64,000 nt of DNA. Source: Kiloniellales bacterium. GTDB lineage: Bacteria; Pseudomonadota; Alphaproteobacteria; Kiloniellales; JAKSDN01. Both the position numbers and the translations under genes were made by a program. A model generated the notes under the pieces. It saw only the letters and a program-made list of their open reading frames with translations, made no database searches and was not told the DNA's origin. The DNA lies in the NCBI GenBank assembly GCA_028280455.1, contig JANQLT010000186.1, positions 9,559 through 73,558 on the forward strand, in the 5' to 3' direction. This document shows positions 1-64,000 of the stretch, one piece after another. Within the stretch, counting starts at the first letter, position 1. Every line of letters begins with the position of its first letter.

Positions 1-333
1 CTCGAGGTCGCCGGCATGGATTTCGTCAAGACGGCGAGGGCCAAAGGGCTCTCTCCAGGGCGCGTCACCCGAGATCATGTTCTCAGGAACGCGCTGCTTC
101 CCGTCGTCACGCTTGCGGGCATTCAAGCCGGGCACCTGGTGGGCGGCGCCGTTCTGACTGAGACGGTCTTCGCATGGCCGGGCATCGGGCGGCTCATGTT
201 CGAAGCGCTGCTGCAGAGAGACTACAACCTCCTGCTAGGGGTCTTCGTCGTCGCCTCAGCGATGGTCCTCCTTTTCAACATCATAACCGACCTCGCCTAC
301 ACCTTCATCGATCCCCGGATCGAGGCGGGGTGA
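1..333 (+). CDS. Dpp/Opp-type ABC transporter permease (DppB-like), C-terminal part; 5' end lies outside the window
   Basis: The frame is open from nt 1 (LEVAGMDFVKTARAKGLSPGRV...). The ARAKGL motif and ...FIDPRIE tail are typical of DppB/OppB permeases. The partner permease starts 3 nt downstream. Confidence 0.85.
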   Translation, partial: LEVAGMDFVKTARAKGLSPGRVTRDHVLRNALLPVVTLAGIQAGHLVGGAVLTETVFAWPGIGRLMFEALLQRDYNLLLGVFVVASAMVLLFNIITDLAYTFIDPRIEAG

Positions 334-335
334 AG

Positions 336-1190
336 ATGACTGCGTCGTCTCTAGCCGAGTTCACTCGGCGCTTTTCCCGACATGGAGGGGCGGTTCTAGG
401 GGCCGCCATTCTCTTCGCGATCACGATGCTCGCCGTCTTCGGGCCACTGCTCTATCCCGAGAGCCCCTGGCGCATGGTGCAGAAGCCGTTTCTTCCTCCG
501 ATGATGACGGATGGGTTCCTGTTCGGGACGGACACCTTGGGCCGCAACATCGCTGCAGGGCTGGTTCATGGGGCGCGAGTCTCCCTCCTCATAGGCCTCG
601 CCTCGACTGCAGCGGCTCTCGTGGTCGGCGTAACGACCGGTGCGGTCGCCGGCTTCTTTGGCGGAAGAGTCGATGACGTGCTGATGCGCTTCACCGAGCT
701 TTTCCAGACGATTCCGAACTTCGCGCTGGCAATCGTGCTGGTGGCGATCTTGCAGCCGTCAACCGACTCCATTGTGCTCGCGATCGCTATCGTGTCTTGG
801 CCGCCTATCGCCAGGCTGGTGCGTAGCGAGTTCCTTTCCCTCAGATCCCGGGAGTTCGTGCAAGCCTCCATAGTGCAGGGCCAATCGAGCTTTCAGATCA
901 TCTTCACGCAGATCCTCCCCAATGCCTTGCCGCCGGTTATCGTCATGGCTTCGCTCATGGTGGCCACGGCGGTTCTCCTCGAGTCCAGCCTGAGCTTCAT
1001 GGGCCTTGGTGACCCGAACACCATGAGCTGGGGCTACATGATTGGGGCCGGCCGCACGGTCATCCGTCAGGCATGGTGGATCAGCTTCTTCCCCGGTATC
1101 GCGATTCTCCTCACGGTGCTCTCGATCAACCTGGTTGGAGAGGGCCTCAATGATGCCCTGAACCCACGCCTGTCGCGGAGGACCCGGTGA
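336..1190 (+). CDS. Dpp/Opp-type ABC transporter permease (DppC-like)
   Basis: ATG at 336 lies inside ORF 174..1190. The upstream part of that ORF overlaps the previous gene and is Arg/Pro-rich. The sequence is multi-TM with an EAA-like loop ([25 protein letters not shown]). The stop overlaps the GTG of the ATPase gene. Confidence 0.88.
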
Positions 1191-2848
1191 CAGACAGCGG
1201 CTCCACGGTTCTAGACGTTGCCGGTCTTTCCATTGGCCTGCCACCAGGTGCGGAGCGTGCACTCGCTGTCGACGACGTCTCGTTCGAGCTTCGCAAGGGC
1301 GAAATCCTCTGTGTGGTCGGGGAAAGTGGCTCGGGAAAGTCGATGATCGCCAACGCCGTGATGGGGCTGCTCCCCAAGCCCCATGTACGGCCTGTCGCCG
1401 GGGCTGTTCGTTTTCGAGGCCGGGATTTGCTGAAGGAGACCGAGGCTGCTTTACAGGCCATACGCGGCAAAGACATCGGGATGATCTTCCAAGAGCCGAT
1501 GACCGCGCTCAACCCCGTCATGACGATCGAGCGCCAGATAGTCGAGGTCTTCGATGCCCATGCCGTGCTCGACAAATCCGAGCGCAAATCGAAAGTGCTG
1601 GAGCTGTTGTCCGATGTCGGGCTACCAGACCCCGAGCTGTTGAGAAGGTCCTATCCTTTCCGCCTGTCCGGCGGGCAGCGTCAGCGTGTCATGATCGCCA
1701 TGGCGCTTGCCCTCAGACCTGAAGTCCTTATTGCCGACGAGCCGACGACCGCGCTGGACGTGACGACTCAAGCACAGATCCTCAGCTTGATTTGCCGCCT
1801 TCAGTCCGAGCGTGACATGGGCATCATGTTCGTGACCCATGACTTCGGCATCGTTTCCGATATCGCGGATCGCGTAGCAGTCATGCAGTTGGGCAAGCTC
1901 GTGGAGGTGGGCCGGGCGGCCGACGTGCTGAGGAACCCGCAGCACGACTATACCCGCCGCCTGCTTTCTGCCGTGCCCGCGTTCGTGCCCAAGGCTCGAC
2001 CGGCGGCTCACCGTGGCAGGCTGCTGTCGATCGCGCGGCTTGATATGACCTATCGGGGCAAACACGGCCTCTTCACCAAGGGCCGGACGGTCGAGGCCGC
2101 CAAGGAGGTCTCGCTGGACGTTCGGAAGGGTGAGACCTTGGGGCTTGTCGGCGAGAGCGGCTCGGGGAAGTCAACGATCGGACGATGCATCGTGCGCCTG
2201 CTCGAGCCGTCCGGGGGAAGCATTAGGCTGGGAGACATCGACATCAGCCGGATGAGAGGAAAGCAGCTCCATCCGATCAGAAAGCGGGTCCAGATGATCT
2301 TCCAGGACCCTTACGCATCGCTGAATCCACGGCGCAAGGTTGGGAGGATAATCTCGGAAGGCCCAATGGCTCACGGCGTGAGCGAAGCTGAGGCAACGGC
2401 AAGGACAATAGAGCTACTAGAGCTCGTGGGCTTGGGCCGAGCGGCGTTGCATCGATACGCTCACGAGTTCTCCGGAGGGCAACGCCAGAGAATAGGCATC
2501 GCTCGAGCCCTGGCGCTCGATCCCGAGCTCCTCGTCGCCGATGAGCCCTTGTCCGCACTCGATGTGTCGGTCCAAGCGCAGATCCTGGAGCTGCTGGCGA
2601 GTATCAAGGAGCGATTGCACCTCGCCATGCTTTTCATCACCCACGACCTCAGGGTTGCCGCGCAGATCTGTGATCGAATAGCGGTCATGCAGAGGGGCCG
2701 AATTGTTGAACATGGTGATACGGCAGACGTGTTCACCAACCCGACACACCCCTATACAAGAGAGCTGATCGGTGCCGTTTCTGGCCTTGCCTTGCCGTCA
2801 ACCGTAGTTGCAGGCCAAGAGAGCACTCTTGCTGCCGATGCGCTCTAG
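1187..2848 (+). CDS. Fused double ATP-binding subunit of the peptide ABC transporter (DppD-DppF-like)
   Basis: Two complete ABC cassettes: Walker A GESGSGKS twice, signatures LSGGQRQR and FSGGQRQR, Walker [12 protein letters not shown] and [11 protein letters not shown]. Confidence 0.92.
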
Positions 2849-3423
2849 GCAATCCCGTGGAGTTCACGCTGCAGAGGGCGTCGCCGCGAGAGAATGGGTT
2901 CGGCACGCGAACATGGCGGAGCGCAAGGGGGAAACGGTCTATCGGTAAGCGACCGACCGTATCACTGCCGACCGGATCGCTGCCGACCCGGAGAGAGGGC
3001 GTGTGCCCTGAGTGCAGCCCCGGGGGCACACCTGGATCCGAGGCAGACCTAGGCCTACCCAGAAACGCCGGCACGGCAAAGACCTGTTCCGGGATCAACA
3101 TCCAGATTCTCTGGGGCGCGGTCGTTGTAGGGCCTAGTGATCGAGAACACGCCGGTCTTCGTTACGCTCACCAACTTTGCCGGTTACATGGATCAAATTG
3201 GCACATAGGTTGTGGCATGCTTCACCTGCCACAATCATGTTGAGAAGATGAACCACGAAAAGACGTGATAGAAACGTTTGTCTAGAAAGGCGCTCAAGAA
3301 GGGTTGCTCGTCTCTTTGGATTACATAGCAGGATCAAGTTGGAATGCCTCTGACTTCGATGGCCCATCTTGTCTATATCGCACCCATGATGAACTGGGCG
3401 ATAAGTTCATATTTCACAGATAG

Positions 3424-3888
3424 TTAGTCGACGGCGTATGCAAATCCTGACCCCGCGACCACCTTAACCTGCTGAACGGAGGCATAGCTTTTTTCGAGCA
3501 GTGCGTCTTTTTTTGTGGCCAATGTGAGGATGCCGGCGAGATCACCGTAAAGGTCGATATCGAGCTTGCCTTCAGTATTGGGCGTGAGTTCGATCCCGTC
3601 CACAAGCGGGCGGATCCGGTCAGCCACTTCCGCGCGGGCTTCGTTCGCGTTTAAATCTCCGACAAGCGTCGCGACCTGTTGCCGGTAGTTAGTCGCCATA
3701 TTCGGATGGAGCAAGACCGGCTCTTCCTCTTTGCCCTCAAGCAGCGCTTCCAGTTCTGCGCGCCTTGCTCCAATGCCCGAGATCGTTTTCAGTTGAGCCG
3801 AGACAGTGTGCTCGGGCCGAACCTGTCCGCGCGAAATATCGCGACAGACTGTTCGGTTTCTTGCGCACCTCGCGGCAACCCGTGCTGG
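3424..3888 (-). pseudogene. Remnant (C-terminal ~154 codons) of a large serine recombinase; catalytic N-terminal domain absent
   Basis: The minus frame is open from 3888 to the stop at 3424: ...CARNRTVCRDISRGQVRPEHTVSAQL..ARRAELEALLEGKEEEPVLLHPNMATNYRQQVATLVGDLN..IELTPNTEGKLDIDLYGDLAGIL. From memory this resembles the zinc-ribbon/coiled-coil tail of resolvase-type large recombinases. It begins in frame directly after the MocR-like stop codon, and local GC drops. Confidence 0.55.
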
Positions 3889-5358
3889 TCACGTCAGGCT
3901 GTAGGGAAGGAGTGGTGCGCCCTCGAGGATGTCTGACAGCGTTTCCGCGCCGATTGCCAGAGCCTCATGATCCCGGGCCGCGCCGAGACTCATCCGGACC
4001 GCTTGCGGGGTCGGGGACTGGCCGACCGTAAAAGTCTCGGGTGGGGCGAGCAACAGCCCGCGCCGTCGCGCAAGTGCGATGATCTGGTCTGCCCGCCAGG
4101 GTTCGGGTAGGGGCAGCCAAAGATGGTTGCAGGCCGGTGTCTCGGCATCGATCAGTCCCGGCAAGCGGTCCGCCACGATGGCGCGCCGGGCGAGGGCTTC
4201 CGCGCGCTGCCACGCGATGAGATCGGCGACCGTGCCGTCGGCGATCCAGCGGGACGCAATTTCGGCCATGATCTGGGGGGCCATGGTCGTTGTCGCGAAG
4301 ACGGCACTGGCCACCTGCGGTGCGAAGTCACTTGGAGGCACGACATAGGCGATCCTGATGCCCGCGGCGACCACCTTGCTCAGCGCAGAGACGTAGAAGG
4401 TTCGTACGCCCCGATCCACGAGTAGGTTGCGCAGCGACACCGGCGGATCGGGCAGCAAGGGGTCGTAGGCCGCGTTCTCCAAGACGGTCAAATGGTAACG
4501 CGCGGCGATGTCAGCGATCTGCGCTCGCCGCTCTTCCGACATGACCGCACCGGTAGGGTTCTGAAGGCTCGGCATGCAATAGAGCCCCGTCGGCCCCTGC
4601 TCCCGGCAGGCGCGCTCGAGCGCCTCGGGGAGTAAGCCTTCTCGATCCATGGCAACCCCTGCGATGCGCAGCCGGAACAAGCTGGCGAGCGCGCGGAAAC
4701 TCGGATTGGTCAAGGCTTCAGTAAGTAATATGTCGCCGGGACGAAACGCCGATGCGCAGGCGATCATGACCGCGTGCTGAATGCCGCTGGCCAGAACGAC
4801 GGCATCGGGCGGCACCGAGACGCCTAGTTCTTCAAGCCACTGCACTGCCGCCTCGCGGTGCCGCAGCTGACCTGCGCTCGGCTGATACGAGAGCAGGTTT
4901 CGGCGCGTCCCGATTGCGCGCTCACCCGAGAGCGTCTGCAGTGCGGCGTCGAGCGCCGCGGCGTGCTTAGGAGACACGGCCGGCTGGTTGATGGACAGAT
5001 CGATTTCGCCACTCGGTTCCGGCTCCGGGATGGCTTCCATCGATGGTCGATAGGGCGCCCTGCGCACGAAGGTCCCGCGGCCCTGCTCACCCGAGGTCAG
5101 GCCGATCCTCGAGAGCTCCGCATAGGCTCGGCTGACGGTGGCAATGGCGACTCCTAAGCGATCAGCCAGGATCCGATGAGGCGGCAAGCGGTCGCCGGGC
5201 TTATAGCGTCCCGAGCGAATGTCCTCGGCAAGCTGGCGGGCGATGTGACGGTACGCCGGACCGGATGAAACGCCAGACAGCGTCCAAGGCTTGTCCCTGG
5301 ACAAGGCGTCCATAGGGTCGCCGTCCGGTGGGACGTCTGAGGACTGGGCCTGTGTCAT
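3889..5358 (-). CDS. MocR/GabR-type regulator (GntR winged-helix fused to a class-I aminotransferase-like PLP domain)
   Basis: N-terminal HTH YRHIARQLAEDIRSGRYKPGDRLPPHRILADRLGVAIATVSRAYAEL. The C-terminal aminotransferase fold has SLQNPTG and the PLP-Lys context YVSALSKVV. 489 aa. Confidence 0.9.
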   Translation of the reverse strand: MTQAQSSDVPPDGDPMDALSRDKPWTLSGVSSGPAYRHIARQLAEDIRSGRYKPGDRLPPHRILADRLGVAIATVSRAYAELSRIGLTSGEQGRGTFVRRAPYRPSMEAIPEPEPSGEIDLSINQPAVSPKHAAALDAALQTLSGERAIGTRRNLLSYQPSAGQLRHREAAVQWLEELGVSVPPDAVVLASGIQHAVMIACASAFRPGDILLTEALTNPSFRALASLFRLRIAGVAMDREGLLPEALERACREQGPTGLYCMPSLQNPTGAVMSEERRAQIADIAARYHLTVLENAAYDPLLPDPPVSLRNLLVDRGVRTFYVSALSKVVAAGIRIAYVVPPSDFAPQVASAVFATTTMAPQIMAEIASRWIADGTVADLIAWQRAEALARRAIVADRLPGLIDAETPACNHLWLPLPEPWRADQIIALARRRGLLLAPPETFTVGQSPTPQAVRMSLGAARDHEALAIGAETLSDILEGAPLLPYSLT

Positions 5359-5378
5359 GTGCGCAGCTTATCGGCTTT

Positions 5379-5466
5379 ATGTCCTTAGGACAATATAGCG
5401 TTTGATCCATAAATTGTCGTGTATAATCTATGACAATATAAGACAGATTGAGAATTGTCCTAAGAA
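5379..5466. promoter_or_regulatory. AT-rich divergent promoter with repeated GACAATAT / AATTGTC motifs (candidate MocR operator array)
   Basis: TGTCCTTAGGACAATAT, AAATTGTCG, TGACAATATAAG and GAATTGTCCTAAG occur within ~90 bp between the divergent mocR-like and potA-like starts. Confidence 0.35.
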
Positions 5467-5502
5467 GGGTGGCCTTCGCTCCGGAAAGGCGGCGCACCAG
5501 TC

Positions 5503-6687
5503 ATGGCACAAGCGGACCAAGATGCGACGCGAGGGCGGGCACCTCACGACCGGCGAATCCCGGTCGGCGTCCGGCTTGACGGTATCAGCAAGCGGTTCCG
5601 CTCCGTCACGGCGCTCTACCCGACAACGCTTGCCGTGACCCCAGGCACCATGACGGCCCTTCTCGGACCCTCCGGCTGCGGCAAGACGACCACGCTGAGG
5701 ATCGTCGCGGGCCTTGAGGCGCCGGACTCCGGATCCGTGTTTCTAGCCGAGCGCGAGGTCACGCGGGTGCCGCCGGACCGGCGCGGCCTCGGCATGGTGT
5801 TCCAGAGCTACAGTCTGTTCCCTCATATGACGGTGGGCGAGAACATCGCCTTCGGCCTGAAGATGGCAGGCGTTTCGAGCGCCGAGACCGCCGCGCGGGT
5901 GCGCGCCATGCTGAACCTCGTGCGCCTGCCGGACATCGAGGACCGCTATCCACGTCAGCTTTCCGGGGGACAGCAACAGCGCGTAGCGCTGGCCCGGGCC
6001 CTTGTCACCAATCCGTCCGTTCTGCTGCTCGACGAGCCGCTGGCCGCGCTCGACCGGAACTTGCGCGAGAACATGCAGTTCGAGCTGCGTCAAATCCAGA
6101 CCAGCCTCGACATCACGACCATCATCGTCACCCACGACCAGGAAGAGGCGCTGACCATGAGCGACGAGGTCGTGGTGATGGATCACGGCAGGGTGATTCA
6201 AGTCGGTACGCCGGCCGAGGTCTACGAGCGGCCGCGCACGCGCTTCATCGCCGAGTTCCTGGGCACGGCCAATCTGTTCGAGGGACAGGTTGCGGGTGAC
6301 CGCGTCATCTATCACGGACCGGGCAGTCTCGAGCCGCAGACCATCGCGACCGCTCTCAACGGCGCGGCCGGCGCGCGCTCGGCGCTGGTCGCCGTGCGTC
6401 CCGAGAAGCTGTGGCTCGAAGTGAGCGCCGATGGGCCAGCCGACGACAGTGCGGCCGCGCTCGAGGGTGTTGTCACCGGACATGTATTCCGCGGCGCCAG
6501 TCACGCCTATCAAGTGCGGGTCGAGGGGCGCGACGCACCGGTACTGGTCTACCGTCAAACCCGGGACATTCACGGCAGCGGCCCGGATCCCGGGGCCCAG
6601 GTGCGTCTGTGCTGGCGGCCAAAGAACGCCGTCGTCCTGGCCTCCGAAACGCCGGATCCCTCGCATTTGGAAAACAGGAATGACTGA
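5503..6687 (+). CDS. ABC transporter ATPase, PotA/spermidine-putrescine type
   Basis: Walker A GPSGCGKTT, signature LSGGQQQRVALARAL, Walker B LLLDEPLAALD, and a C-terminal TOBE-like extension. Confidence 0.9.
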   Translation: MAQADQDATRGRAPHDRRIPVGVRLDGISKRFRSVTALYPTTLAVTPGTMTALLGPSGCGKTTTLRIVAGLEAPDSGSVFLAEREVTRVPPDRRGLGMVFQSYSLFPHMTVGENIAFGLKMAGVSSAETAARVRAMLNLVRLPDIEDRYPRQLSGGQQQRVALARALVTNPSVLLLDEPLAALDRNLRENMQFELRQIQTSLDITTIIVTHDQEEALTMSDEVVVMDHGRVIQVGTPAEVYERPRTRFIAEFLGTANLFEGQVAGDRVIYHGPGSLEPQTIATALNGAAGARSALVAVRPEKLWLEVSADGPADDSAAALEGVVTGHVFRGASHAYQVRVEGRDAPVLVYRQTRDIHGSGPDPGAQVRLCWRPKNAVVLASETPDPSHLENRND

Positions 6688-8800
6688 GACAACCTCTCAT
6701 CGCTACCGGGTAGGAGTCGATGTCGGCGGCACCTTCACCGACTTCGTGCTGTCGGAAAGGGCAACGGGGCGGCTCGCCTATCACAAGGAACCGAGCGTGC
6801 CTGCCGATCCCTCACGCGCCGTGACGCGCGGTATGCAGGCTCTGCTTGCCCGCGAAGACTGCGATCCGGGCTCCATCGAGCTTGTCGTGCACGGCACGAC
6901 GCTCGCGCTCAATACCACGATCCAACGCCGTGGCGCGCCGGCGTCGCTCGTCGTGTCGCGCGGCAATCGCGACGTGCTCGAGATCGCGCGATGCCGAATG
7001 CCGAACTCCTACGATTTTCGCGCCGGCAAGGAGGAGCCGCTTGTGCCGCGTGCCCGTGTCTTCGAGATCGGCGCACGGATCGCCGCCGATGGCACCGTCC
7101 TTGAGACCCCCGACGAGGTCGAGCTGGCGGCGCTCGCCGAGCGGGTACACGCGGCCGGGGTCGAGGCCGTGGCCGTCATGCTCCTGAATGCGCCGGCCAA
7201 CCCGGCGTTCGAGCAGGACATCACCGATAGACTGGCCGCCCGGCTGCCGGAGCTGGCGGTGAGCAGCTCGACCGCGATCTGGCCGGAGATCCGGGAATAC
7301 GAACGCGCCGTGGCCACGACGCTGAACGCCTCGATTCACCCCTTGATGAGCGATTATCTCGGCCAGCTCAGAAGCCGGCTGACCGAGGACGGCATTGAGG
7401 CGCCGATTTACATCACCGCCTCGAATGGCGGAACGCTCAGCCTCGCAACCGCGCGCGGGCGACCCATTGAAACCATGCTGAGCGGTCCTGCCGCCGGCGT
7501 CGCGGCGGCAACGCGGGTTGCCCGTGAGGTTGCCGCGAGAGGGCTGTGCGATTTTGCCGGCGTGATCAGCTTCGACATGGGCGGCACGAGCAGCGACATC
7601 GCTCTCTCGCTTGGAGGCGAGCCCAGCTATACCAACCGCACCCATGTCGGTGACTTCCCGCTGATGATGCCGGTCGTGGGGGTTTCGGCCATCGGCGCCG
7701 GTGGCGGGTCGATCGTATGGATCGATGCCCAAGGGGTGCTGAAAGTCGGTCCGCAAAGCGCGGGCGCCGACCCGGGCCCCGTTTGCTATGGCCGCGGCGG
7801 CACGGAACCGACCGTCACGGACTGCTACGTCTGTCTTGGTGCCCTGGATCCGGATCAGTTCCTTGGCGGCGCACAGAAGCTCGAGCGTGATGCCGCCACG
7901 GCGGCGCTAACAGAGGTTGGAAGGCGCCTCGGCTTTGAGGGGGCAGATGTCGCCGCGCGTGGTGCGGAAGCCGCGCTCGCCGTGGCCAGCGCCAACATGG
8001 CCAGCGAGATGCTGAAGGCGCTGGCGCAAAACGGAGTCGACCCTGGGCAGCTTGCCCTGATGCCGTTCGGTGGCGCGGGTCCGACCCACGCGCTGCTGCT
8101 TGCCGAAGAGATCGGTATCACAAGCCTCGTCATCCCACCCGCGGCGGGGACGTTCTGCGCACTCGGCGCTCTCATCGCCGACGTTAAGCGGGATTTCGTG
8201 CGCTCACTGCGGCGCGTCGTCGGCAAGGGCGGCGAGGAGGTCGTCTGGCAAGCTTTTTCAGTGCTCGAGACCGAGGCGCTGGAATGGGTGGCCTCTGAAG
8301 GCGACATCCTGGATAGCTACAGCCTGCAACACGGCGCCGATATGCGCTATGCGGGCCAGGGATTTGATCTGCCGGTCAAGCTGCCCCCTCAGGCAGCCTC
8401 GGCCAAGGACACCGATGCGCTGATCGAGCTCTTCCATCAAGAGCATGAAAAGCACTACGGCTTTCGCGACCTGGAAAGCGCCATTGAGGTCACGACGCTG
8501 CGCGTGCGCGCGATCGGACAGGTGCCTCCCATCGAATTGCCAAGCATCGCACCAACGAGCCAAGAGCCGACACCCACGAGCTCGAGACCGGTATGGCATC
8601 AAGGTGCATGGCGAAGCGCTCCGGTTTATCGCCGCGATCATTTGGCACAAGGCCACAAAATCTCCGGTCCCGCGATCATCGAGCAGCCGGACACCACCGT
8701 TTGGATCCTGCAGGGCTGGGACGTCGCCATCGACGCCAAGGGCAATCTGCTCGTGGTGAAGCCAAACCCGAATGACGCAGATGAGGCGCCCCGGTCATGA
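6680..8800 (+). CDS. hyuA: Hydantoinase/oxoprolinase family subunit A (HyuA/OplA-like, ATP-dependent)
   Basis: ATG at 6680 (MTETTSHRYRVGVDVGGTFTDF) overlaps the potA-like stop. ~706 aa with an ASKHA-type N-terminus. The upstream part of ORF 6431.. is out-of-context overlap. Confidence 0.9.
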   Translation: MTETTSHRYRVGVDVGGTFTDFVLSERATGRLAYHKEPSVPADPSRAVTRGMQALLAREDCDPGSIELVVHGTTLALNTTIQRRGAPASLVVSRGNRDVLEIARCRMPNSYDFRAGKEEPLVPRARVFEIGARIAADGTVLETPDEVELAALAERVHAAGVEAVAVMLLNAPANPAFEQDITDRLAARLPELAVSSSTAIWPEIREYERAVATTLNASIHPLMSDYLGQLRSRLTEDGIEAPIYITASNGGTLSLATARGRPIETMLSGPAAGVAAATRVAREVAARGLCDFAGVISFDMGGTSSDIALSLGGEPSYTNRTHVGDFPLMMPVVGVSAIGAGGGSIVWIDAQGVLKVGPQSAGADPGPVCYGRGGTEPTVTDCYVCLGALDPDQFLGGAQKLERDAATAALTEVGRRLGFEGADVAARGAEAALAVASANMASEMLKALAQNGVDPGQLALMPFGGAGPTHALLLAEEIGITSLVIPPAAGTFCALGALIADVKRDFVRSLRRVVGKGGEEVVWQAFSVLETEALEWVASEGDILDSYSLQHGADMRYAGQGFDLPVKLPPQAASAKDTDALIELFHQEHEKHYGFRDLESAIEVTTLRVRAIGQVPPIELPSIAPTSQEPTPTSSRPVWHQGAWRSAPVYRRDHLAQGHKISGPAIIEQPDTTVWILQGWDVAIDAKGNLLVVKPNPNDADEAPRS

Positions 8801-10803
8801 AACTCGATCCTGTCCTGCTCGAGATCTTGAACAACAAGGTGACGGCTGTCAGCGAGGAGATGGGCCATGCCCTGCAGCGCACCGGCCGCACGCTCTACGT
8901 CAAGGAGACGGCTGATTTCGGGACCGCGCTGAGCGATCTCGACGGCCATTTCTTCGCCTATCCGCGCGCGATCGGCGTATCCGGTTTTATCGATCTTGAT
9001 TGCGGCCCGACCATCCGGGCCGTCGAGACGATCGAGCCCGGCGACGTCCTGATCACAAACCACCCCTACGCATCCGAAGGCTTGGCGACGCACGGCCCCG
9101 ACGCACACCTCCTGAAGCCGTATTTCCACAAAGACGAAATCGTCTGCTTCGGCTGGACCTTCGTTCATCTCTCCGACATCGGCGGACGAGTCCCGAGCAG
9201 TATCTCGCCGACGAGCCACGAGCTCTATCAGGAAGGCTTCTTCATCCCGCCGATGAAGCTCTTGAAGGGCGGCAAGTGGAACGAAGATCTCCTGACTTTA
9301 CTACGTACCAATTGCCGTACACCTCATGAGAACATGGGTGACCTGAAAGCGATGCTGGCCGCGCTCAATGTCGGTGAGCGCCGGGTCGCCGCGATCATCG
9401 AACGCCATGGTATCGAGGCTTTCCGCGCGGCGCGCGGAGACCTGATCGACTATGCGGCGGCGAAGGCGCGGGACGTGCTGCGCCGCATCCCCGACGGCCG
9501 CTACCACTTCGTCGATTACTTGGATGACGATCTGGTGAGCCCTTACCCGGTGCGCCTGGAAGTGACGCTCACTGCCGCGGATGGCGAGATCACCCTCGAT
9601 TTCTCCGGTACGGATCCACAGGTCGAGGCCGCCTTCAACGTCCCAACCTTGGGTAAGCGTCACGCCTGGCTCACGGTTCGGCTCATCGCCTTCATCATGA
9701 CGATGGATCCGACGACGCCGATGAATTCGGGCATGTTTGCACCCGTCACGGTCCGCGTGCCACGCGGCACGATTCTGAATCCAGAGCCGCCGGCGGCGGT
9801 CGGCGTACGGCACGCGACCGCGGTTCGCGTCAACGACCTGATCAATGGCGTTCTGGGCCAAGCGCTGCCGGAGGTCATGCCGGCGGCGAACGGCGGGGCC
9901 ATGGTGCCGATTGTGTTTGCCGAGGACGACCACGTGGCAGGAGAGACGCGAGTCGCCGTGGTCCAGCCCATGGTCGGTGGGACCGGCGCTCGCCAGGGGT
10001 GCGATGGGGTTGACGGCCGCGATTCCAGCATTTCGAACCTGGCCAACAATCCGATCGAAACGATCGAGCACAGTATCGGCGTGCGAATTCTCGACTACGG
10101 CGTCAGGCCCGATTCGGGCGGTCCCGGCCAGTGGCGCGGCGGTGTGGGGGTGCGGCTTGTCTTCGAGATCCTGGCGGAAAGCGGCCAGATCCTGGGGCGC
10201 GGCATGGAGCGGTTCCGCTTTCGCCCCTGGGGCACCCAAGGCGGGCGCCATGGCGCGCCCATGCGTGTGATCCTCAATGAAGGCTGCGACCGGGAACAGG
10301 AGCTTGGCCGCCTAGACGTGCTGCCAGTCCAGGCCGGCGATGTTCTGACCGTTCTGATGCCGGGCGGTGGTGGATACGGCGACCCTCTGCGCCGCGATCC
10401 GGAAGCCGTTCTGCGGGACGTGCGGGACGGCTTTGTGTCGCCCGCGTCTGCTGCCGCGGACTATGGCGTGGTTCTCACGTCCGGAGGCCTCGATCTTGGG
10501 GCCACCGAGGCGCGGCGGCGCGCGCCGACCACGCAGGCCAAGGGCAATGGCGCCAGCCTCGATACCGGCCCGGCGCGTGCGGCCTGGGAGGCGGCTCTAC
10601 CGGGGCAGCTCGTGCCGGACGTGAACGCGGCCTTGCTGCGCACGCCGCAAGCGGCGCGCCAGCGTCGGCGACGCGAATTCTATCGCACGGTCCTTCCCGG
10701 GCTGGACGGTAGTGGGGAGGCCTGGAACCGGGCGCTCCATGACCCGGACCTCGTGAGAAGCCGGGCCGAGGAAGCGTTGCAAGCGCTACTGGCAAGACGA
10801 TGA
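8797..10803 (+). CDS. hyuB: Hydantoinase/oxoprolinase family subunit B (HyuB/OplB-like) with a ~100-aa Arg/Ala-rich C-terminal extension
   Basis: ATGA overlap with hyuA. The N-terminus MKLDPVLLEILNNKVTAVSEEMG is typical of HyuB. 668 aa. Confidence 0.9.
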   Translation: MKLDPVLLEILNNKVTAVSEEMGHALQRTGRTLYVKETADFGTALSDLDGHFFAYPRAIGVSGFIDLDCGPTIRAVETIEPGDVLITNHPYASEGLATHGPDAHLLKPYFHKDEIVCFGWTFVHLSDIGGRVPSSISPTSHELYQEGFFIPPMKLLKGGKWNEDLLTLLRTNCRTPHENMGDLKAMLAALNVGERRVAAIIERHGIEAFRAARGDLIDYAAAKARDVLRRIPDGRYHFVDYLDDDLVSPYPVRLEVTLTAADGEITLDFSGTDPQVEAAFNVPTLGKRHAWLTVRLIAFIMTMDPTTPMNSGMFAPVTVRVPRGTILNPEPPAAVGVRHATAVRVNDLINGVLGQALPEVMPAANGGAMVPIVFAEDDHVAGETRVAVVQPMVGGTGARQGCDGVDGRDSSISNLANNPIETIEHSIGVRILDYGVRPDSGGPGQWRGGVGVRLVFEILAESGQILGRGMERFRFRPWGTQGGRHGAPMRVILNEGCDREQELGRLDVLPVQAGDVLTVLMPGGGGYGDPLRRDPEAVLRDVRDGFVSPASAAADYGVVLTSGGLDLGATEARRRAPTTQAKGNGASLDTGPARAAWEAALPGQLVPDVNAALLRTPQAARQRRRREFYRTVLPGLDGSGEAWNRALHDPDLVRSRAEEALQALLARR

Positions 10804-10888
10804 GAATCGCAAAAGTACGTTCATCCGATCCATGGATCGAGCGTTACATCCTGGGTCGGCCATCAACCCAAGAACAGGGAGCCTAGAC

Positions 10889-11938
10889 ATGATCCGACTA
10901 AACAGACGACATTTTCTGATGGGGGCCGCGGCCGGCGGCGTGTTCGCCCTGCCGCCGGCCCGCCGGCTCGCGGCCCAGACCGAGACGATCACCGTCACGA
11001 GCTATGGCGGTGTCTGGGAAGAGGCTATTCGGGGCATCTTCGTTGCGGATTTCACCGCGCGCACCGGCGGCAAGGCCGAGGTGCAGATCGGCGGCCCGCC
11101 GCAGTGGATGAGCCAGATCGAAGCGAATCTGGCCGATCCGCCCATCGACGTTCTGGTGAACACGATTGACCTGGCCTTGGTCGCGGGCCGGACCGGGCTG
11201 GTCGAGAAGATAGACCCGTCCAAGCTTTCGAACCTCGCCGATATCCCCCAGCGTTTCGTCGATGTCGTCGAAGGCTGGGGGGTTGTGTTCGACTATGGTT
11301 CGGCTGGCATCGCCTATCACCGCGAGCGGCTGCGCAACCCGCCGACCAGCATCAAGGGCATGGTCGAGGGCGCGCTGAGAGGTGATTTCGTGCTGTCGCT
11401 GCCGGGCATTAGCTACGCACCGACTCCGCAAATGCTGATCTGGTCGTTCGCCGATGCGCTCGGGGGCAGCGTGAACAATGTTGATCCGGCCTTCGAGGCG
11501 CTGAAGGCCTTGCAGGACAAGCGTGCCGTGATCTTCTACGGCGGGGCGACGGAGTTCCTCAACCACCTTGAAGCCGGTGAAGCGGAAATCGGCATCTATT
11601 GGGACGGCCGCACCTGGGCGCACTATTCGACGGGCGCCGAATGGATCGGCTACATCAATCCCGACGAGGGCGGCGTGATGAACCCGGTCGTGGTTCAGAA
11701 GGTCGTCAACTCGGACGACTCCGCGTGGGAGTACATTAACTCCATGCTGGCCCCGGCGCCTCAGCTCGCCTTCGCCGAGAAGGTGCAGTACGGCGTCACC
11801 AACACCAAGGTCGCGTATCCGGATTGGCTGAAAGACCGGATCACGCCCTGGGAGGCGACCCGATGGCCGCCCTTCGAGGAGATCGGCGCCAAGATTCCCG
11901 CCTGGGTCGATCGCTGGAACCGCGAGATCGGGGCTTGA
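10889..11938 (+). CDS. Periplasmic solute-binding protein, PotD/PotF (family 1) type
   Basis: ATG at 10889 is preceded by AGGGA. Tat/Sec-like leader MIRLNRRHFLMGAAAGGVFALP. The size and position between the ATPase and permeases fit a PotD-like binding protein. Confidence 0.85.
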   Translation: MIRLNRRHFLMGAAAGGVFALPPARRLAAQTETITVTSYGGVWEEAIRGIFVADFTARTGGKAEVQIGGPPQWMSQIEANLADPPIDVLVNTIDLALVAGRTGLVEKIDPSKLSNLADIPQRFVDVVEGWGVVFDYGSAGIAYHRERLRNPPTSIKGMVEGALRGDFVLSLPGISYAPTPQMLIWSFADALGGSVNNVDPAFEALKALQDKRAVIFYGGATEFLNHLEAGEAEIGIYWDGRTWAHYSTGAEWIGYINPDEGGVMNPVVVQKVVNSDDSAWEYINSMLAPAPQLAFAEKVQYGVTNTKVAYPDWLKDRITPWEATRWPPFEEIGAKIPAWVDRWNREIGA

Positions 11939-11942
11939 GCCT

Positions 11943-12824
11943 TTGAACGGGACGCGCATCCTGCCTTGGCCCACCGCCGGCGTCCGGCCGCATAGGCTGG
12001 TCGCCGGATGGTGGGTCGTGCCGTCCCTGCTGTTTCTGGCGGCCTTCTTCATCGCGCCGCTCTTCGTGATCCTGGAGATGAGTTTCCAGGAGGGCCGGCT
12101 TCCGGTCGAGGGCGCCGGCGTCTTTCAGAACTATCAGCGGCTGTTTGCCGACACCTTTTATCTGGGCGTGATCGCGGAGACGGTCGGGTTAAGCGTCGTC
12201 GTGACGCTCGTCTCCGTCCTCATGGGCTATCCCGTGGCCTATTTCATGGTCCGCCACGCCTCCGGACGCAGCTACGATCTGATCGTCTTCCTTTTGATCG
12301 CGCCGCTCCTGACGTCGATCATTATGCGAACCTTCGGCTGGCAGGTGCTCTTGGCGCGCCGGGGTCTCATCAATGAGGCCCTTATGATGCTAAATCTGAT
12401 CGAGCGACCGCTCGGACTCCTGAACAGCCCGCTCGCCATCGTGGTGGGGCTCGTTCATGTGCTGGTCCCCTTCATGGTGTTGTCGATTGCCTCGGTTCTT
12501 CAAGGGATCGACCGTCGGCTCGAGGAATCGGCCCGCATACTGGGCGCGGGAAAGCTGCAAACCTTCCTGCGCGTCACCTTTCCGCTGAGCATCGATGGAG
12601 TCGGCACCGGCGCGATCCTGGTCTTCATGCTGGCCAATGGCAGCTTCGTGACCCTGCTTCTCTTGGGTGGCGGCACGTTGCAGACCTTGCCGCTTCTGAT
12701 CTATCAGCAGTTCAACACCACGCGCGACTTTCCCTTTGCCGCCACCATGAGCAATGCCCTGCTCGTGCTCGCGGTTTGCTGCCTCTACGCACAGCTCCGG
12801 CTGATCCGCCGGCGCGGTGTCTGA
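11943..12824 (+). CDS. ABC transporter permease, PotB-like
   Basis: Six predicted TM segments and an EAA loop LEESARILGAGKLQTFLRVTFPL. The start is a TTG, so the exact start is uncertain. Confidence 0.85.
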   Translation: MNGTRILPWPTAGVRPHRLVAGWWVVPSLLFLAAFFIAPLFVILEMSFQEGRLPVEGAGVFQNYQRLFADTFYLGVIAETVGLSVVVTLVSVLMGYPVAYFMVRHASGRSYDLIVFLLIAPLLTSIIMRTFGWQVLLARRGLINEALMMLNLIERPLGLLNSPLAIVVGLVHVLVPFMVLSIASVLQGIDRRLEESARILGAGKLQTFLRVTFPLSIDGVGTGAILVFMLANGSFVTLLLLGGGTLQTLPLLIYQQFNTTRDFPFAATMSNALLVLAVCCLYAQLRLIRRRGV

Positions 12825-12863
12825 ATCCGGCGCGAGGGCAGGGGCTGAGGCAGGAGAGAACTC

Positions 12864-13673
12864 ATGGCACAGATGCGGGAAGACGTGCGGGAACGTTGGG
12901 CCCTTGCCGCCTTCACGATCGCCTTTTTCGTCTTCCTGATCGCACCGATTCTGGTTGTCGTGGCCGTGTCGTTCACCTCCGTCAGCTATGTCAGTTTTCC
13001 CATCCAGGGCTTCTCCTTGCGCTGGTTCTGGCGGATTGTCGAATACCGGCCGTTCCTGGACGCCCTCGGCGTCACAATCCAGGTGGCGTTCCTCTCGACC
13101 GCCGTCGCGGTTCTGATCGGGGTGCCGGCGGCCTTGGGCCTTGTGCGGTCACGCGGTGCCTCGGCCGAGGTGGCGATGACGTTTCTTTTGTCCCCGCTTT
13201 CGATGCCGATGATCGTGCTAGGTCTGGCGTTGCTCTTCTATCTCTCCGCGCTGGGGCTCGGCATCTCACTGATCTCGCTTGTTATTGCGCACGCCGTGAT
13301 CGGCTTGCCCTATGTCGTGCGTACGGTGGCCGGGGTCTATCGCGGCGTGTCGCCGGACCTGGAGGAGAGCGCGACCATGCTCGGCGCCAACCGATGGCAG
13401 GTTTTGCGCCATGTGACCTTGCCGCAGATCCGCCCCGGCATTTTTGCCGGTGCCTTGTTCTCGATCCTGATCTCCGTTGACAACCTGCCGATCTCCTTCT
13501 TCTTCGGGAGCCCATCGACGAACACCCTGCCGGTGGTGATGTTGAGTTACCTGGAGCATCAGTTCGATCCCTCCATCGCCGCCCTCAGCACGGTACAGAT
13601 GGTCCTGGCGCTCGCCGGCCTGCTGGTCATCGAGCGGTTTTACGGCCTGCGCCATCTGGGGGCGCCGACATGA
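12864..13673 (+). CDS. ABC transporter permease, PotC-like
   Basis: EAA loop LEESATMLGANRWQVLRHVTLPQI and a multi-TM sequence. The stop overlaps the next start. Confidence 0.88.
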   Translation: MAQMREDVRERWALAAFTIAFFVFLIAPILVVVAVSFTSVSYVSFPIQGFSLRWFWRIVEYRPFLDALGVTIQVAFLSTAVAVLIGVPAALGLVRSRGASAEVAMTFLLSPLSMPMIVLGLALLFYLSALGLGISLISLVIAHAVIGLPYVVRTVAGVYRGVSPDLEESATMLGANRWQVLRHVTLPQIRPGIFAGALFSILISVDNLPISFFFGSPSTNTLPVVMLSYLEHQFDPSIAALSTVQMVLALAGLLVIERFYGLRHLGAPT

Positions 13674-14668
13674 CCCCGGTCGTCGTGCTGGGCGCGCGCC
13701 GGGCTCTCGGGCAGTCCTTGTTATCGGGGCTTGTCAGTCACCCCTGGTTCGAGATCGTGGCTGTTGGCGATCTTGGCGCGCCCACCGAGGACGATCGGTT
13801 TGAGAGCGTGTGCCCTTGGCGGGCCGGCACGCCTATGCCGGAGAAATTACGCGCCCTGCCGCATCGAACGGGCCATGCCGAGGCCTTGGCGGACCTCGCT
13901 GGCCCGGGACGCCTGGTTCTCTCCGTGCTCGAGGACGGGCGCTCGGCAGAAGCGGATTGGGCCTGCGGGAAGGCCGGCGCCCGCGTGGTGACCCATGCCG
14001 AGGATCTGCGGCTTCACCCGGACGTGCCACTGGTGATTCCCGAGCTCGCGACCGGGCCGCCACCGGCGTGCTTGGTCGCGACGCCGAATTGCACAACCGT
14101 CTTGCTTGGACTGGCCCTCCATGCGGTGCAGCCTTTGGCTCAGATCGAGGCGGTGACGGTGACCTGCCTGCAGGCCGTCTCCGGCGCCGATCTGCCGGGG
14201 CCGCCCGCGCTCGATATGCTCGATAATCTGTTCCCGCATTTGCGGGGCGAGGAAAGCGCCTTGGAGCACGAGACAAGCCGTCTGTTTGGGGGCAGGTTCC
14301 CGGTCTCGGCCCAGGCTGTTCGTGTTCCGGTCAGAATAGGGCACACGCTGCTGGTGTCGCTGAAGCTGTCTCGTCGGGTCAGCGAACAAGATCTGTGCGA
14401 TGCCTGGCGCAGCTACGAGGCGCCCGGCGCGCTGCGTGCTCTGCCAAGTATTGTCGAGCGGCCCATTCGCGTGGCCGAGGCCGCCGACCGCCCTTGCCCC
14501 GAACCGGATGCCCGTGCCGCGGACGGCATGGCGATCTCACTCGGCGCGCTCAGGCCCTGCCCTGTGTTCGACTGGCGCTTTGTGCTCGTCGGAAACAACA
14601 TGATTCGCGGCTCCGCTGGCATGAGTCTCTTGACGGGGGAATGGATGATGGCGTGTGGCGGTGACTGA
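13670..14668 (+). CDS. Aspartate-semialdehyde dehydrogenase family paralogue
   Basis: Active-site context ATPNCTT, LQAVSGA, and RVPVRIGHTL. 332 aa, translationally coupled to the permease gene. Confidence 0.8.
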   Translation: MTPVVVLGARRALGQSLLSGLVSHPWFEIVAVGDLGAPTEDDRFESVCPWRAGTPMPEKLRALPHRTGHAEALADLAGPGRLVLSVLEDGRSAEADWACGKAGARVVTHAEDLRLHPDVPLVIPELATGPPPACLVATPNCTTVLLGLALHAVQPLAQIEAVTVTCLQAVSGADLPGPPALDMLDNLFPHLRGEESALEHETSRLFGGRFPVSAQAVRVPVRIGHTLLVSLKLSRRVSEQDLCDAWRSYEAPGALRALPSIVERPIRVAEAADRPCPEPDARAADGMAISLGALRPCPVFDWRFVLVGNNMIRGSAGMSLLTGEWMMACGGD

Positions 14669-14684
14669 TCCCGATCGACACGAT

Positions 14685-14714
14685 GGAATCCAGGGGAATC
14701 CATGGGAATCCAGG
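14685..14714. repeat. 3 x 10-bp tandem repeat (GGAATCCAGG GGAATCCATG GGAATCCAGG)
   Basis: Read directly in the convergent intergenic region between the asd-like and dctM-like genes. Confidence 0.6.
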
Positions 14715-14964
14715 TGGTCAAGGGCTCGTCCTCGCGCCACGTCATCTCCGTCGGCCAACGGCCGTATTCTTGGTCGTGGGCCTCCGATTCCGTCCGTTAG
14801 AAGCGGCGTCTAATCTGGAACCCCTGGGCGCGGACCGCTCGAGACAGGCGGGGATGGCTCGGACTGACTCTCCTAGCCCGCTTCCCGCGGATGCCATTCT
14901 CGCAATCCGGCGATCGGGCGCTCAGCTGCGGTCAAGGTCCCGACGGACGCGCGCGGTCCGGCGC

Positions 14965-16266
14965 CTAGCCGAGGAGCGTGGGGACGAAGGTGCTGATCTG
15001 CGGCAGCACGATCAGTAACCCGGTCATGACGATCAGTGCGACGATGAAAGGCAGCACCGCCATGGTCACCTGCTCCAGCGACGCACCCGAGATCCGCATG
15101 GCCACGAAGAGATTGGCCCCGAGCGGCGGCGTCAGGAAGCTGATCTCGGAGGTGATGATCAGCAGGATGCCGAAGTGAACCGGGTCCACGCCGAGCTGGG
15201 TCACGACCGGCAGCAGGATGGGCGTCAGGATGATGATGGTCGCCAGAGTCTCCATGAACGTGCCGATCACGATCAGGGTCAGCCCGATCAGGATGAGCAG
15301 GACGATCCAGCTATCGGTGATCTCCAGGAGCCCCGCGCCGATCGCCTGCGGGATCTGATAGGTGGTCAGCACCCGCCCGAACCCGCCGGCAAGACCGACG
15401 ATGATCGTCACGGTGCCGCAGACCACCACGGCATGCAGAAGCGCCCGGTAGATGTCGTCCCAACCGAGTTCGCGGTAGACGAGCCCGCCGACCACGAGGG
15501 CATAGGCGACCGCGACGACCGATGCCTCGGTCGGCGTGAAAACACCGCCGTAGATGCCGCCAAGAATGATGACGGGAGCCAGCAGCGCCAAGGTCGCGCC
15601 CTTCAGCGCGCTCATGAAGCGCGCTGCGGAGAGCGTCTGGCCGGTCCCGCCATAGCCGCTCTGGCGCGATAGCCACCAGCTCACGGCGATGAGGGCTCCG
15701 CTGACCATGAGCCCCGGCAAGATGCCGGCCATGAACATGTCGGTGATCGACACATTGCCGGCGACGCCATAGAAGATCATCGGTGTGGAGGGCGGTATCA
15801 TGATGCCGATCGTGCCGCCGGTGGAGGCAACCGCGCCGGCAAACCCGGGCGAGTAGCCGCGCTGGATCATCGCGGGGATCATGATGGCCCCGATCGCGGC
15901 GACCGTTGCGGGGCCCGAGCCGCTGATCGCCGCGAAGAAGACGCAGGCGAGGATCGTCACGCAGGCCAGGCCGCCCGAGACATTGCCGATCAGCACCTCG
16001 GCAAATGCGATCAGCCGGCGCGACAGGCCGCCGAACTGCATGAGGTAGCCCGCCAGAACGAAAAACGGCACGGCCATGAGCGGAAAGGAGTTGGTCGCGT
16101 TGTATGCCGTCTGCGGCATGAGGACGCCGGGCATGCCCTTTGTATAGAGCACGATCAAGGTCGCGGCGCCCAGGGCATAGGCTATGGGCACACCGATGAA
16201 CAGCAGCAAGGCGAATGCGCCGAACAGCAGCAGGCTGACATCGATCCCAGCAAGCAGCTCAAACAT
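14965..16266 (-). CDS. dctM: TRAP transporter large permease (DctM family)
   Basis: 433-aa polytopic membrane protein with the typical DctM N-terminus MFELLAGIDVSLLLFGAF. It overlaps the dctQ-like stop. Confidence 0.92.
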   Translation of the reverse strand: MFELLAGIDVSLLLFGAFALLLFIGVPIAYALGAATLIVLYTKGMPGVLMPQTAYNATNSFPLMAVPFFVLAGYLMQFGGLSRRLIAFAEVLIGNVSGGLACVTILACVFFAAISGSGPATVAAIGAIMIPAMIQRGYSPGFAGAVASTGGTIGIMIPPSTPMIFYGVAGNVSITDMFMAGILPGLMVSGALIAVSWWLSRQSGYGGTGQTLSAARFMSALKGATLALLAPVIILGGIYGGVFTPTEASVVAVAYALVVGGLVYRELGWDDIYRALLHAVVVCGTVTIIVGLAGGFGRVLTTYQIPQAIGAGLLEITDSWIVLLILIGLTLIVIGTFMETLATIIILTPILLPVVTQLGVDPVHFGILLIITSEISFLTPPLGANLFVAMRISGASLEQVTMAVLPFIVALIVMTGLLIVLPQISTFVPTLLG

Positions 16267-16780
16267 TCATCGGGTCTCGCCTGCGTGACACGATCACATA
16301 GCCCAGCCGCAGCACCTGAAGCCCGAAGCTCAGCGGCATAATCAAATAGACCCAGAACATCGACAGCCGCGTTGCCGGCAGATCGAAGGAAAAGCGCAGC
16401 GTGGAGAGCATCAACTCCAGCCCGTGCCAGGTCATGGCGCAGCAGAAGGCGAGCGTGGCCAGGTCTCCCGCGGCCTCGATCCAGGGCCGCCACCGCGCCG
16501 GCATGGCCCGGATGCCGGCGAGTACCCGGATGTGCAGACAGCGGCGCATGGCGACAATGGCTCCGAGGAACACCACCCAGACGAAGGCGACGCGGGCCAG
16601 CTCGTCCATCCAGCTGAAGCCGGCCGAGAAGATGAATCGGGCGACGACCTGCGCGCCGACCAGGCCCGTCATGGCCACCAGCAAGAGGACGGCGAGGCGT
16701 TCCTCCAGCTGATTGAGATGATCGACAAGGGACGGAGCTGGGGACGGGGCCGGGGCGGGACCGGGCTCGGAGGAGGGCAC
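16259..16780 (-). CDS. dctQ: TRAP transporter small permease (DctQ family)
   Basis: Four hydrophobic segments, overlapping dctM by 8 nt. GTG start, so the exact start is uncertain. Confidence 0.82.
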   Translation of the reverse strand: MPSSEPGPAPAPSPAPSLVDHLNQLEERLAVLLLVAMTGLVGAQVVARFIFSAGFSWMDELARVAFVWVVFLGAIVAMRRCLHIRVLAGIRAMPARWRPWIEAAGDLATLAFCCAMTWHGLELMLSTLRFSFDLPATRLSMFWVYLIMPLSFGLQVLRLGYVIVSRRRDPMNV

Positions 16781-16804
16781 GACGATTCCTCTTTCATGAT
16801 TTTG

Positions 16805-16830
16805 CCGATATGTGATATATCACATATCGG
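16805..16830. promoter_or_regulatory. Perfect 26-bp palindrome CCGATATGTGATATATCACATATCGG (candidate GntR/FadR-type operator)
   Basis: It lies in the 99-bp divergent region between dctQ and dctP. It contains the GT-N-AC core typical of GntR-family sites, and a GntR gene follows dctP. Confidence 0.6.
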
Positions 16831-16879
16831 AATCAGTGCGAAAGCTCCAAAAACGGCACAGAGGGACAAGGAGGGAGAC

Positions 16880-17875
16880 ATGAGATTCGGGTTGAAAGCT
16901 GCGGTGATGGCGTGTGTTGCCTTGGCGTGGGGGCTGCACATCTCGCAGGCCGCTGCGCAGGATTACCAATGGCGTGTCGCCGTGGTGACGCCTCCGGGGC
17001 ACCCCTATAATCTGGGATTGGAGGCATTCAAGAAGCAGGTCGAAGAGGGCAGTGGCGGCCGGATCGGGGTGACCGTCTTCCCCTCCAGTCAGCTTGGCGG
17101 CGAGGTGGAATCGGCCAAGAACGTTCAGCTCGGCACGCTCGACATGACGGTCATTTCGACCAGCAACACGGCCCCCTTCTACAAGGAGCTTGAGGTTTTT
17201 GGCCTGCCTTATCTCTTCAAGAGCCTGAGCTGCTCATACAAAGTACTGGACGGTCCCATTGGCCAGGGAATGGCGGAGGCCTTGCGCAACGAGGCGGGTC
17301 TGCGCGTGCTCGGCTGGTACACTTTCGGGATGCGCCAGCTTTTCAACACCAAGCGGCCCGTGAGGACCCCAGCGGACATGAAGGGCTTGCTGTTCCGCGT
17401 GCCGGCCGACCAACTGGCCGAGGCTGCCTATCGCGCGCTGGGCGCGAATCCCATCCCCATGGCCTTTCCCGAGATGTTCAGCGGCTTGCAGCAAGGTGTC
17501 ATCGACGGTGCCGACAATCCGCTGATCACGCTGCATCAGTTCAAGTGGTACGAGGTGGTGAAGTATGCCTCGATCACCAATACGGCGGCCGGACTTTCGA
17601 TGCTGCTCTTCAACGAAGGGACATTCTCGCGGCTGCCTGAGGATCTGCAGACACTGGTGCTCGAGGCGGGTCAAGCCTCCGCCGAAGTGAACCGCGCGGC
17701 GGAAGCGGACGCGACCTCGAAGGCGCGCAGGGCACTGGAGCAAGAAGGCGTGCAGATCGACGATGTGGACACCTCCGCGTTCCGGGCGGGCGTGGAGCCG
17801 GTGTTCAAGAAGGCAGCCCAGGATCTGGGTGTCGAGTTGCTCGACCGGATCGAAGCCGCCCAGAGCGGTTGCTGA
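16880..17875 (+). CDS. dctP: TRAP transporter periplasmic solute-binding protein (DctP family)
   Basis: ATG at 16880 follows GGAGGGAG. Signal peptide MRFGLKAAVMACVALAWGLHISQAAAQ. The upstream 152 codons of ORF 16424.. are antisense to dctQ. Confidence 0.9.
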   Translation: MRFGLKAAVMACVALAWGLHISQAAAQDYQWRVAVVTPPGHPYNLGLEAFKKQVEEGSGGRIGVTVFPSSQLGGEVESAKNVQLGTLDMTVISTSNTAPFYKELEVFGLPYLFKSLSCSYKVLDGPIGQGMAEALRNEAGLRVLGWYTFGMRQLFNTKRPVRTPADMKGLLFRVPADQLAEAAYRALGANPIPMAFPEMFSGLQQGVIDGADNPLITLHQFKWYEVVKYASITNTAAGLSMLLFNEGTFSRLPEDLQTLVLEAGQASAEVNRAAEADATSKARRALEQEGVQIDDVDTSAFRAGVEPVFKKAAQDLGVELLDRIEAAQSGC

Positions 17876-17897
17876 GAGAGAAGGAACGCGTCCGCAT

Positions 17898-18656
17898 ATG
17901 ACTATCGCCGCCGCCGACGCGACTCATCGCGGGGCCAGCGCCTCTGAAGACGAAGCCGGCGGCGAGCCTTCGGCGCGGACGGCCCGGACGCAAGAGGCGG
18001 ATCTCGGCGTGGTCGATCGCGCCGAGACCCTGGCCGAGCAAGCCTATGCCAACATCAAGACCGCGCTGATGAACGGCCTGCTCGCGCCCGGTGAGGCGGT
18101 CAGCGGTCGCCGCATCGCCGCCACCTTCGGTATCAGCCTGACGCCTGCGCGGGAGGCGCTGATGCGCCTTTCGGCGGAGCGCGCGCTGGACGTGGATCCG
18201 CGGCGTACCTTCTCCGTTCCGATGCTCAATCGCCGGTCTTATGCGGAACTGCTCACGATCCGACTGATGTTGGAGGGGTACGCCACCGAGGTTGCCGCGA
18301 CGGCGATGAGCCCGGCGACGATCGACAAGCTCGCCGCGATCAATACACGGCTCTCCGATGCGATCAATCGCGACGCGCTCAAGCAGTCGCTGGAGCTGAA
18401 CAGGCTGTTTCACTTTACGATCTATCGGGCGGCCGGCATGCCGGATCTCTTCGGTCTTATCGAGGGGCTATGGCTCAGGGTGGGTCCGGTGTTCAACCTG
18501 CTTTACCCCGACTATCAGCGCGCCGGGCGGGGACGCAACAACCACCTGGAGGCCATCGACGCCATTTGCGCTCGCGACGCGCCGCGCGCCAGGGCGGCTA
18601 TGGAGCAGGATCTTAACCAGGGTGCGGAGTATCTCCTGAAGCTATTGGATCAATGA
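17898..18656 (+). CDS. GntR-family regulator, FadR/FCD subfamily
   Basis: HTH ...GRRIAATFGISLTPAREALMRL, followed by an all-helical FCD-like C-terminal domain. ATG at 17898. Confidence 0.85.
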   Translation: MTIAAADATHRGASASEDEAGGEPSARTARTQEADLGVVDRAETLAEQAYANIKTALMNGLLAPGEAVSGRRIAATFGISLTPAREALMRLSAERALDVDPRRTFSVPMLNRRSYAELLTIRLMLEGYATEVAATAMSPATIDKLAAINTRLSDAINRDALKQSLELNRLFHFTIYRAAGMPDLFGLIEGLWLRVGPVFNLLYPDYQRAGRGRNNHLEAIDAICARDAPRARAAMEQDLNQGAEYLLKLLDQ

Positions 18657-19948
18657 TGCCGACGCTCGATGACAGGCCCCAAGATTGGGCCGAGAACAGG
18701 ACTGTGATGAAACTCCCGGAACAGGGTGTCGATTGGGCCGAACTCGAGGCCGAGATGACCGCGATGACCAGCGCGGACATCGACTGGCGGCGCGGCCGCA
18801 CGCCGCTCTACACTTTCTTTGCCACCGAGAACGTCAATGCCATCGGAAAGCAGGCCTTCACGAAGTTCATGAGCGAGAACGCGCTGGGTGGCAAGCGCGC
18901 CTTCTTCGGGGTGAAGAGGATGGAGGATGAGGTTCTCGCCATCGGGCTCGACCTCTTCCACGCGCCGTCCGACGCGCAGGGCATCATGACCACTGGCGGA
19001 ACCGAGAGCATCGTGCTGGCGGTCAAGGGCTGCCGGGACTGGTTCCGGACGCGCAGGGGCACGGCGCGGCGACCCAACATCGTGGCCCCTTCAAGCGTCC
19101 ATCCGGCCTTTGACAAGGCGGGCGAGCTGATGGACATCCCGATCCGCCGGATTCCGCTGGGGCCGGACCTGCGTGCGGACGTGGCGCTGATCTCGGCCGC
19201 CGTGGACGAGGATACCATGATGGTCGTCGGCTCCGCGCCCTGCTTCCCGCACGGCCTGGTGGATCCGATCGAGAGCCTCGGAGACCTGGCGCTCGAACGC
19301 GACCTCTGGCTGCATGTGGATGCCTGCGTCGGCGGCTATGTGGCGCCCTTCGTCCGCATGCTCGGTCGTCCGCTGCCGGCTTTCGATCTCGAAATTGCCG
19401 GTGTGCGTTCGCTCTCGGCGGATCTGCACAAGTTCGGATTCTGTCCCAAGCCGGCCTCGACGCTTTTTTACCGCTATGCGGAAGATGCCGAGCGTCAGGC
19501 CTTCGACTTCGATACCTGGCCCAATGGCCGTTTGGCGACTAACACCCTGGTCGGAACCCGGCCGGCGGGCAGCGTGGCGGCGGCCTGGGCCATCCTGCAT
19601 CATCTTGGACGGACCGGCTATGTCGAGATCGCGCGCCGTCTTATGGAGATGATGGACGCCTATGCGGAGGGGGTCGAGTCGATCGAGGGTTTGCGCCTCT
19701 GGACGCGGCCGGAGTTGACCATCCTGAACTTCGGTGCCGAGGAGATCGACATCTTTTCAGTGGCCGACCACATGACGCGGGACGGCTGGCTCAGCGGGCT
19801 GACCAACAAGCCGCGCGGCATACACGCGATGATGGCTCTCCAACACGAGCCGGTGCGCGAGGAGTACCTTGCGGGTCTCCGGGCCGCGGTCGAGGCGGTC
19901 CGGCGTGCACCCCAAGACCGGCCCTCGACGCTGCGGGCAAGCTACTGA
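18653..19948 (+). CDS. PLP-dependent group II decarboxylase / sphingosine-1-phosphate-lyase-like enzyme
   Basis: PLP-lysine context SLSADLHKFGF. 431 aa. ATGA overlap with the gntR stop. Confidence 0.8.
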   Translation: MMPTLDDRPQDWAENRTVMKLPEQGVDWAELEAEMTAMTSADIDWRRGRTPLYTFFATENVNAIGKQAFTKFMSENALGGKRAFFGVKRMEDEVLAIGLDLFHAPSDAQGIMTTGGTESIVLAVKGCRDWFRTRRGTARRPNIVAPSSVHPAFDKAGELMDIPIRRIPLGPDLRADVALISAAVDEDTMMVVGSAPCFPHGLVDPIESLGDLALERDLWLHVDACVGGYVAPFVRMLGRPLPAFDLEIAGVRSLSADLHKFGFCPKPASTLFYRYAEDAERQAFDFDTWPNGRLATNTLVGTRPAGSVAAAWAILHHLGRTGYVEIARRLMEMMDAYAEGVESIEGLRLWTRPELTILNFGAEEIDIFSVADHMTRDGWLSGLTNKPRGIHAMMALQHEPVREEYLAGLRAAVEAVRRAPQDRPSTLRASY

Positions 19949-20007
19949 CCTAAGCCCCGCCCTCAATCCCACCGAAGACAAGACCGCATCGTCACAAGGG
20001 CTTCGCG

Positions 20008-22101
20008 ATGACCGCATCTTCCTTGCCGGACCAGGACCGGGGCGTGGGTCGGGCTTGGCGTATCGGCGTTGACGTGGGCGGAACCTTCACCGACCTCGTG
20101 CTGATGGAATCGGACGGCGCGCTCAGCGTGACCAAAGTGCCCTCGGTCCCCGGAGATCCCGGCGCCGGCGTCATGGCGGCGGTCACCGCTGCGGCGCAGG
20201 CGCGCAGTCTCTCGTCGGAAGAGTTACTCGCTGCTTGCGATATCTTCGTTCATGGCTCGACCATCGCCACGAACACCGTGCTCGAGCGCAAGGGCGCGCG
20301 CGTCGGGCTCCTGACCACCAAGGGCTTTCGCGACAGCCTCGAGATCCGTCGCGGCCTGCGTGCCGACCCCTGGCGGCACCGGGAGCCCTATCCCGATGTT
20401 CTGGTGCCGCGCCGCTTGCGCTGGCCCGTCGATGGGCGGATCGACCGCGACGGCGCCGAGGAGACGGCGCTGAGCGAAGCGGACGTGGCCGCGGCCGTCG
20501 CCCTGTTCCGCGAGGCCGGCGTCGAGGCGGTGGCCGTGGCCTTCTTCAACAGCTTCCTGAACACCCGTCACGAGCGCCGCGCGCGTGAGCTGCTTCAGCG
20601 AGACTGGGACATGCCGTGGGTTTCGCTCTCCGGGGAAATCTCGCCGACCATCGGCGAGTACGAGCGCAGCTCGACCGCTGTCGTGAACGCGTACATCGCG
20701 CCGCGCACGGTGGGTTATCTCACGCGTCTTACCGATCAGCTTGCCGCGGGAGGGCTGAGCCGACAGGTTCTGATGATGCAGAACAACGCCGGCACCGCGA
20801 CGCTTGCGCAGCTTGCGGAGCGGCCCGCGACCCTCTTGCTCTCGGGTCCGGCGGCAGCCGTGGGGGCGCTGGAGTTCTTTGCCGAGGCGGCCGGGTCGCG
20901 CGATCTGATCTCGATGGAGATCGGTGGCACGAGCTGCGATATTGCCATGATGGGCGGGGGCAAGGTTGAGTTGACGGATGCGCTCTCGATCGGCGGTTAC
21001 GACCTCGCGCTGCCCTCGGTCGATGTGCATACGATCGGCGCGGGTGGCGGGACCATCGCCGGTGTCGATGCAGGGGGGCTTCTCTTTGCCGGGCCTGCCG
21101 GCGCAGGCGCCGACCCGGGTCCCGCCTGCTATGGCAAGGGCGGCAGGCTACCGACCGCGACGGATGCGCAGGTGATCTTGGGACGGCTGTCGCCCGGTGC
21201 CTTTGCCGGCGGCAGCATCGAGATCGACGCCGCGCGCGCCCGTCACGCGATGGAAGAGCATGTCGGCGCACCTCTGGGCCTCGAGATCGGAGACGCGGCG
21301 GCCGGGGTGGTCCGGCTGCTGGAGCAGAAGCTGCTCCAAGGCATGCAGCGGATGAGCTCCGAGCGAGGCCATGATCCGCGGCGCTTCACGCTGGTGGCCT
21401 GCGGCGGCGCGGGGCCACTGCACGGTGCGTCGGTCGGGCGCAGGCTTGGGGTTGCGCGCGTCTTCGTCCCGAAGCTCGCCGGCGCTTTTTGCGCGCTCGG
21501 TCTGCTCAACAGCGATCTGCGCCAAGACTATGTGCGGGTTCATTTCACCGAGCTCGACCGTGCGGACTCCGCGACTCTGGATGGGATCTGGGCGGAGCTG
21601 ACAGCGGAGGCGGCCGCGACGCTGTCCGATTGCGGGCTTATCGACGGCGCCACCGCCTTCGAGCGCACGGCGGATCTGCGCTATCGGGGCCAGCAGTGGG
21701 ACGTGACCGTCCCGCTTGGGCTCGAGTTCGATGCGGCCGAGGTGCGCCTCCGCTTCGAGCGCGAGCACGAAAGACTCTTCGGTCACATCCAGCCGGACGG
21801 CGCCATCGAGATCACCAAGCTCAGGCTGTCGGGCATCGGCCGGGTCGAACGTCTGCGCGGGCGCCAGTCGGCCAGGGTACAATCGCGCCCCGCGCCCGCG
21901 ACAAGGCGCGAGCGGTCGGTGTGGCTCGACGAGATCCATGGCTGGCGCGAGGTTCCCGTCCACGACGAGGGTGAGCTCTTGTCCGGCCATAGCCTCGCCG
22001 GGCCCGTCATCGTCGAGGCGGCGACCACAACCGTTCTGGTCGGCGCCACGGACCGCCTCGAGGTCCTTGCCAGCGGGGATTACCTCATCCATGTCGACTG
22101 A
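20008..22101 (+). CDS. hyuA: Hydantoinase/oxoprolinase family subunit A, second copy
   Basis: WRIGVDVGGTFTDLV N-terminus. 697 aa. Collinear similarity to the 6680..8800 product. Confidence 0.9.
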   Translation: MTASSLPDQDRGVGRAWRIGVDVGGTFTDLVLMESDGALSVTKVPSVPGDPGAGVMAAVTAAAQARSLSSEELLAACDIFVHGSTIATNTVLERKGARVGLLTTKGFRDSLEIRRGLRADPWRHREPYPDVLVPRRLRWPVDGRIDRDGAEETALSEADVAAAVALFREAGVEAVAVAFFNSFLNTRHERRARELLQRDWDMPWVSLSGEISPTIGEYERSSTAVVNAYIAPRTVGYLTRLTDQLAAGGLSRQVLMMQNNAGTATLAQLAERPATLLLSGPAAAVGALEFFAEAAGSRDLISMEIGGTSCDIAMMGGGKVELTDALSIGGYDLALPSVDVHTIGAGGGTIAGVDAGGLLFAGPAGAGADPGPACYGKGGRLPTATDAQVILGRLSPGAFAGGSIEIDAARARHAMEEHVGAPLGLEIGDAAAGVVRLLEQKLLQGMQRMSSERGHDPRRFTLVACGGAGPLHGASVGRRLGVARVFVPKLAGAFCALGLLNSDLRQDYVRVHFTELDRADSATLDGIWAELTAEAAATLSDCGLIDGATAFERTADLRYRGQQWDVTVPLGLEFDAAEVRLRFEREHERLFGHIQPDGAIEITKLRLSGIGRVERLRGRQSARVQSRPAPATRRERSVWLDEIHGWREVPVHDEGELLSGHSLAGPVIVEAATTTVLVGATDRLEVLASGDYLIHVD

Positions 22102-23878
22102 CACCGCGTGTCCCGCCCAAGCCCGGCTCGACCCGATCACCCTCGCGCTGGTGCAGAACCGGCTCGACTACATTTCGTGCCAGATGGGCTGGGTCATGGT
22201 ACGAACCGCGCGTAGCCCGATCTTCAACCAGTCGCACGACTTCTCGTGCTTCGTCACGGACCGCCTGGGAACGCTGGTTTCCCAGGCGGATGGGATCCCG
22301 ATCCACACCGGCGGCGGCGGTTTCGCGGTGCGCGCCATCCTCGAGCGTTTCGCCGAGGCCGGGATTTCCGAAGGGGACGTCTTCCTGCTGAACGATCCCT
22401 ACGTCGCCGGCGGCAACCACCTGCCGGACTGGGTGATCGCGCGTCCGGTGTTCTCCGGCGGGCGGCTCATCGCCTTCACCTGCAATCGCGCGCATCAGTC
22501 CGATATCGGCGGCGGGGTCGCGGGCACCTACAATCCCCTGGCGACCGAGATCTTCCACGAGGGGGTCCGCCTGCCGCCGCTCCGTCTCGTCGAGGCCGGG
22601 GACATCCGCGAGGACCTGTGGGAGCTCCTGCTGATCAACACCCGCACGCCCGACCTGCTCGACGGCGACCTGCGCGCCATGCTCGGCTCCACGCGCATCG
22701 GCGAGCAGCAGGTGCGGGAGCTGGCCGAGAGCCTGCGCCCCGAAGCGGTCGAGCCCTTCTTCGAGGGGCTGCTCAACCATGCCGATAAAAGCCTGAGGGC
22801 CGCCGTCGCCGCGCTTCCGGACGGCGTCTACCGGGGCGAGGAGCGCTTCGACAATGATTGTTTCGAGCCCATGGACATCCCCATCAGGCTTGCCGTCGCC
22901 GTCAGCGGCGAGCGGCTGAGGGTCGATTTTACCGGCACCGCGCCGCAGATGCGCGGCTTCAAGAACTCGTCGCTCGCCAACACCTATTCGGCGGTCTACG
23001 CGGCCTTGCTGTCCTTCTTCGACCCCGACATACCGCGCAACGAGGGCACGTTCCGTTGTGTCGAGATCGTTGCGCCGAAGGGCACCATCGTGAACGCCTT
23101 GCCGCCGGCACCGGTCACGATGTGCACCGTCTTTCCGGCGCACGAGATCATGCACGCCTGCTGGTGGGCGCTGGGTCAGGCCGCACCGGCCCGTGCCTGC
23201 GCGGGCTGGGGCAAGAACTCCTTTCCCAACAGTTCCGGCCTACACAAGAATGGCTTGACCTGGGTGCTCTACCACTGGATTGGCCTATCGGGGGCCGGCG
23301 CGGTGGCCGGACGGGATGGCTTCAATCAGATAGGTCCCATCGTGACGCTTGGCGGGCTCTCCCTGCCCAACTCCGAGACCTATGAGCAACTCTATCCGGT
23401 GAAGGTGCGACAGCAGGAGTTTCGTTGCGACGGCGGCGGTGCGGGCGAGTTTCGCGGCGGCACCGGGGTGGACTCCATCATCGAGCTGGAGACGGATGTG
23501 GAATTCTCCTTCAGGTCCGAGGGCGCGAGCCGTCCGACCGGCCTCGGTGTCAACGGCGGCCTCGACGGCCAACAGGCTAGCCTGGGGGTGGAAGAGCGGA
23601 GCGGGGAAGCTTGGACGCCGCCGGTCTATGGCGTGCGCCGTGCCGGCCCGGCGCGCCTCGCCATATCGTCTCCGGGCGGCGGCGGTTTCGGCGACCCGCT
23701 CGCCCGCGATCCCGGGCGGGTCTTGCGCGACGTTCTGGACGGGACCGTGAGCCCGACCGCGGCGCACGATCTTTACGGCGTGGTTCTGCGTTCGAGCGGC
23801 GACGAGCTAGACGGCGAGGCGACCGCCAGGCGGCGGGCGGCACTGGCAGAGCGGACAGGGAGCGTGGCCAAGGGATAG
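22091..23878 (+). CDS. hyuB: Hydantoinase/oxoprolinase family subunit B, second copy
   Basis: ATG at 22091 overlaps the hyuA stop. N-terminus ...LDPITLALVQNRLDYISCQMG. 595 aa. The upstream part of ORF 21716.. overlaps hyuA out of frame. Confidence 0.9.
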   Translation: MSTDTACPAQARLDPITLALVQNRLDYISCQMGWVMVRTARSPIFNQSHDFSCFVTDRLGTLVSQADGIPIHTGGGGFAVRAILERFAEAGISEGDVFLLNDPYVAGGNHLPDWVIARPVFSGGRLIAFTCNRAHQSDIGGGVAGTYNPLATEIFHEGVRLPPLRLVEAGDIREDLWELLLINTRTPDLLDGDLRAMLGSTRIGEQQVRELAESLRPEAVEPFFEGLLNHADKSLRAAVAALPDGVYRGEERFDNDCFEPMDIPIRLAVAVSGERLRVDFTGTAPQMRGFKNSSLANTYSAVYAALLSFFDPDIPRNEGTFRCVEIVAPKGTIVNALPPAPVTMCTVFPAHEIMHACWWALGQAAPARACAGWGKNSFPNSSGLHKNGLTWVLYHWIGLSGAGAVAGRDGFNQIGPIVTLGGLSLPNSETYEQLYPVKVRQQEFRCDGGGAGEFRGGTGVDSIIELETDVEFSFRSEGASRPTGLGVNGGLDGQQASLGVEERSGEAWTPPVYGVRRAGPARLAISSPGGGGFGDPLARDPGRVLRDVLDGTVSPTAAHDLYGVVLRSSGDELDGEATARRRAALAERTGSVAKG

Positions 23879-23911
23879 GTCCGCGTCCCCTATTCGGCCC
23901 ATCGCTCGGCC

Positions 23912-24420
23912 TATGACTGGCTGCCGGTGCCCATCATGTCGATTCGCAGCGGCGACGGCGCGCGCGCGCTGCTGGTCGGCGACCGGGTCCACGAGACCAC
24001 CCTGTCCGGCGAGGCTCTGCCCAAGGACATCGTCTACGTCAGCACGGGGCCGGGCGGATCACGCCCTGGATTCGCGAAATGGGCGATCAGAGCCTGAAGC
24101 GCTGTCTGAAGTTCCTCGGCATCCTGCCCGACAGCTTCCCGACCGAGGCCCCCAAGTTCCAAACTCGTATGATGAACATGCAGACCGAGGAGAACTACGT
24201 CTTCGCTTACGAAGAGGGCATGTTCGAGCCGCGGGTGGAGGTCGGAGACGAGGTCGAGGACGGTCAGTTCGCCGACTACATCTGGAACGTGAAGCAGCCT
24301 TGGAAGGAGCCGACGGAGCTCACCTTCAAGCGCGGCGGCGTGGTCTTCACCAAGCGTCACCCGGCACTCTGCCAGATTGGCGACACCTTGTTCTTCACCC
24401 TGAACGCATACCAGGACTAG
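23912..24420 (+). pseudogene. Internally deleted / frameshifted succinylglutamate desuccinylase-aspartoacylase (AstE/AspA) family gene
   Basis: An N-terminal-like piece (LPVPIMSIRSGDGARALLVG...) ends in a stop at about 24094. A different frame (24079..24420) encodes the typical family C-terminus (LKFLGILP...YVFAYEEGMFEPRVEVGDEVEDGQ...GGVVFTKRHPALCQIGDTLF). The central metal-binding core is missing. Confidence 0.45.
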
Positions 24421-24808
24421 GGTCGCCGCACGGCCGTGCGACGTCGTACCAAAGTAGGGTTCGACAATCGCCCGGTTCCATGGTTGTCGCCATGGGCCGA
24501 CCAGCCGGCGATCCCATAAGAGGCATTGGCACCGGCGCGATTGAGTTGCTGGATCGGGTCGTACTCCTTTGCCCGTTTTCTATGTTGGACCCCTTTGGCA
24601 TCAAGGTTCTGGCGGGTCATGGGTGCGGTTGATAGATTGCGCCCATGAGTTTGAGTGATAGCCACCGGCACGCTGGCGCGTACCGGCTTGCCGTTGCGTC
24701 CATGATGGATTGGACGAAGAGATCAAGTATTATAGATGCTTAGGTGGGTGCGTGTGCATCTTCTGTGCATCTGGAGAGCCGGGGAAATCCACGATAGTCC
24801 AAATTCAA

Positions 24809-24856
24809 AGGCTCATAACCTGAAGGTCGCAAGTCCAAATCCTGCCCCCGCAACCA
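24809..24856 (+). other. Orphan, slightly decayed 3' half of an initiator-type tRNA-Met (anticodon loop to CCA); not a functional tRNA
   Basis: AGGCTCATAACCTGAAGGTCGCAAGTCCAAATCCTGCCCCCGCAACCA. It has a CAT anticodon loop, variable region, T-arm (2 substitutions versus GCAGG-TTCAAAT-CCTGC) and acceptor 3' strand plus CCA. No matching 5' acceptor or D-arm lies upstream. A hairpin at 24869..24895 follows. Confidence 0.6.
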
Positions 24857-25013
24857 ACGCGAAACTCGGAAGGCCGCCCCTTGGGGTGGCCTTTCTTAGT
24901 CGCGGCCTTGCCCTCGGGCTCGACCCGAGGGCCCAGAGACCAATCACGCTCGTGGCTATGTTGGTTTCCGGGTCCGGACATGAGCCTGCAACCAACTGCG
25001 GTTCCGAGCTACG

Positions 25014-26456
25014 TCAGGCGACCTTGATCACCGCGCCCATGCCCGCTTCATGGTGCTCCAGGATGTGGCAGTGGAAGAGCCAGCCGCCGGGGTTGTCGGC
25101 GACGAAGGCGATCTCGACGGTCTCGTCCAGGTGCATCAGGACCGTGTCGAGCCAGGGCCGGCGGGGCACCGGGGTGCCGTTGCGGGACAGCAGGCGGAAG
25201 GCGTGGCCGTGGAGGTGCATGGGGTGGTCCCAGCCCGTGTCGTTGCGGATCACCCAGCGGTAGCTCCGGCCCAGCGACAAGGTGAACATCGGCTCCATCA
25301 AGGGGCTGTCGAAGGCCACGCCATTGAGGGCCCAGGCCTTGCGATGCTCGCGCCAGAGCTTGCGCGCCGGGTAGACCTCGCCGCGAAAGCTGGCCTCCTC
25401 CATGAAGCCGCGCGCGCCGCCTTCGATCAGGACCTCTTGGGTCTCGGCCTCTTGCAGGTCCGGTTCGGGGATGGGATTGGCGGCGAGCTCGATGGGCGCC
25501 TCCAGCGGGGCATCGCGGAGCGGCGCGTCCTGGCTGTAGCGGAAGGTGAAGAGGCCTTGCGGCCCGTCACCGTAGTAGTCGTCGCGCACCGCATGGCTGT
25601 CGCCGGGCTGGCCGGTCATATCCAGGATCAGATCGGCGCGCATGGCGGAGCCGAGGAGCAGGCGATCGTCGGCCAAGCCGTGGGGCGCCACGGGCTGGCC
25701 GTCGTAGGCGATGACCTGCGGGCTCAGGCCGCCGAAGTTGACGGCGAACACGCGGGCGTTGGCGACGTTGAGCAGCCTGAGACGGAGCCGCTCTCCGGCG
25801 CGGACCGCGACATCGCCGGGCGCCGCGCTGTTGACGGTCACGAAGTTTCCCATGCGGCCCTCGTGGCTGAGGTCGTGGCGATGGCCGAAGTCCTCGTGGA
25901 TCGTGCCGTCGTCCTTCAGGCGCCAGTCGTCCAGCACGAGGAGCAGCTCGCGGTCGACCCGAGGCGGCTCCGGCTCATCGACCACGATGACGCCGTAGAG
26001 GCCGCGGTCGAGCTGCTCCGTCGTCCGCAGGTGCGGGTGATACCAGAAGGTCCCGGCATCGACGGCGTCGAAGTCATAGAGAAAGGAGGTTCCCGGCTCG
26101 ATCGGCTCTTGAGTCAGGAAGGGCACGCCGTCCATCGGGTTGGGCATCCGCATCCCGTGACAGTGGACCGTGGTGGCTTCGTCGAGATCGTTGTGCAGCT
26201 CGAACTGCAGGCGCTCGCCTTGGCGCACGCGCAGCAGGGGGCCCGGGACCTGTCCGCCATAGGCGAGAACCGGGGTCGCGCCCCGCTCCGGGTCGAGCGT
26301 GATGCTGGCCGGCCCCGCCGTGATCGCGGTCGCTGCCGCCGCCGCCCTGGGAAAAGCGCAGAGGCCCATGAGGCTCACGCTGGCGCCGGCAGCGAGAAAC
26401 TGGCGGCGATCGAGACGGGGAAGCCCCAGGCGCTGCGCGCCGCGTCGGATTGTCAT
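25014..26456 (-). CDS. Tat-exported three-domain multicopper oxidase
   Basis: ATG at 26456 (MTIRRGAQRLGLPRLDRRQFLAAGAS, twin-Arg leader). Copper motifs HCHGM, WYHPH, HPMHLHGH and HCHILEHHEAGM. The first 240 codons of ORF ..27176 are an Arg/Pro-rich artefact overlapping the fnr-like gene. Confidence 0.88.
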   Translation of the reverse strand: MTIRRGAQRLGLPRLDRRQFLAAGASVSLMGLCAFPRAAAAATAITAGPASITLDPERGATPVLAYGGQVPGPLLRVRQGERLQFELHNDLDEATTVHCHGMRMPNPMDGVPFLTQEPIEPGTSFLYDFDAVDAGTFWYHPHLRTTEQLDRGLYGVIVVDEPEPPRVDRELLLVLDDWRLKDDGTIHEDFGHRHDLSHEGRMGNFVTVNSAAPGDVAVRAGERLRLRLLNVANARVFAVNFGGLSPQVIAYDGQPVAPHGLADDRLLLGSAMRADLILDMTGQPGDSHAVRDDYYGDGPQGLFTFRYSQDAPLRDAPLEAPIELAANPIPEPDLQEAETQEVLIEGGARGFMEEASFRGEVYPARKLWREHRKAWALNGVAFDSPLMEPMFTLSLGRSYRWVIRNDTGWDHPMHLHGHAFRLLSRNGTPVPRRPWLDTVLMHLDETVEIAFVADNPGGWLFHCHILEHHEAGMGAVIKVA

Positions 26457-26470
26457 CGGTCCAACTCCCC

Positions 26471-27259
26471 CTATGCTGTGCGGGCGGCTCCCGGCCTGCC
26501 GGCCTTTGCGAGATCGGTGAGGGCCCTTCGGTCGAGGATGTGGAGCCTGCGTCGGTTGACCAGGGCGATCAGTCTGCTTGCCTTGAGGCGTGCCAGGGCG
26601 CGGCAGACGGTCTCGGTGCGGATGCCGATGTAGTCGGCGATAACGCTGCGGGTCATCGGCAGCTCCAGCCCCTGCCGAGGCGTCTGGCGGCCATGGTTCC
26701 GCGCGGCGAAGTCGAGCAGGAACCAGGCCAGTCTCTGGTCGACCTCCTTGTGGGTGAGGAGCGCCGCGTGCTGGTAGCTCTCCGCCATCTGCATCGCCGC
26801 GACGTCGAACAAGAGGTCCGTGAACTCCCGGCCGTGTTCGGACAGCTCGGACAGCTCCTCGAAGCGGATCTGGCAGGTCGAGGAGGCACAAAGCGCGGTG
26901 GTGGTCACGGGCCACTGGAAGAGCTGTCGTTGCGGCATGACGAGCTCGCCGGGATAGCGGAAGCCGACCACGCTCGAGTGACCGCTGGGCGACCGGTGGG
27001 TCAGGGCCACCGCGCCCTTGGTGACCACGATCAGCGCATGGGCCGGCTCGCCCTGCCTGCCGATGACGTCGCCGCCGGGCACGGCGTCGCGCCTCGCGAC
27101 GGTCGATAGGCTGTGTCGGCAGGGCGTGCTCAGGCTGGCACAGAAGCCGAAGCGACCCGAGGGACAAGCGCCGCACCGCCGGCTCGCCGGAGCGCGGGTG
27201 GGCGGCTGAAGGACATCGCCGGATCGGGTGTCAGGCTTCCACACGGAGCGCACCCTCAT
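26471..27259 (-). CDS. Crp/Fnr-family regulator with an N-terminal Cys cluster (FnrP/FnrL/FnrN-like O2 sensor)
   Basis: CGACPSGRFGFC (C-x2-C-x7-C) plus a central Cys (ALCASSTC). cNMP-type beta-roll. HTH MTRSVIADYIGIRTETVCRALARL. 14 nt upstream of the oxidase gene. Confidence 0.85.
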   Translation of the reverse strand: MRVRSVWKPDTRSGDVLQPPTRAPASRRCGACPSGRFGFCASLSTPCRHSLSTVARRDAVPGGDVIGRQGEPAHALIVVTKGAVALTHRSPSGHSSVVGFRYPGELVMPQRQLFQWPVTTTALCASSTCQIRFEELSELSEHGREFTDLLFDVAAMQMAESYQHAALLTHKEVDQRLAWFLLDFAARNHGRQTPRQGLELPMTRSVIADYIGIRTETVCRALARLKASRLIALVNRRRLHILDRRALTDLAKAGRPGAARTA

Positions 27260-27312
27260 CGTCTCCCGTTCTGCCTGTCCGACGATGCTACGCCGACCCG
27301 GCGGGCCGCAAC

Positions 27313-27326
27313 TTGACCCCGGTCAA
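27313..27326. promoter_or_regulatory. FNR/DNR-type box TTGACcccgGTCAA
   Basis: A perfect inverted repeat between the divergent fnr-like (ATG 27259) and trpD2-like (ATG 27387) genes. Confidence 0.6.
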
Positions 27327-27386
27327 GGCGGACTCGGCGCAGACTCGCTGGGATCTGAGCCGATAGAACAGTCTTGGACGGCCAGC

Positions 27387-28460
27387 ATGCAGGCAACATC
27401 GTCGATCGCCGACAGGGCGGACCGTGAAGTGACGCCGGCCAGCGACCGGCGGTCGGCCCAGGCCGGCACGGCGGCCCATCCCTTCAGCCATTTCCTCCGC
27501 ATCGTCGGCCGCGGCGCGACGCTCTCGCGCAGCCTGACGATGGACGAGGCCGCCGCGGCCATGGGCATGATCCTCGACGGCGAGGTCGAGCCGGTTCAGC
27601 TCGGCGCCCTTCTGCTGGTGCTGCGCTATCGCAAGGAAACGCCCGAGGAGCTCGCCGGCTTCGTCCAGGCGGCCCGGCAGCGCCAGGGCCCGATCCCCTT
27701 CCTGGGCGTCGACCTCGATTGGCCGTCCTATGCCGACCGCCACCGGCAGCGTCCCTACTTCCTGCTGGCCGCTCTGCTCCTGGCCCAGAGCGGCCTGCGG
27801 ATCGCGATCCACGGCATCCCCGGCGAGGGACCGGCCACGACTCCGGCAACCCTCGAGGCCTTCGGGCTCGGCGCTTCCGAGACTCCGCAGGAAGTCGTCG
27901 CCGCCTTGGACCGGCGCGGGCTCGCCTACCTGCCGCTGACGGCAGTCTGCCCGTCCCTAGACCGGCTCTTCGCGCTCCGGCCCCTGCTCGGCCTGCGCTC
28001 GCCGGCCAACACCTTCGCGCGCGAGCTCAACCCTTGCGCGGCCCCCTTCCAGCTCCAGGGCGTCTTCCATCCGACATACCTGGAGACCCATCAGGAGACG
28101 GCCCGCTTGCTCGGTCAGCCCGCGGTGGCGGTCTTCAAGGGCGGCGGCGGGGAGGTGCAGCGCAACCCGGCGAAGCCCTGCCGCGCCGCCATGCTGACCG
28201 ACGGCCAGCCCCACGAAGAGTACTGGCCGGCGCTGACGGCCGGCGAGGCCTACGCCTGGCGCGAGGAAGACCTGGCGCCGCGCCATGTCGTCGATCTCTG
28301 GCGCGGCGACTGGACGGCTGCGAGCCCGGTCGCGGCGATCGTCGGCACCGCGGCCATCGCGCTCAAGCTGACGGGCCGCGCTAGGACCCAGGAAGACGCC
28401 GAGCGCCAGGCGCGCGAGCTCTGGGAGTCGCGCGACAAGAGCGCCTTCCCGATTCACTAG
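27387..28460 (+). CDS. Glycosyl transferase family 3 / anthranilate phosphoribosyltransferase-like protein (TrpD2/YbiB-like)
   Basis: ATG at 27387. N-terminal helical domain LTMDEAAAAMGMILDGEVEPVQLGALLLVLRYRKETPEELAGFV is typical of the TrpD fold. No other trp genes are nearby. Confidence 0.72.
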   Translation: MQATSSIADRADREVTPASDRRSAQAGTAAHPFSHFLRIVGRGATLSRSLTMDEAAAAMGMILDGEVEPVQLGALLLVLRYRKETPEELAGFVQAARQRQGPIPFLGVDLDWPSYADRHRQRPYFLLAALLLAQSGLRIAIHGIPGEGPATTPATLEAFGLGASETPQEVVAALDRRGLAYLPLTAVCPSLDRLFALRPLLGLRSPANTFARELNPCAAPFQLQGVFHPTYLETHQETARLLGQPAVAVFKGGGGEVQRNPAKPCRAAMLTDGQPHEEYWPALTAGEAYAWREEDLAPRHVVDLWRGDWTAASPVAAIVGTAAIALKLTGRARTQEDAERQARELWESRDKSAFPIH

Positions 28461-28503
28461 GGCGCTACCGGATCGGTTGGCATCGCCGACGCACGGCCTA
28501 AGG

Positions 28504-28657
28504 GAAACGAACCGCCCCCTCACCCAGCTCCGGCTAGGCTCGGCTGCGCCTCGCCAAGCCTGCGCAACCCTCTCCCCCGTCGGGGGAGAGGGCGTGGAGG
28601 CTTAGCGAAGCCGGAGGCTGAGCGTAGCCGGAGCTGGGTGAGGGGGCAGGTCGTTTC
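28504..28657. repeat. ~154-bp palindromic REP/MITE-like element, copy A
   Basis: Outer arms GAAACGAACCGCCCCCTCACCCAGCTCCGGCTA / TAGCCGGAGCTGGGTGAGGGGGCAGGTCGTTTC. Central hairpin CCCTCTCCCCCGTCGGGGGAGAGGG. It sits between convergent genes. Confidence 0.85.
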
Positions 28658-28764
28658 GACATCGAAGACCACAGTCATAAGCGGCAATAGCCAGAGTGCC
28701 AACGGACGAGCGGCAATCGACGGAGCGTTACCGGATTGGCGGACCGGCGTCATCCGATTTGCGG

Positions 28765-29538
28765 TCAGGCGGCGAGAGTCGTGGCGTCGACCTGCCGCAC
28801 GCGGTCCAGGATCAGATCGACCAGCCCGGGCTCGCGGCCGACGGGGCCGGCATAGGCGACGGTGTCTTCCAGCCCGGCCAGGAGCCTCGCCACGTCGTCC
28901 GCGCCGTGCGGCCCCGCGTCGGCGAAGTGCCCGACCGCGACGGACCGCCGTGCCGTCATCGAGTCGAGCGCCTGGGCGACGCGCGGCTCTTGATCGAAGA
29001 AGCCGCAGCCGACTTCGGCGAAGACGCCCCGCGACTCGATTCTCGCCAGGTGGCGGCGCAGGCTCTCGGACGAGCGAGCGTTGCGTGTCGTGCCGTGGCC
29101 GATCAGTAGGAGCCCGGTCTCTGCCAGGGGCCAGCCGCGGTTTCGGCAGCGGCTCTCGGCCGAAGCGACGATGAGATCGGCCAGGGCGTCGTGGCTGCCG
29201 ACCGGCCGGCAAAGCCGGAAGCGTGCCGGCGAGACCGCCTGTGCGGCGAGCACCCGCTCGGACAGGAGGTCGTTGGTGTAGCCCTCGGCCATGAGCAGGG
29301 GCACGACATAGCAGTCGCCCCCGCCGATCCCCGCGAGCGCCGTTTCGAGGTCCGGCTCGCCGTTGAGGCAGCAGGCCGTGACCTGGGCAAAGCCGCTCAG
29401 CGCCGCGATGGACTCCGCATGCGCCTGCGCGATCCCGGCGCCGCCGCGGATCCCGTGGGCGCAGAGCAGGAGCGACGCCCCATGCCAGCCGAGCTCAGTG
29501 GCTCGTGCCTTCGGAAAGCCTGATCTTGTTGAAGACAT
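28765..29538 (-). CDS. cbiX: CbiX-type sirohydrochlorin chelatase (two-domain)
   Basis: Two CbiX-like halves (LLLCAHGIRGG... and LLLIGHGTTRN...). It is the last gene of the nir haem d1 operon. The ATG at 29538 overlaps the nirN 3' end by 44 nt. Confidence 0.78.
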   Translation of the reverse strand: MSSTRSGFPKARATELGWHGASLLLCAHGIRGGAGIAQAHAESIAALSGFAQVTACCLNGEPDLETALAGIGGGDCYVVPLLMAEGYTNDLLSERVLAAQAVSPARFRLCRPVGSHDALADLIVASAESRCRNRGWPLAETGLLLIGHGTTRNARSSESLRRHLARIESRGVFAEVGCGFFDQEPRVAQALDSMTARRSVAVGHFADAGPHGADDVARLLAGLEDTVAYAGPVGREPGLVDLILDRVRQVDATTLAA

Positions 29539-31066
29539 TGTACTTACCCGATGGCTTCACCAAGGGAATGCGTTTCACCTCTTCGAGGCTCTTGGCGTCG
29601 TAGACGACGATGGCGCCGTCCATGTCCCAGATGCTCAGCAGCGCGTATCGGCCGTCGCGCGTGAACTCGACATGGGCCGCGGTCTTGCCGGGCGCCGGGC
29701 GCAGGGTCTCGACGATCTCCAGGCTCGCCTTGTCGATGACGTGGACGGCGTCGCGGTCCGGCCCGAAGAAGACGTCGACCCAGGCGTAGGGCGAGTTCTC
29801 GTGGCTGCGCATGAAGAAGCCGGGGCCGAGCGTCTCGATCTTCGCGACGGTCTCCCAGCTCTCCATGTCGATCACGCTGACCGCGGCCTCCTTGAGGTGG
29901 GGCGTCGCCATCACGGTGCGGCCCCGGTGCTGCCAGGTGATGCCGGAGCCGAGATGCGGCAGGCCGGCCAGATCCAGATCGGCGACCTTGCGGCGGGCAT
30001 CGAGATTGACGACCTGGCCGTTCTTGGCGTCGCGGGCGGCGCCGATCACCTCGGCGTAGCTGGGGTCGAAGAAGAAATCGTCGAGGTAGTCCTCGAGCGC
30101 GATGCGGCGCACGCCGAAGGGCTGCTCGGCGACGACGACGCCTTCCTCCTCGCCCCGGCGATAGTTGTGCACGAAGCCGCCGTAGATCGGCTCGGCCTCG
30201 GGGTCGTAGGACAGCTCCCAGATCTCCTTGATGTCCTTCAGCGCGACGATGAAGCTCTGTCGTGGCGGCGCGTTGTAGACGGCGCTGACGCGAGAGCTGT
30301 TGCCGTCGCCGTCCTCGACCGGAATGACGCGCTCCGGTGTCAGGTCCTCGGCGTGAAGGATCACGATGCTGTGCGGCAGGTAGTTGCCGACCGCGACCCA
30401 GGCACCGTCCGAGGAGACCGCGATGTTGCGGGTGTTGATGCCGGCGCGAATCTCCGCGACCACGCTGAGGCTGTGCAGGTCGTATTTCGTGACCCAGCCG
30501 TCTCGCGAGCCGAAGTAGACGAAGCGGCCGTCGGGCGAGAACTTCGGCCCGCCGTGCAGGGCGAAGCGGCTCTTGAAGCGGGCAATCGGCGTCAGGCCCT
30601 CCCCGTCGAGAATGGTCACGTGGTGGTCGCCGCTCTCGACCACGACGAAGAGACCGAGCGGGTCGACGCCGTGCTGCGGCTCGGCCGGCAGGCTGTCGGG
30701 CGCGGTGACGACTTGATGGGTCGCGGCGATCTCCGCCAGGCCCCAGGCGGGGATCTCGGGCAGCGGGCTGTAGATCAGGCCCACCAGCAGGTCGATCTGC
30801 TCGGCGCTCAGGGCCTCGCCGAAGGCCGGCATCTGGGTCGCCGGCCTGCCCTTGGCGATGACCTTGCCGGCCTTCTCCTTTCTCAAGCGGCGGAGATTCT
30901 CCGGCAGGAGCGCGGGGCCGACGCCGCCGAGGCGCGCGGCGCCGTGGCACAGGGCGCAGTGCTCGAGGAACAGCGCCTGCGCCGCGTCGTCGGCCCGGGC
31001 CTCGGCCGCCGCGCCGAAGCCGAGGGGCAGGACGAGGGTGGCGAGCCTAGCGAGCCGCGGCCACAT
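29495..31066 (-). CDS. nirN: NirN, cytochrome cd1-like dihydro-haem d1 dehydrogenase
   Basis: Signal peptide, one haem c motif CALCH, a cd1-type beta-propeller sequence, and a position after nirJ. Confidence 0.85.
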   Translation of the reverse strand: MWPRLARLATLVLPLGFGAAAEARADDAAQALFLEHCALCHGAARLGGVGPALLPENLRRLRKEKAGKVIAKGRPATQMPAFGEALSAEQIDLLVGLIYSPLPEIPAWGLAEIAATHQVVTAPDSLPAEPQHGVDPLGLFVVVESGDHHVTILDGEGLTPIARFKSRFALHGGPKFSPDGRFVYFGSRDGWVTKYDLHSLSVVAEIRAGINTRNIAVSSDGAWVAVGNYLPHSIVILHAEDLTPERVIPVEDGDGNSSRVSAVYNAPPRQSFIVALKDIKEIWELSYDPEAEPIYGGFVHNYRRGEEEGVVVAEQPFGVRRIALEDYLDDFFFDPSYAEVIGAARDAKNGQVVNLDARRKVADLDLAGLPHLGSGITWQHRGRTVMATPHLKEAAVSVIDMESWETVAKIETLGPGFFMRSHENSPYAWVDVFFGPDRDAVHVIDKASLEIVETLRPAPGKTAAHVEFTRDGRYALLSIWDMDGAIVVYDAKSLEEVKRIPLVKPSGKYNVFNKIRLSEGTSH

Positions 31067-32246
31067 GGCCCTTCCCCCGATAGGGCGTCAGCTCGACGCG
31101 CTCGGCCGGCGCAACGCCGATCTCCCGGTCGCTCAGATAGCAGGCCGGGTCCTCTTCCCAGGGATCGCCGGTGAGCTGCAGCGCGCGCACCCGCGTGTTG
31201 CCGCCGCAGATGTCGAAGTGGCCGCAGGCCCCGCAGCGCCCCTTCACCCGGCGCGGCCGGGCCTTGAGGCCGGCCATGATCGGGTCGCTGGTGTCCGGCC
31301 AGATCTCCGAGAAGGGCCGCTCGCGGACGTTGCCGAGGTTGTAGTGCCACCAGAAGGTGTCCGGATGGACGTTGCCGAGGTTGTCGATGTTGGCGACGTT
31401 CACGCCGGAGGCGTTGCCGCCCCAGGCGACCAGCTTGGCGCGGATGTGCTCGGCCCGGTCCGGGAAGCTCTCGCGCACCCACTGCAGGAAGTAGACGCCG
31501 TCGGCGTCGTTGTTGCCGGTGACGAACTCCTTCTCCTGGCCTTGCGTGACATAGCGCCAGCAGCGCTCGAAGAGCAGGTCCATGGCCCAGCGGCTGGTCC
31601 GGTGATAAGCGTCGTCGCCGCGGTAGCGGTTGCCGCGGCCGGCGTAGACCAGGTGCGAGAGATAGAACTTGTCGACCGCCTCGCGCTCCATGAGGTCGAG
31701 CAGCGCCGGCAGGGATTCCTGGTTCTGCTCGGTCATGGTGTAGCGCAGGCCGACCTTGATGCCCTGCTCGTGGCACAGCCGCACGCCCTGCAAGCTGGCA
31801 TCGAAGGCGCCGGCCTGGCGCCTGAAGGCGTCGTGAACCTCGCCGATGCCGTCGAGGCTGATGCCGACGTAGTTGTAGCCGACCTCGGCGATGCGCCGGC
31901 TCATCTCATCGTCGATCAGGGCGCCGTTAGTCGAGAGGCCGACGTAGAAGCCCTTCGCCTTGGCGCGTGCCGAGATCTCGAAGATGTCGGGGCGCAGCAG
32001 GGGCTCGCCGCCGGAGAGGATCAGGACCGGTACGCCGAAGGCCTTGAGGTCGTCCATCACGGCGAAGACCTCTTCGGTGGAAAGCTCGCCGGGGAAGTCG
32101 ACGTCGGCGGAGAGCGAGTAGCAGTGCTTGCAGTTGAGGTTGCAGCGCCGGATCAGGTTCCAGATCACGACGGGCCCGGGCGGGACTCGGCGGCGCGCCG
32201 GGGTCGGCGCCACCAGCTCTTTCATGAATTGGCTCAGACGAAACAT
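31047..32246 (-). CDS. nirJ: NirJ, radical SAM haem d1 biosynthesis enzyme
   Basis: CNLNCKHC (CxxxCxxC) radical SAM cluster, and C-terminal auxiliary Cys (CGACGHFDICGG). Confidence 0.9.
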   Translation of the reverse strand: MFRLSQFMKELVAPTPARRRVPPGPVVIWNLIRRCNLNCKHCYSLSADVDFPGELSTEEVFAVMDDLKAFGVPVLILSGGEPLLRPDIFEISARAKAKGFYVGLSTNGALIDDEMSRRIAEVGYNYVGISLDGIGEVHDAFRRQAGAFDASLQGVRLCHEQGIKVGLRYTMTEQNQESLPALLDLMEREAVDKFYLSHLVYAGRGNRYRGDDAYHRTSRWAMDLLFERCWRYVTQGQEKEFVTGNNDADGVYFLQWVRESFPDRAEHIRAKLVAWGGNASGVNVANIDNLGNVHPDTFWWHYNLGNVRERPFSEIWPDTSDPIMAGLKARPRRVKGRCGACGHFDICGGNTRVRALQLTGDPWEEDPACYLSDREIGVAPAERVELTPYRGKGHVAAAR

Positions 32247-32256
32247 GGGCGCGCTC

Positions 32257-32784
32257 CTATCCGGTCAGGCGTAGGCCCGTCTTCTTGAGGATGCGGGTGC
32301 TGTAGAGCACGTCGTGCGCACGCGCCGCCGTGCCGGCAAGCGCCGCGATCCGGGCGACGTGGTCGGCCACCTCGTCGCGGCTGCGGGCGTGGACCATGGC
32401 GAAGAGGTTGTAGGGCCAGACCGGCGGCCGCCGCGGCCGCCGGTAGCAATGGGTGACGAAGTCGAGCGCGCCGATGCGCCGGCCGAGCGCGCTGACGGCC
32501 TCGTCGTCGATGTCCCAGACGGACATGCCGTTGGCGCTGTAGCCCAGCGCGTAGTGGTTCGGCACGGCGCCGATGCGCCGGATGATCCCGGCCTCGAGCA
32601 AGGCGCCGAGGCGCGCGGCGACCTCGCGCTCGCTCAGGCCCAGGCCATCGGCCAGGGCCCGGTAGGGCCGCGGCACCAAGGGCAGGCCCGACTGGGTCGC
32701 CGCGATCAGGCGACGGTCGATCGGGTCGATCGGCTCGACCGGCTCGGTCGAGGCCCGCTCCTGCCTCTGCGGTGCCGCCGTCAT
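32257..32784 (-). CDS. nirH: NirH, sirohaem decarboxylase subunit
   Basis: ATG at 32784 in an ATGA overlap with nirG. AsnC-like LPLVPRPYRALA and CYRRPRRPPVWPYNLF motifs. Confidence 0.85.
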   Translation of the reverse strand: MTAAPQRQERASTEPVEPIDPIDRRLIAATQSGLPLVPRPYRALADGLGLSEREVAARLGALLEAGIIRRIGAVPNHYALGYSANGMSVWDIDDEAVSALGRRIGALDFVTHCYRRPRRPPVWPYNLFAMVHARSRDEVADHVARIAALAGTAARAHDVLYSTRILKKTGLRLTG

Positions 32785-33248
32785 GCCTGCAGCCTCAGCT
32801 CGAGGAAGTACTCCTCTTCCTTCGGCAGGTTCAGGACCTCGAGGTCGGTCGCCTGCTCGATCTCCTGCAGGACCTCGGCGACCCGCTCCGGCTTCTCCGT
32901 CGCCACGACGAACCACATGTTGAGGGCATGGTCGCGGGCGTAGTTGTGCGCCACCTCGGGGAAGCCGTTGACGATTTCCGCCACGGCCTCGAAGCGCGCC
33001 GCCGGCACCTGCATGGCCGCCAAGGTGAGCCCGCCGCCGAGGCGCTCGGCATGGAACAGTGGGCCGAAGCGGCTCAGCACCCGGTCCTGGAGCAGACGCT
33101 CCAGCCGGGCGATCAGGGCCTCCTCGGTCAAGCCGAAGCCGGGGGCGAGCGCCGCGAAGGGCCGCTCGCTGAGCGGGAAGCCTCCGTGCAGATCGTTGAT
33201 GATCTGTCGGTCGATGGCGTCCAGGCGCGGCGGCGTCCGAGTCTCCAT
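32781..33248 (-). CDS. nirG: NirG, sirohaem decarboxylase subunit
   Basis: FPLSERPFAALA and HNYARDHALNMWFV motifs. 155 aa. Confidence 0.85.
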   Translation of the reverse strand: METRTPPRLDAIDRQIINDLHGGFPLSERPFAALAPGFGLTEEALIARLERLLQDRVLSRFGPLFHAERLGGGLTLAAMQVPAARFEAVAEIVNGFPEVAHNYARDHALNMWFVVATEKPERVAEVLQEIEQATDLEVLNLPKEEEYFLELRLQA

Positions 33249-33249
33249 G

Positions 33250-33768
33250 TCAGGATCCCACCGATGCCGGCCCGAGCGATGCCGGTTGCGGCGCGCCGTA
33301 GCGGGCGCCGCGCTGCTTGAAGCGGCGCTTGCTGAAGAGGATCTCGCGCGGCCGGCCGGTCAGCCCGGCCTGGCGGGTGGCGTCCTCGACCAGCGCTTCC
33401 ACGGCGGCCCTGTCGCGGCCGTGGATCATGCAGAAGAGGTTGTAGGGCCAATCCGGCGGGCGCCGCGGGCGCCGGTAGCAGAGCGTGATGTAGGGCAGGG
33501 TGGCGAGCGTCCGGCCCACCGCCGGGACCGAGTCCTCGGGCAGGTCCCAAACCACCATGGCGTTGGCGCGGTAGCCGAGCTCATGGTGGCGCACGATGAC
33601 GCCGAAACGCCGGACGACGCCGTCGGCGATCAAGCGCTTGAGCCGGCCGATGACATCCATCTCGGAGAGCCCGAGCCGCGCGGCCAGACCCGCGTAGGGC
33701 CTGGCTTCGAAGGCCAAGCCGTCCTCGAGAGCGCCCAGGAGCTGGCGGTCCTCCAGGCTCACGTCCAT
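33250..33768 (-). CDS. nirL: NirL, sirohaem decarboxylase subunit
   Basis: FEARPYAGLA and CYRRPRRPPDWPYNLF motifs. 172 aa. Confidence 0.85.
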   Translation of the reverse strand: MDVSLEDRQLLGALEDGLAFEARPYAGLAARLGLSEMDVIGRLKRLIADGVVRRFGVIVRHHELGYRANAMVVWDLPEDSVPAVGRTLATLPYITLCYRRPRRPPDWPYNLFCMIHGRDRAAVEALVEDATRQAGLTGRPREILFSKRRFKQRGARYGAPQPASLGPASVGS

Positions 33769-34289
33769 TGCAGCGGGAACCCCAGGTCCAGGCGATAGGA
33801 CTCGAGCAGCGGCAGGTCGAGCACCGTGAGACCCGTCTCGGTCTCGATCTCGGCCAGGGTCTGCTGCACCGCCGCCTGGTCCGGACCGGTCACGACGAAC
33901 CAGAGATTGAAGCGGTGCTCACGCTCGTAGTTGTGGTTGACCGCGTCGTTGCTGCTGACCAGGTCGGCGACGGCCTGCAGGCGCGGGAAGGGCACGGCCA
34001 TCGCGGCGAGGGTGCTCCAGCCGGTGCGCTGGGGCGCCACGATCGCCCCGATGCGCGACAGGGCGCGCAGCCCCTTGAGGCGCGAGAAGCGGCCGAGAAC
34101 ACTCTGCTCGCCGACACCGATCTCGCGGCCGATCTCGGCGTAGGGCCGCGGCACCAGCGGGAAATCGCGCTGGAAATCGTTGAGCAGACGGCGGTCCGCC
34201 TCATCGAACGCGAGGTCGGTCGCTGGCTCGTCGCCGGACTCCCCCTCGGGCCTGCGATCCTCGCTCAGGCTGGCGCCGGTCCGGCTCAT
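33759..34289 (-). CDS. nirD: NirD, sirohaem decarboxylase subunit
   Basis: ATG at 34289 in an ATGA overlap with the nirF stop. FPLVPRPYAEIG and HNYEREHRFNLWFV motifs. The rest of ORF ..35408 is an out-of-frame overlap of nirF. Confidence 0.85.
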   Translation of the reverse strand: MSRTGASLSEDRRPEGESGDEPATDLAFDEADRRLLNDFQRDFPLVPRPYAEIGREIGVGEQSVLGRFSRLKGLRALSRIGAIVAPQRTGWSTLAAMAVPFPRLQAVADLVSSNDAVNHNYEREHRFNLWFVVTGPDQAAVQQTLAEIETETGLTVLDLPLLESYRLDLGFPLQWT

Positions 34290-35476
34290 AGGCCGATCCG
34301 ATTGGCGCGTGCGGTCAGGAAGATGCCGCTCGGCTTCTCGGCGGGCAGGGCGGCCCGCTCGGCGAAGCTCTGCGTATCGTAGACCTTGACCCGGTCGTCG
34401 TCGCGCGCGGAGATCCAGACCTGCTCGCCGCGCGGCGTGAACTCCATGTGCAGGACGGCCTTGCCCGGCTTCAGGGTCTTGATGACCCGGCGGCTGACGA
34501 CGTCGATTACCTGGACGGCGTCGTTGTTGGGGTGCGCGAAGTTGACCCAGACCTGGCGGCCGTCCGGCCGGGCCACGGCGAAGATCGGTTGGCCCTGCAG
34601 GGCGATGCGGCCGACCTCGCGCCAGCTCCGCCGGTCGACGATCAAGACCTCGTGGCGGCCGACCGCGGGCAGGAACAGGACGTCGCCGGCGCTGGCCCAG
34701 CCTTCCAGGTGCGGCATCTTGTAGACCGGCAGGGGCTCCTCGCCCCGGCCATAGCCGTCGAGGATGCGGCGCGGTCCCGCCTCCAGGTCCCAGAGGTCGA
34801 GCAGCACGATGCCGTCCTCGCCGAACAGCCCGGCGATGTAGTAGCGCCCGTCGGGCGTGATCAGGCCGTCGTAGGGCTGGACCCCGACGTCCTCGAAGCG
34901 CGTGACCTGCGGGTCGCGCGGGTCGCTCATGTCGGCGACCCAGATCTCGCCGGAGTCGTAGAGGCTGAAGACGAAGCGCTGGCCGGGCGCGTCGACCAGG
35001 CCGACCACCTTGGAGCGCGGATCGTCGGGCGCGTCGCGCGCCTCGATGTCCGCCAGGAGCGTCAGGCTCTCGGCATCGAAGATGCGCACGCCGCCGGGGT
35101 CGTAGTTGGAGACCGCGACCATCGAGCCGTCCTGCGAGATCGCCCCGCCGATGGAGTTGCCGGCCTGCACGACCCGCTTGGTCACGCGGCCTTGCAGCAG
35201 ATCGATCTTGCTCAGGCCGCCGTCGCGGCCGAAGAGATAGGCGTAGCGGCCATCGCGCGAGAACACGGCCGAGGCGTGCGAGAGATCGCCCAGGCCGGCG
35301 ACCTGATAGAGCGGCGTCAGGTTGCTCGTCTCGACGACCTGGATGCTGCTCGAGGCACGCTCGACGATCAGACCCATGTCGCCGGTGCCCCGGATCGTCG
35401 TGTTGCAAGCCCCGAGTCCGATTGCCAGCACGACCCCGAGGCCGGCGCGCGCGAGCGTCTCAACGATCATCGCCAA
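34286..35476 (-). CDS. nirF: NirF, cd1-like beta-propeller haem d1 biosynthesis protein (lipobox LGAC)
   Basis: No haem c motif, propeller repeats similar to NirS/NirN, a lipoprotein-type leader LAIGLGAC, and a position between nirC and nirD. Confidence 0.88.
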   Translation of the reverse strand: MAMIVETLARAGLGVVLAIGLGACNTTIRGTGDMGLIVERASSSIQVVETSNLTPLYQVAGLGDLSHASAVFSRDGRYAYLFGRDGGLSKIDLLQGRVTKRVVQAGNSIGGAISQDGSMVAVSNYDPGGVRIFDAESLTLLADIEARDAPDDPRSKVVGLVDAPGQRFVFSLYDSGEIWVADMSDPRDPQVTRFEDVGVQPYDGLITPDGRYYIAGLFGEDGIVLLDLWDLEAGPRRILDGYGRGEEPLPVYKMPHLEGWASAGDVLFLPAVGRHEVLIVDRRSWREVGRIALQGQPIFAVARPDGRQVWVNFAHPNNDAVQVIDVVSRRVIKTLKPGKAVLHMEFTPRGEQVWISARDDDRVKVYDTQSFAERAALPAEKPSGIFLTARANRIGL

Positions 35477-35789
35477 GCCCCTTCTTGAGTTGCCGGACCA
35501 GCCAGGCGGCCTCGCCGGGCCGGATCTCGAAGCGCCAGGGCGGCATCGGCGTGCCGGGCCGGCCGTCCAGGATGACTTCGACCAGCTCGTCGTCCGGGCG
35601 CTCGGCCAGTTGCGCCGGGAGCAGGGCCGGTCCGAGCCCGCCCTTGAAGGTCATGCCGTGGCAGGAGCCGCAGTCGTGCTTGAGGCGATGCAGCAGCTCC
35701 GCCTGCCGGTCGGGCCCGGGCGCCGACTCGGCCGCCAGGGCACCGCTCGCCGACGCGGCAAACAGAAGTGCTATCAGGCACTTAGGCAT
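35460..35789 (-). CDS. nirC: NirC, monohaem cytochrome c55X
   Basis: 109 aa with a signal peptide and a single CGSCH motif. Confidence 0.85.
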   Translation of the reverse strand: MPKCLIALLFAASASGALAAESAPGPDRQAELLHRLKHDCGSCHGMTFKGGLGPALLPAQLAERPDDELVEVILDGRPGTPMPPWRFEIRPGEAAWLVRQLKKGLGDDR

Positions 35790-36585
35790 AGCCGGCTTCC
35801 GCCTCGAGCATCGCCGGCCAGAAGTCGTTGGCCTCGGCGGTCTTGCGTAGGCGGTCGGAGATCGCCACCACGCGACCGATGATGATCAGGGTCGGCGAGG
35901 GCAGGCGCGCGGCGAGGACACGCTGCGGCAGGTCGGCGAGGGTCGCCCGGCAGAGCTCCTGACCCTCGGTGGTGCCCTTCGAGATCGCCATGGCCGGGGT
36001 CGAGCTCGGCAGGCCCTCGGCGATCAGCCGCCGGGCGATCTCCGGTAGCTGCGCCAGGCCCATGTAGACGACCAGCGTCGTGTCCGGGTCCGCGAGGCTT
36101 CGCCAGTTGAGGTCGAGAGGGCGGTCCTCGAGTCGATGGCCGGTGACGAAACGCACGCCGCTGGCGGCGGCGCGATGCGTCAGGGGGATGCCGGCAACGG
36201 CGGCACAGCCCGAGGCGGCCGTGATGCCCGGCACGATCTCGAAGCCGATGCCCTGGTTGATGAGATGCTCGCCCTCCTCGCAGCCGCGACCGAAGATCGT
36301 CGGGTCGCCGCCCTTGAGTCGCACGACGGTCTGGTGCACGCGGGCAAGCTGGACCAGCAGGTCGTTGATGTCGCTTTGCGGCACCGGGTGGCAGCCGCAT
36401 TCCTTGCCGACGAAGATGCGGCCCGTCCCCGCGGGTATCAGCTCGAGAATGCTGGTCGAGACCAGGCGGTCGTAGACCACCACGTCGGCTTCGCGAAGCA
36501 AGCGCAAGGCCTTGAGGGTCAGAAGCTCCGGGTCGCCTGGTCCGGCGCCCACGAGATAGACTTTGGACACGACCGGCTTCGTCAT
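35782..36585 (-). CDS. nirE: NirE/CobA, uroporphyrinogen-III C-methyltransferase
   Basis: ATG at 36585. SUMT motif VYLVGAGPGDPELLTLKALRLL. The upstream 66 codons of ORF ..36783 lie in the promoter region. Confidence 0.9.
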   Translation of the reverse strand: MTKPVVSKVYLVGAGPGDPELLTLKALRLLREADVVVYDRLVSTSILELIPAGTGRIFVGKECGCHPVPQSDINDLLVQLARVHQTVVRLKGGDPTIFGRGCEEGEHLINQGIGFEIVPGITAASGCAAVAGIPLTHRAAASGVRFVTGHRLEDRPLDLNWRSLADPDTTLVVYMGLAQLPEIARRLIAEGLPSSTPAMAISKGTTEGQELCRATLADLPQRVLAARLPSPTLIIIGRVVAISDRLRKTAEANDFWPAMLEAEAGYA

Positions 36586-36658
36586 TGAAGGGGCGACCTC
36601 CTGACCGGGCCAACTGTGGAACGTGATCGAGGCTAGCGAGGATCGGCTTCGCGCATCC

Positions 36659-36672
36659 TTGACCACAGTCAA
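36659..36672. promoter_or_regulatory. FNR/DNR-type box TTGACcacaGTCAA (nirE side)
   Basis: A perfect inverted repeat centred ~80 nt upstream of the nirE ATG. Confidence 0.6.
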
Positions 36673-36735
36673 GTCGGAGAGCAGAGAGCCAAGCTCGGGC
36701 GTCACTCTTTTTTGCGCGATCGCAGTGTCAAGCGC

Positions 36736-36749
36736 TTGACCGTCGTCAA
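36736..36749. promoter_or_regulatory. FNR/DNR-type box TTGACcgtcGTCAA (nirS side), preceded by an extra GTCAA half-site
   Basis: A perfect inverted repeat centred ~116 nt upstream of the nirS ATG. TCAAGCGCTTGA (36728..36739) forms a second overlapping palindrome. Confidence 0.6.
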
Positions 36750-36858
36750 GGCGAAGCCTGCGCGTTGCTCGAAGAATGCACACGGAAAATGGACCTGGGT
36801 CTGGGCCTGCCCCGAACCCACGGGGGGCTTCAGTCCGGTTTTCTGAGGAGGACGCACG

Positions 36859-38466
36859 ATGAGAATGCTAGCGCTCGGCGCTGCGGCGATTGCATTGGCC
36901 GCCGCTTCAATGATCGCCACGCCTTCGAGTTACGCCGAGGAGCCAACTCTGTCGGAGGAGGACTTCGAACGGGCCAAGCAGCTCTACTTCGAGCGCTGTG
37001 CGGGTTGTCACGGTGTCCTTCGCAAAGGCGCGACCGGCAAGGGCCTGCTGCCCAAGGAGACGCGGAAGCTCGGCCAGAAGCGGCTCGAGAAGATCATCAC
37101 CATCGGCACCGAAGGCGGCATGAACAACTTCGACGATATCTTCTCCAAGGAGGAGATCTCGCTGCTGTCCACCTACATCCAGATGGAGCCCCCGGCGCCG
37201 CCCGAGCTGAGCCTGGCCGAGATGAAGGAGCGGCATAAGGTCTTCATCCCGCCGGAGGACTATCCCAGCAAGCCGATGCACGACCGGAACTGGGAGAACT
37301 TCTTCCTGGTCATCCTCCGGGATGCCGGCAAGGTCGGCATCATCGACGGCGACACCAAGGAAGTCGTGGCCAAGGTCGATACCGGCTACGCCGTGCACGT
37401 CATGAAGGAGTCCTCGGACGGCCGCTTCTGGTACACCCAGGGCCGCGACGGCCGCATGACCAAGATCGATCTCTGGATGAACCCGCCGGCCGTCGTGGCG
37501 GAGGCCCAGGTCGCCTCGGACGCGCGCGACGTGGCGGTCTCCCACTACGGCGAATGGAAGGACAAGTACGTCATCGGCGGCGGCTACTGGCCTCCGCACT
37601 TCGTCATCCTCGATGCGGTGACCATGGAGCCGCTCAAGGTCGTCTCGACCCGCGGCATCAACGTCGACGGCGAGTACGTCAACGAGTCCCGCGTCGCGGC
37701 CATCTACAACACGCCGAACGCGCCGACCTGGGTCGTCGCGGTCAAGGAGCTGGGACAGCTTTGGCAGGTCGACTACAGCGATCTGGACAACCTGCGGATC
37801 GAGCAGGTCAACAGCCACAAGTTCCTGCATGACGGCTTCTTCGACCCCTCGCTGCGCTACTTCCAGATCGCGGCCAACGCCAGCAACCGCATCGAGATCC
37901 TGGACACGGTGGAGCGCAAGTTCGTCAAGTCGATCGAGACCGGCAAGAAGCCGCATCCGGGCCCCGGTGCCAACTGGAACGACGAGCAGTGCGGGCCGGT
38001 GGCCGGCACGCCCCATCTGGGCGAAGGCAAGGTGACCGTCTGGGGCAACGATCCCGAGGGCCATCCCGATCAGGCCTGGAAGATCTGCTACTCGGTCGAG
38101 ACCGACGGGCCCGGCCTCTTCATCCGCACCCACCCGAACTCGCCCTATGTCTTCGTCGACCAGACGAAGCACCCCGAGCCGGAGGTGCAGCAGGCCATCA
38201 AGGTCATCGACAAGAAGACCCGCAAGGTGGTCAAGACGATCCAGGTGACCGACACGCCGAACGCGGTCGCCGTCCACCAGGAATTCAACGCTGACGGTAC
38301 CGAGGTCTGGATCTCGGTCTGGGCCCGCGGCGGCAAGAAGGACTGGGAAAAGGGCGAGATCGTGATCTACGACTCGAAGACGCTCGAAGAGAAGGCCCGG
38401 ATCAAGGGTCTGGAGACTCCCACCGGCAAATTCAACGTCTACAACCGGATCAAGCACGTCACCTAA
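36859..38466 (+). CDS. nirS: Cytochrome cd1 nitrite reductase NirS
   Basis: RBS GAGGAGGA, signal peptide, haem c motif CAGCH, and a long d1 beta-propeller domain. Flanked by the nirECFDLGHJN operon. Confidence 0.95.
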   Translation: MRMLALGAAAIALAAASMIATPSSYAEEPTLSEEDFERAKQLYFERCAGCHGVLRKGATGKGLLPKETRKLGQKRLEKIITIGTEGGMNNFDDIFSKEEISLLSTYIQMEPPAPPELSLAEMKERHKVFIPPEDYPSKPMHDRNWENFFLVILRDAGKVGIIDGDTKEVVAKVDTGYAVHVMKESSDGRFWYTQGRDGRMTKIDLWMNPPAVVAEAQVASDARDVAVSHYGEWKDKYVIGGGYWPPHFVILDAVTMEPLKVVSTRGINVDGEYVNESRVAAIYNTPNAPTWVVAVKELGQLWQVDYSDLDNLRIEQVNSHKFLHDGFFDPSLRYFQIAANASNRIEILDTVERKFVKSIETGKKPHPGPGANWNDEQCGPVAGTPHLGEGKVTVWGNDPEGHPDQAWKICYSVETDGPGLFIRTHPNSPYVFVDQTKHPEPEVQQAIKVIDKKTRKVVKTIQVTDTPNAVAVHQEFNADGTEVWISVWARGGKKDWEKGEIVIYDSKTLEEKARIKGLETPTGKFNVYNRIKHVT

Positions 38467-38594
38467 GGTTGGGGCTTGGTTTGCCGCCTACTTGAGACCG
38501 GGGTGATCGGCGAAAGGCCGATTCACCCCGGCCTTGTTTCGAGCGGCGGCGTGACGTCGAGTCGGCGACCGCTTGAGATCTGGACAGAGTCTCG

Positions 38595-40298
38595 ATGGCA
38601 AAGCTCAGAAACATGAAGATCCTTGGCGCCAGCCTGGTCGGTGCCGCCGTCATCTTCATCGGGGGCATCGTCGCCTGGGGCGGCTTCAACACCGCGATGG
38701 AGGCGACCAACACGACGGGGTTCTGCATCTCCTGTCACGAGATGTTCGACAACGTCTATCAAGAGTACAAGCAGACCATCCACTACGAGAATCGGACCGG
38801 CGTGCGCGCCTCCTGCTCCGACTGCCACGTTCCGGACCCCTGGGTCTGGAAGTTCGTGCGCAAGGTCAAGGCCACCAACGAGCTCTATCATTGGGCTCTC
38901 GGCACGATCGACACCAAGGAGAAGTTCGAGGCCAAGAGGCTGACGCTGGCCAAGCATGTCTGGCAGGACATGAAGGAGACCGACTCCCGGGAGTGCCGCA
39001 ACTGCCACTCCTGGGAAGGCATGCTGGAGACGAGCCAGAAGCGCCGGGCCTGGAAGCAGCACGAGCTGGCGCAGAGCGAGGGCCAGACCTGCATCGACTG
39101 CCACAAGGGCATCGCCCACCGCCCGGTGCATGTCCTGCTCGACGAGGAGGACGATCCCTACGACGGTCTCGCGGACAGCCGCAGCCTGCCGCTCGAGGTC
39201 GCGGCCGTCGAGGCGGCGGCGGTCACGAGCGATGCCGAAGCCGTCGCCGAGCCGGCGCCGGCCGAACAGGAAACCGCGACCAGCGAGCCGGCCCCGGCGC
39301 CCGAGACGGCGCCCGCGGCAACGCAGATCGCGGCCAGCGACGGCATCGACTGGTCCGCCATCGAAGGCCGCACGATCACGCTGCTCTATCCGGGCCAGTC
39401 GTCCATGGAGTGGGTGCTCAAGGGCAGCGACCATAGCGGCGCCCGAGCGATCAAGAAGGTCGGCGACCGCTGCGCCGAGTGCCACCAGGGCGAGGAGGCC
39501 GACATGGGCCAGCGAATCGTCACGGGCGAGAAGCTCGAGCCCCAGGTGATTCCCGGCAAGCGCGGCGCCATCGACGTCACTGCCAAGGCCGCGCATGACG
39601 CGGAGACGCTCTACCTCAACTTCACCTGGGCCCAGGCCGAGCATACGCCGGCACCCTTCGTCGAGGGCGGCAAGATGGACCCGGAGAACGAGGTGAAGCT
39701 GGCGGTCATGCTGATCCCCGAGGCTAACGAGCTCGCCACCCTGGCGGGCTGCTGGGCGACCTGCCACCACGATTCGCGCTACATGCCGGACCACCCGGAC
39801 TCGGCGGCGATCGCCGCCGCCGGCGATCTCATGCAGCGCCTGGAGGCCGACGACGGCGTGACCAAGTACCTGCAGGAGTCGCGCAGCGAGATCGAGGTCC
39901 GGGGCAGCGACGGCAAGCCGCGCGGCGGCTGGGACAAGCTCCTGCCGGCCGACCAGATCGACAGCCTGATGGCGGAGACCCAGTTCATCGACCTGGTCCG
40001 CTACAAGAGCGGTCCCGGTGCCCTTGAGAACGGCTACGTCTTCGAACGGCGTGTCGTCGATGGCGGCCAGCCCTTGTCCGGCAGCGGGGCGGTGGCGGAC
40101 GGCCAGTGGAGCGTCACGCTGGCTCTGCCTCTCGCGGCGACGGAAGCGGGCGACCTGGCCCTCGAAGCCGGCAAGACCTACACCCTCGGCGTCGCCATCC
40201 ACGACGATTTCACCACGGCGCGCTTCCACCACGTCTCCCTCGAGTACCGCCTCGGCTTCGACGATCCCGACGCCGAGATCAACGCGATCGGACAATGA
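38595..40298 (+). CDS. nirT: NapC/NirT tetrahaem quinol dehydrogenase fused via an Ala/Pro/Glu linker to a ~300-aa periplasmic haem domain
   Basis: N-terminal TM helix plus CISCH, CSDCH, CRNCH and CIDCH. Low-complexity linker (residues ~195-250). The C-terminal domain has CAECH and CWATCH. 567 aa. Confidence 0.85.
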   Translation: MAKLRNMKILGASLVGAAVIFIGGIVAWGGFNTAMEATNTTGFCISCHEMFDNVYQEYKQTIHYENRTGVRASCSDCHVPDPWVWKFVRKVKATNELYHWALGTIDTKEKFEAKRLTLAKHVWQDMKETDSRECRNCHSWEGMLETSQKRRAWKQHELAQSEGQTCIDCHKGIAHRPVHVLLDEEDDPYDGLADSRSLPLEVAAVEAAAVTSDAEAVAEPAPAEQETATSEPAPAPETAPAATQIAASDGIDWSAIEGRTITLLYPGQSSMEWVLKGSDHSGARAIKKVGDRCAECHQGEEADMGQRIVTGEKLEPQVIPGKRGAIDVTAKAAHDAETLYLNFTWAQAEHTPAPFVEGGKMDPENEVKLAVMLIPEANELATLAGCWATCHHDSRYMPDHPDSAAIAAAGDLMQRLEADDGVTKYLQESRSEIEVRGSDGKPRGGWDKLLPADQIDSLMAETQFIDLVRYKSGPGALENGYVFERRVVDGGQPLSGSGAVADGQWSVTLALPLAATEAGDLALEAGKTYTLGVAIHDDFTTARFHHVSLEYRLGFDDPDAEINAIGQ

Positions 40299-40738
40299 CG
40301 ATGACGAAGGCCGTGGCTAGAGCCGTCGCCGTCGGGGGGCTTGGGCTTGCCGCGCTCTTGCTTGCTTGGGTGTCGGTTTCCCAGGCCTCGTCGGATGCCG
40401 AGACCGAGAAGATCTGCGCCCAAGCGGAAGAGCGCTATCAGGCGCTCTTCGGGGATCAGCCGCCCGAGGCGGGCGTCGTCGTCGTTCTGATGTACAAGTA
40501 CACCTTCTGCCCGCCGGACCTGGAGGTAAAGGCCGGCACGACCCTGCGCTGGATCAACGTCGACAAGCGCACCAGCCACTCCGTCTGGTTCAAGGAAGAC
40601 GGCAAGCCCGAGTCTGACCGGCTCTTCCCGGAGGAGTTCGTCGACATGACGCTCGATGAGGCCGGCGCCTTCAACTACATCTGCGGCCCCCACGGCGATC
40701 AGGAAAAGATGCGCGGCAAGGTGACCGTGGTTCCTTAG
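40295..40738 (+). CDS. Small periplasmic cupredoxin (type-1 blue copper protein)
   Basis: ATGA overlap with the nirT-fusion stop. Signal peptide. Candidate ligands are His in RTSHSVWF and C-x2-H-x5-M in YICGPHGDQEKM. Confidence 0.72.
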   Translation: MTMTKAVARAVAVGGLGLAALLLAWVSVSQASSDAETEKICAQAEERYQALFGDQPPEAGVVVVLMYKYTFCPPDLEVKAGTTLRWINVDKRTSHSVWFKEDGKPESDRLFPEEFVDMTLDEAGAFNYICGPHGDQEKMRGKVTVVP

Positions 40739-40771
40739 GGGGTTACCGGACCGTCGGCGCGCCGTCCAAGG

Positions 40772-40927
40772 GTAACGAACCGCCCCCTCACCCAGCTCCG
40801 GCTAAGCTCAGCCTTCGGCTTCGCTAAGCCTGCTCATCCCTCTCCCCCGTCGGGGGAGAGGGTTGTGGAGGCTTGGTGAGGCGCAGCCGAGCCTAGCCGG
40901 AGCTGGGTGAGGGGGCGGTTCGTTTCC
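40772..40927. repeat. ~156-bp palindromic REP/MITE-like element, copy B (inverted relative to copy A)
   Basis: Same outer arms and central hairpin as copy A. The two inner segments match the reverse complement of copy A's opposite inner segments. It sits between convergent genes. Confidence 0.85.
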
Positions 40928-40957
40928 TGCTGCCCTCGCTCGCCTGCTCTCTCTCGG

Positions 40958-41350
40958 CTAACCGAGATGCTTGTGAAGCCGCGAGTCCATGGTCTTGAAA
41001 TGGTCGCCGAACCAAGAGGTTAGCCGCTCCGCCAGGGCTTCTTCCTCGAAGGCGCCGCGGATCTCGTAGTCGTCCATGATCTCACGGATGTCGTCGAGCA
41101 AGCGCTCGTGGTCGGCCTTGTGCTCGGCGAACTGGTCGTAGCCTCGCTCGCGCATGATGCGCTCCTCCAGGGCGAAGTGCGCGACGATCTTAGCATAGAC
41201 CTCACCGAGGAACTCGGCGACCGACACCTCGACATCGGCCTTCATCAAATTGTCGTAGAGGCCGTTGATCAGCTCGATCATCTCGCGGTGCTCGTGGTCG
41301 ACGGCATCGACCCCGACGGCATAGTCCTTCTTCCATTGCAGCAGCGACAT
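40958..41350 (-). CDS. Bacteriohemerythrin
   Basis: 130 aa with di-iron ligand pattern VDHEH..., HFALEE...HKADHERL..., and WFGDHFKTMD. Confidence 0.85.
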   Translation of the reverse strand: MSLLQWKKDYAVGVDAVDHEHREMIELINGLYDNLMKADVEVSVAEFLGEVYAKIVAHFALEERIMRERGYDQFAEHKADHERLLDDIREIMDDYEIRGAFEEEALAERLTSWFGDHFKTMDSRLHKHLG

Positions 41351-41360
41351 CGGTCGGTCC

Positions 41361-41864
41361 TCACATGAAGACGAAGCCGCCCCGATCGGAACGGAAGTCG
41401 ATCACGAAGTTCTGGCGCTCGCGGAGCGCTATAGTCTCGCTTCTTTCATAGTCGAAGCCCTCGCTGCGCGCACTATCCCGCAGCCGGACCGTGATCCGAT
41501 GGGAGCCCGGCGCGACGACGAAGCGGCGATGGACCTGCGACGGCCCGTCGCCCGACAGGCCGCTCGGCGGCAGGGATTCGCGATAGAGCGGCTGGTCGTC
41601 GAGAGTCAGCTCGACCAGGACGGGCAGACGCTCCCGCGGGCAGATCTCCGGCCGGCGCATGTTCGGCGCCAGCTCGTCGAGCTCCTCGGCGGTGAGCTTG
41701 CGGCACTCTCCCTTGCGCTGGGCGCCGTGGGCGAAGCTCAGCATGATCTGCGCCTGGTCGGCCGGGAAGAAGGTGAAGCGCGGCCAATCCGAGAACAGGC
41801 CGAAGAGCAGCGCGATCACCAGATAGACCACCCCCTGGCCGAGGAACTGCAAGGGCCTAGGCAT
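41361..41864 (-). CDS. Membrane-anchored protein of unknown function (one N-terminal TM, two Cys)
   Basis: ATG at 41864 overlaps the upstream stop by 8 nt. FLGQGVVYLVIALLFGLF TM segment followed by a ~130-aa soluble domain. I recognised no family. Confidence 0.55.
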   Translation of the reverse strand: MPRPLQFLGQGVVYLVIALLFGLFSDWPRFTFFPADQAQIMLSFAHGAQRKGECRKLTAEELDELAPNMRRPEICPRERLPVLVELTLDDQPLYRESLPPSGLSGDGPSQVHRRFVVAPGSHRITVRLRDSARSEGFDYERSETIALRERQNFVIDFRSDRGGFVFM

Positions 41865-43449
41865 GGCTGCCGACCTCCTCCTCCTCGAGCCGCTTGCGAA
41901 CCGGCTCCGCCCCGGCGCTTGCCGCCTGGGGCGCCAGGCCGGCCTGGAAATCCTCGATAGCACTTGCGAGGTCGCTCAGCCCGTCCTCGGCGAGCCAAGC
42001 CTGGCCGATTCTCTCGCGCGGCACGCGGCGACGCAGGGCGGGATCCCTTTCGCCCGCCAGCCGTTCCTCCATCCAGGCGACGCCGAAGCGGTGATAGCAG
42101 TCGCCCTCGTGGCAGCCGGCCAAGAACACGCCGGCGGCGAAGCCGCGGCTCAAGGCGTAGTCGATGTAGGAGGGCGGCAAGGCGGCGATGCAGGGCAGGG
42201 CCACGCTGGCCACGTTGGGCAGGTCGAGGCGTTCGAGCTTGGGGCCATGGGCGCAGCCGAAGACGACGACCCCCGACTCGCCGTCGAGGCCCGACGTGGC
42301 GGCTTCCAGGTCCTCTCGAAGGGCGCGCGCCGAGGCCTGCGGCAGCTCGATGCCCGGGATCAGCTCGCTTCGACGCCGGAAGGGCGTGGCGGTCGGACAG
42401 GCGCCCATGCAGATCCCGCAGCTCGTGCAGAGGTCGCTGTCGACCCGGGCCTCGAGGTCGAAGGCCATGCCGTCAGAGCGCGGCACCATCGCGATGGCGT
42501 TGTAGGGGCAGTCGTCCGCGCAGCGCTGGCAGCCGTTGCAGTTGCCGAGATCGACCACCGCGGTGTTGGCCGTGGCTTCAGCTTTGCGCATCGGCGGCAG
42601 CCAGGGCAGGGCGGCGAGCAAGAGGGTCAGGGCCACGGCGAAGCCCCAGACGGCGGCATCGGACAGCCTTTCCATCAAGGGATAGAAGCCCAGGTAGAAC
42701 CAGTCGAGACCCAGCTCGCCGGGTACCGCGGCGAGGTCCGCCGGGCCCTGACTGACGGCCGGCTTCCAGAAGGAGAGCGCCAACAGCATCGCCAGGGTGC
42801 CCACGGCCAGGCCGCGCTTGGGATTGATCTGCGGCCGACTGACCCGCTGCAGGTGAATCCAGAGCACCAGGAGCAGGAGCAGGGGCACGACGATGTGGAT
42901 GAAGATCAGCAGCGTGAAGAAGCGGTCGTCCAGGGCGCTCGCCGTGTTGAAGTTGCGGGCGATCGGCTCGCCGAAGATGCCGAGCCAATCGAGCCAGTCC
43001 GCGGTTTCCAGGGCGATGTACTGCGCCAGTTGATCCCAGACCAGCCAATAGCCCGAGATCCCGGCGATCATGACCAGCCAGAGCACGGGCACGCCCGTGA
43101 ACCAGGTGAACCAGCGCGGCCCGCGGTAGCGGCCCAGGGAGAACTCGCGAAGGACATGGACCACCATCATCAGGACCATGCCGTCGGAGGCATAGCGATG
43201 CAGGCTGCGCATGACGCCGCCGAGATACCACTGCTCGACGGTCATGAACTCGACCGACTCGTAGGCTTCGGTCGTCCCGGTGTCGAACAGGACGTAGACG
43301 TAGATTCCGCTGACCGCGACGACCCAGTAGTAGAAGAAACCGAGAGCGCCAAGCTGGTGCAGCGGATTCCAGCCTGCCGGAAAGACGGCATCCAGCCAGC
43401 GCTCGAGGTGCAGGAAGCACCATCGAAGGGGACGTCGCAGATCGATCAA
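41857..43449 (-). CDS. Fusion protein: di-haem cytochrome b (bc1 b-type N-terminal domain) :: 2x[4Fe-4S] ferredoxin :: MvhD/FlpD-like domain
   Basis: Two H-x13-H pairs in TM helices (HRYASDGMVLMMVVH; HIVVPLLLLLVLWIH). CNGCQRCADDCP and CTSCGICMGACP. VVVFGCAHG...LPC...FLAGCHEGDCYH. Confidence 0.8.
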   Translation of the reverse strand: MIDLRRPLRWCFLHLERWLDAVFPAGWNPLHQLGALGFFYYWVVAVSGIYVYVLFDTGTTEAYESVEFMTVEQWYLGGVMRSLHRYASDGMVLMMVVHVLREFSLGRYRGPRWFTWFTGVPVLWLVMIAGISGYWLVWDQLAQYIALETADWLDWLGIFGEPIARNFNTASALDDRFFTLLIFIHIVVPLLLLLVLWIHLQRVSRPQINPKRGLAVGTLAMLLALSFWKPAVSQGPADLAAVPGELGLDWFYLGFYPLMERLSDAAVWGFAVALTLLLAALPWLPPMRKAEATANTAVVDLGNCNGCQRCADDCPYNAIAMVPRSDGMAFDLEARVDSDLCTSCGICMGACPTATPFRRRSELIPGIELPQASARALREDLEAATSGLDGESGVVVFGCAHGPKLERLDLPNVASVALPCIAALPPSYIDYALSRGFAAGVFLAGCHEGDCYHRFGVAWMEERLAGERDPALRRRVPRERIGQAWLAEDGLSDLASAIEDFQAGLAPQAASAGAEPVRKRLEEEEVGSHA

Positions 43450-43503
43450 GCCATTCGCTCCAGCTTCAACAGGGTCACCCAGCTCCAGCGCGGCCGAGAG
43501 CCC

Positions 43504-44364
43504 CTAGCGGATCTCGGACGCGCGTGGCGGCGTGCGGCTCCCGCGCTCGCGCGACCGCGCGGCGAGCAAGGCGCGAAGCAGGAGAATCGCGACTCCGAGC
43601 AGGCTCAAGCCGCCGATCGTGATGGCGAAGAAGAAGGAGTAGTCGAAGCTGTAGCGTTCGCGGGCCGGGTCGTAGAACGTACAGAAGAGGCGGACCCGCT
43701 CTATCAGCGCCTCCACGTCCACCAGGCTTCCGGCCTGACCGAACATCAGGCTCTTTAGCGGCTCGACCAAGGCCGGCGGGTCGAAGCTGGCGCCATAGAC
43801 CTGTTGGTGAACCAGCCCGTCGGAACTGAGGACGCTGGTCTGAGCCAGGTGATCGAAGCCCCTGGGCGAGGGAAAGTAGAGAAAGCCCAGCTCCTCGAGG
43901 AGCTTGTCCAAGTCGACGCCGGTGCCGCTGAGGAAATGCCAGTTGTCGAAATCGATGCCCTGGCTGCTTGCATAGTGATGCATGCGCTCGGGCGTGTCCT
44001 GGGCGGAGTCGAAGCCGATCGTCACGACGGAGAAGCTGTTCTCGCCGAGCGCCTCGATGGCGACGTCGACCGCGTGCTGCAGCGTCTGCACGATGATCGG
44101 ACAGGACTCGACGCAGGCGGTGAACACCAGGTTGACCACCAGGGGCTTGCCGCGGAAGTCGGAAAGCCGCCGCGCCTCGCCGCTCTTGTCCAGGAAGCTG
44201 TAGTCGCCGACCTCGCGGCCCACGGCGGCTTGACTGTAGGCGATGGCGGCGCCGGGATCGAACACCGAGGGCTGAGAGGTCTTGGCGGCCAGCGGCGTCG
44301 CGGCCAGGCCGACCGTGCCTGCGATGCAGACGATCGCCAGCCAAAGCAGGGAAGGGCGAGGCAT
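43504..44364 (-). CDS. SCO1/SenC-like thioredoxin-fold protein with variant CVESCP motif and a C-terminal TM anchor
   Basis: ATG at 44364. Signal/anchor MPRPSLLWLAIVCIAG. FTACVESCP in place of the canonical CPDVCP. C-terminal hydrophobic FFFAITIGGLSLLGVAILLL. Confidence 0.72.
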   Translation of the reverse strand: MPRPSLLWLAIVCIAGTVGLAATPLAAKTSQPSVFDPGAAIAYSQAAVGREVGDYSFLDKSGEARRLSDFRGKPLVVNLVFTACVESCPIIVQTLQHAVDVAIEALGENSFSVVTIGFDSAQDTPERMHHYASSQGIDFDNWHFLSGTGVDLDKLLEELGFLYFPSPRGFDHLAQTSVLSSDGLVHQQVYGASFDPPALVEPLKSLMFGQAGSLVDVEALIERVRLFCTFYDPARERYSFDYSFFFAITIGGLSLLGVAILLLRALLAARSRERGSRTPPRASEIR

Positions 44365-44368
44365 CGGG

Positions 44369-45235
44369 CTAGGCGAGCAGGGCGCGATCGAGGATCGCCG
44401 CCAAGAGCAGGAGTCCGAGCTGCAGCAAGGAAGCCTTGAAGTTGGCCATGGCCGCCAAGGGCCCGGGCCGCAAGACCAGCTTGATCGAGGCGAGAATGAA
44501 CCAGGCCCCTCCGGATATGGCACCGGCCAGGTAGATCCAGCCCAGCCCGTAGGCGGCCGGCAAGAGGGAGAGCAGCACGAGCGCCACGGTATGCCCGAGG
44601 ATGATCTTGGCGGCGAGGGCGTCGCCGACGACGACGGGCAGCATCGGCACGCCGGCCTTGGCGTAGTCCTTGTGCATCACCGTCGCCAGGCTCCAGAAGT
44701 GCGGCGGCGTCCAGAGGAACAGGACCACGGCCAGAATCAGCGGCGCCGGGGCCGGGTTCGGATCCACGGCGGAGGCCCCGGCGAGGACCGCGAAGCTGCC
44801 GGCCAGGCCGCCCAGGACGATGTTCAACCAGGTCCTGGTCTTGAGCCAGACGGTGTAGACGACGCCGTAGACGAAGGCGCCGAGGAAGACGTGCAGGGCG
44901 ACGTAGATGTTGAGGGCGAAGGCGGCCATGGCCACGGAGAGGAACAGCACCAGGAGAATCGCCGACAGCCACAAGGGCCCCGCCTGGTATTCGCCGGTGG
45001 CGAAGGGACGGCGCTTGGTCCGCAGCATCCGCGCATCGAGGTCGCGCTCGACGTACTGATTGAGAGCCCCGGCGCTGGCCGCCGAGAGCAGCACCGCCAG
45101 CGCCAGCAGGACGACCTGCCAGGCTTCGGGCTGCGGGCCGGGCGTCACCGCCAGGCCCGCCAGGGCGCAGAGCATGATCGCAAAGCCGATGCGCATCTTG
45201 AAGACCGACCAGAGTTGCCCGACCGTTGCGCCCAT
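44369..45235 (-). CDS. ctaB: Protohaem IX farnesyltransferase (haem O synthase)
   Basis: UbiA-type polytopic protein with NQYVERDLDARMLRTKRRP (NxxxDxxxD-like motif). 288 aa. Confidence 0.9.
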   Translation of the reverse strand: MGATVGQLWSVFKMRIGFAIMLCALAGLAVTPGPQPEAWQVVLLALAVLLSAASAGALNQYVERDLDARMLRTKRRPFATGEYQAGPLWLSAILLVLFLSVAMAAFALNIYVALHVFLGAFVYGVVYTVWLKTRTWLNIVLGGLAGSFAVLAGASAVDPNPAPAPLILAVVLFLWTPPHFWSLATVMHKDYAKAGVPMLPVVVGDALAAKIILGHTVALVLLSLLPAAYGLGWIYLAGAISGGAWFILASIKLVLRPGPLAAMANFKASLLQLGLLLLAAILDRALLA

Positions 45236-45277
45236 CTTCTGCTTCCTCCTCGTCGCCCCCGATGCCTCTTGCCGCGC

Positions 45278-46999
45278 CTAGCTGAGCGGCCAGACTTCGG
45301 AGAGGAACTTCCAGTTGATGAAGTAGTAGAGGACGAAAGCGGTGAAGAAGACCGCCACCAGGGTGATCGTGCCCGGCAGCTTGAGGGTCCCCTCGCTGCC
45401 GTAGGTCGAGACGGCCTCGCCGCCGGCGACGATCGGGTTGGCCTTGACCGCCTCGGCGTCACGGCGCTTGCCGAACAGGATCGAGCCGACGATCACCAGG
45501 ATGTACATCAGGCCGCCGACGCCGGCGAGCAGGCCGAAGATGCCGTTCAGGCCGAGCATCAGGAACGCGGTGCCGGGAACGTCGAAGGTCAAGGAGGCAT
45601 CGCTGAAGGTGATGTCCCAGTGACGCCGCGAGATGCCGAGCGTGCCGGCGCCCATCATGAAGAGCGAGGTGCCGCCGACGCCGATGGCGAAGACGTAGGG
45701 TTGCCACTTCGCGATGGTCTTGAACACGAGATCGCGTTGGAAGATCAGAGGCACGACGAGGTAGGAGATCGCCATGAAGGCCAGCGTGGTGCCGGCGACG
45801 ACCGTGGCGTGGAAGTGGCCCGGCACGTAGAGCGTGTTGTGCATCAGGATGTTGATCTGCTCTGTGCCGAGCACGACGCCCGAGATGCCGCCCAGGAAGC
45901 CGAACAGCACGACCGACAGGGCGAAGCCGGAGAAGGCCGGGTTGCCCCAAGGGGCCTGGCGCAGCCAGCCGAAGATGCCCTTGGTGAAGCCGCGCCGCCG
46001 CTGTGCCGCTTCCACCGCGCCCGGAATGCTCATGCCGTGGATCAGGCTGCCGAGCACCGCCAGGTAGAGCGCGTAGCTGGTGTTGAAGACCTTCCACTCC
46101 GAGCTGATGCCGGGCTCGACCAGCATGTGGTGAGCGCAGGCGAGCTGCAGGAACAGGATGTAGAGCAGAAAGGCCGTGCGGCTGACCTTCTCCGACAGCG
46201 GCTTGGCGCCCAGGACCAGGGCGGCGATGCAATACCAGACCGCGACATGGGCCGAGACGTTGATCTGCTGCGAGGAATGACCCATGCCCCACCAAACCAG
46301 CTTGTAGGTCACGGTATCGATCTCGGCGATGTAGCCGATCGACCAGAGGAAGGTCGGGATCAGGATGATCGCGCCGGAGGCGATGGTGAAGACGGCGATG
46401 ATGGCCGCCGTGATCGCGCCGAAGGTGACCAGGGGCACCGAGCCCTCGTAGGTCTGCTCCTCCTTGGCGATGACCAGCGTGCCGAAGAACACGCAACAGG
46501 CCAGGAGCGCGCCGACGGCGAAGAGTATCAGGCCGAGATAGAAGTGCGGTGCGGCCTGCATCGGCACGTAGGAGGTGAACATGACGCTCGATTCGCCCTG
46601 CAGCACCGCGACGGTCGCCAGCAGCGAGCCGCCGACCATCAGCAGGAAGCCGAGCCAGGCGAAATGCGGCGTCGCCAGGCGGCAATTGAGCAGGATCGAC
46701 GAGGCGAAGTAGAGGATCGCGACCTCGAAGAAGATGATCCAGAACAGCAAGACGGCCGCGCCGTGTGCGGTCAGCACCAGGTAGAACAGGTCCGCCGGGA
46801 GCAGATGCACGCCCGGCCAGCGCGTCAGCGCCACCAGCACGCCGAAGAGGCCGCCGACGGCGAGAAACAGCACGGCCGCGACGGCGTTCACCTTTATGAG
46901 GGTCTCGGTCTTGGCGTAGACCTTGAGGCCCGTGTCCAGGCAGGTCCTGTACTTTTCGTCATGCCCTACCAGAGCACCTTCTGCCGTGCTGACACTCAT
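45278..46999 (-). CDS. Haem-copper oxidase superfamily subunit I, B-family-like, lacking the helix-VI cross-link Tyr
   Basis: All six His ligands are present (LTAHG; WWGMGH; CAHHM; PGHFHA), but the motif reads GHSSQQ where A/B-type oxidases have GHPxVY. 573 aa. Confidence 0.9.
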   Translation of the reverse strand: MSVSTAEGALVGHDEKYRTCLDTGLKVYAKTETLIKVNAVAAVLFLAVGGLFGVLVALTRWPGVHLLPADLFYLVLTAHGAAVLLFWIIFFEVAILYFASSILLNCRLATPHFAWLGFLLMVGGSLLATVAVLQGESSVMFTSYVPMQAAPHFYLGLILFAVGALLACCVFFGTLVIAKEEQTYEGSVPLVTFGAITAAIIAVFTIASGAIILIPTFLWSIGYIAEIDTVTYKLVWWGMGHSSQQINVSAHVAVWYCIAALVLGAKPLSEKVSRTAFLLYILFLQLACAHHMLVEPGISSEWKVFNTSYALYLAVLGSLIHGMSIPGAVEAAQRRRGFTKGIFGWLRQAPWGNPAFSGFALSVVLFGFLGGISGVVLGTEQINILMHNTLYVPGHFHATVVAGTTLAFMAISYLVVPLIFQRDLVFKTIAKWQPYVFAIGVGGTSLFMMGAGTLGISRRHWDITFSDASLTFDVPGTAFLMLGLNGIFGLLAGVGGLMYILVIVGSILFGKRRDAEAVKANPIVAGGEAVSTYGSEGTLKLPGTITLVAVFFTAFVLYYFINWKFLSEVWPLS

Positions 47000-47011
47000 G
47001 GCTTGTCCCCG

Positions 47012-47551
47012 TTATTCCACGACGTAAATCTTGCCGAGCATCTGATGATGTCCGATGCCACAGAACTCGTTGCAGACGATGCCGAACTCGCCGGTCTCGT
47101 TGGGCGTCAGCGTGACCACCATCTCGTAGTTCGGGTGAACCTGCAGGTTGATGTTGGTCGGCTGCAGCGAGAAGCCGTGCTGCCAGTCCAAGGAGGAGAG
47201 ATGCAGCCGGTAGCTCTGGTCCTTCTCGAGCTCGAGGATCGGCCACCACTCCCAGAGCCGCGCGATGAGATAGACGTCGCTGCCCGGCGGCGGGCGGACG
47301 ACCGGGATCCCGGTGTCTCCCTCTTCGCGGACCGTATAGGCCTCGGCCATTTCCTCCGTCTTTTCGGCGAAGGCGTCGGGCGTGATCCGGTAGGCCTCGT
47401 TGGAGAGGTTCTGCTCCCCGGTGATGTGCCAGTAGATCATCGTCGAGAACATCACCAAGCCCCAGAGGAAGGCGATGGTGATCCAGATGATCTCCATCCG
47501 GTGGAGCGGCTCTTTCCACCAGAGCTTGTTTTCCGGAGGTGTGATAGCCAT
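47012..47551 (-). CDS. Haem-copper oxidase subunit II with a single TM helix and an intact CuA site
   Basis: H-x34-CNEFCGIGHHQM fits the CuA consensus H-x34-CxExCx3Hx2M. 179 aa, ba3-like short form. Confidence 0.88.
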   Translation of the reverse strand: MAITPPENKLWWKEPLHRMEIIWITIAFLWGLVMFSTMIYWHITGEQNLSNEAYRITPDAFAEKTEEMAEAYTVREEGDTGIPVVRPPPGSDVYLIARLWEWWPILELEKDQSYRLHLSSLDWQHGFSLQPTNINLQVHPNYEMVVTLTPNETGEFGIVCNEFCGIGHHQMLGKIYVVE

Positions 47552-47563
47552 GTCAGACGCTCT

Positions 47564-47767
47564 CTATTGCGGCGCGATCGGGATCTGGGCTAGCTCCATG
47601 ATTCCCCAGATGATGTAGAAGACCGTCGGCATCGTGACGCCGAGGAACAAGAGCAGGAACGGGTTGTCGAGCAGGCGCTGCATGGCGGGCACACGCTCGC
47701 TCGGGTCCTTGCCTGCAGCGCTCTTCGTCGGTTCGGACGGCGCCGAAGGTGGTGCTTGGTCGGACAT
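47564..47767 (-). CDS. Small single-TM protein (possible ba3 subunit IIa analogue)
   Basis: A 67-codon ORF with one TM (FLLLFLGVTMPTVFYIIWGI), 12 nt upstream of subunit II. The gene order small-II-I mirrors cbaDBA. The true start may be the internal Met. Confidence 0.5.
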   Translation of the reverse strand: MSDQAPPSAPSEPTKSAAGKDPSERVPAMQRLLDNPFLLLFLGVTMPTVFYIIWGIMELAQIPIAPQ

Positions 47768-47857
47768 GACCCCTCCTATTGCGCGCTATCGCGCGGATTG
47801 CCCGCGGCCTTCTGCGGGCCGTTCTCCAATATCAGTGCCGCGGCCGGGGCCGTGTCC

Positions 47858-47871
47858 TTGACGAAAGTCAA
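47858..47871. promoter_or_regulatory. FNR/DNR-type box TTGACgaaaGTCAA upstream of the oxidase-like operon
   Basis: A perfect inverted repeat centred ~98 nt upstream of the ATG at 47767. Confidence 0.6.
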
Positions 47872-47933
47872 GCGTCCCGGAAGCAGTCGGCGAAGGCGGT
47901 GGTTTTCCCGGTGCCGTCCGATCGCAAAACGCT

Positions 47934-48620
47934 CTAGCGGTCGAGTCGGCCACGGACGTCCGCCAGCAAGGCGGCCGGCTCCAGGTCCGGGTGGTAGTAG
48001 GACAGAACCCCGCCCTCGGGGCCGAGCAGGTAGAGATAGGCGCTGTGATTCATCAGGTAGTCCTCCGAGTCCTCCCCGACTTTCTCGAAGAAGACCCGAA
48101 AGCTGCTCGTCGCCGCTTTCAGGCTTTGCGCGTCGCCCGTCAGTCCATGGAGACGTGAATGGAAGGCCTCGACATAGCCCGACAGGACCTCGGGCGTATC
48201 GCGGGCGGGATCGACGGTGATGAAGGCGCCCCTTGCGGTCACGCCCTCGCGCTCCAGGTCGTCGAGCAGATCGGCCAGGTGGGACAGGACCGTCGGGCAG
48301 ACGTCCGGGCAGCTCGTGTATCCGAACACGACCAGCAGGGGAGCGCCTTGGAAATCGCCGAGGCGCGCCGGCTGCCCCTTGTGGTCGACGAGATCGAAGT
48401 CGACGTCCAGGCCGATGCCGTTGCCGATCGCGGCATCGGCGACGCGGCCGAGCGGCCCGTCGGCTTCCGGCCTCAGCAGCAGCCACGTCGATGCAACGGC
48501 CAGCGCGATCAACAGCGTGATCGCGAGCGGCCGCAGAACGACGATCGGCAGACCGCGTTTGGTTCCACCCGTCGAGGGCGTCGCCGCCTCGGCCGCTTGG
48601 CTGACTCGCCTGTCACTCAT
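47934..48620 (-). CDS. senC: SCO1/SenC copper chaperone (canonical CPDVCP)
   Basis: N-terminal TM anchor, and GYTSCPDVCP with a downstream His in MNHSAYLYL. ATG at 48620 is preferred over the TTG at 48650. Confidence 0.85.
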   Translation of the reverse strand: MSDRRVSQAAEAATPSTGGTKRGLPIVVLRPLAITLLIALAVASTWLLLRPEADGPLGRVADAAIGNGIGLDVDFDLVDHKGQPARLGDFQGAPLLVVFGYTSCPDVCPTVLSHLADLLDDLEREGVTARGAFITVDPARDTPEVLSGYVEAFHSRLHGLTGDAQSLKAATSSFRVFFEKVGEDSEDYLMNHSAYLYLLGPEGGVLSYYHPDLEPAALLADVRGRLDR

Positions 48621-48721
48621 CGCGCGAAGGCCTCGAAAGAAGACCCTCAAGCAGACCGTAAGGGCGAGTCTGCTACCTTGACCGCGATCAAGCGTCGGCC
48701 GCCGGGCGAGTCGCTTGCAAA

Positions 48722-48735
48722 TTGATTGAGATCAT
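48722..48735. promoter_or_regulatory. Degenerate FNR-type box TTGATtgagATCAT
   Basis: It lies between the divergent senC and Crp/Fnr-family genes, with one mismatch to TTGAT-N4-ATCAA. Confidence 0.4.
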
Positions 48736-48823
48736 AGTCACACTATCTTTGGGGTCTACTCTGCCGCACGACGATCACTAGGCAGACGATCGATACACAT
48801 CCTGGGCAGCATGGAGATTCGCT

Positions 48824-49558
48824 ATGCAGGTGACCCAGACTGATCGATTCGTACATAGAACGGGGATTCTGGAGCGGGACTTCGAGGTCCTCGCTAGCCT
48901 GCCCCTCTTCTCCAGTATGTCGCGTAGCGGGCTCGAGCACATGCTCGTCGATGCGTGGGTGCACGACATCGAGCGCGGCCATGTCTTGTTCATCCAGGGC
49001 GAGCCGGCCGAGCGCTTCTACGTTGTCTTCGACGGCTGGGTGAAGCTGTTCCGCGAGACGATCTCCGGAGACGAAAGCGTGATCGCGGTCTTCACGACCG
49101 GCGAGTCCTTCGCGGAAGCCGCCATGTTCGACAAGGCGGACTACCCCGTCAGCGCGATGACGGTGGAAGACTCGCGCCTGCTGGTTGTGCCCTCCAGCAC
49201 CTTCATCAACAGGCTTCGTGAGCACAGCGACTATGCCCTCGACATGATGGCGTCGATGTCACGCCATCTGCGTACGCTCGTTCGGCAGATCGAGCAGCTT
49301 TCCGCGAAGTCATCGACCCAGCGGGTCGCCGGTTTCCTGGTGCGCCTCTGTCCGGCGGACGCCCATTCGGCGGTCGTCAGCCTGCCGATCGAGAAGTCCT
49401 TGATCGCCGGCCGGCTGGGCATGCAACCGGAGACCTTTTCGCGATCGCTGAAGAAGCTGCAGGGCCTCGGCGTCAACAATTCGCGCAACGAGGTGGAGAT
49501 CCACGATGTGGTCGCCCTGCGCGAGTACAGCGAAGGCAACCAGCGAATTCGTGCCTGA
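48824..49558 (+). CDS. Crp/Fnr-family regulator without a Cys cluster (NnrR/DNR/NNR-like, candidate NO-responsive activator)
   Basis: cNMP-type beta-roll, no N-terminal Cys motif, and a recognition helix with E--SR (GMQPETFSRSLKKL). Confidence 0.82.
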   Translation: MQVTQTDRFVHRTGILERDFEVLASLPLFSSMSRSGLEHMLVDAWVHDIERGHVLFIQGEPAERFYVVFDGWVKLFRETISGDESVIAVFTTGESFAEAAMFDKADYPVSAMTVEDSRLLVVPSSTFINRLREHSDYALDMMASMSRHLRTLVRQIEQLSAKSSTQRVAGFLVRLCPADAHSAVVSLPIEKSLIAGRLGMQPETFSRSLKKLQGLGVNNSRNEVEIHDVVALREYSEGNQRIRA

Positions 49559-49615
49559 ATTTCAATGGCTTGAGCCGAGCTCGTAGGGGCGCGGCCGGGC
49601 CAAGGTTGCCTGTCT

Positions 49616-50161
49616 CTACTCCGGGTAAGGAACGCGGCGCCGTAGCGCCATGGACCGACCGAAGGCCTCGCAGTCGTCGGCGCCCAAGCGATCGCGGGCA
49701 AGCGGTAGCAGGCGCTCGTTCTCCAATCGAACATGCTGCCGCTTGGCCTCGGCGAAGGTGGCGACCGCGGGCCCGATGTCGTCGGGAGCGCTGCCGGCCT
49801 CATAGAAGGACAACGCCGCTTCCGTCCTCTCCAGCAAGACGGCGTTGCTGCCGTGCTCTTGCTCCAGGGTCTCGATGAGGCTCTCGACTCGGTCGCTCGG
49901 CGGAAAGCAGGCGGCGAGGCGGTGAAAGAGATCCTCTTCGTCGGCGATGTGCAACGGCAGATCGGCCCTCAAGTAGGCCAGCGCTATGTTGGCGCTGGCG
50001 AAAGAGGCGTCGCTCCGCGGATCGACGACGAGGCTGTCCAGGAGATCGCAAACCCTGAGTATGCGTCGATGATCCGCTTGCAGATAGTCGATCGGCCGTC
50101 GAAAGAGGTTCTCGGGCAAGGGATTGATCAATCCCGAACCGGCTCGTTCCACTGAAGGCAT
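49616..50161 (-). CDS. Hemerythrin/HHE cation-binding domain protein (NorA/DnrN-like di-iron protein)
   Basis: PIDYLQADHRRIL, LPLHIADEEDLF and LEQEHG motifs. The start at 50161 was chosen because the FNR-type box at 50228 would otherwise sit too close to the ATG at 50197. Confidence 0.68.
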   Translation of the reverse strand: MPSVERAGSGLINPLPENLFRRPIDYLQADHRRILRVCDLLDSLVVDPRSDASFASANIALAYLRADLPLHIADEEDLFHRLAACFPPSDRVESLIETLEQEHGSNAVLLERTEAALSFYEAGSAPDDIGPAVATFAEAKRQHVRLENERLLPLARDRLGADDCEAFGRSMALRRRVPYPE

Positions 50162-50227
50162 CCGAGTAGTCACGACGCATCCGTCCTCAACCGCCATTGA
50201 TGTTTGTTGGGGTCGAAGCTCGGCGCC

Positions 50228-50241
50228 TTGACAGTTGTCAA
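50228..50241. promoter_or_regulatory. FNR/DNR-type box TTGACagttGTCAA
   Basis: A perfect inverted repeat centred ~73 nt upstream of the ATG at 50161. It overlaps the stop of the convergently unrelated maoC-like gene upstream. Confidence 0.55.
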
Positions 50242-50693
50242 TTGCCTTCACGCGAGGTGGATTGGCGAATGCCAACGAGGCCGGTCGTGACGAGCTCTCC
50301 CGTGGCCTGCCTCTTGACCTCGAGACTGCAGAACACGGCCCTCGGCTCGGTCTTGATGACGGAAGAGACCTCGCCGAGCACGATGTAGTCGTCGCCCACG
50401 GGGGCGACCTTGCTGTTCCGGAATTTCAGGCTGGAGATTTCCGTGCCGGGCCGAAAGGCACGGGAGACAGCCTCGATGCACCAGTTTCCGATCAGGAAGC
50501 CGGGTACGATGATGCCCGGAATGCCCTGCTCGGCGGTGAAACTCCGGTCGTAGTGAAAGCGGTGGAAGTTCCGAATGGCGGCGCAAAAGCGCACGACGTC
50601 GACTTCATTGGGACGCTTCTCGAGCGTCGCCAGCCTGTCGCCCACGCGTGTCGTCGCGAAGGCCAGAGCGTTCTCAGAATAGTATTTGCTCAT
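50238..50693 (-). CDS. MaoC-like (R)-hydratase hot-dog subunit
   Basis: ATG at 50693. FCAAIRNFHRFHYD (hydratase-2-type motif context). 151 aa. Confidence 0.78.
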   Translation of the reverse strand: MSKYYSENALAFATTRVGDRLATLEKRPNEVDVVRFCAAIRNFHRFHYDRSFTAEQGIPGIIVPGFLIGNWCIEAVSRAFRPGTEISSLKFRNSKVAPVGDDYIVLGEVSSVIKTEPRAVFCSLEVKRQATGELVTTGLVGIRQSTSREGN

Positions 50694-51150
50694 AGCGTTC
50701 GCGCACCAGCAGGCGCCCGTCCCTGTCCCGGTACTCGGTAACCCACTCTGCGATGACGAAGTCGCGCTTGCGCCCGCTCTTCTCGTTGAGCGAGACGAGC
50801 GTGCGGGTGCCGTGCAGTTGGTCGCCCAGCGACAAGGGCTCCAGCCACTCCATCTCGACGCTGCCGCCCATGGTCTGCCCCGTTCCGACGAGCGGCCGGT
50901 GCTCGGCGACGGTCCCGTCCTCGACGAAGTCGTCCGAAGGCGCCAAGGGCCTGGTGATGGCGTAGTAGAGCATGGGCGGCACGGGAGTCTCGGCCTCTGC
51001 CGGCTCCCCGGGCGCCGGCAGGGCATAGAGCGGGTTGTCGTCTCCGGACGCCGCGACGAAGCGTCGCGCCTCGCTAAGCGAGATCGGATCGCTGACGAAG
51101 CTGAAAGAGCGTCCGACCCAATCCATGACGTCGGCTGTCAGCAGGCTCAT
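50674..51150 (-). CDS. MaoC N-terminal-type hot-dog subunit (partner of the downstream hydratase)
   Basis: 158 aa with ...FVAASGDDNPLY... typical of N-terminal MaoC/HadA-like halves. 20-nt overlap with the partner gene. Confidence 0.7.
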   Translation of the reverse strand: MSLLTADVMDWVGRSFSFVSDPISLSEARRFVAASGDDNPLYALPAPGEPAEAETPVPPMLYYAITRPLAPSDDFVEDGTVAEHRPLVGTGQTMGGSVEMEWLEPLSLGDQLHGTRTLVSLNEKSGRKRDFVIAEWVTEYRDRDGRLLVRERYEQILF

Positions 51151-51935
51151 GTCTTGCCGTTCCGAGACGAGAAGACCGGCGCGCGCTTCTCGCGGAACGC
51201 GGCCAGGCCTTCATGGATGTCCTCGCCCTGACCCGCTGCCATGGCGAGCCAGTATTCCATGGCGTCGGCCGCCTCGACGCCTTGGCAGAGCGTGGTCTGG
51301 GCGATCCGCTTGTATGACTGCACCGTCGTGGCGGACATCGCCGCGATGCCGGCGGCCTTCTCCAGGGCCCGGTCCAGCAGCTCCTGAGACGATAGGACCT
51401 CGTTGACGAAGCCGTGGTGCTCCGCCCGCTCGCTGGTCAGCGGCGTGCCGCACATGATCATGTCGTTGACGATCGCCGGCGGCAGCAGGTGCGGCAGTCT
51501 CGACGACTGGCCGGCGATGGGCACGACGCCGAGCCGTCCGGCCGGAACGGCGAAGGTCGCGTTCGACGACGCGAGCCTGAGGTCGCTGGCGATAGCCAGA
51601 CAGAATCCCCCCGCATAGGCAGAGCCGTTGACGGCGGCAATGACCGGTTTCATCGTCTTTCGCGGACAGAGGAAGACCTGCATATGCGCTTCCTCGTAGA
51701 GATGTCCGAGCTCGTCCGCAGCGACGGCCTTGATGTCGTGTCCGGCGCAGAAGGCAAGCTCTCCCGCGCCGGTCAGGACGATCGTGCGCACGGCCTCATC
51801 CGCGTCGAAGGCGTCGAAAGCCTGCTGCAGATGATCGATCATCGTCGGGGTCAGGGAATTGCGCTTCTCCGGTCGATCGATGGTGATCAGAGCCGTATGC
51901 CCGTCGACGATCCGGGTGTCTATCTTCCCGTCCAA
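51147..51935 (-). CDS. Enoyl-CoA hydratase/isomerase (crotonase) family
   Basis: ITIDRPEKRNSL, VLTGAGELAFCAGHD and AAVNGSAYAGG motifs. Confidence 0.9.
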   Translation of the reverse strand: MDGKIDTRIVDGHTALITIDRPEKRNSLTPTMIDHLQQAFDAFDADEAVRTIVLTGAGELAFCAGHDIKAVAADELGHLYEEAHMQVFLCPRKTMKPVIAAVNGSAYAGGFCLAIASDLRLASSNATFAVPAGRLGVVPIAGQSSRLPHLLPPAIVNDMIMCGTPLTSERAEHHGFVNEVLSSQELLDRALEKAAGIAAMSATTVQSYKRIAQTTLCQGVEAADAMEYWLAMAAGQGEDIHEGLAAFREKRAPVFSSRNGKT

Positions 51936-51957
51936 GGCTGGTTACCTCCCGATTCGG

Positions 51958-53511
51958 TCATTTCTTCCGACCCACCACCACGGCCGCATGCCGCTCGGCG
52001 AGCCTCTTGCGAAGCACCTTGCCGCCGGCGTTCCTCGGAAGCTCGTCGACGACGATGTACTCCGCCGGCACTTTGGCGGGCGGGAGGTCCGCACGGCAAT
52101 GCTCGTTGAGAGTCCCCGCAATGTCGTCCGGTTCCGCCGTCGTTCGGAGCACGACATAGGCTGACACCTTCTGGCCAAGGACGGGATCGGGCGTGCCGAT
52201 CGCCGCCGCATCCAGGACGGCGTCGTGGGTGCTGAGCACGTTCTCGATCTCCAGAGGCGAGATGTTCAGCCCGCCACGGATGATGATCTCGGAATTGCGG
52301 CCCGACAGGTAGATGTTCCCGTCCCGGTCCATGTGGCCGATGTCTTGAGAGTAGATCCAGCCCTCGCGGACACGCTCCGCCGTCAGCGCGGGGTCGCCGA
52401 GATAGCCATGCATCATCGTCGGCCCACGCATGGTGATCTCGCCGGTTTTGCCGAGCGGGACCGGCCGTCCCTTCGAATCGCGAACGCAGACCTCGAAGCC
52501 CGGGCTGACCTTGCCGGCCGAGCCCGTCACGTGCGGCCGGTCGGCGCGCTCCACGGCCGCCCCCGGGATCTCCGTCATGCCGTAGTTCGTGATCAGAGGC
52601 GCGCCGCTGAAGGCCGCGAAGCGCTTCAAGTCGGCGTGACTGATCGGCGCCGACGCGCTGTAGGCGACACGGAGCGAGGAGAGGTCGTAGCGGTCGTTGT
52701 CCTTGAAGTTCAAGATCATCAGGGCCATGGCCGGGACGAAAGCCGCCGTCGTCACACGGTGGCGCTCGATCGCCGCCAGCGCTTCTTGCGGGCGGAAGCG
52801 CTCGATCAGAACCAGTGTCGCGCCGGCATAGATCACCGAAGCCGCGTTGAACACCAGGCCATAGATGGCATGGAACGGCAGGGCGCCGAGCGCGATGTCG
52901 TCCGGCGACAGGTGCCAGGTCTTCAAGAGGACTTCGTGCAGCGACCTTATCGACTCGCGGCTATGCACGATGGCTTTCGGACGACTGGTCGTGCCGGAAC
53001 TGAACAGGACCAGCGCCCAATCCTCCGGGTGTTGCGGCACGCCGGATGCTCGATGGCCCGGCTTGCCGCCCTGCAGGACTGTCCAACGCGCCAATGTGCC
53101 GTCCGGCTCCTCGGTCAGGACCAGCCAGGTGGCGGTCGAGTTGGGGGAGATCGATTTCCGCGCCAGTCGGCCGGCCAGCACGTGCGCCGCGCCGCTGACG
53201 CCGAGACAGTGGTCGACGTTGGCGTCGGTTCCGGTGGGGTCACCCACGACGATGGCGGCTTCAATGGAGAGCAGCGCCCAATAGGTGACGACCGATTCGA
53301 CGCAGACATCGAGCAAGACGAGGACCGGATCGCCCGGTCCGATGCCGACGTCCCGAAAGCGCTCGGCGTAGGCTCCTACCGTCGCATGCAGGTCCTCGTA
53401 GGTTAGGCTCAAGCGCTCATCGACAACGGCGATCTGCTTTGGCCGTTGGCGCGCATGCTGTCCGACGATGCTCCGGATGTCGCGCGGGTCTTTGCCTTCA
53501 TCCTTGGCCAT
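51958..53511 (-). CDS. AMP-dependent acyl-CoA synthetase/ligase
   Basis: FSSGTTSRPK AMP-binding motif, and YGMTE and GWIYSQDIG motifs. 517 aa. Confidence 0.9.
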   Translation of the reverse strand: MAKDEGKDPRDIRSIVGQHARQRPKQIAVVDERLSLTYEDLHATVGAYAERFRDVGIGPGDPVLVLLDVCVESVVTYWALLSIEAAIVVGDPTGTDANVDHCLGVSGAAHVLAGRLARKSISPNSTATWLVLTEEPDGTLARWTVLQGGKPGHRASGVPQHPEDWALVLFSSGTTSRPKAIVHSRESIRSLHEVLLKTWHLSPDDIALGALPFHAIYGLVFNAASVIYAGATLVLIERFRPQEALAAIERHRVTTAAFVPAMALMILNFKDNDRYDLSSLRVAYSASAPISHADLKRFAAFSGAPLITNYGMTEIPGAAVERADRPHVTGSAGKVSPGFEVCVRDSKGRPVPLGKTGEITMRGPTMMHGYLGDPALTAERVREGWIYSQDIGHMDRDGNIYLSGRNSEIIIRGGLNISPLEIENVLSTHDAVLDAAAIGTPDPVLGQKVSAYVVLRTTAEPDDIAGTLNEHCRADLPPAKVPAEYIVVDELPRNAGGKVLRKRLAERHAAVVVGRKK

Positions 53512-53630
53512 TCTAGACCGTCGACCTTCTGGTGCATTGGATGTGAGCAGCGATCGTCAAGACAGCGCCTCTGTCGAGCAGGGGCAGCGAGGACAAGCCA
53601 CTCATCGAGGATATCATCGGGGTGATCTAG

Positions 53631-53654
53631 AAACAAGCAGTCCTGACTGTTTTT
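53631..53654. promoter_or_regulatory. Candidate TetR operator AAACAAGCAGTCCTGACTGTTTTT
   Basis: ~120 nt upstream of the acyl-CoA ligase start. A near-identical inverted copy lies at 54651..54677. Confidence 0.5.
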
Positions 53655-53769
53655 AATTTATCGAGGCCTTCTGGCGCAGTGAGGCCTTGCCATGCTGGCG
53701 CCGGGGTTCGGATGCAAGAGGTCGCAGGCCGGCCGCGCGGAAGCTCGGTTGCGCCGAAGGCTCGGCTTG

Positions 53770-54414
53770 CTAGCGCTTCCGGCGGCGTCCCGAAGCGGCT
53801 TCGGCCTTTTCCGAAATCTGGCCCCCGAGGTGGGCTTTCCAGTAGGACACGAGAGCGTCCAAGCTCTCATGCTTGTCCTTCGTGACCGTGTGGAGACCCA
53901 TGCCGCGAAAGAGGCAGAGGGTCAGATCGAACATGGCCTGCGCGTCCGGATTCCGCAGTTCGTCGTAGACGATCGTTTGACTCCAAATCGAGCGCAAGGA
54001 TCTCTCGTACTCGCTGCGGGCCTTCTCCACGCGGCTCTTGAGGTAGGGGTTCGTGCGGGCGGCCACCAGATAGTCCAGGGTGATGGCGTAGGCGCGTCCC
54101 GTGAAGCGTGACCACATGTAGTCGAAGAAGGTGTCCAGCGTCACCTCGCCTTCGGCGTAGGTGCCGGCGACATCGCGAAGCTGCTCGACCTCCTTCTTGA
54201 GCTGGCTTTCGAAGGCCGCGCAAAACAGCTCCTCCTTGGAGGGGAAGTGATGCAGCATCGCGCCTCGGGAAACGCCGGCACGCTTGGTGATTTCCACGGT
54301 CGAGGTGTTCTGCAGTCCGAGATCGTAGATGCAGTTGAGCGTTTCCTCCAAGACGCGCCGCTTCATGCGCGACGAGCGCAGCTCGTTCTTGTTGGCGGTT
54401 GCTTTCTCACTCAT
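53770..54414 (-). CDS. TetR-family regulator
   Basis: ATG at 54414. HTH TVEITKRAGVSRGAMLHHFPSKEELF. Confidence 0.85.
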   Translation of the reverse strand: MSEKATANKNELRSSRMKRRVLEETLNCIYDLGLQNTSTVEITKRAGVSRGAMLHHFPSKEELFCAAFESQLKKEVEQLRDVAGTYAEGEVTLDTFFDYMWSRFTGRAYAITLDYLVAARTNPYLKSRVEKARSEYERSLRSIWSQTIVYDELRNPDAQAMFDLTLCLFRGMGLHTVTKDKHESLDALVSYWKAHLGGQISEKAEAASGRRRKR

Positions 54415-54650
54415 CGCTGTTCCCCGTGGCTGAGCGGTGAGGCTCTGCTTGCCTCGGCCTCGCCAGGACCGCCTGCGCGGCGCTTTCTCTCGAGGGGAGC
54501 CGGTCGGTCGCGGCCGCCGTTCCGATGGCGGAAGGGCACTGGGCACCTGGGTGCCACGACGCGACGCGGGAGCCCGACTCCGAAGGCGAAACCATGGGAA
54601 CCCCTTAGCACGTGGGAGACATAGCAGGAATCGGCGCCATGGAATCGTAT

Positions 54651-54677
54651 AAAAACAGTCATGACTGCTTGTTTTTT
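54651..54677. promoter_or_regulatory. Candidate TetR operator AAAAACAGTCATGACTGCTTGTTTTTT (core CAGTCATGACTG is a perfect palindrome)
   Basis: It lies between the divergent tetR and the Liv-type binding-protein gene. Confidence 0.5.
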
Positions 54678-54851
54678 GCGAGGTCCGGTGATACCCTTTG
54701 CCGTCGACTCATCCCGCACCGCTGGCCGGACAGCGAAATAGGTCTGCAAGCCGAGAAGGCCGAGGAGTCGAGCATTCCGGCTGTGGGGAGACGAGGGGCG
54801 TGTCTCAACGAATTGGCCTGGCGGCCACAACCGAGCTTAGGGAGGAGCACA

Positions 54852-55994
54852 ATGGCCAAACTGGGTAGGCTTTCCGCCTCTATTTTCGCATCGTCGATGC
54901 TTCTGTTGGCCAGCGCCGCTGTAGCGCAGGAGCCCGCGGAGATCGGGGTCATCCTTCCCTTGAGCGGGCCCAACGCGTCCAACGGTGCCAAGACGCTCGC
55001 CGGCGTGAACGCGGCCTTGGCGGAGATCAACGAGCTCGGTGGCGTCTTGGGCGGGCGCGAGCTCAAGCTCATCATCGAGGATACGGAATCGAAACCCCAG
55101 CCCGGGGTCGAAGCGACGCGCAAGCTCGTCGATGTGAACAAGGTGCCCTTGGTGCTTGGCGACATCTCGTCGTCCGTCACCATTCCCGCCGGCAAGTACT
55201 CGGTCGGCAAGGGCATCAACCACATCACCATCGCCGCGACCGCACAGGTCCAGCGCGAAATCGGCGATGGGCTGTTCACCATGCTGGCGACCAACGACGT
55301 CCTTGGCGTGAAGATGGCCGAGTTCGTCACGGAAGACGCCCAGCCGAACAAGGTCGCGCTGGTCTACATGAACGATCCTTTCGGTGTCGGCATGGCGCGG
55401 GCGATCGCGGGCGGCTTCAAGGGTCTCAACGTCGAGATCGTGGCCGATCTCGCGCTCGAGCCGGCGAAGACCGACTACCGGGCCGAGCTTCAGCGCCTCG
55501 TGCGCACCAACCCGGACGCCATCACGACTGTCGCCTTCGGGGAGACCGCGAGCACCATTCTCAAGCAGGCCTTCGAGCTGGGGGTCTTGGAGCGGGCGAA
55601 GGGCAAGTGGTACCAAACCTATGTCGGTGCCGGCACGTCGAAGTGCATTCCCGAGGTTTGCGAAGGCGTCAAAGGGCTCGATATTACGGCCGAGCCTGGC
55701 ACGCGCTACGACAGCGTCATCCAGAAGATCGCCGAAACGTCCGGGCCGGACGTCGATCTCGATTGGTTCTCGTCGGTGGGATACGATTCCGTCTGGGTCG
55801 CTGCTCTGTCGCTGAACCTGGCGAACTCGATGGAGCCGGAGAAGATCCGTGCCGCGATCCCGAAGGCCATGGAGATCTATCGTGGCGTGACCAAGTCGGA
55901 CTTCTCGGTCGATTCGGACGGCATTCAGATCAGTCAGCGCTATGGCCGCAAGATCTATAGGAACGGAAAGCTGGAAGAGTACGTCGCCGAATAA
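54852..55994 (+). CDS. Periplasmic binding protein, LivK/branched-chain amino-acid (type I PBP) family
   Basis: ATG at 54852. Signal peptide MAKLGRLSASIFASSMLLLASAAVAQ, then IGVILPLSGPNASNG. Confidence 0.88.
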   Translation: MAKLGRLSASIFASSMLLLASAAVAQEPAEIGVILPLSGPNASNGAKTLAGVNAALAEINELGGVLGGRELKLIIEDTESKPQPGVEATRKLVDVNKVPLVLGDISSSVTIPAGKYSVGKGINHITIAATAQVQREIGDGLFTMLATNDVLGVKMAEFVTEDAQPNKVALVYMNDPFGVGMARAIAGGFKGLNVEIVADLALEPAKTDYRAELQRLVRTNPDAITTVAFGETASTILKQAFELGVLERAKGKWYQTYVGAGTSKCIPEVCEGVKGLDITAEPGTRYDSVIQKIAETSGPDVDLDWFSSVGYDSVWVAALSLNLANSMEPEKIRAAIPKAMEIYRGVTKSDFSVDSDGIQISQRYGRKIYRNGKLEEYVAE

Positions 55995-56021
55995 CCTCCC
56001 TGTCGACCAAGACGCCCTCTC

Positions 56022-56066
56022 GCCGCCGCAAGACTCTCCGTCTCGGAGACTTGCGGCGGCCTTTTG
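56022..56066 (+). terminator. Intercistronic stem-loop with T-tract (attenuator/terminator after the binding-protein gene)
   Basis: GCCGCCGCAAG...CTTGCGGCGGC encloses TCTCCG/CGGAGA and is followed by CTTTTG. Confidence 0.45.
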
Positions 56067-56087
56067 CCTGAGGTCGGCTTAGCGGCG

Positions 56088-56996
56088 ATGCTGGAACAGA
56101 TCCTCCTGAACACCCTGATCCGGGGCTCCGAGATCGCTTCCCTGGCGATCGGCGTCACGATCCTCTTCTCCCTGCTGCGCTTCGCCAACTTCATGCATGG
56201 CGAGCTGGCCGCGCTCGGGGCCTACTTCACCTACGTCTTCGTATCCGTCTTCGGTCTCAACGTCTGGGTCGCGGCGGTCTTCGGCGCCGCTCTCGGCGGG
56301 CTGGTCGGCCTGGGGGGCGATGCCGTGGTCTTCCGTCGATTGCGAACCTCGCCGGGGGTGGTCCTGCTGGTCGCTTCGCTCGGACTATCGATCCTCTATC
56401 GCGCCGTCATATCCGGCGTATGGGGAGTCGAGGGACTGCGATACAGCGACTCGGTCGAAACGCTCTATTGGATCGGCGACGCGGTGATCACGCACACCCA
56501 GATCGTCATCGCCATCGTCTCCCTCGTGGCCATGGCGTCCTTCTACGTCCTGCTGAACCACACGCAGCTCGGCCGCGCGATGCGCGCCATGTCGGACAAC
56601 ATGGAGCTCGCCAAGGCCCACGGCGTTCCGGTGGAAAGGACGATCCGCTGGATCTGGTTCATCGTCGGCAGCTACGCCGCGCTCGGCGGCACGCTCATCG
56701 CGATGGACACGCAGCTATGGCCGGAGATGGGCGTGCACATCATTCTGATCGTGTTCGCGGCCACGATCCTCGGCGGTATCGGCAACGTCTACGGCGCCGT
56801 GATCGGCTCCTTCCTGATCGCCTTCCTCGAGAACGCCTCGCTGGCGATCGACTGGGGATTCCTCTTGGCGCCCTTCGGTATCGATGCCTCCCTCTTCGTT
56901 CCGACCGGCTACAAGTTCGCCGTCTCCTTCGTCGCCTTGATCGTCATCTTAATCGTTCTCCCGAGAGGGATCATGCGGGGCTCGGAAGGGGACTAG
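56088..56996 (+). CDS. livH: Branched-chain amino-acid-type ABC permease (LivH family)
   Basis: ATG at 56088 (MLEQILLNTLIRGS...). Polytopic. Confidence 0.88.
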   Translation: MLEQILLNTLIRGSEIASLAIGVTILFSLLRFANFMHGELAALGAYFTYVFVSVFGLNVWVAAVFGAALGGLVGLGGDAVVFRRLRTSPGVVLLVASLGLSILYRAVISGVWGVEGLRYSDSVETLYWIGDAVITHTQIVIAIVSLVAMASFYVLLNHTQLGRAMRAMSDNMELAKAHGVPVERTIRWIWFIVGSYAALGGTLIAMDTQLWPEMGVHIILIVFAATILGGIGNVYGAVIGSFLIAFLENASLAIDWGFLLAPFGIDASLFVPTGYKFAVSFVALIVILIVLPRGIMRGSEGD

Positions 56997-57000
56997 GGTC

Positions 57001-57888
57001 TTGATCGAGCTTTCGCTCTACCTCGGCACGCTGATCGCGATCTATGCCATCATGGCGCTGGCTCTGAACATCCAGTACGGCTTCGCCGGCCTGCTGAATT
57101 TCGGACTGGTCGCCTTCTTCGCCATCAGCGCCTATGCCTCGGCGATCATGTCGCTGAACGGCGTGCCGATCCTGCTCTCCATGCTTCTGGCCATCCTGAT
57201 ATCGGCGGTAGCGGGCGGCCTGATCGCCATCCCGACCATGAACCTGGCGGTGCACTACTGGGCCATCGTGACGATCTCGATCGCCGAGCTGGTGCGCGTG
57301 ATCATCCAGAACGAGGAGTGGCTCACGGCCGGGACCTATGGACTGGGCGACATTCCGCAGCCGCTGGCCTCGAGCATTCCGCAAGACCTCTATCCTTGGT
57401 TCTTCCTCGGCCTCACCTTGGCCGCCTTGCTTGTCTGCTACATCGTCTCCTCGATCATCGTGAGCTCCCCCTACGGACGGGTGCTCAAGGTGATCCGCGA
57501 AGACGAGGACTATGCCCAGTCGCTCGGCAAGGACGTGCCGAAGTTCAAGCTCTGGACGATGGTGGTCGGCGCGGCGATGACCGGGCTGGCGGGCGCGCTC
57601 TACGCCCATTTCACGACCTATCTCCATCCGCAGGTCTTCGAGCCCATCGTCACCTTCATCATCTGGGCCGCGGTGATCCTGGGCGGCAAGGGCAACCTCA
57701 AGGGCGGGATACTCGGCGCCTTCGTGATCGTTCTCCTCTACAGCAGCACGCGCTTCATCGGGGACTACGTCGATCTCTCGGCGACGACGATCGCCAGCAT
57801 CAGGCTGGCCGCCATCGGCCTGCTGATCACGACCATCGTGATTGTGCGGCCCAACGGCCTGCTGCCCGAGAAGAAGAAGGTCTTCTAG
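57001..57888 (+). CDS. livM: Branched-chain amino-acid-type ABC permease (LivM family)
   Basis: Polytopic, 295 aa. TTG start, so the exact start is uncertain. Confidence 0.85.
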   Translation: MIELSLYLGTLIAIYAIMALALNIQYGFAGLLNFGLVAFFAISAYASAIMSLNGVPILLSMLLAILISAVAGGLIAIPTMNLAVHYWAIVTISIAELVRVIIQNEEWLTAGTYGLGDIPQPLASSIPQDLYPWFFLGLTLAALLVCYIVSSIIVSSPYGRVLKVIREDEDYAQSLGKDVPKFKLWTMVVGAAMTGLAGALYAHFTTYLHPQVFEPIVTFIIWAAVILGGKGNLKGGILGAFVIVLLYSSTRFIGDYVDLSATTIASIRLAAIGLLITTIVIVRPNGLLPEKKKVF

Positions 57889-57890
57889 AC

Positions 57891-58664
57891 ATGCCGGGGG
57901 ACCGGATCCTCGAGGTGCGCGGTCTGTCGAAGTCCTTCCGAGGCGTCAGGGCGCTTCAGGACGTGAGTCTCTCGGTCGAGGAGGGCCAGATCGTCGGGCT
58001 TATCGGCCCCAACGGCTCGGGCAAGTCGACGGCGCTCAACTGCATCTCGGGATTCATCAAGCCAGACGACGGCGCGGTGACCTTCAGGGGCCAAGACATA
58101 ACCGGGAGCCGGCCGTCGCGCATCGCAAACCTCGGCATCATGCGGACCTTTCAGGTCACCAAGCTGGCGCGGCGGATGACGCTGCTCGAGAACCTCCTGC
58201 TGGGTGCACAGTCCGCGCAGGACGAGAGCTTGACGTCGTCCTTTCTTCGCGGCGGCCGCTATCGGGCGAGGCAGCCGGCCCTGCTGGAGCGAGCCCGCAG
58301 CCTGCTCGACAGCGTGAAGCTGTCGCACCTGGAGAACGACTACGTCGCCGTGCTTTCGGGCGGACAGCAGCGCCTGCTGTCGATCGCGCTGGTTCTGATC
58401 CGCGATCCCGACGTTGTCCTGCTCGATGAGCCCGCGGCGGGCGTTCACCCTACGTTGGTCGAGCAGTTCATCGAGACCATAGCGGACATCAGGCGGGAGA
58501 GCGGCAAGTCCTTTCTCATCATCGAGCACAACATGCATTTCATCAGCAGCGTGAGCGATGAGATCGTCGTTCTGGACGCGGGCATGAACCTGGCGTCCGG
58601 CTCGCCCGAGATGATCCACAACGATCCGAAGGTCCTGGAGGTATACCTTGGCAAGCAGCAGTAA
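57891..58664 (+). CDS. livG: ABC ATPase (LivG family)
   Basis: ATG at 57891. Walker A GPNGSGKST, signature LSGGQQRLLSIAL, Walker B VLLDEPAAG. Confidence 0.9.
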   Translation: MPGDRILEVRGLSKSFRGVRALQDVSLSVEEGQIVGLIGPNGSGKSTALNCISGFIKPDDGAVTFRGQDITGSRPSRIANLGIMRTFQVTKLARRMTLLENLLLGAQSAQDESLTSSFLRGGRYRARQPALLERARSLLDSVKLSHLENDYVAVLSGGQQRLLSIALVLIRDPDVVLLDEPAAGVHPTLVEQFIETIADIRRESGKSFLIIEHNMHFISSVSDEIVVLDAGMNLASGSPEMIHNDPKVLEVYLGKQQ

Positions 58665-59406
58665 GGTCCTCGAGGTATCGGGGCTCGAGGCGGGCTATGG
58701 CTCGCTCGAGATCCTGCATGGCGTCGATCTGCATGTCGCCAATGAGGAAATCGTCTCGATCATCGGGCCGAACGGCTGCGGCAAGTCGACCGTCCTGCGC
58801 GCCGTCATGAGCCTTACGGATTGGTCGCGCGGCAGGATCCTCTTCGCGGGCCAAGATATCGCCGGAACCGAGACCAGCAAGATCGTCGCCTCCGGAATCG
58901 GCTATGTGCCGCAGCTCGAGAACATCTTCGCGGCCATGAACGTGACCGAGAACCTGCAACTGGGCGGCTACCTGCTTTCCAGAAGCGACCGCGCGGCGCA
59001 GGTCGAGGCGATGTTCGAGCTGTTTCCGATCTTCAAGGAACGGCGGTCCCAGGCGGCCGGCACCATGAGCGGCGGAGAGCGCCAGACCCTGGCCTTGGCG
59101 ATGGCCTTGATGACCTCTCCGAAGCTCGTCTTGCTGGACGAGCCTTCGGCGGGCTTGTCGCCGATGGCGACGAGCGAGATGTACGAGAGCATCGTCGATC
59201 TGCCCAATCGGACGGGCAGCGCCATTCTGATCGTCGAGCAGGATGTGCACGGCGTCCTGGAGATCTCCTCCAGGACCTACGTCATGAAGATGGGCGAGAA
59301 CGACTTCGATGCGCCGTCCGACACCATCTGGGACGACGACCGGGTCCGGCTCGCCTACCTCGGAAACATCGGCGATGACGCTTCCAAGCCTCCGGCGGTG
59401 CAATGA
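58648..59406 (+). CDS. livF: ABC ATPase (LivF family)
   Basis: Walker A GPNGCGKST, signature MSGGERQTLALAM, Walker B VLLDEPSAGL. TTG start. Confidence 0.9.
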   Translation: MASSSKVLEVSGLEAGYGSLEILHGVDLHVANEEIVSIIGPNGCGKSTVLRAVMSLTDWSRGRILFAGQDIAGTETSKIVASGIGYVPQLENIFAAMNVTENLQLGGYLLSRSDRAAQVEAMFELFPIFKERRSQAAGTMSGGERQTLALAMALMTSPKLVLLDEPSAGLSPMATSEMYESIVDLPNRTGSAILIVEQDVHGVLEISSRTYVMKMGENDFDAPSDTIWDDDRVRLAYLGNIGDDASKPPAVQ

Positions 59407-59457
59407 CGCCTCTGTAGGTCACGCCTTTTTGGCAACTTGGCTAAGGAATGAGGACCT

Positions 59458-60381
59458 ATGCCGTACTCGGAGAACTTCAGGCCGCCCTATCTGGACGAGG
59501 CGACGGTTCGCCGGCATCTGACGATGCCGGCGCTCATCGATGCGATGAGCGAGACGCTCAAGTCCTATTCCGAAAGGAAGATCATTCAGCCGAACCGGAG
59601 GATGCTGCCGGTCAAGGCGGGCGGCGGGTTCATAGGCTCGATGTTCGCGGTCGGCGAGCACGTCGGCGTGAAGCTGATCAGCTTCTTTCCGGACAATGCG
59701 AAACACGACATGCCCACCCACCTCGGCATCATTCACCTCTTCGATCCGCTGACCGGCCATCTCCTGGTCAGCATGGATGGCCGCCTCATCACGGAGACGC
59801 GCACCGCCGCCGTGACCGCCGCCGCCCTGAGAGCCTTGGACTTGAGCCGGGCCAAGACCTTGGCCGTCCTGGGCACCGGCGTGCAGGCGACCGTACATCT
59901 CGAAGCGCTGAGCCACGTCAAGACATTCGAGAAGGTCTGCGTCTGGGGCCGAACGCCGGAGAAGGTCGCGGCTTTCGCCGAGCGAACCGGGGCGGTGGCG
60001 ATGTCGGCCGAGGAGGCCGTCCGGCAGGCGGATGTCGTGATAACGACGACCTCGAGCAAGCAGCCGGTTCTGGAGGGCGCCTGGCTGAAGCCCGGTGCGC
60101 TCGTCGCCGCCGTCGGCTGGAACTCCGTCGACGGGCGCGAGCTGGACGACGATGCCATGCGGCACAAGGTCCTGGTCGAGTGCCGCAGCGCGGCGGCGGA
60201 CGAGGCCGGCAACATCAGGGGCTCGAAGGCGGAGATCTTCGCGGAGGTCGGCGAGATCATCGCTGGGAGCAAGACCTGCCCGCCCGGCGAGACCGTGATC
60301 TTCGACTCCATCGGCATCGCCTGCGAAGACGTGGCGGCCGCCACGCTCGTCTGGAACAGCTACCAGGCTGTCGACGCCTAG
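59458..60381 (+). CDS. Ornithine cyclodeaminase / mu-crystallin family enzyme
   Basis: 307 aa with Rossmann motif LAVLGTGVQA and family-typical ...ITETRTAAVTAAA.... Confidence 0.88.
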   Translation: MPYSENFRPPYLDEATVRRHLTMPALIDAMSETLKSYSERKIIQPNRRMLPVKAGGGFIGSMFAVGEHVGVKLISFFPDNAKHDMPTHLGIIHLFDPLTGHLLVSMDGRLITETRTAAVTAAALRALDLSRAKTLAVLGTGVQATVHLEALSHVKTFEKVCVWGRTPEKVAAFAERTGAVAMSAEEAVRQADVVITTTSSKQPVLEGAWLKPGALVAAVGWNSVDGRELDDDAMRHKVLVECRSAAADEAGNIRGSKAEIFAEVGEIIAGSKTCPPGETVIFDSIGIACEDVAAATLVWNSYQAVDA

Positions 60382-60682
60382 GGGCGTTCGAGGCGCTGAT
60401 GGAGCCGGGTGCCGGGCCCGAGTCCTGCCCCTGAAACCAATCGTTTCAACGCCCCGGCCCCGGCACGCCGGGGTGTTCTTCGTGCCTGGATGGTGGAACC
60501 CCATGGCCTTCTCGGCCCCTTTCGGCGCCTGAAACAAAGTCGTTACACGGCTGTAGGACTGGGAAACAACGAGGCAACCCGCGGCCTTTAGACCGGCGTC
60601 ACTGTTCAGGCGCCGAGGGCTCGATCCTGCCGATCGATCCGGGCCGGCGTCGTAGCGCTTCACCGCGACGGGGGTTGAAACC

Positions 60683-62449
60683 ATGACCAAGATCTCCAAC
60701 AGGCCGCAGCCGACGACGCCGTCCGCTCCCGGCCGGCCCGCCTCATCGGATAGCTGGGCCGCGCGCCTGTCGGCGGCTATGGGCGCCCTGCGCCGCGCCG
60801 TCTTCGGGCTCGGGGCCTTCAGCCTGGTGATCAACCTGCTGATGCTGGCCGGCCCGCTCTACATGCTGCAGATCTACGACCGCGTGCTGACCAGCCGCAG
60901 CGAGCCGACGCTGATCGTCATCAGCCTGCTCCTGGTCGGCCTCTACGGTTTCATGGCGGCGCTGGAGATCATCCGCTCGCGCGTGCTGGTGCGCCTCGGC
61001 GTCGGTCTCGACCGGGACCTCGGCAGCAGCGTCTTCGAGGCCGGCCTCCGGGCCTCGCTCGGCGGCGCGGCGGGGGCCACGGCCGCCGCGCCCCGCGATC
61101 TGGACACGCTCCGGCAGTTCTTCGCCGGACCGGGGCCGGCCGCCGTCTTCGATGCGCCCTGGGTGCCGATCTACCTGGCGGTGGTCTTCCTGTTTCATCC
61201 CCTGCTGGGCTTCGTCGCGCTTACCGGCATGCTCGTCCTGGCGACCATCGCCCTGTTCAACAGCCTCTCGACCCATCGCCCCATGGTCGCCTCCAGCGAC
61301 GCCTCGCGCGAGGCCGCCGGCCTGGCGGAAGCGGGGCGGCGCAACATCGAGGCCCTGGCCGCGATGGGCATGATGTCGGCCATGATCCGGCGCTGGCGCG
61401 AACACCAGGACGCCTCTGTCCGGAGCCAGGCCGTCGCCAGCGACCGCGCCGGCACCTTCACGACGCTGTCCAAGACCTTCCGCCTGTTCCTGCAGTCGGC
61501 CATGCTGGGCGTCGGCGCCTGGCTCGCGCTCCAGCAGGAGGTCAGCCCCGGCGTCATGATCGCCGCCTCGATCATCGCCGGCCGCGCGCTGGCGCCCGTC
61601 GAGCAGATCATCGCCCAGTACCGCCAGTTCGGCCGGGCCCGGCTCGCCTACAAGCGGCTCAAGGCCCTGCTCGGCATGATCCCGGAGGCCGGCGAGGTCC
61701 TGACCCTGCCGAAGCCGAGCGGTTGCTTGAGCGTCAATGGCCTGGCCGTCGGGGCGCCGGACAGCGGCAAGCCGCTGATCGCCGGAATCGACTTCGCCGT
61801 CGAGCCGGGCGAGGCGGTCGCCGTGATCGGCCCCAGCTCGTCCGGCAAGTCGAGCCTGGCCCGCACGCTGGTCGGCGTCTGGCCGGCGGCCGGCGGCGCG
61901 GTGCGGATCGACGGCGCGACTCTCGATCAGTGGACGGCCGAGGACCGCGGCCGCTACCTCGGCTACCTGCCGCAGGACGTCGAGCTCTTCGACGGCACGG
62001 TGGCGGAGAACATCCGCCGCATGAGCGAGGAGGAGAACGACGAGGCGGTCGTCGCCGCGGCCGAGGCCGCCGGTCTCGACCGGGTCATCCGCAGCCTGCC
62101 CGAAGGCTACCAGACCCGCGTCGGGCCGTCGGGCGCCAAGCTGTCGGGCGGCATGCGCCAGCGCATCGGCCTGGCCCGCGCGCTCTACGGCCAGCCGGCC
62201 GTGGTCGTGCTCGACGAGCCCAACGCGCATTTGGATCATTCGGGCGAGCAGGCCTTGGCCAAGGCGATCGAAACCGGCAAGGGCCGGGGCCAGACCTTCG
62301 TCATCGTCGCCCATCGGCCGGGCGTGGTCGGCTCGACCGACAAGATCCTGATCCTCGAGAACGGCCGCCAGCGCGCCTTCGGGCCGCGCGAGGAGATCCT
62401 CAACAACGTGGTCTCCGTGGCCGATCCCTCCAAACCGCTCGCCGCCTGA
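60683..62449 (+). CDS. Type I secretion system ABC transporter (PrtD/HasD family; no peptidase domain)
   Basis: TMD begins LVINLLMLAGPLYMLQIYDRVL (typical of the PrtD family). Walker A GPSSSGKSS, signature LSGGMRQRIGLARAL, Walker B VVLDEPNAHLD. Confidence 0.9.
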   Translation: MTKISNRPQPTTPSAPGRPASSDSWAARLSAAMGALRRAVFGLGAFSLVINLLMLAGPLYMLQIYDRVLTSRSEPTLIVISLLLVGLYGFMAALEIIRSRVLVRLGVGLDRDLGSSVFEAGLRASLGGAAGATAAAPRDLDTLRQFFAGPGPAAVFDAPWVPIYLAVVFLFHPLLGFVALTGMLVLATIALFNSLSTHRPMVASSDASREAAGLAEAGRRNIEALAAMGMMSAMIRRWREHQDASVRSQAVASDRAGTFTTLSKTFRLFLQSAMLGVGAWLALQQEVSPGVMIAASIIAGRALAPVEQIIAQYRQFGRARLAYKRLKALLGMIPEAGEVLTLPKPSGCLSVNGLAVGAPDSGKPLIAGIDFAVEPGEAVAVIGPSSSGKSSLARTLVGVWPAAGGAVRIDGATLDQWTAEDRGRYLGYLPQDVELFDGTVAENIRRMSEEENDEAVVAAAEAAGLDRVIRSLPEGYQTRVGPSGAKLSGGMRQRIGLARALYGQPAVVVLDEPNAHLDHSGEQALAKAIETGKGRGQTFVIVAHRPGVVGSTDKILILENGRQRAFGPREEILNNVVSVADPSKPLAA

Positions 62450-62474
62450 GACGGCGCTCAGCAGGAGCAAGACC

Positions 62475-63779
62475 ATGACTCACGCGACATACAAGACCCT
62501 CTCCAGCATCCGCCGCGAGTTCCTCCTGGGCTCCGTGATCCTCTCCGGCCTGGTCATCGGCGTCGGCGGCTGGGCGGCCTCGGCCTCGGTGTCGAGCGCG
62601 GTGATCGGCACGGGCGAGGTGGTCCTCGACGGCAACCAGAAGCAGGTCCAGCACCTCGAGGGCGGCATCGTCGAGGACATCCGGGTTCGCGAGGGCCAGA
62701 TCGTCGAGGCCGGCGAGCTGCTCGTCCGGCTCGACGGCACGGCGGACCGGGCACGACTACTGGAGCTCGGCGCCAAGCTGAACGAGCTGATTGCCCGGCG
62801 CGCGCGGCTGCGCGCCGAGGCGAGCGGCGCCGAGGCCATGGAGAGCGTGGCCGGACCGGGCGGCGGCCTGGCCGATCTGAACAGAGAGGCCATCGTGCGC
62901 CATCAGCGCGACATGTTCGCGGCCCGGCGGCAGGCGCGGGAGGCGCAGATCACCGTCTTCCGGCGCAAGATCGAGCAGCTCGCGGCCGTCGCCGACAACC
63001 TGCGCGCGCGTGTCGCCGCCAAGCGCGAGCAGACCAGCCTGCTCGGCAAGGACATCGCCAACACGGAGTCCCTGGTCGAGAAGGGGCACGCGACCCATAC
63101 CCAGCTCCGCGCCCTGCGCCGCGAGCTGGAAGAGGTTCGGGCCGACATGGGCGGCTTCGCCGCCGAGATCGGCCGCGCCGAGATCGAGGCCGCCGAAGCC
63201 GAGCTGCGCATCGCCCAGATCGGCATCGAGTTCCGCGAGCAGGCGGTGGCGGAGCTCGGCGAGGTCGAGACCGCGATCCAGGCCATGAGCGAGCAGTACC
63301 GCGCCGCCGAAGACCGGCTGCGCCGGCTCGAGGTGCGCGCGCCGCAGAGCGGCCGCGTGCTGGCGCTCGAGGTGCACACCCGGCGCGGCGTCGTGCAGCC
63401 GGGCCAGAGCATGATGCGCATCGTCCCCGAGGACGCCCTGATCATCGAGGCGCGCGTCGAGCCGCAGAGCATCGATCGGCTGCAGCCCGGCCAGACGGCC
63501 AACGTCCGCCTGTCGGCCTTCAACCAGCAGACGACGCCGGAGCTTCTCGGCCAGGTCGAGACCATCTCGGCCGACCGCCTGCACGATTCGGCGACCTCGC
63601 AGTCCTACTACCTGGCACGGGTGCGGGTCTCCAAGGACGAGCTGGCCAGGCTGGGCGACAAGGAACTGGTCCCCGGCATGCCGGCCGAGGTCTTCTTCGA
63701 AGGCGGCGAGCGCACGGTCCTCAGCTACCTGGTCAAGCCGCTCTCCGACCAGCTCGAGCGTTCCTTCCGGGAGGAATGA
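62475..63779 (+). CDS. Type I secretion membrane fusion protein (HlyD family)
   Basis: N-terminal TM, long coiled-coil, and a C-terminal ...PGMPAEVFFEGGERTVLSYLVKPL motif typical of HlyD/PrtE. Confidence 0.9.
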   Translation: MTHATYKTLSSIRREFLLGSVILSGLVIGVGGWAASASVSSAVIGTGEVVLDGNQKQVQHLEGGIVEDIRVREGQIVEAGELLVRLDGTADRARLLELGAKLNELIARRARLRAEASGAEAMESVAGPGGGLADLNREAIVRHQRDMFAARRQAREAQITVFRRKIEQLAAVADNLRARVAAKREQTSLLGKDIANTESLVEKGHATHTQLRALRRELEEVRADMGGFAAEIGRAEIEAAEAELRIAQIGIEFREQAVAELGEVETAIQAMSEQYRAAEDRLRRLEVRAPQSGRVLALEVHTRRGVVQPGQSMMRIVPEDALIIEARVEPQSIDRLQPGQTANVRLSAFNQQTTPELLGQVETISADRLHDSATSQSYYLARVRVSKDELARLGDKELVPGMPAEVFFEGGERTVLSYLVKPLSDQLERSFREE

Positions 63780-63844
63780 CGGTCCCGAAACGCAAGCGGG
63801 GAGGTGCCGATAGAACGGCATCTCACTGTCCCCGACCGACCCTC

Positions 63845-63896
63845 AGGGCCCTGGCCACCGGTCTCCCTCGAGACCGCCCGTCCAGGGCCTTTTTTC
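63845..63896 (+). terminator. Rho-independent-like terminator
   Basis: AGGGCCCTGG ... CCAGGGCC stem (with an inner GGTCTC/GAGACC hairpin), followed by TTTTTT. Confidence 0.5.
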
Positions 63897-64000
63897 GTTG
63901 AATATCAGGCGATTAGAAACTGAAACAAAGCGCTTACAAAGTCGTCGACTAAGGACACAAGCGAGCAAAAGGGGGCGCCTACATCAGACGACATGGACCG

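Follow-up and report, generated by a model that had tools for sequence, protein, structure and literature searches.

A cytochrome b fused to ferredoxin and MvhD domains in eNOR operons: candidate core of a Rieske-less electron wire for denitrification

Gene content of the locus

The window (the whole 64-kb stretch of DNA that was analysed) contains an operon in which the gene for a cytochrome b fusion protein lies downstream of the genes for a haem-copper enzyme. The features are given below with coordinates, strand and basis of the assignment, starting from the last operon gene.

40958..41350, minus: bacteriohemerythrin, 130 aa, last operon gene (NCBIfam NF033749, 95.8 bits against a cut-off of 84)
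41361..41864, minus: partner protein, 167 aa, N-terminal TM helix and periplasmic beta-sandwich (overlap, fusions in relatives)
41857..43449, minus: fusion gene (cytochrome b, 2x[4Fe-4S] ferredoxin, MvhD/FlpD), 530 aa (ORF)
41926..42291, minus: MvhD/FlpD domain, residues 387-508 (PF02662, translation)
42388..42561, minus: ferredoxin domain with two CxxCxxCxxxCP motifs (translation, Fer4 family matches)
42586..42813, minus: helices E and F with the periplasmic ef loop, residues 213-288 (Qo-type motif L248-D249-W250-F251)
42820..43368, minus: four-helix core of cytochrome b, residues 28-210 (PF00033, solved cytochrome b6)
43504..44364, minus: SCO1/SenC-like copper chaperone, CVESC, N- and C-terminal TM helices (Pfam SCO1-SenC)
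44369..45235, minus: haem O synthase, CtaB/CyoE (TIGR01473, 252 bits against a cut-off of 210)
45278..46999, minus: haem-copper subunit I, assigned to the eNOR family (PF00115)
47012..47551, minus: putative eNOR subunit II with CuA motif CNEFCGIGHHQM (weak CoxB and NosZ C-terminal matches)
47564..47767, minus: one-helix protein, 67 aa, heading the eNOR genes (position conserved in almost all loci)
47934..48650, minus: second SCO1/SenC protein (Pfam SCO1-SenC, E 2e-45)
48678..48735, no strand: two FNR/Dnr-type boxes (TTGACCGCGATCAA, TTGATTGAGATCAT) in a divergent promoter region (motif scan)

The ORF of the SCO1/SenC-like protein next to the fusion gene extends to 44523, and its likely start is the ATG at 44364. 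All operon genes are on the same strand, with gaps of 10-54 nt and one overlap of 8 nt, which fits the proposal of an earlier note on this DNA that the fusion gene is co-transcribed with a haem-copper enzyme of the CuA type and a hemerythrin further downstream. The first gene of the transcription unit is probably the second SCO1/SenC gene. At one mismatch or fewer, the two FNR/Dnr-type boxes are the sole matches in the 64-kb window. They are adjoined by a gene for a Crp/FNR-family regulator (48824..49558), which is divergent from the operon, and a second hemerythrin-domain protein is encoded near the operon and this regulator. All operon genes of the window were assigned, and no Rieske protein was found among them. 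The window also encodes a NirT-type quinol dehydrogenase and a cupredoxin beside nirS.

In subunit I of the haem-copper enzyme, GHSSQQ stands in place of GHPIVY of T. thermophilus ba3. Gln thus replaces the cross-linked Tyr, and the His metal ligands of HH and HFH, three in all, are kept. This replacement is diagnostic of eNOR (PMC8756737). Judged by these residues of the sequence, the neighbouring enzyme is assigned to the eNOR family of NO reductases.

Domains, ligand residues and occurrence of the fusion protein

The fusion ORF starts with TTG and has a GC3 of 0.89. The tri-domain architecture was confirmed by a domain search, in which Pfam Cytochrome_B (PF00033; 71.6 bits, cut-off 27.2; residues 28-201, E 1e-19), Fer4/Fer4_7 and FlpD (PF02662; 48.9 bits, cut-off 22.3) all scored above cut-off. 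A profile of the fusion family matched cytochrome b6 among solved structures (E 1e-25), yeast cytochrome b (over residues 18-283) and MvhD (E 1e-10). With a C-terminal profile, residues 5-128 of the 140 residues of MvhD (5odc_D) were matched at E 5.6e-16.

The motifs cited in the earlier note are all present. The putative haem-ligand pairs H84-x13-H98 and H185-x13-H199 lie within hydrophobic helices. The ferredoxin cysteines (C304/307/310/314 and C341/344/347/351) form the motifs CNGCQRCADDCP and CTSCGICMGACP in a stretch homologous to the C-terminal ferredoxin of HdrA/HdrA2, and the C-terminal part carries VVVFGCAHG, LPC and FLAGCHEGDCYH. The four His and twelve Cys were invariant in an alignment of 66 homologues (59-82% identity), and the four His also in a distant alignment of 20 sequences. 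The invariant C399, C420, C446 and C451 are paired in the alignment with Cys13 of MvhD and three of its subsequent Cys.

The AlphaFold2 model of the fusion protein (pLDDT 82.5, pTM 0.77) had complex III cytochrome b as its closest structural matches. Topology prediction, suggested earlier as a means of locating the Fe-S domains, gave an N-in protein with six helices and Lys and Arg enriched in the predicted cytoplasmic loops. By the positive-inside rule, this supports a cytoplasmic location of both the ferredoxin and the MvhD/FlpD domains. We infer that the haems and Fe-S clusters are bound and that quinol is the substrate, and likewise the direction of electron flow and the identities of the redox partners.

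The fusion is common and not 'unusual', being encoded in at least 599 species genomes. The best 120 database matches were all about 520-550 aa long, nearly all with the same Pfam set, and the two CxxCxxCxxxCP motifs were found in 221 or 222 of the 222 distinct proteins recovered from genome loci. A frameshift artefact was ruled out, since hundreds of genomes encode the same architecture. Most carriers sampled are MAGs of Alpha- and Gammaproteobacteria, namely Rhodospirillales, Kiloniellales, Woeseiaceae and Hyphomicrobiales, which are taken as largely heterotrophic. Lithoautotroph carriers are the Gallionellaceae-like L030, Mariprofundaceae, Thioalkalivibrio, large sulfur bacteria, Nitrospinota and Nitrospirota.

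The overlapping partner gene

The partner gene shares its first 8 nt with the end of the fusion gene, stop codon included (ATGCCTAG). In 69 of the 222 relatives of the fusion protein, a homologue of the partner is fused to the C-terminus, resulting in a seventh helix and a periplasmic beta-sandwich. The partner matched two such fused relatives with 46% identity at E 3e-42 (P0122) and at E 2e-14 (P0178). Because the genes overlap and are fused in relatives, the partner is part of one unit with the fusion protein, and the description of the latter as 'self-contained' was not upheld.

A Pfam scan gave no family for the partner, and comparison of its AlphaFold2 model (pLDDT 89) with the PDB gave no significant match. 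Among its residues, H46, C54, M69 and C75 are invariant, with H122 conserved to at least 90%; a divergent relative (P0200) is without the Cys residues. It is decidedly unlikely that the partner is a periplasmic metalloprotein that replaces the Rieske protein by means of His46, Cys54, Met69, Cys75 and His122, and that the pair is a new quinol:eNOR oxidoreductase splitting quinol electrons between the outside (NO) and the inside (Fe-S). In such a protein, the ligands would most plausibly bind copper loaded by one of the two SCO proteins of the operon. NO respiration would then be directly coupled to reducing an acceptor in the cytoplasm, which could be hemerythrin or a carrier of low potential.

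Conservation of the gene neighbourhood

Linkage was sampled in three ways, using loci seeded on the fusion protein, loci seeded on eNOR subunit I, and distant relatives. The order smallTM-II-I-ctaB-sco-cytb-partner-hemerythrin was found in 26 of 26 protein-seeded loci, as far as the contigs reach. In the independent sample seeded on eNOR subunit I, the cytb module was present in all 73 testable loci; the linkage to HCO/nir genes raised in the earlier note is strongly conserved across genomes. The SCO1/SenC-like gene directly upstream of the fusion gene is conserved across loci. In Nitrospirota, Nitrospinota and 'Deltaproteobacteria', distant relatives still have HCO, ctaB and sco genes as neighbours, even where the two lie on opposite strands. 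In 25 related loci, the cluster is closely followed by a NosR-like gene. No Rieske protein was found among ten recurrent unlabelled neighbour families (Pfam scan, about 180 loci), and no conserved ferredoxin, flavoprotein, HdrA-like or hydrogenase gene in the operon or the scanned recurrent neighbour families.

Hemerythrin had been suggested as the redox partner, and its gene follows the partner gene in 68 of the 73 eNOR-seeded proteobacterial loci. It is a possible partner but not an obligatory one, since no hemerythrin was found beside the module in loci of Magnetococcales, Nitrospirota and Nitrospinota. In Magnetococcales, the module lies directly upstream of nirS-nirF...nirDL-nirJ, with no HCO within 8 kb upstream of the module or in the rest of the locus. 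Because the module is paired there with nirS and not with an HCO, electron supply to denitrification is favoured over an eNOR-specific maturation.

A serious, if somewhat unlikely, rival is nevertheless a reductase for biogenesis or maintenance, in which electrons from a cytoplasmic donor would reach the periplasmic face by way of the Fe-S relay and both haems. The partner domain would reduce Cu(II), Fe(III) or a disulfide there, and the SCO chaperones would then load CuA (or FeB) of eNOR. Such a protein would be a functional analogue of CcoG of cbb3 oxidases or of PepSY_TM/FRE-type haem reductases. The fusion gene comes after ctaB and sco and before nothing catalytic, and at the Ferrigenium-like locus L030 it is found among UbiA, PCuAC, CtaG and SCO1 genes. 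A paralogue with a flavodoxin-FAD-NAD(P) diflavin reductase instead of the Fe-S/MvhD part is laid out like the NOX/FRE transmembrane metal reductases. One relative is a SCO1-cytochrome b-Fer4 fusion, although this lone case could be a read-through artefact of neighbouring genes. The conserved Cys, Met and His of the partner are typical Cu(I) ligands, but the Cys are those missing from P0200. CcoG, a membrane-bound cupric reductase, has two [4Fe-4S] clusters and ends in a periplasmic Ig-like domain, and its gene lies just downstream of HCO structural genes (PMC7558416). HCO function is also supported by a haem-dependent PepSY_TM protein (PMC13038864). Against a role in biogenesis, the Magnetococcales module goes with nirS and haem d1 genes at a locus that encodes no copper enzyme, and neither the fusion protein nor the partner has similarity to CcoG, NosR or FixG_C (Pfam). 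Such a role also gives no reason for keeping a Qo-type quinol motif.

It is very improbable that the protein is a sensor of NO or O2 whose Fe-S clusters and haems report the redox or NO state to a Dnr/FNR regulator. Haems and Fe-S clusters do react with NO, and the operon adjoins both the Crp/FNR-family regulator and the second hemerythrin-domain protein. However, a conserved, membrane-spanning chain of five cofactors is the signature of an electron wire, an output domain is missing, and linkage is to structural and assembly genes and not to the regulator, which is often missing from other loci.

Qo and Qi sites

In alignments, LDWF of the fusion protein takes the position of PEWY in the cytochromes b of plants and yeast, with Leu and not Pro at the first position. 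Residues 103-307 align to yeast-type cytochrome b in one continuous stretch (E 5.6e-6), and the region of helices E and F with the ef loop gave a weak match to NCBIfam ExtQ. The motif xDW[FY] is found in 207 of the 222 family members. The Qi-site His of bc1 is not kept: the plant His, five residues past the bH ligand, aligns to Ser204, and the fusion family has an invariant Q201-R202 in place of this His. From the retained Qo-type motif, quinol oxidation is a putative activity.

A Qo motif retained, a Qi site lost and an Fe-S outlet on the cytoplasmic side would also suit an energy-coupling bifurcation, which we regard as unlikely. The first quinol electron would be pulled by the strongly exergonic reduction of NO or nitrite, and the semiquinone would drive the second uphill, by way of the haems and Fe-S clusters, to ferredoxin or NAD(P)H in the cytoplasm, which amounts to reverse electron transport built into an NO reductase operon. 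MvhD and HdrA-type ferredoxin modules derive from low-potential electron-bifurcating systems, the family occurs in lithoautotrophs needing reverse electron flow, and bifurcation was proposed for the flavin-containing paralogue in Ferrigenium (bioRxiv 10.64898/2026.01.22.701106). Most sampled carriers, however, are the alpha- and gammaproteobacterial MAGs, with no obvious need for such a device. An acceptor of the ferredoxin, flavoprotein or HdrA-like kind is not conserved nearby in the scanned neighbour families, and Cys16 of MvhD, which faces the flavin of HdrA (PMC13580544), is without a counterpart in the fusion protein.

Input of electrons from the cytoplasm into the membrane is quite unlikely. 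A low-potential donor would feed the Fe-S clusters and haems, which would pass electrons to a periplasmic-side quinone or directly to eNOR or NirS, bypassing the quinone pool for rapid NO removal (cf. di-haem succinate:menaquinone reductases). This direction is thermodynamically downhill for ferredoxin-type clusters and is the one indicated by the diflavin paralogue. In one relative, this cytochrome b is fused directly to a protein resembling HCO subunit I, which suggests direct haem-to-haem transfer inside the membrane. On the other hand, no donor gene is conserved in the scanned recurrent neighbour families, moving electrons out from the negative to the positive side would run down the membrane potential, and the co-transcribed hemerythrin is left unexplained.

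Proposed role of the fusion protein

Our preferred reading, held tentatively, is that the fusion protein may be the core of a Rieske-less, Qi-less cytochrome b complex for denitrification, i.e. an electron wire between a periplasmic quinol site and a cytoplasmic Fe-S relay. The six membrane helices would hold two b haems stacked through the membrane, with a Qo-type quinol pocket kept on the periplasmic side (LDWF for PEWY) and the Qi site lost on the cytoplasmic side. Directly after helix F, the chain would enter the cytoplasm, where it would carry two [4Fe-4S] clusters followed by a [2Fe-2S] cluster of the MvhD type. The partner would complete the unit with one helix and a periplasmic beta-sandwich bearing the conserved His/Cys/Met/Cys/His. 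Quinol would be oxidised at the periplasmic pocket, and the first electron would exit periplasmically to CuA of eNOR (NirS in Magnetococcales), possibly via the periplasmic domain of the partner or a nearby cupredoxin. The second electron would cross the membrane by haem bL and then bH to the Fe-S relay, which would hand it to a soluble acceptor in the cytoplasm. For most Proteobacteria, the obvious candidate acceptor is the co-transcribed hemerythrin, which would be held reduced while NO is present.

Established in favour of the electron wire are the domain homology, invariant candidate ligands, predicted topology, partner fusion and eNOR/nir linkage; the kept Qo motif, the Ser in place of the Qi-site His, the relative with cytochrome b joined to an HCO-like subunit I, the FNR/Dnr boxes ahead of the operon and the detection of Ferrigenium homologues in a denitrifying proteome also count for it. 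Against it counts that, without a Rieske protein, the first quinol electron is without a proven acceptor. Since the potentials of ferredoxin-type clusters usually lie far below that of quinol, transfer from quinol to Fe-S is uphill unless it is bifurcated or the clusters have unusually high potentials. A diflavin reductase module normally passes NADPH electrons into haem proteins, and the paralogue carrying such a module therefore suggests the opposite electron direction. The placement of the fusion gene among assembly genes (ctaB, sco), the NirT-type quinol dehydrogenase and cupredoxin already present beside nirS, and the hemerythrin not being adjacent in several lineages also count against the electron wire.

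eNOR-type enzymes are thought to be a large contributor to environmental NO reduction and N2O formation (PMC11214002). For the sole purified eNOR, artificial donors were used in the assays. Each of the sampled proteobacterial eNOR operons has the putative five-cofactor membrane protein, which makes it an obvious missing piece of the eNOR system, be it as electron donor, energy-coupling device or assembly factor. It would be the first functional complete cytochrome b, Qo pocket included, without Rieske and without Qi. Cultured carriers exist (Thioalkalivibrio denitrificans, Elongatibacter sediminis), and the function of the family is thus directly testable. Magnetospirillum magneticum AMB-1 is genetically tractable. 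It has been named as a carrier (PMC4122944).

Comparison with known systems

The best sequence and structure matches of the fusion protein are the cytochromes b of bc1 and b6f complexes, with which it shares the homologous four-helix di-haem core, the H-x13-H pairs and the Qo-type motif in the ef loop. In contrast to these, it is without Rieske protein and cytochrome c1/f, has six helices only (G and H are missing) and Ser for the Qi-site His, and carries cytoplasmic Fe-S domains fused after helix F.

In QmoC (HdrE+HdrC-like), DsrMK and Hme, the Hdr-like quinol-linked membrane modules of sulfate reducers, [4Fe-4S] clusters on the cytoplasmic side go together with a di-haem cytochrome b in the membrane; the Qmo complex also has an MvhD-like domain. 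The fusion protein follows the same logic, and its ferredoxin and MvhD stretch matches the C-terminus of HdrA2. The cytochromes b of those systems, however, are of the NarI/HdrE type, an unrelated fold family, and Pfam/NCBIfam scans of the fusion protein gave no NarI or CCG-domain match. The operon is without HdrA/QmoA/QmoB flavoproteins and HdrB/D-type CCG proteins, and its context is denitrification and not sulfur metabolism. The relation is a layout analogy only, and 'mini-Qmo' on a bc1-type b, as the earlier note had it, is a fair one: the cytochrome b is bc1/b6-type, not NarI/HdrE-type.

With MvhD (Mvh-Hdr; Elp/Flx relatives), the C-terminal domain shares near full-length homology and the four aligned Cys. 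It is part of a membrane protein and not a soluble subunit, lacks Cys16, and has no hydrogenase or Hdr partner. CcoG, NosR/NirI and NapH are likewise polytopic, with two cytoplasmic [4Fe-4S] clusters, and are encoded beside the enzyme served. They differ in having no haems, no sequence similarity and clusters of the Fer4_5/NapH type; no Fer4_5/NapH-type or FixG_C Pfam match was found in the fusion protein or the partner. The resemblance is one of role and layout only.

The architecture itself is not new, and the family is known from sequence descriptions, consistent with the earlier remark that no member has been characterised. Kao & Hunte (2014) described a 'PDWF-FeS' cytochrome b clade with an xDWF motif and 4Fe-4S and MvhD domains, whose gene clusters are without Rieske and whose sister form is fused to ferredoxin/flavin oxidoreductase domains (PMC4122944). 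By this published description, the fusion protein is assigned to the clade: it has the same domains, LDWF, no Rieske neighbour and a flavin-containing paralogue family. That account is a sequence-level remark, and eNOR linkage, fused partner domain and hemerythrin are absent from the paper.

For Ferrigenium straubiae, a 2026 preprint reported an eNOR operon with II-I-haem O synthase-sco1 and two cytochrome b-derived proteins, one with [Fe-S] and the other with FAD/NAD(H) domains in addition; both proteins were found in the proteome of denitrifying cultures (bioRxiv 10.64898/2026.01.22.701106). Locus L030 has an operon of the same kind, encoding a 603-aa cytb-Fer4-FlpD protein, a 167-aa partner and an 827-aa cytb-diflavin protein, which are likened to the Ferrigenium proteins by description. 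The preprint termed the arrangement 'rather unusual', and the MvhD domain and the partner go unmentioned there; here, the arrangement is the rule for proteobacterial eNOR operons. New in this work are the partner as part of the unit, the eNOR identity assigned to the neighbouring enzyme, the linkage to eNOR, and the placement beside nirS in Magnetococcales.

Domain architecture and conserved residues

The fusion gene was located where the earlier note had placed it, and the anatomy described there (domains, ligands and motifs) was recovered throughout:

41857..43449, minus strand: fusion gene, 530 aa (cytochrome b, 2x[4Fe-4S] ferredoxin, MvhD/FlpD)

The translation contained the two H-x13-H haem pairs (H84/H98 and H185/H199), the ferredoxin motifs CNGCQRCADDCP and CTSCGICMGACP and the MvhD/FlpD signature VVVFGCAHG...LPC...FLAGCHEGDCYH. 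A frameshift or fusion artefact was rejected, as the ORF was unbroken with uniform GC3 and the same architecture was found across hundreds of independent assemblies.

Pfam searches supported all three domain assignments: Cytochrome_B (residues 28-201, 71.6 bits, cut-off 27.2), several Fer4 families (residues 297-354) and FlpD (residues 408-504, 48.9 bits, cut-off 22.3). No whole-length model was present in NCBIfam; the best partial matches were to cytochrome b ExtP/b6 and to the C-terminal ferredoxin and MvhD part of HdrA2, of which residues 565-768 correspond to residues 290-505 of the fusion protein. A family profile was built from 66 homologues and searched against solved structures, where it matched cytochrome b6 (E 1e-25), yeast cytochrome b (across residues 18-283) and MvhD (E 1e-10). 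Using a profile of the C-terminal domain only, MvhD was matched over almost its entire length with E 5.6e-16. The tri-domain observation is confirmed, well past chance. The AlphaFold2 model was confident (pLDDT 82.5, pTM 0.77), and its best PDB matches were complex III cytochromes b.

Hydropathy and the positive-inside rule predicted six helices that correspond in topology to A-F of bc1 cytochrome b. Both the N-terminus and the whole stretch beyond helix F, with the Fe-S domains, are thereby placed on the cytoplasmic side.

In an alignment of 66 sequences (59-82% identical to the window protein), the four haem histidines, all eight cysteines of the two CxxCxxCxxxCP motifs, cysteines 399, 420, 446 and 451 of the MvhD domain, and D249, W250 and Y252 were invariant. 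The same histidines and cysteines were invariant or almost so in 20 relatives of 26-52% identity. At the level of sequence, homology is established for every domain and conservation for all presumed ligands. C399 aligned with Cys13 of MvhD; Cys16 of MvhD, which sits between the cluster and the flavin of HdrA (PMC13580544), had no equivalent.

L248-D249-W250-F251 aligned with PEWY, the Qo motif in cytochrome b of plants and yeast; of the 222 distinct members of the family, 207 contained an xDW[FY] motif. The bc1 Qi-site histidine, five residues past the bH ligand, aligned with Ser204. Judged from these alignments, the periplasmic-side quinol pocket appears to be retained and the cytoplasmic-side quinone site not.

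Operon and surrounding genes

The operon genes all lie on the same strand, about 10 to 170 nt apart, in the following order:

47934..48650, minus strand: SCO protein
minus strand: 67-aa one-helix protein
minus strand: CuA-type subunit II
minus strand: haem-copper subunit I
minus strand: haem O synthase
43504..44364, minus strand: second SCO-like protein, directly upstream of the fusion gene
minus strand: fusion gene
41361..41864, minus strand: partner gene, 167 aa
minus strand: bacteriohemerythrin (last)

Two different SCO1/SenC proteins are thus encoded in a single operon, the second with a CVESC motif and an unusual additional C-terminal transmembrane helix. Only two FNR/Dnr-type boxes were found in the 64-kb window, both in the divergent promoter between the operon and a Crp/FNR-family gene. 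This regulator gene is adjoined by a gene for a second hemerythrin-HHE-domain protein (219 aa, 49616..50275, minus strand), which has no NCBIfam name; its homologues adjoin the regulator in five sampled loci (L001, L002, L024, L026 and L034).

GHSSQQ of subunit I aligned opposite GHPIVY of Thermus thermophilus ba3, and the cross-linked tyrosine is therefore replaced by glutamine. Published work uses this replacement to diagnose the eNOR family of NO reductases (PMC8756737), and the neighbouring enzyme is accordingly an eNOR. An sNOR, encoded by the norSY-senC cluster in ammonia oxidisers, was ruled out on the same basis.

A full nirS island (nirN, nirJ, nirF, nirC, nirE, nirS, a NirT-EB_dh fusion and a cupredoxin) is located upstream. 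Positions in it and at its edge are:

28765..36783, minus strand: complete haem d1 biosynthesis and nirS accessory set (CbiX-like protein, nirN, nirJ, nirF, nirC, nirE)
38595..40298, plus strand: NapC/NirT-EB_dh fusion, 567 aa, directly after nirS and before the cupredoxin gene (40295..40738)
25014..27176, minus strand: three-domain multicopper oxidase, 720 aa, at the edge of the island

No nosZ and no cNOR or qNOR was noticed among the annotated genes of the 64 kb, in which the 32.2-34.3 kb stretch between nirJ and nirF is unannotated; the eNOR is therefore the apparent NO reductase of the nir island. The 567-aa protein joins a NapC/NirT tetrahaem quinol dehydrogenase (residues 16-178) to an ethylbenzene-dehydrogenase-gamma-like haem b domain (residues 252-548). 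At least nine further loci, including L010, L012, L022, L031, L039, L123, L141 and L168, had the trio of nirS, NirT-EB_dh and cupredoxin genes next to their eNOR cluster. The N-terminal extension of the multicopper oxidase (~290 residues) had no family match.

Conservation of the linkage

Linkage was sampled with the fusion protein as seed, with eNOR subunit I as seed, and through distant relatives. The same eight-gene order was found in 26/26 fusion-protein-seeded loci, as far as the contigs extend, and nirS was often within 10 kb. The subunit I seed matched at least 574 genome stretches; among the best 80 loci, all 73 reaching far enough downstream contained the fusion gene and the partner, followed by the hemerythrin in 68. 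Distant relatives of the fusion protein were found in at least 599 species genomes, among them genomes of Nitrospinota, Nitrospirota, 'Deltaproteobacteria', Magnetococcales, Zetaproteobacteria and large sulfur bacteria, and those of the cultured Thioalkalivibrio denitrificans ALJD and Elongatibacter sediminis CH-27. Haem-copper, ctaB and sco genes were still neighbours where identity had fallen to ~30-40% and the genes were ordered differently. As linkage was kept in all three samples, the lack of conserved linkage that the earlier note had allowed for is clearly contradicted. The linkage to denitrification enzymes is tight and ancient.

A tie to the biochemically studied eNOR of Rhodothermus marinus was unsupported: the fused form in a 'Rhodothermales' MAG had gammaproteobacterial nearest relatives, and R. 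marinus was absent among the matches.

Variants of the locus

Informative variants were found at the following positions:

L131:7962-13833, plus strand: nirS-linked module of Magnetococcus sp. MYC-9 (likewise L121 and L170)
L030:6020-7516, plus strand: divergent haem-copper (HCO)-like protein
L027:5323-6759, minus strand: divergent HCO-like protein
L030:10001-12484, plus strand: diflavin paralogue P0155 with six-helix cytochrome b, followed by an NnrS gene
L009:12508-14679, minus strand, and L024:12496-13518, minus strand: NosR-like and ApbE examples

In Magnetococcales, module and partner are directly upstream of nirS-nirF...nirDL-nirJ. No haem-copper gene was found within 8 kb upstream or in the rest of these loci, and no hemerythrin. 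This nirS-linked form and the retained Qo motif speak against a role as a CcoG/FRE-like biogenesis reductase, in which exported electrons would serve eNOR assembly through the reduction of Cu(II), Fe(III) or a disulfide. The ctaB, sco, PCuAC and ctaG genes around the module and the precedents CcoG and CrpH speak for this rival role, which is considered somewhat unlikely.

Of 77 distant loci, 24 encoded near the module a second, divergent protein resembling HCO subunit I (~480-500 aa). It carries a GGGH[IV]LQF motif and the HxH haem ligands but not the HH metal ligands; NCBIfam gives it no name, and it is absent from the window. In the relative P0256, six-helix cytochrome b is joined directly to it. 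In the diflavin paralogue, a flavodoxin-FAD-NAD(P) part (CysJ-like diflavin reductase) takes the place of the Fe-S/MvhD part; both forms can share an operon (L030).

A NosR-like gene followed the eNOR cluster, convergent to its end, in 25 related loci; in 11 the cluster was followed by apbE, which encodes a flavin transferase. The window contains neither gene. The NosR-like membrane flavo-Fe-S protein scored 776 bits against the NosR model, below the cut-off of 1000. COX15/CtaA genes flanked the cluster in about 20 related loci, so module and CtaA coexist. Substitution of the module for the O2-dependent haem A synthase CtaA, an idea that arose because the operon has ctaB without ctaA, is weakened.

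Partner protein

The partner start codon overlaps the fusion-gene stop (ATGCCTAG). Many of the full-length relatives found by a representative search were 690-720 aa long, and their extra C-terminal part was homologous to the partner (P0122, 46% identity, E 3e-42; P0178, E 2e-14). The partner was fused in 69/222 distinct proteins from genome loci (median 702 aa) and split in 153/222 (median 525 aa), where it was normally the next gene. Because of these gene fusions, partner and fusion protein are regarded as physically one unit.

The partner is annotated as 'hypothetical' and had no Pfam family. It was modelled with pLDDT 89 as a single transmembrane helix followed by a beta-sandwich, and a structure search gave no PDB match below E 0.01; the confident model, a generic beta-sandwich, failed as a clue to function. 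In the fused proteins the partner domain must be periplasmic. H46, C54, M69 and C75 were invariant and H122 was at least 90% conserved; these residues could form a metal site or a structural disulfide.

Proposed function

The fusion protein is tentatively favoured as a respiratory electron wire serving eNOR, or NirS in Magnetococcales. Two b haems would span the membrane, a chain of two [4Fe-4S] and one [2Fe-2S] clusters would replace the cytoplasmic-side quinone site, and the periplasmic side would keep its quinol pocket and gain the partner's domain. Quinol would be oxidised at the Qo-type pocket; the first electron would pass to the periplasmic enzyme chain, and the second would travel via bL, bH and the cluster chain to an acceptor in the cytoplasm, with the co-transcribed hemerythrin as the usual candidate. 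The physiological reductant of sipunculid methaemerythrin is a haem b protein, cytochrome b5.

The main weaknesses of the wire are that its first electron lacks a proven acceptor, that electrons would have to move uphill from quinol to reach ferredoxin-type clusters, and that the diflavin paralogue hints at the reverse direction. Simple electron input from cytoplasm to membrane by the module is judged quite improbable, and a sensor function very improbable indeed. The module bears on the question of how eNOR-type NO reductases are connected to the cell, of relevance to specialists in bioenergetics and the nitrogen cycle; cultured carriers exist, including Magnetospirillum magneticum AMB-1.

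Comparison with known systems

As far as found, three points appear to be unstated in the literature: the universality of the module beside proteobacterial eNOR, the fused partner domain and the alternative nirS linkage. Accessory genes are not discussed in the main text of the main eNOR paper. The earlier note had known of no characterised protein with this architecture, a claim that does not hold at the sequence level, since the family has been described from sequence and is common. Kao & Hunte named a PDWF-FeS clade, for which they noted the absence of a Rieske protein from the gene cluster and whose Alicycliphilus denitrificans member carries ferredoxin and flavin oxidoreductase domains (PMC4122944). 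The eNOR operon of Ferrigenium straubiae encodes two cytochrome b-derived [Fe-S] proteins, termed 'rather unusual' and both reported in the proteome, for which a quinol:NAD+ oxidoreductase supercomplex was proposed (bioRxiv 10.64898/2026.01.22.701106). The idea of that preprint, an NO-driven bifurcating device producing low-potential reductant, is judged unlikely for the module. By description, the window protein is a new member of the common family already known from sequence.

Follow-up and report, generated by a model that had tools for sequence, protein, structure and literature searches.

The operon described here probably encodes an eNOR-family NO reductase, to which we assign a probability of about 0.85. 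The enzyme would descend from the B-family (ba3-like) haem-copper oxidases and remove the NO coming from the neighbouring cytochrome cd1 nitrite reductase. Its predicted architecture is two subunits plus a small third transmembrane (TM) protein. An initial annotation of the window, i.e. the whole 64-kb stretch of DNA analysed, had proposed an NO reductase that derives from the B family, lacks the Tyr and partners NirS; the sequence evidence supports this proposal and narrows it to eNOR among the eNOR, sNOR and gNOR families. The operon is an ordinary member of an already described family (Hemp & Gennis, 2008; Murali et al., 2024, PMC11214002; characterised member Rhodothermus marinus Rmar_0161) and adds a member to a known kind of enzyme. 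The conserved accessory genes alone are the part of further interest here.

Table 1. Features of the eNOR operon and its surroundings (positions within the window).
Feature	Position	Strand	Remarks
Haem d1 biosynthesis/maturation genes (nirE, nirC, nirF, nirD/L/G/H, nirJ, nirN, CbiX-like chelatase)	28765..36783	-	
Perfect boxes, nirE-nirS intergenic region	36659-36672; 36736-36749		Upstream of nirS
nirS, cytochrome cd1 nitrite reductase	36859..38466	+	Pfam Cytochrom_D1, E 6e-118
NapC/NirT tetrahaem quinol dehydrogenase fused to EB_dh-like domain	38595..40298	+	
Cupredoxin	40295..40738	+	After the NirT-like gene
Bacteriohemerythrin	40958..41350	-	Last operon gene; 130 aa; NF033749, 95.8 bits (cut-off 84)
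TM beta-sandwich protein	41361..41864	-	167 aa; N-terminal TM helix, beta-sandwich domain, two invariant Cys; 8-nt overlap with preceding gene
Cytochrome b/Fe-S/MvhD fusion	41857..43449	-	Di-haem cytochrome b (two H-x13-H pairs), two more TM segments, 2x[4Fe-4S] ferredoxin, FlpD/MvhD-like domain
Sco/SenC-like thioredoxin-fold protein, membrane-anchored	43504..44364	-	286 aa from internal ATG; CVESC; Pfam SCO1-SenC, E 2e-15
Haem O synthase (CtaB/CyoE family prenyltransferase)	44369..45235	-	TIGR01473, 252 bits (cut-off 210)
eNOR subunit I, haem-copper superfamily catalytic subunit	45278..46999	-	573 aa; Pfam COX1, E 3e-63
eNOR subunit II	47012..47551	-	179 aa; one TM helix and CuA cupredoxin domain; H-x34-CNEFCGIGHHQM
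Small single-TM protein	47564..47767	-	67 aa; position as ba3 subunit IIa (cbaD)
FNR/Dnr/NnrR-type box TTGACGAAAGTCAA	47858..47871	.	About 97 bp upstream of the ATG of the small ORF (first operon gene)
Canonical SCO1/SenC copper chaperone	47934..48650	-	CPDVC; Pfam SCO1-SenC, E 2e-45; directly upstream of operon
One-mismatch box	48678-48691		Belongs to the upstream SCO1/SenC gene
Crp/Fnr-family regulator, candidate Dnr/NnrR-like box reader	48824..49558	+	Pfam cNMP_binding and HTH_Crp_2
Hemerythrin HHE-domain protein	49616..50275	-	Pfam Hemerythrin, E 8e-16; perfect box 50228-50241 before gene

Active site of subunit I

All six canonical His residues claimed for subunit I in the initial annotation were found, at H79 (LTAHG), H241 (WWGMGH), H290/H291 (CAHHM) and H395/H397 (PGHFHA); they align by HMMER with the ligands of Thermus thermophilus ba3 and are invariant in the 84 members of the clade. 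As had also been noted, helix VI reads GHSSQQ and not GHPxVY. In the ungapped HMMER alignment to ba3, H241 corresponds to H233 and Q245 falls on the cross-link residue Tyr237, a register that is held by a second anchor (Y256 = Y248). Gln occupies the cross-link position in 84/84 clade members, and Q244, Q245 and N247 are invariant. The cbb3-type Tyr position, six residues before the HH pair of helix VII, is an invariant Leu (Leu284). Conserved Tyr residues of subunit I are located at positions 73, 97, 144, 154, 184, 232, 256, 280, 309, 312, 391, 558 and 559, and homology mapping onto ba3 and the cbb3-type position placed none of them at a known cross-link position; of these, Y256 and Y280 also occur in Tyr-retaining relatives. 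The K-channel-like residues S318 (ba3 S309), H321 (T312), S/T324 (T315) and Y256 (Y248) are kept in 83-84 of the 84 sequences. The AF2 model of subunit I was of moderate confidence (pTM 0.74, pLDDT 66.7), with ba3-type oxidases as its top structural matches.

An exact-sequence look-up of subunit I returned no record. A 96% identical relative was found (L001), and short Logan contigs were identical across the accessory genes. A pseudogene or chance ORF was ruled out by a GC3 of 0.93, dN/dS of 0.06-0.24 and conservation across hundreds of genomes.

Family assignment

The eNOR family was chosen because Gln at the Tyr position is combined with an intact CuA site and the retention of all CuB-type His. 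Hemp & Gennis (2008) defined eNOR by the replacement of the cross-link Tyr by Gln, a criterion also applied in PMC8756737 (Table A4, Methods). The phylogenetic placement suggested in the initial annotation was performed with a distance-based NJ tree (numpy implementation, 200 bootstraps), which does not contain R. marinus. A Gln clade with 100% bootstrap support contained the window protein, ten proteobacterial loci including that of Accumulibacter (L081), P0121 and the haloarchaeal P0128. Outside this clade were ba3-type enzymes and archaeal relatives with the Tyr, and B-family representatives with GHPxVY formed a separate clade, also with 100% support; subunit I was not nested among O2-reducing enzymes with an alternative Tyr. 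Its identity is 64-65% to the Accumulibacter enzymes, which are called eNOR in PMC11214002, and 40% to the haloarchaeal eNOR. The link to R. marinus Rmar_0161 is made by the diagnostic residue, the clade and the literature naming of the Accumulibacter and haloarchaeal members. Relatives were present in at least 570 species genomes; the related loci used for the counts below came from one genome scan and are the best 80 of at least 570 loci.

Other families were considered and ruled out. Gln245 stands where sNOR and bNOR have Asn (Table A4, PMC8756737). The gNOR family, in which an active-site His is replaced by Asp and subunit II is without CuA ligands (PMC11214002), was rejected on the presence of the three metal-site His and all CuA ligands. 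A B-family O2 reductase of the ba3 type was rejected on GHSSQQ in place of GHPxVY and on the separate clade. The cNOR and qNOR enzymes are kin to the C family, carry cytochrome c either as a subunit or as a fused domain, and ligate FeB through Glu; here B-family enzymes were the top matches by both structure and sequence, the partner subunit is of the CuA type, and the window is without a NorC-like CxxCH protein.

Operon organisation and haem type

The order of the eight genes is small TM protein, subunit II, subunit I, haem O synthase, Sco, cytochrome b/Fe-S/MvhD fusion, TM beta-sandwich protein and bacteriohemerythrin. Most of the 81 related loci examined share this synteny, and dN/dS values of 0.04-0.5 against five relatives indicate purifying selection on all eight genes. 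The short, single-TM subunit II with an intact CuA site described earlier was borne out by one hydrophobic segment and the full motif, written out as H-x34-C-x-E-x-C-x3-H-x2-M, which is present in 80/81 loci; the protein matches the ba3 CuA domain with an E-value of 1e-14. Glu20, at the start of its TM helix, is kept in 80/82 sequences and is presumably the equivalent of ba3 E15. The cbaDBA order, claimed on the basis of a small single-TM ORF before subunit II, was likewise recovered, and the ORF is also present in 76/81 loci. The 67-aa product had no match in Pfam or NCBIfam, and its dN/dS is 0.04-0.34.

The haem O synthase gene is present in 69/81 related loci. From this gene the initial annotation had predicted a farnesylated haem. 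The gene itself stands, with a score above the TIGR01473 cut-off, but the cofactor is probably something other than plain haem O, judging by the characterised eNORs, which carry haem As, formylated and with a hydroxyethylgeranylgeranyl side chain (PMC11214002). This implies that a haem A synthase (CtaA) is encoded outside the window, as none was found within its 64 kb. Such a gene adjoins the operon in only 6/81 loci; that haem A synthase is seldom linked to the eNOR operon is new for the family.

nir neighbourhood and regulation

The operon abuts nirS and a complete haem d1 cluster, beside which an eNOR would fill the step from NO to N2O. In 23/81 related loci, nir genes are located within 10 kb; the deeper P0121 lineage also has nirS directly beside the operon. 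Candidate sources of electrons, both for NirS and for CuA in eNOR, are the NirT-like fusion and the cupredoxin; this pair also follows nirS in L001, L002, L009 and L076. In agreement with the initial annotation, no norC or norB was detected in the window, where the coding-like ORFs with room for a NorB were assigned to other families, except two flanked by ABC-transporter genes. A tblastn search of the window with subunit I revealed no second haem-copper paralogue, and CxxCH motifs were restricted to nirN, nirC, nirS and the NirT-like gene.

The window contains five perfect TTGAC-N4-GTCAA boxes and one with one mismatch, compared with 0.76 expected by chance. One perfect box precedes the operon and two lie between nirE and nirS, as the initial annotation had stated for the operon and for nirS/nirE. 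A perfect TTGAY-N4-RTCAA box was found at most 260 bp upstream of the operon in 49/78 related loci, the background rate being 0.021 per 259 bp; an FNR/Dnr-type box as a conserved operon feature is new for the family. The nearby regulator is a Dnr/NnrR-like candidate because the N-terminal Cys cluster seen in FNR is missing and its recognition helix reads E-x-x-S-R. A homologue is located beside the operon in 25/81 related loci. The number of sites in a promoter and terminator scan of the operon was not above that in shuffled sequence.

Comparison with known enzymes

Members of the eNOR family have been named in Ca. Accumulibacter, Gallionellaceae KS/Ferrigenium and haloarchaea. The operon resembles them in the Gln at the Tyr position, the six His, the CuA subunit II, the K-channel-like residues including the counterpart of ba3 S309, the haem O synthase and Sco genes, and the association with nirS. 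It differs from many eNOR operons in having no CtaA in or near it (PMC11214002), and the ligation of the low-spin haem is His/His, while His/Lys has been reported for some eNORs. The R. marinus enzyme reduced NO at 0.68 per s, did not reduce O2 and contained haem As (2024, PMC11214002); in an eNOR this haem would be expected at both haem sites. Expression under denitrifying conditions has been reported for the eNOR of Accumulibacter (PMC11214002) and for that of Gallionellaceae KS/Ferrigenium.

The "cytochrome a1-like haemoprotein" of Magnetospirillum magnetotacticum is also alphaproteobacterial and two-subunit, and its genes reportedly lie in the order mcaII-mcaI-hosA (subunit II, subunit I, haem O synthase), matching the present operon. 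This protein (Tamegai et al., 1993; Tanimura & Fukumori, 2000) is now counted as an eNOR, and was described as a homologue without cytochrome c oxidase activity (PMC11214002). The Magnetospirillum locus should be less than about 63% identical to that of the window, as it is outside the best 80 loci. The neighbourhood in M. magneticum AMB-1 includes ctaA as well as ctaB, whereas the window operon is without ctaA.

T. thermophilus ba3 (cbaDBA; PDB 1EHK, 1XME) was the best PDB sequence match of subunit I (E 1e-39, about 25% identity). The two share the fold (TM-score 0.73-0.75), a single-TM CuA subunit II, the gene order of small TM subunit, II and I, and counterparts of Y248 and S309. Unlike in this O2 reductase, Tyr237 is replaced by Gln245 and Y244 by Val; V236, W239 and T312 correspond to Gln244, Asn247 and His321, three residues invariant in the eNOR clade. 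The operon had also been likened to norSY-senC-orf1 of nitrifiers, which holds for the absence of the Tyr, the CuA site and the Sco/SenC gene in the cluster, but not for the family, as that cluster is sNOR. Both sNOR (norSY-senC-orf1, ammonia oxidisers) and bNOR (qCuANOR) are Tyr-less, CuA-containing B-type derivatives with a Sco/SenC gene in the cluster, and NO reduction has been proposed for the former and shown for the latter. Subunit I here differs from sNOR in having Gln and in keeping the Ser, as sNOR is without a counterpart of S309 (PMC11214002).

Proposed mechanism and alternative functions

The overall reaction would be 2 NO + 2 e- + 2 H+ -> N2O + H2O. Electrons might enter the CuA site of subunit II from a periplasmic carrier, either the adjacent cupredoxin or a cytochrome c, with the NirT-like quinol dehydrogenase or bc1 as its possible source of electrons. 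From CuA they would reach the low-spin haem (H79/H397), followed by the high-spin haem (H395) and the metal site with its three His (H241, H290, H291), for all of which the ligands are present. With Gln245 in place of the redox-active cross-link Tyr, the site would be expected, from what is known of the family, to give two electrons, as in NO reduction, and not four, as in O2 reduction. A K-channel-like polar line runs from Glu20 of subunit II through S/T324, H321, S318 and Y256 to Q245; it could bring substrate protons from the cytoplasm, making the reaction electrogenic. The conserved channel residues suggest an electrogenic eNOR, in which case this route of denitrification would conserve more energy than the cNOR route. 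The haem O synthase would take part in making prenylated haem, and the two Sco proteins in assembling the copper centres. A Dnr/NnrR/FNR-type regulator acting on TTGAC-N4-GTCAA, the box that also precedes nirS, probably turns on expression.

The enzyme might instead be an auxiliary or conditional NO reductase, active in microoxic growth or detoxification, with a cNOR or qNOR encoded elsewhere performing most respiratory NO reduction. This is possible, though we regard it as rather unlikely. Many organisms have NORs of several families, and the R. marinus eNOR needed microoxic conditions, haem A synthesis being O2-dependent (PMC11214002); the part of the genome that is visible amounts to 64 kb, with no haem A synthase within it. 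Against this, the operon abuts nirS under the same regulatory box, the nir linkage recurs in 23/81 loci, and eNOR is reported to be the sole NOR of R. marinus (PMC11214002) and of Ferrigenium. An auxiliary role is compatible with eNOR membership and disputes only the role as "the" partner of NirS.

A divergent B-family terminal oxidase, reducing O2 at low tension without the His-Tyr cofactor, would account for the ba3-type oxidases being the nearest solved structures, for the K-channel-like residue set and for the presence of an O2-binding bacteriohemerythrin and a haem O synthase within the operon. FNR-type boxes are typical of microaerobic, high-affinity oxidase operons. As they drive such oxidases also, the box cannot separate an NO signal from a low-O2 signal. 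An oxidase is nevertheless very improbable: Gln replaces Tyr in 84/84 sequences, the cbb3-type position is without Tyr, and the relatives that keep the Tyr are on separate branches. Moreover, characterised eNORs do not reduce O2 (PMC11214002), which for the Magnetospirillum protein is indicated by the title of Tanimura & Fukumori (2000). Further Tyr-less haem-copper families have been proposed as NO dismutases (forming N2 and O2) or N2O reductases (PMC11214002), and the bacteriohemerythrin could in principle handle O2, but the chance that the operon carries out either chemistry appears minimal. The proposed families are kin to qNOR and cNOR and not to the B family, formation of N2O from NO has been shown for the R. 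marinus eNOR (PMC11214002), and the intact electron-entry CuA site favours a reductase over a dismutase. Assignment to eNOR matters for genome surveys of denitrification, in which NO reductases are hidden by mislabelling.

Conserved accessory genes

Among bacteria, the eight-gene architecture is the norm, and this extends to the cytochrome b/Fe-S fusion, which a 2026 preprint had termed unusual. This fusion is present in 72/81 loci and in a deeper eNOR lineage (L083/L084), the Sco/SenC-like protein with CVESC in 75/81 (with an identical 286-aa gene call on record in L085), the 167-aa protein in 71/81 and the bacteriohemerythrin in 64/81. The conserved tail of the bacterial operons, composed of the fusion, the beta-sandwich protein and the bacteriohemerythrin, is tentatively viewed as a dedicated redox or maturation module, a suggestion that we consider doubtful. 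In one version, a quinol-linked reductase may keep the hemerythrin reduced, so that trace O2 is captured and delivered to haem A synthase. If true, this would answer a question raised in the literature, namely how near-anoxic denitrifiers make the O2-dependent haem a of eNOR. Another possibility is that the module deals with iron or NO for the catalytic site.

The 167-aa protein had no sequence match in Pfam or the PDB, and its AF2 model (pLDDT 85) matched only generic beta-sandwiches (TM-score at most 0.37). In L083, this protein is joined to the C-terminus of the cytochrome b/Fe-S protein (E 8e-22).

Gene content of the operon

The operon consisted of eight consecutive minus-strand genes with intergenic gaps of -8 to 54 nt, and its gene content was counted over 81 related loci, with most of the missing genes falling at contig ends (see table). 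The eight genes are real and constrained, because GC3 was 0.84-0.93 across all of them and dN/dS, calculated against five relatives, was 0.04-0.5. For the products of 286, 530, 167 and 130 aa, matching gene calls were on record for identical short contigs.

Features of the window and occurrence of the operon genes among related loci
Feature	Position	Strand	Remarks	Loci
Small TM protein	47564-47767	minus	67 aa, single TM	76/81
Subunit II	47012-47551	minus	179 aa	81/81
Subunit I	45278-46999	minus	573 aa	81/81
Haem O synthase	44369-45235	minus	TIGR01473, 252 bits (cut-off 210)	69/81
Sco-like protein	43504-44364	minus	286 aa, membrane-anchored	75/81
Cytochrome b/Fe-S fusion	41857-43449	minus	530 aa; di-haem cytochrome b, two [4Fe-4S] motifs, FlpD/MvhD-like domain	72/81
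orf167	41361-41864	minus	167 aa, no assigned function	71/81
Bacteriohemerythrin	40958-41350	minus	130 aa; NF033749, above cut-off	64/81
nirS	36859-38466	plus		
NapC/NirT-EB_dh fusion, then small cupredoxin	38595-40738	plus	downstream of nirS	
YbiB/TrpD2-like gene	27228-28460	plus	'glycosyl transferase family protein'; NF006564, above cut-off	
Hydantoinase/oxoprolinase A+B pair	6431-10803	plus	transporter genes beside it	
Hydantoinase/oxoprolinase A+B pair	20008-23878	plus	transporter genes beside it	

Active site and family assignment

The initial annotation described subunit I as retaining six His ligands and lacking the cross-link Tyr, and both points were confirmed. All six His were present and, in a HMMER alignment with T. 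thermophilus ba3 that was ungapped between the anchors H241/H233 and Y256/Y248, Gln245 fell on Tyr237 of ba3. The cbb3-type Tyr position was occupied by an invariant Leu, with no Tyr there. The six His, Q244, Q245 and N247 were invariant or nearly so in 84 clade sequences, as were Y256, S318, H321 and S/T324, the counterparts of ba3 K-channel residues; Glu20 of subunit II was likewise conserved. The motif GH-x-x-Q-Q was read in 81/81 loci. The CuA site ascribed to subunit II was also found, as H-x34-CNEFCGIGHHQM, and the subunit aligned with the ba3 CuA domain (E 1e-14).

eNOR is defined by a Gln at the Tyr position and sNOR and bNOR by an Asn, while in gNOR one His and the ligands of CuA have been lost (PMC8756737 Table A4; PMC11214002). 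Set against these definitions, the window protein has the Gln and keeps every His and the CuA site. Relatives were sought among 1.84 billion representative proteins, and the full-length matches fell into three groups: a GH-x-x-Q-Q group, with the window protein, the homologue P0121 (52% identity) and a Natrarchaeobius protein (40%); an archaeal GH-[ST]-x-Q-Y group that retained the Tyr (41-45% identity); and a ba3-type GHPxVY group (~30% identity). In a neighbour-joining tree (200 bootstraps, R. marinus not in the tree) the Gln group was monophyletic at 100% and included the Accumulibacter enzymes, which are named as eNOR by Murali et al. (PMC11214002). The Tyr-keeping archaeal proteins branched between this group and the B-family clade, the latter with 100% support. 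The AlphaFold model of subunit I (pTM 0.74, pLDDT 66.7) gave ba3-type oxidases as best matches (TM 0.73-0.75); no eNOR structure was present in the PDB. The reading of the Tyr-less operon as an NO reductase is supported, and the family is eNOR.

Four archaeal relatives in the 41-45% range (P0129; P0130, from a Hodarchaeales MAG; P0133, from a Thermoproteota MAG; and P0148) shared Gln244 and Asn247 with eNOR and kept the cross-link Tyr (GH[ST]xQY[IV]N). They may represent an oxidase-like sister group in which eNOR has its origin, through replacement of the Tyr by Gln. Five other haem-copper-like proteins (P0185, from a Dehalococcoidia MAG, P0191, P0207, P0265 and P0268) had Tyr in place of two canonical His ligands, one being the first of the paired His in helix VII and the other the high-spin haem ligand in helix X, and their helix VI read F-H-x-x-H-Y. 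In L083 and L084, two loci of the deeper P0121 lineage, the nirS and eNOR genes had another COX1-like gene between them, a very divergent one (5844-7337, 497 aa, weak Pfam match).

Distribution and genomic neighbourhood

Relatives were encoded in at least 570 species-level genomes; the best 80 of these showed 63-84% identity and belonged to Alpha-, Beta- and Gammaproteobacteria, plus one Bacteroidota MAG. Within 10 kb, nir genes were present in 23 of the 81 loci and a Crp/Fnr gene in 25. Rarer neighbours were NosR/NirI-like (17), ApbE (16), NnrS (12), cytochrome c (7) and COX15/CtaA (6) genes.

In the window, nirE-C-F-D/L-G-H-J-N and a CbiX-like gene were divergent from nirS. The NapC/NirT-EB_dh protein joins a tetrahaem domain to an ethylbenzene-dehydrogenase-like domain bearing a fifth CxxCH. 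This gene and the cupredoxin gene also followed nirS in four other loci (L001, L002, L009 and L076), and the pair may carry electrons to NirS and eNOR independently of bc1. Upstream of the operon were a canonical SCO1, a hemerythrin-domain protein and a Crp/Fnr regulator without the cysteines found at the N-terminus of FNR. The scanned ORFs contained nothing resembling NorB or NorC, as had been claimed for the window; they likewise included neither a CtaA nor another haem-copper paralogue. The remaining scanned coding-like ORFs were transporters, hydantoinases, regulators and fatty-acid enzymes; the scan covered all coding-like ORFs except a handful that were short or lay among transporter genes. 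The two separate hydantoinase/oxoprolinase pairs had no relation to the eNOR finding.

The perfect box reported before the operon (TTGACGAAAGTCAA) lay ~97 bp ahead of the operon's first gene. Five perfect boxes and one with a single mismatch were present in the window, compared with 0.76 expected, and were positioned before nirS and nirE (two), the eNOR operon, the upstream SCO1, the hemerythrin-domain gene and the YbiB-like gene. In 49 of 78 loci the 260 bp upstream of the operon contained a perfect TTGAY-N4-RTCAA box, where 0.021 would be expected in a stretch of this length. The perfect TTGAC-N4-GTCAA box of the YbiB/TrpD2-like gene (27313-27326) was ahead of its likely true start, and in five related loci (L005, L028, L029, L030 and L035) this gene was a neighbour of either cbiX-nirN or the eNOR operon.

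Proposed mechanism

The sequences themselves show the ligands, the replacement of Tyr by Gln, the CuA site and the polar residues of the channel, as well as the box common to the operon and nirS and the nir linkage. In the literature, R. marinus eNOR, which contains haem As, converts NO to N2O at a rate of 0.68 per s and shows no O2 reduction, and a Magnetospirillum homologue is without oxidase activity (PMC11214002). Expression under denitrifying conditions has been described in Accumulibacter (PMC11214002) and in Ferrigenium (2026 preprint). In the window organism, the neighbouring cupredoxin or a cytochrome c would deliver electrons to CuA. Substrate protons would be drawn from the cytoplasm via the K-like channel, so that NO reduction would be electrogenic. 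A Dnr/NnrR-type regulator would co-induce nirS and eNOR, and the haem A synthase presumably comes from elsewhere in the genome.

The accessory module

The fusion gene and orf167, which encodes a TM beta-sandwich protein, overlapped by 8 nt (41361-43449, minus strand). In the deeper lineage of L083 and L084, where the operon adjoins nirS and nap, there was a single 715-aa protein (L083:10713-12860), in which residues 47-510 corresponded to the fusion (E 6e-83) and residues 566-706 to orf167 (E 8e-22). As judged from this arrangement, the cytochrome b/Fe-S/MvhD fusion and orf167 most probably form one functional unit. The AlphaFold model of orf167 comprised a confident TM helix and a beta-sandwich, and a structural search with it gave no informative relative. 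The module was absent from one haloarchaeal eNOR locus.

The 2026 Ferrigenium preprint gives the usual operon as eNOR II, I, haem O synthase, sco1 and a 'scaffold' gene, and terms the cytochrome b/Fe-S genes unusual. In contrast, the survey of 81 loci indicated that the fusion is the rule in bacteria. The same preprint asks how anoxic cells make the O2-dependent haem A. Bacteriohemerythrin was usually the last gene of the operon (64/81 loci), and was missing from four of the six loci with an adjacent CtaA/COX15, a weak anticorrelation that is confounded by phylogeny. This might bear on haem a synthesis at very low O2. These proteins, the bacteriohemerythrin included, may serve to feed in electrons, to reduce the hemerythrin and deliver O2, or to assemble the metal site.

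Annotation of eNOR homologues

The interest of the enzyme itself is modest, because eNOR has been known since 2008 and was confirmed by biochemistry in 2024; what remains of interest is the uncharacterised accessory module and systematic misannotation. Seven homologues (P0004, P0010, P0037, P0059, P0087, P0092 and P0112) were misannotated, and as a result of such systematic misannotation NO reductases are missed by genome surveys.
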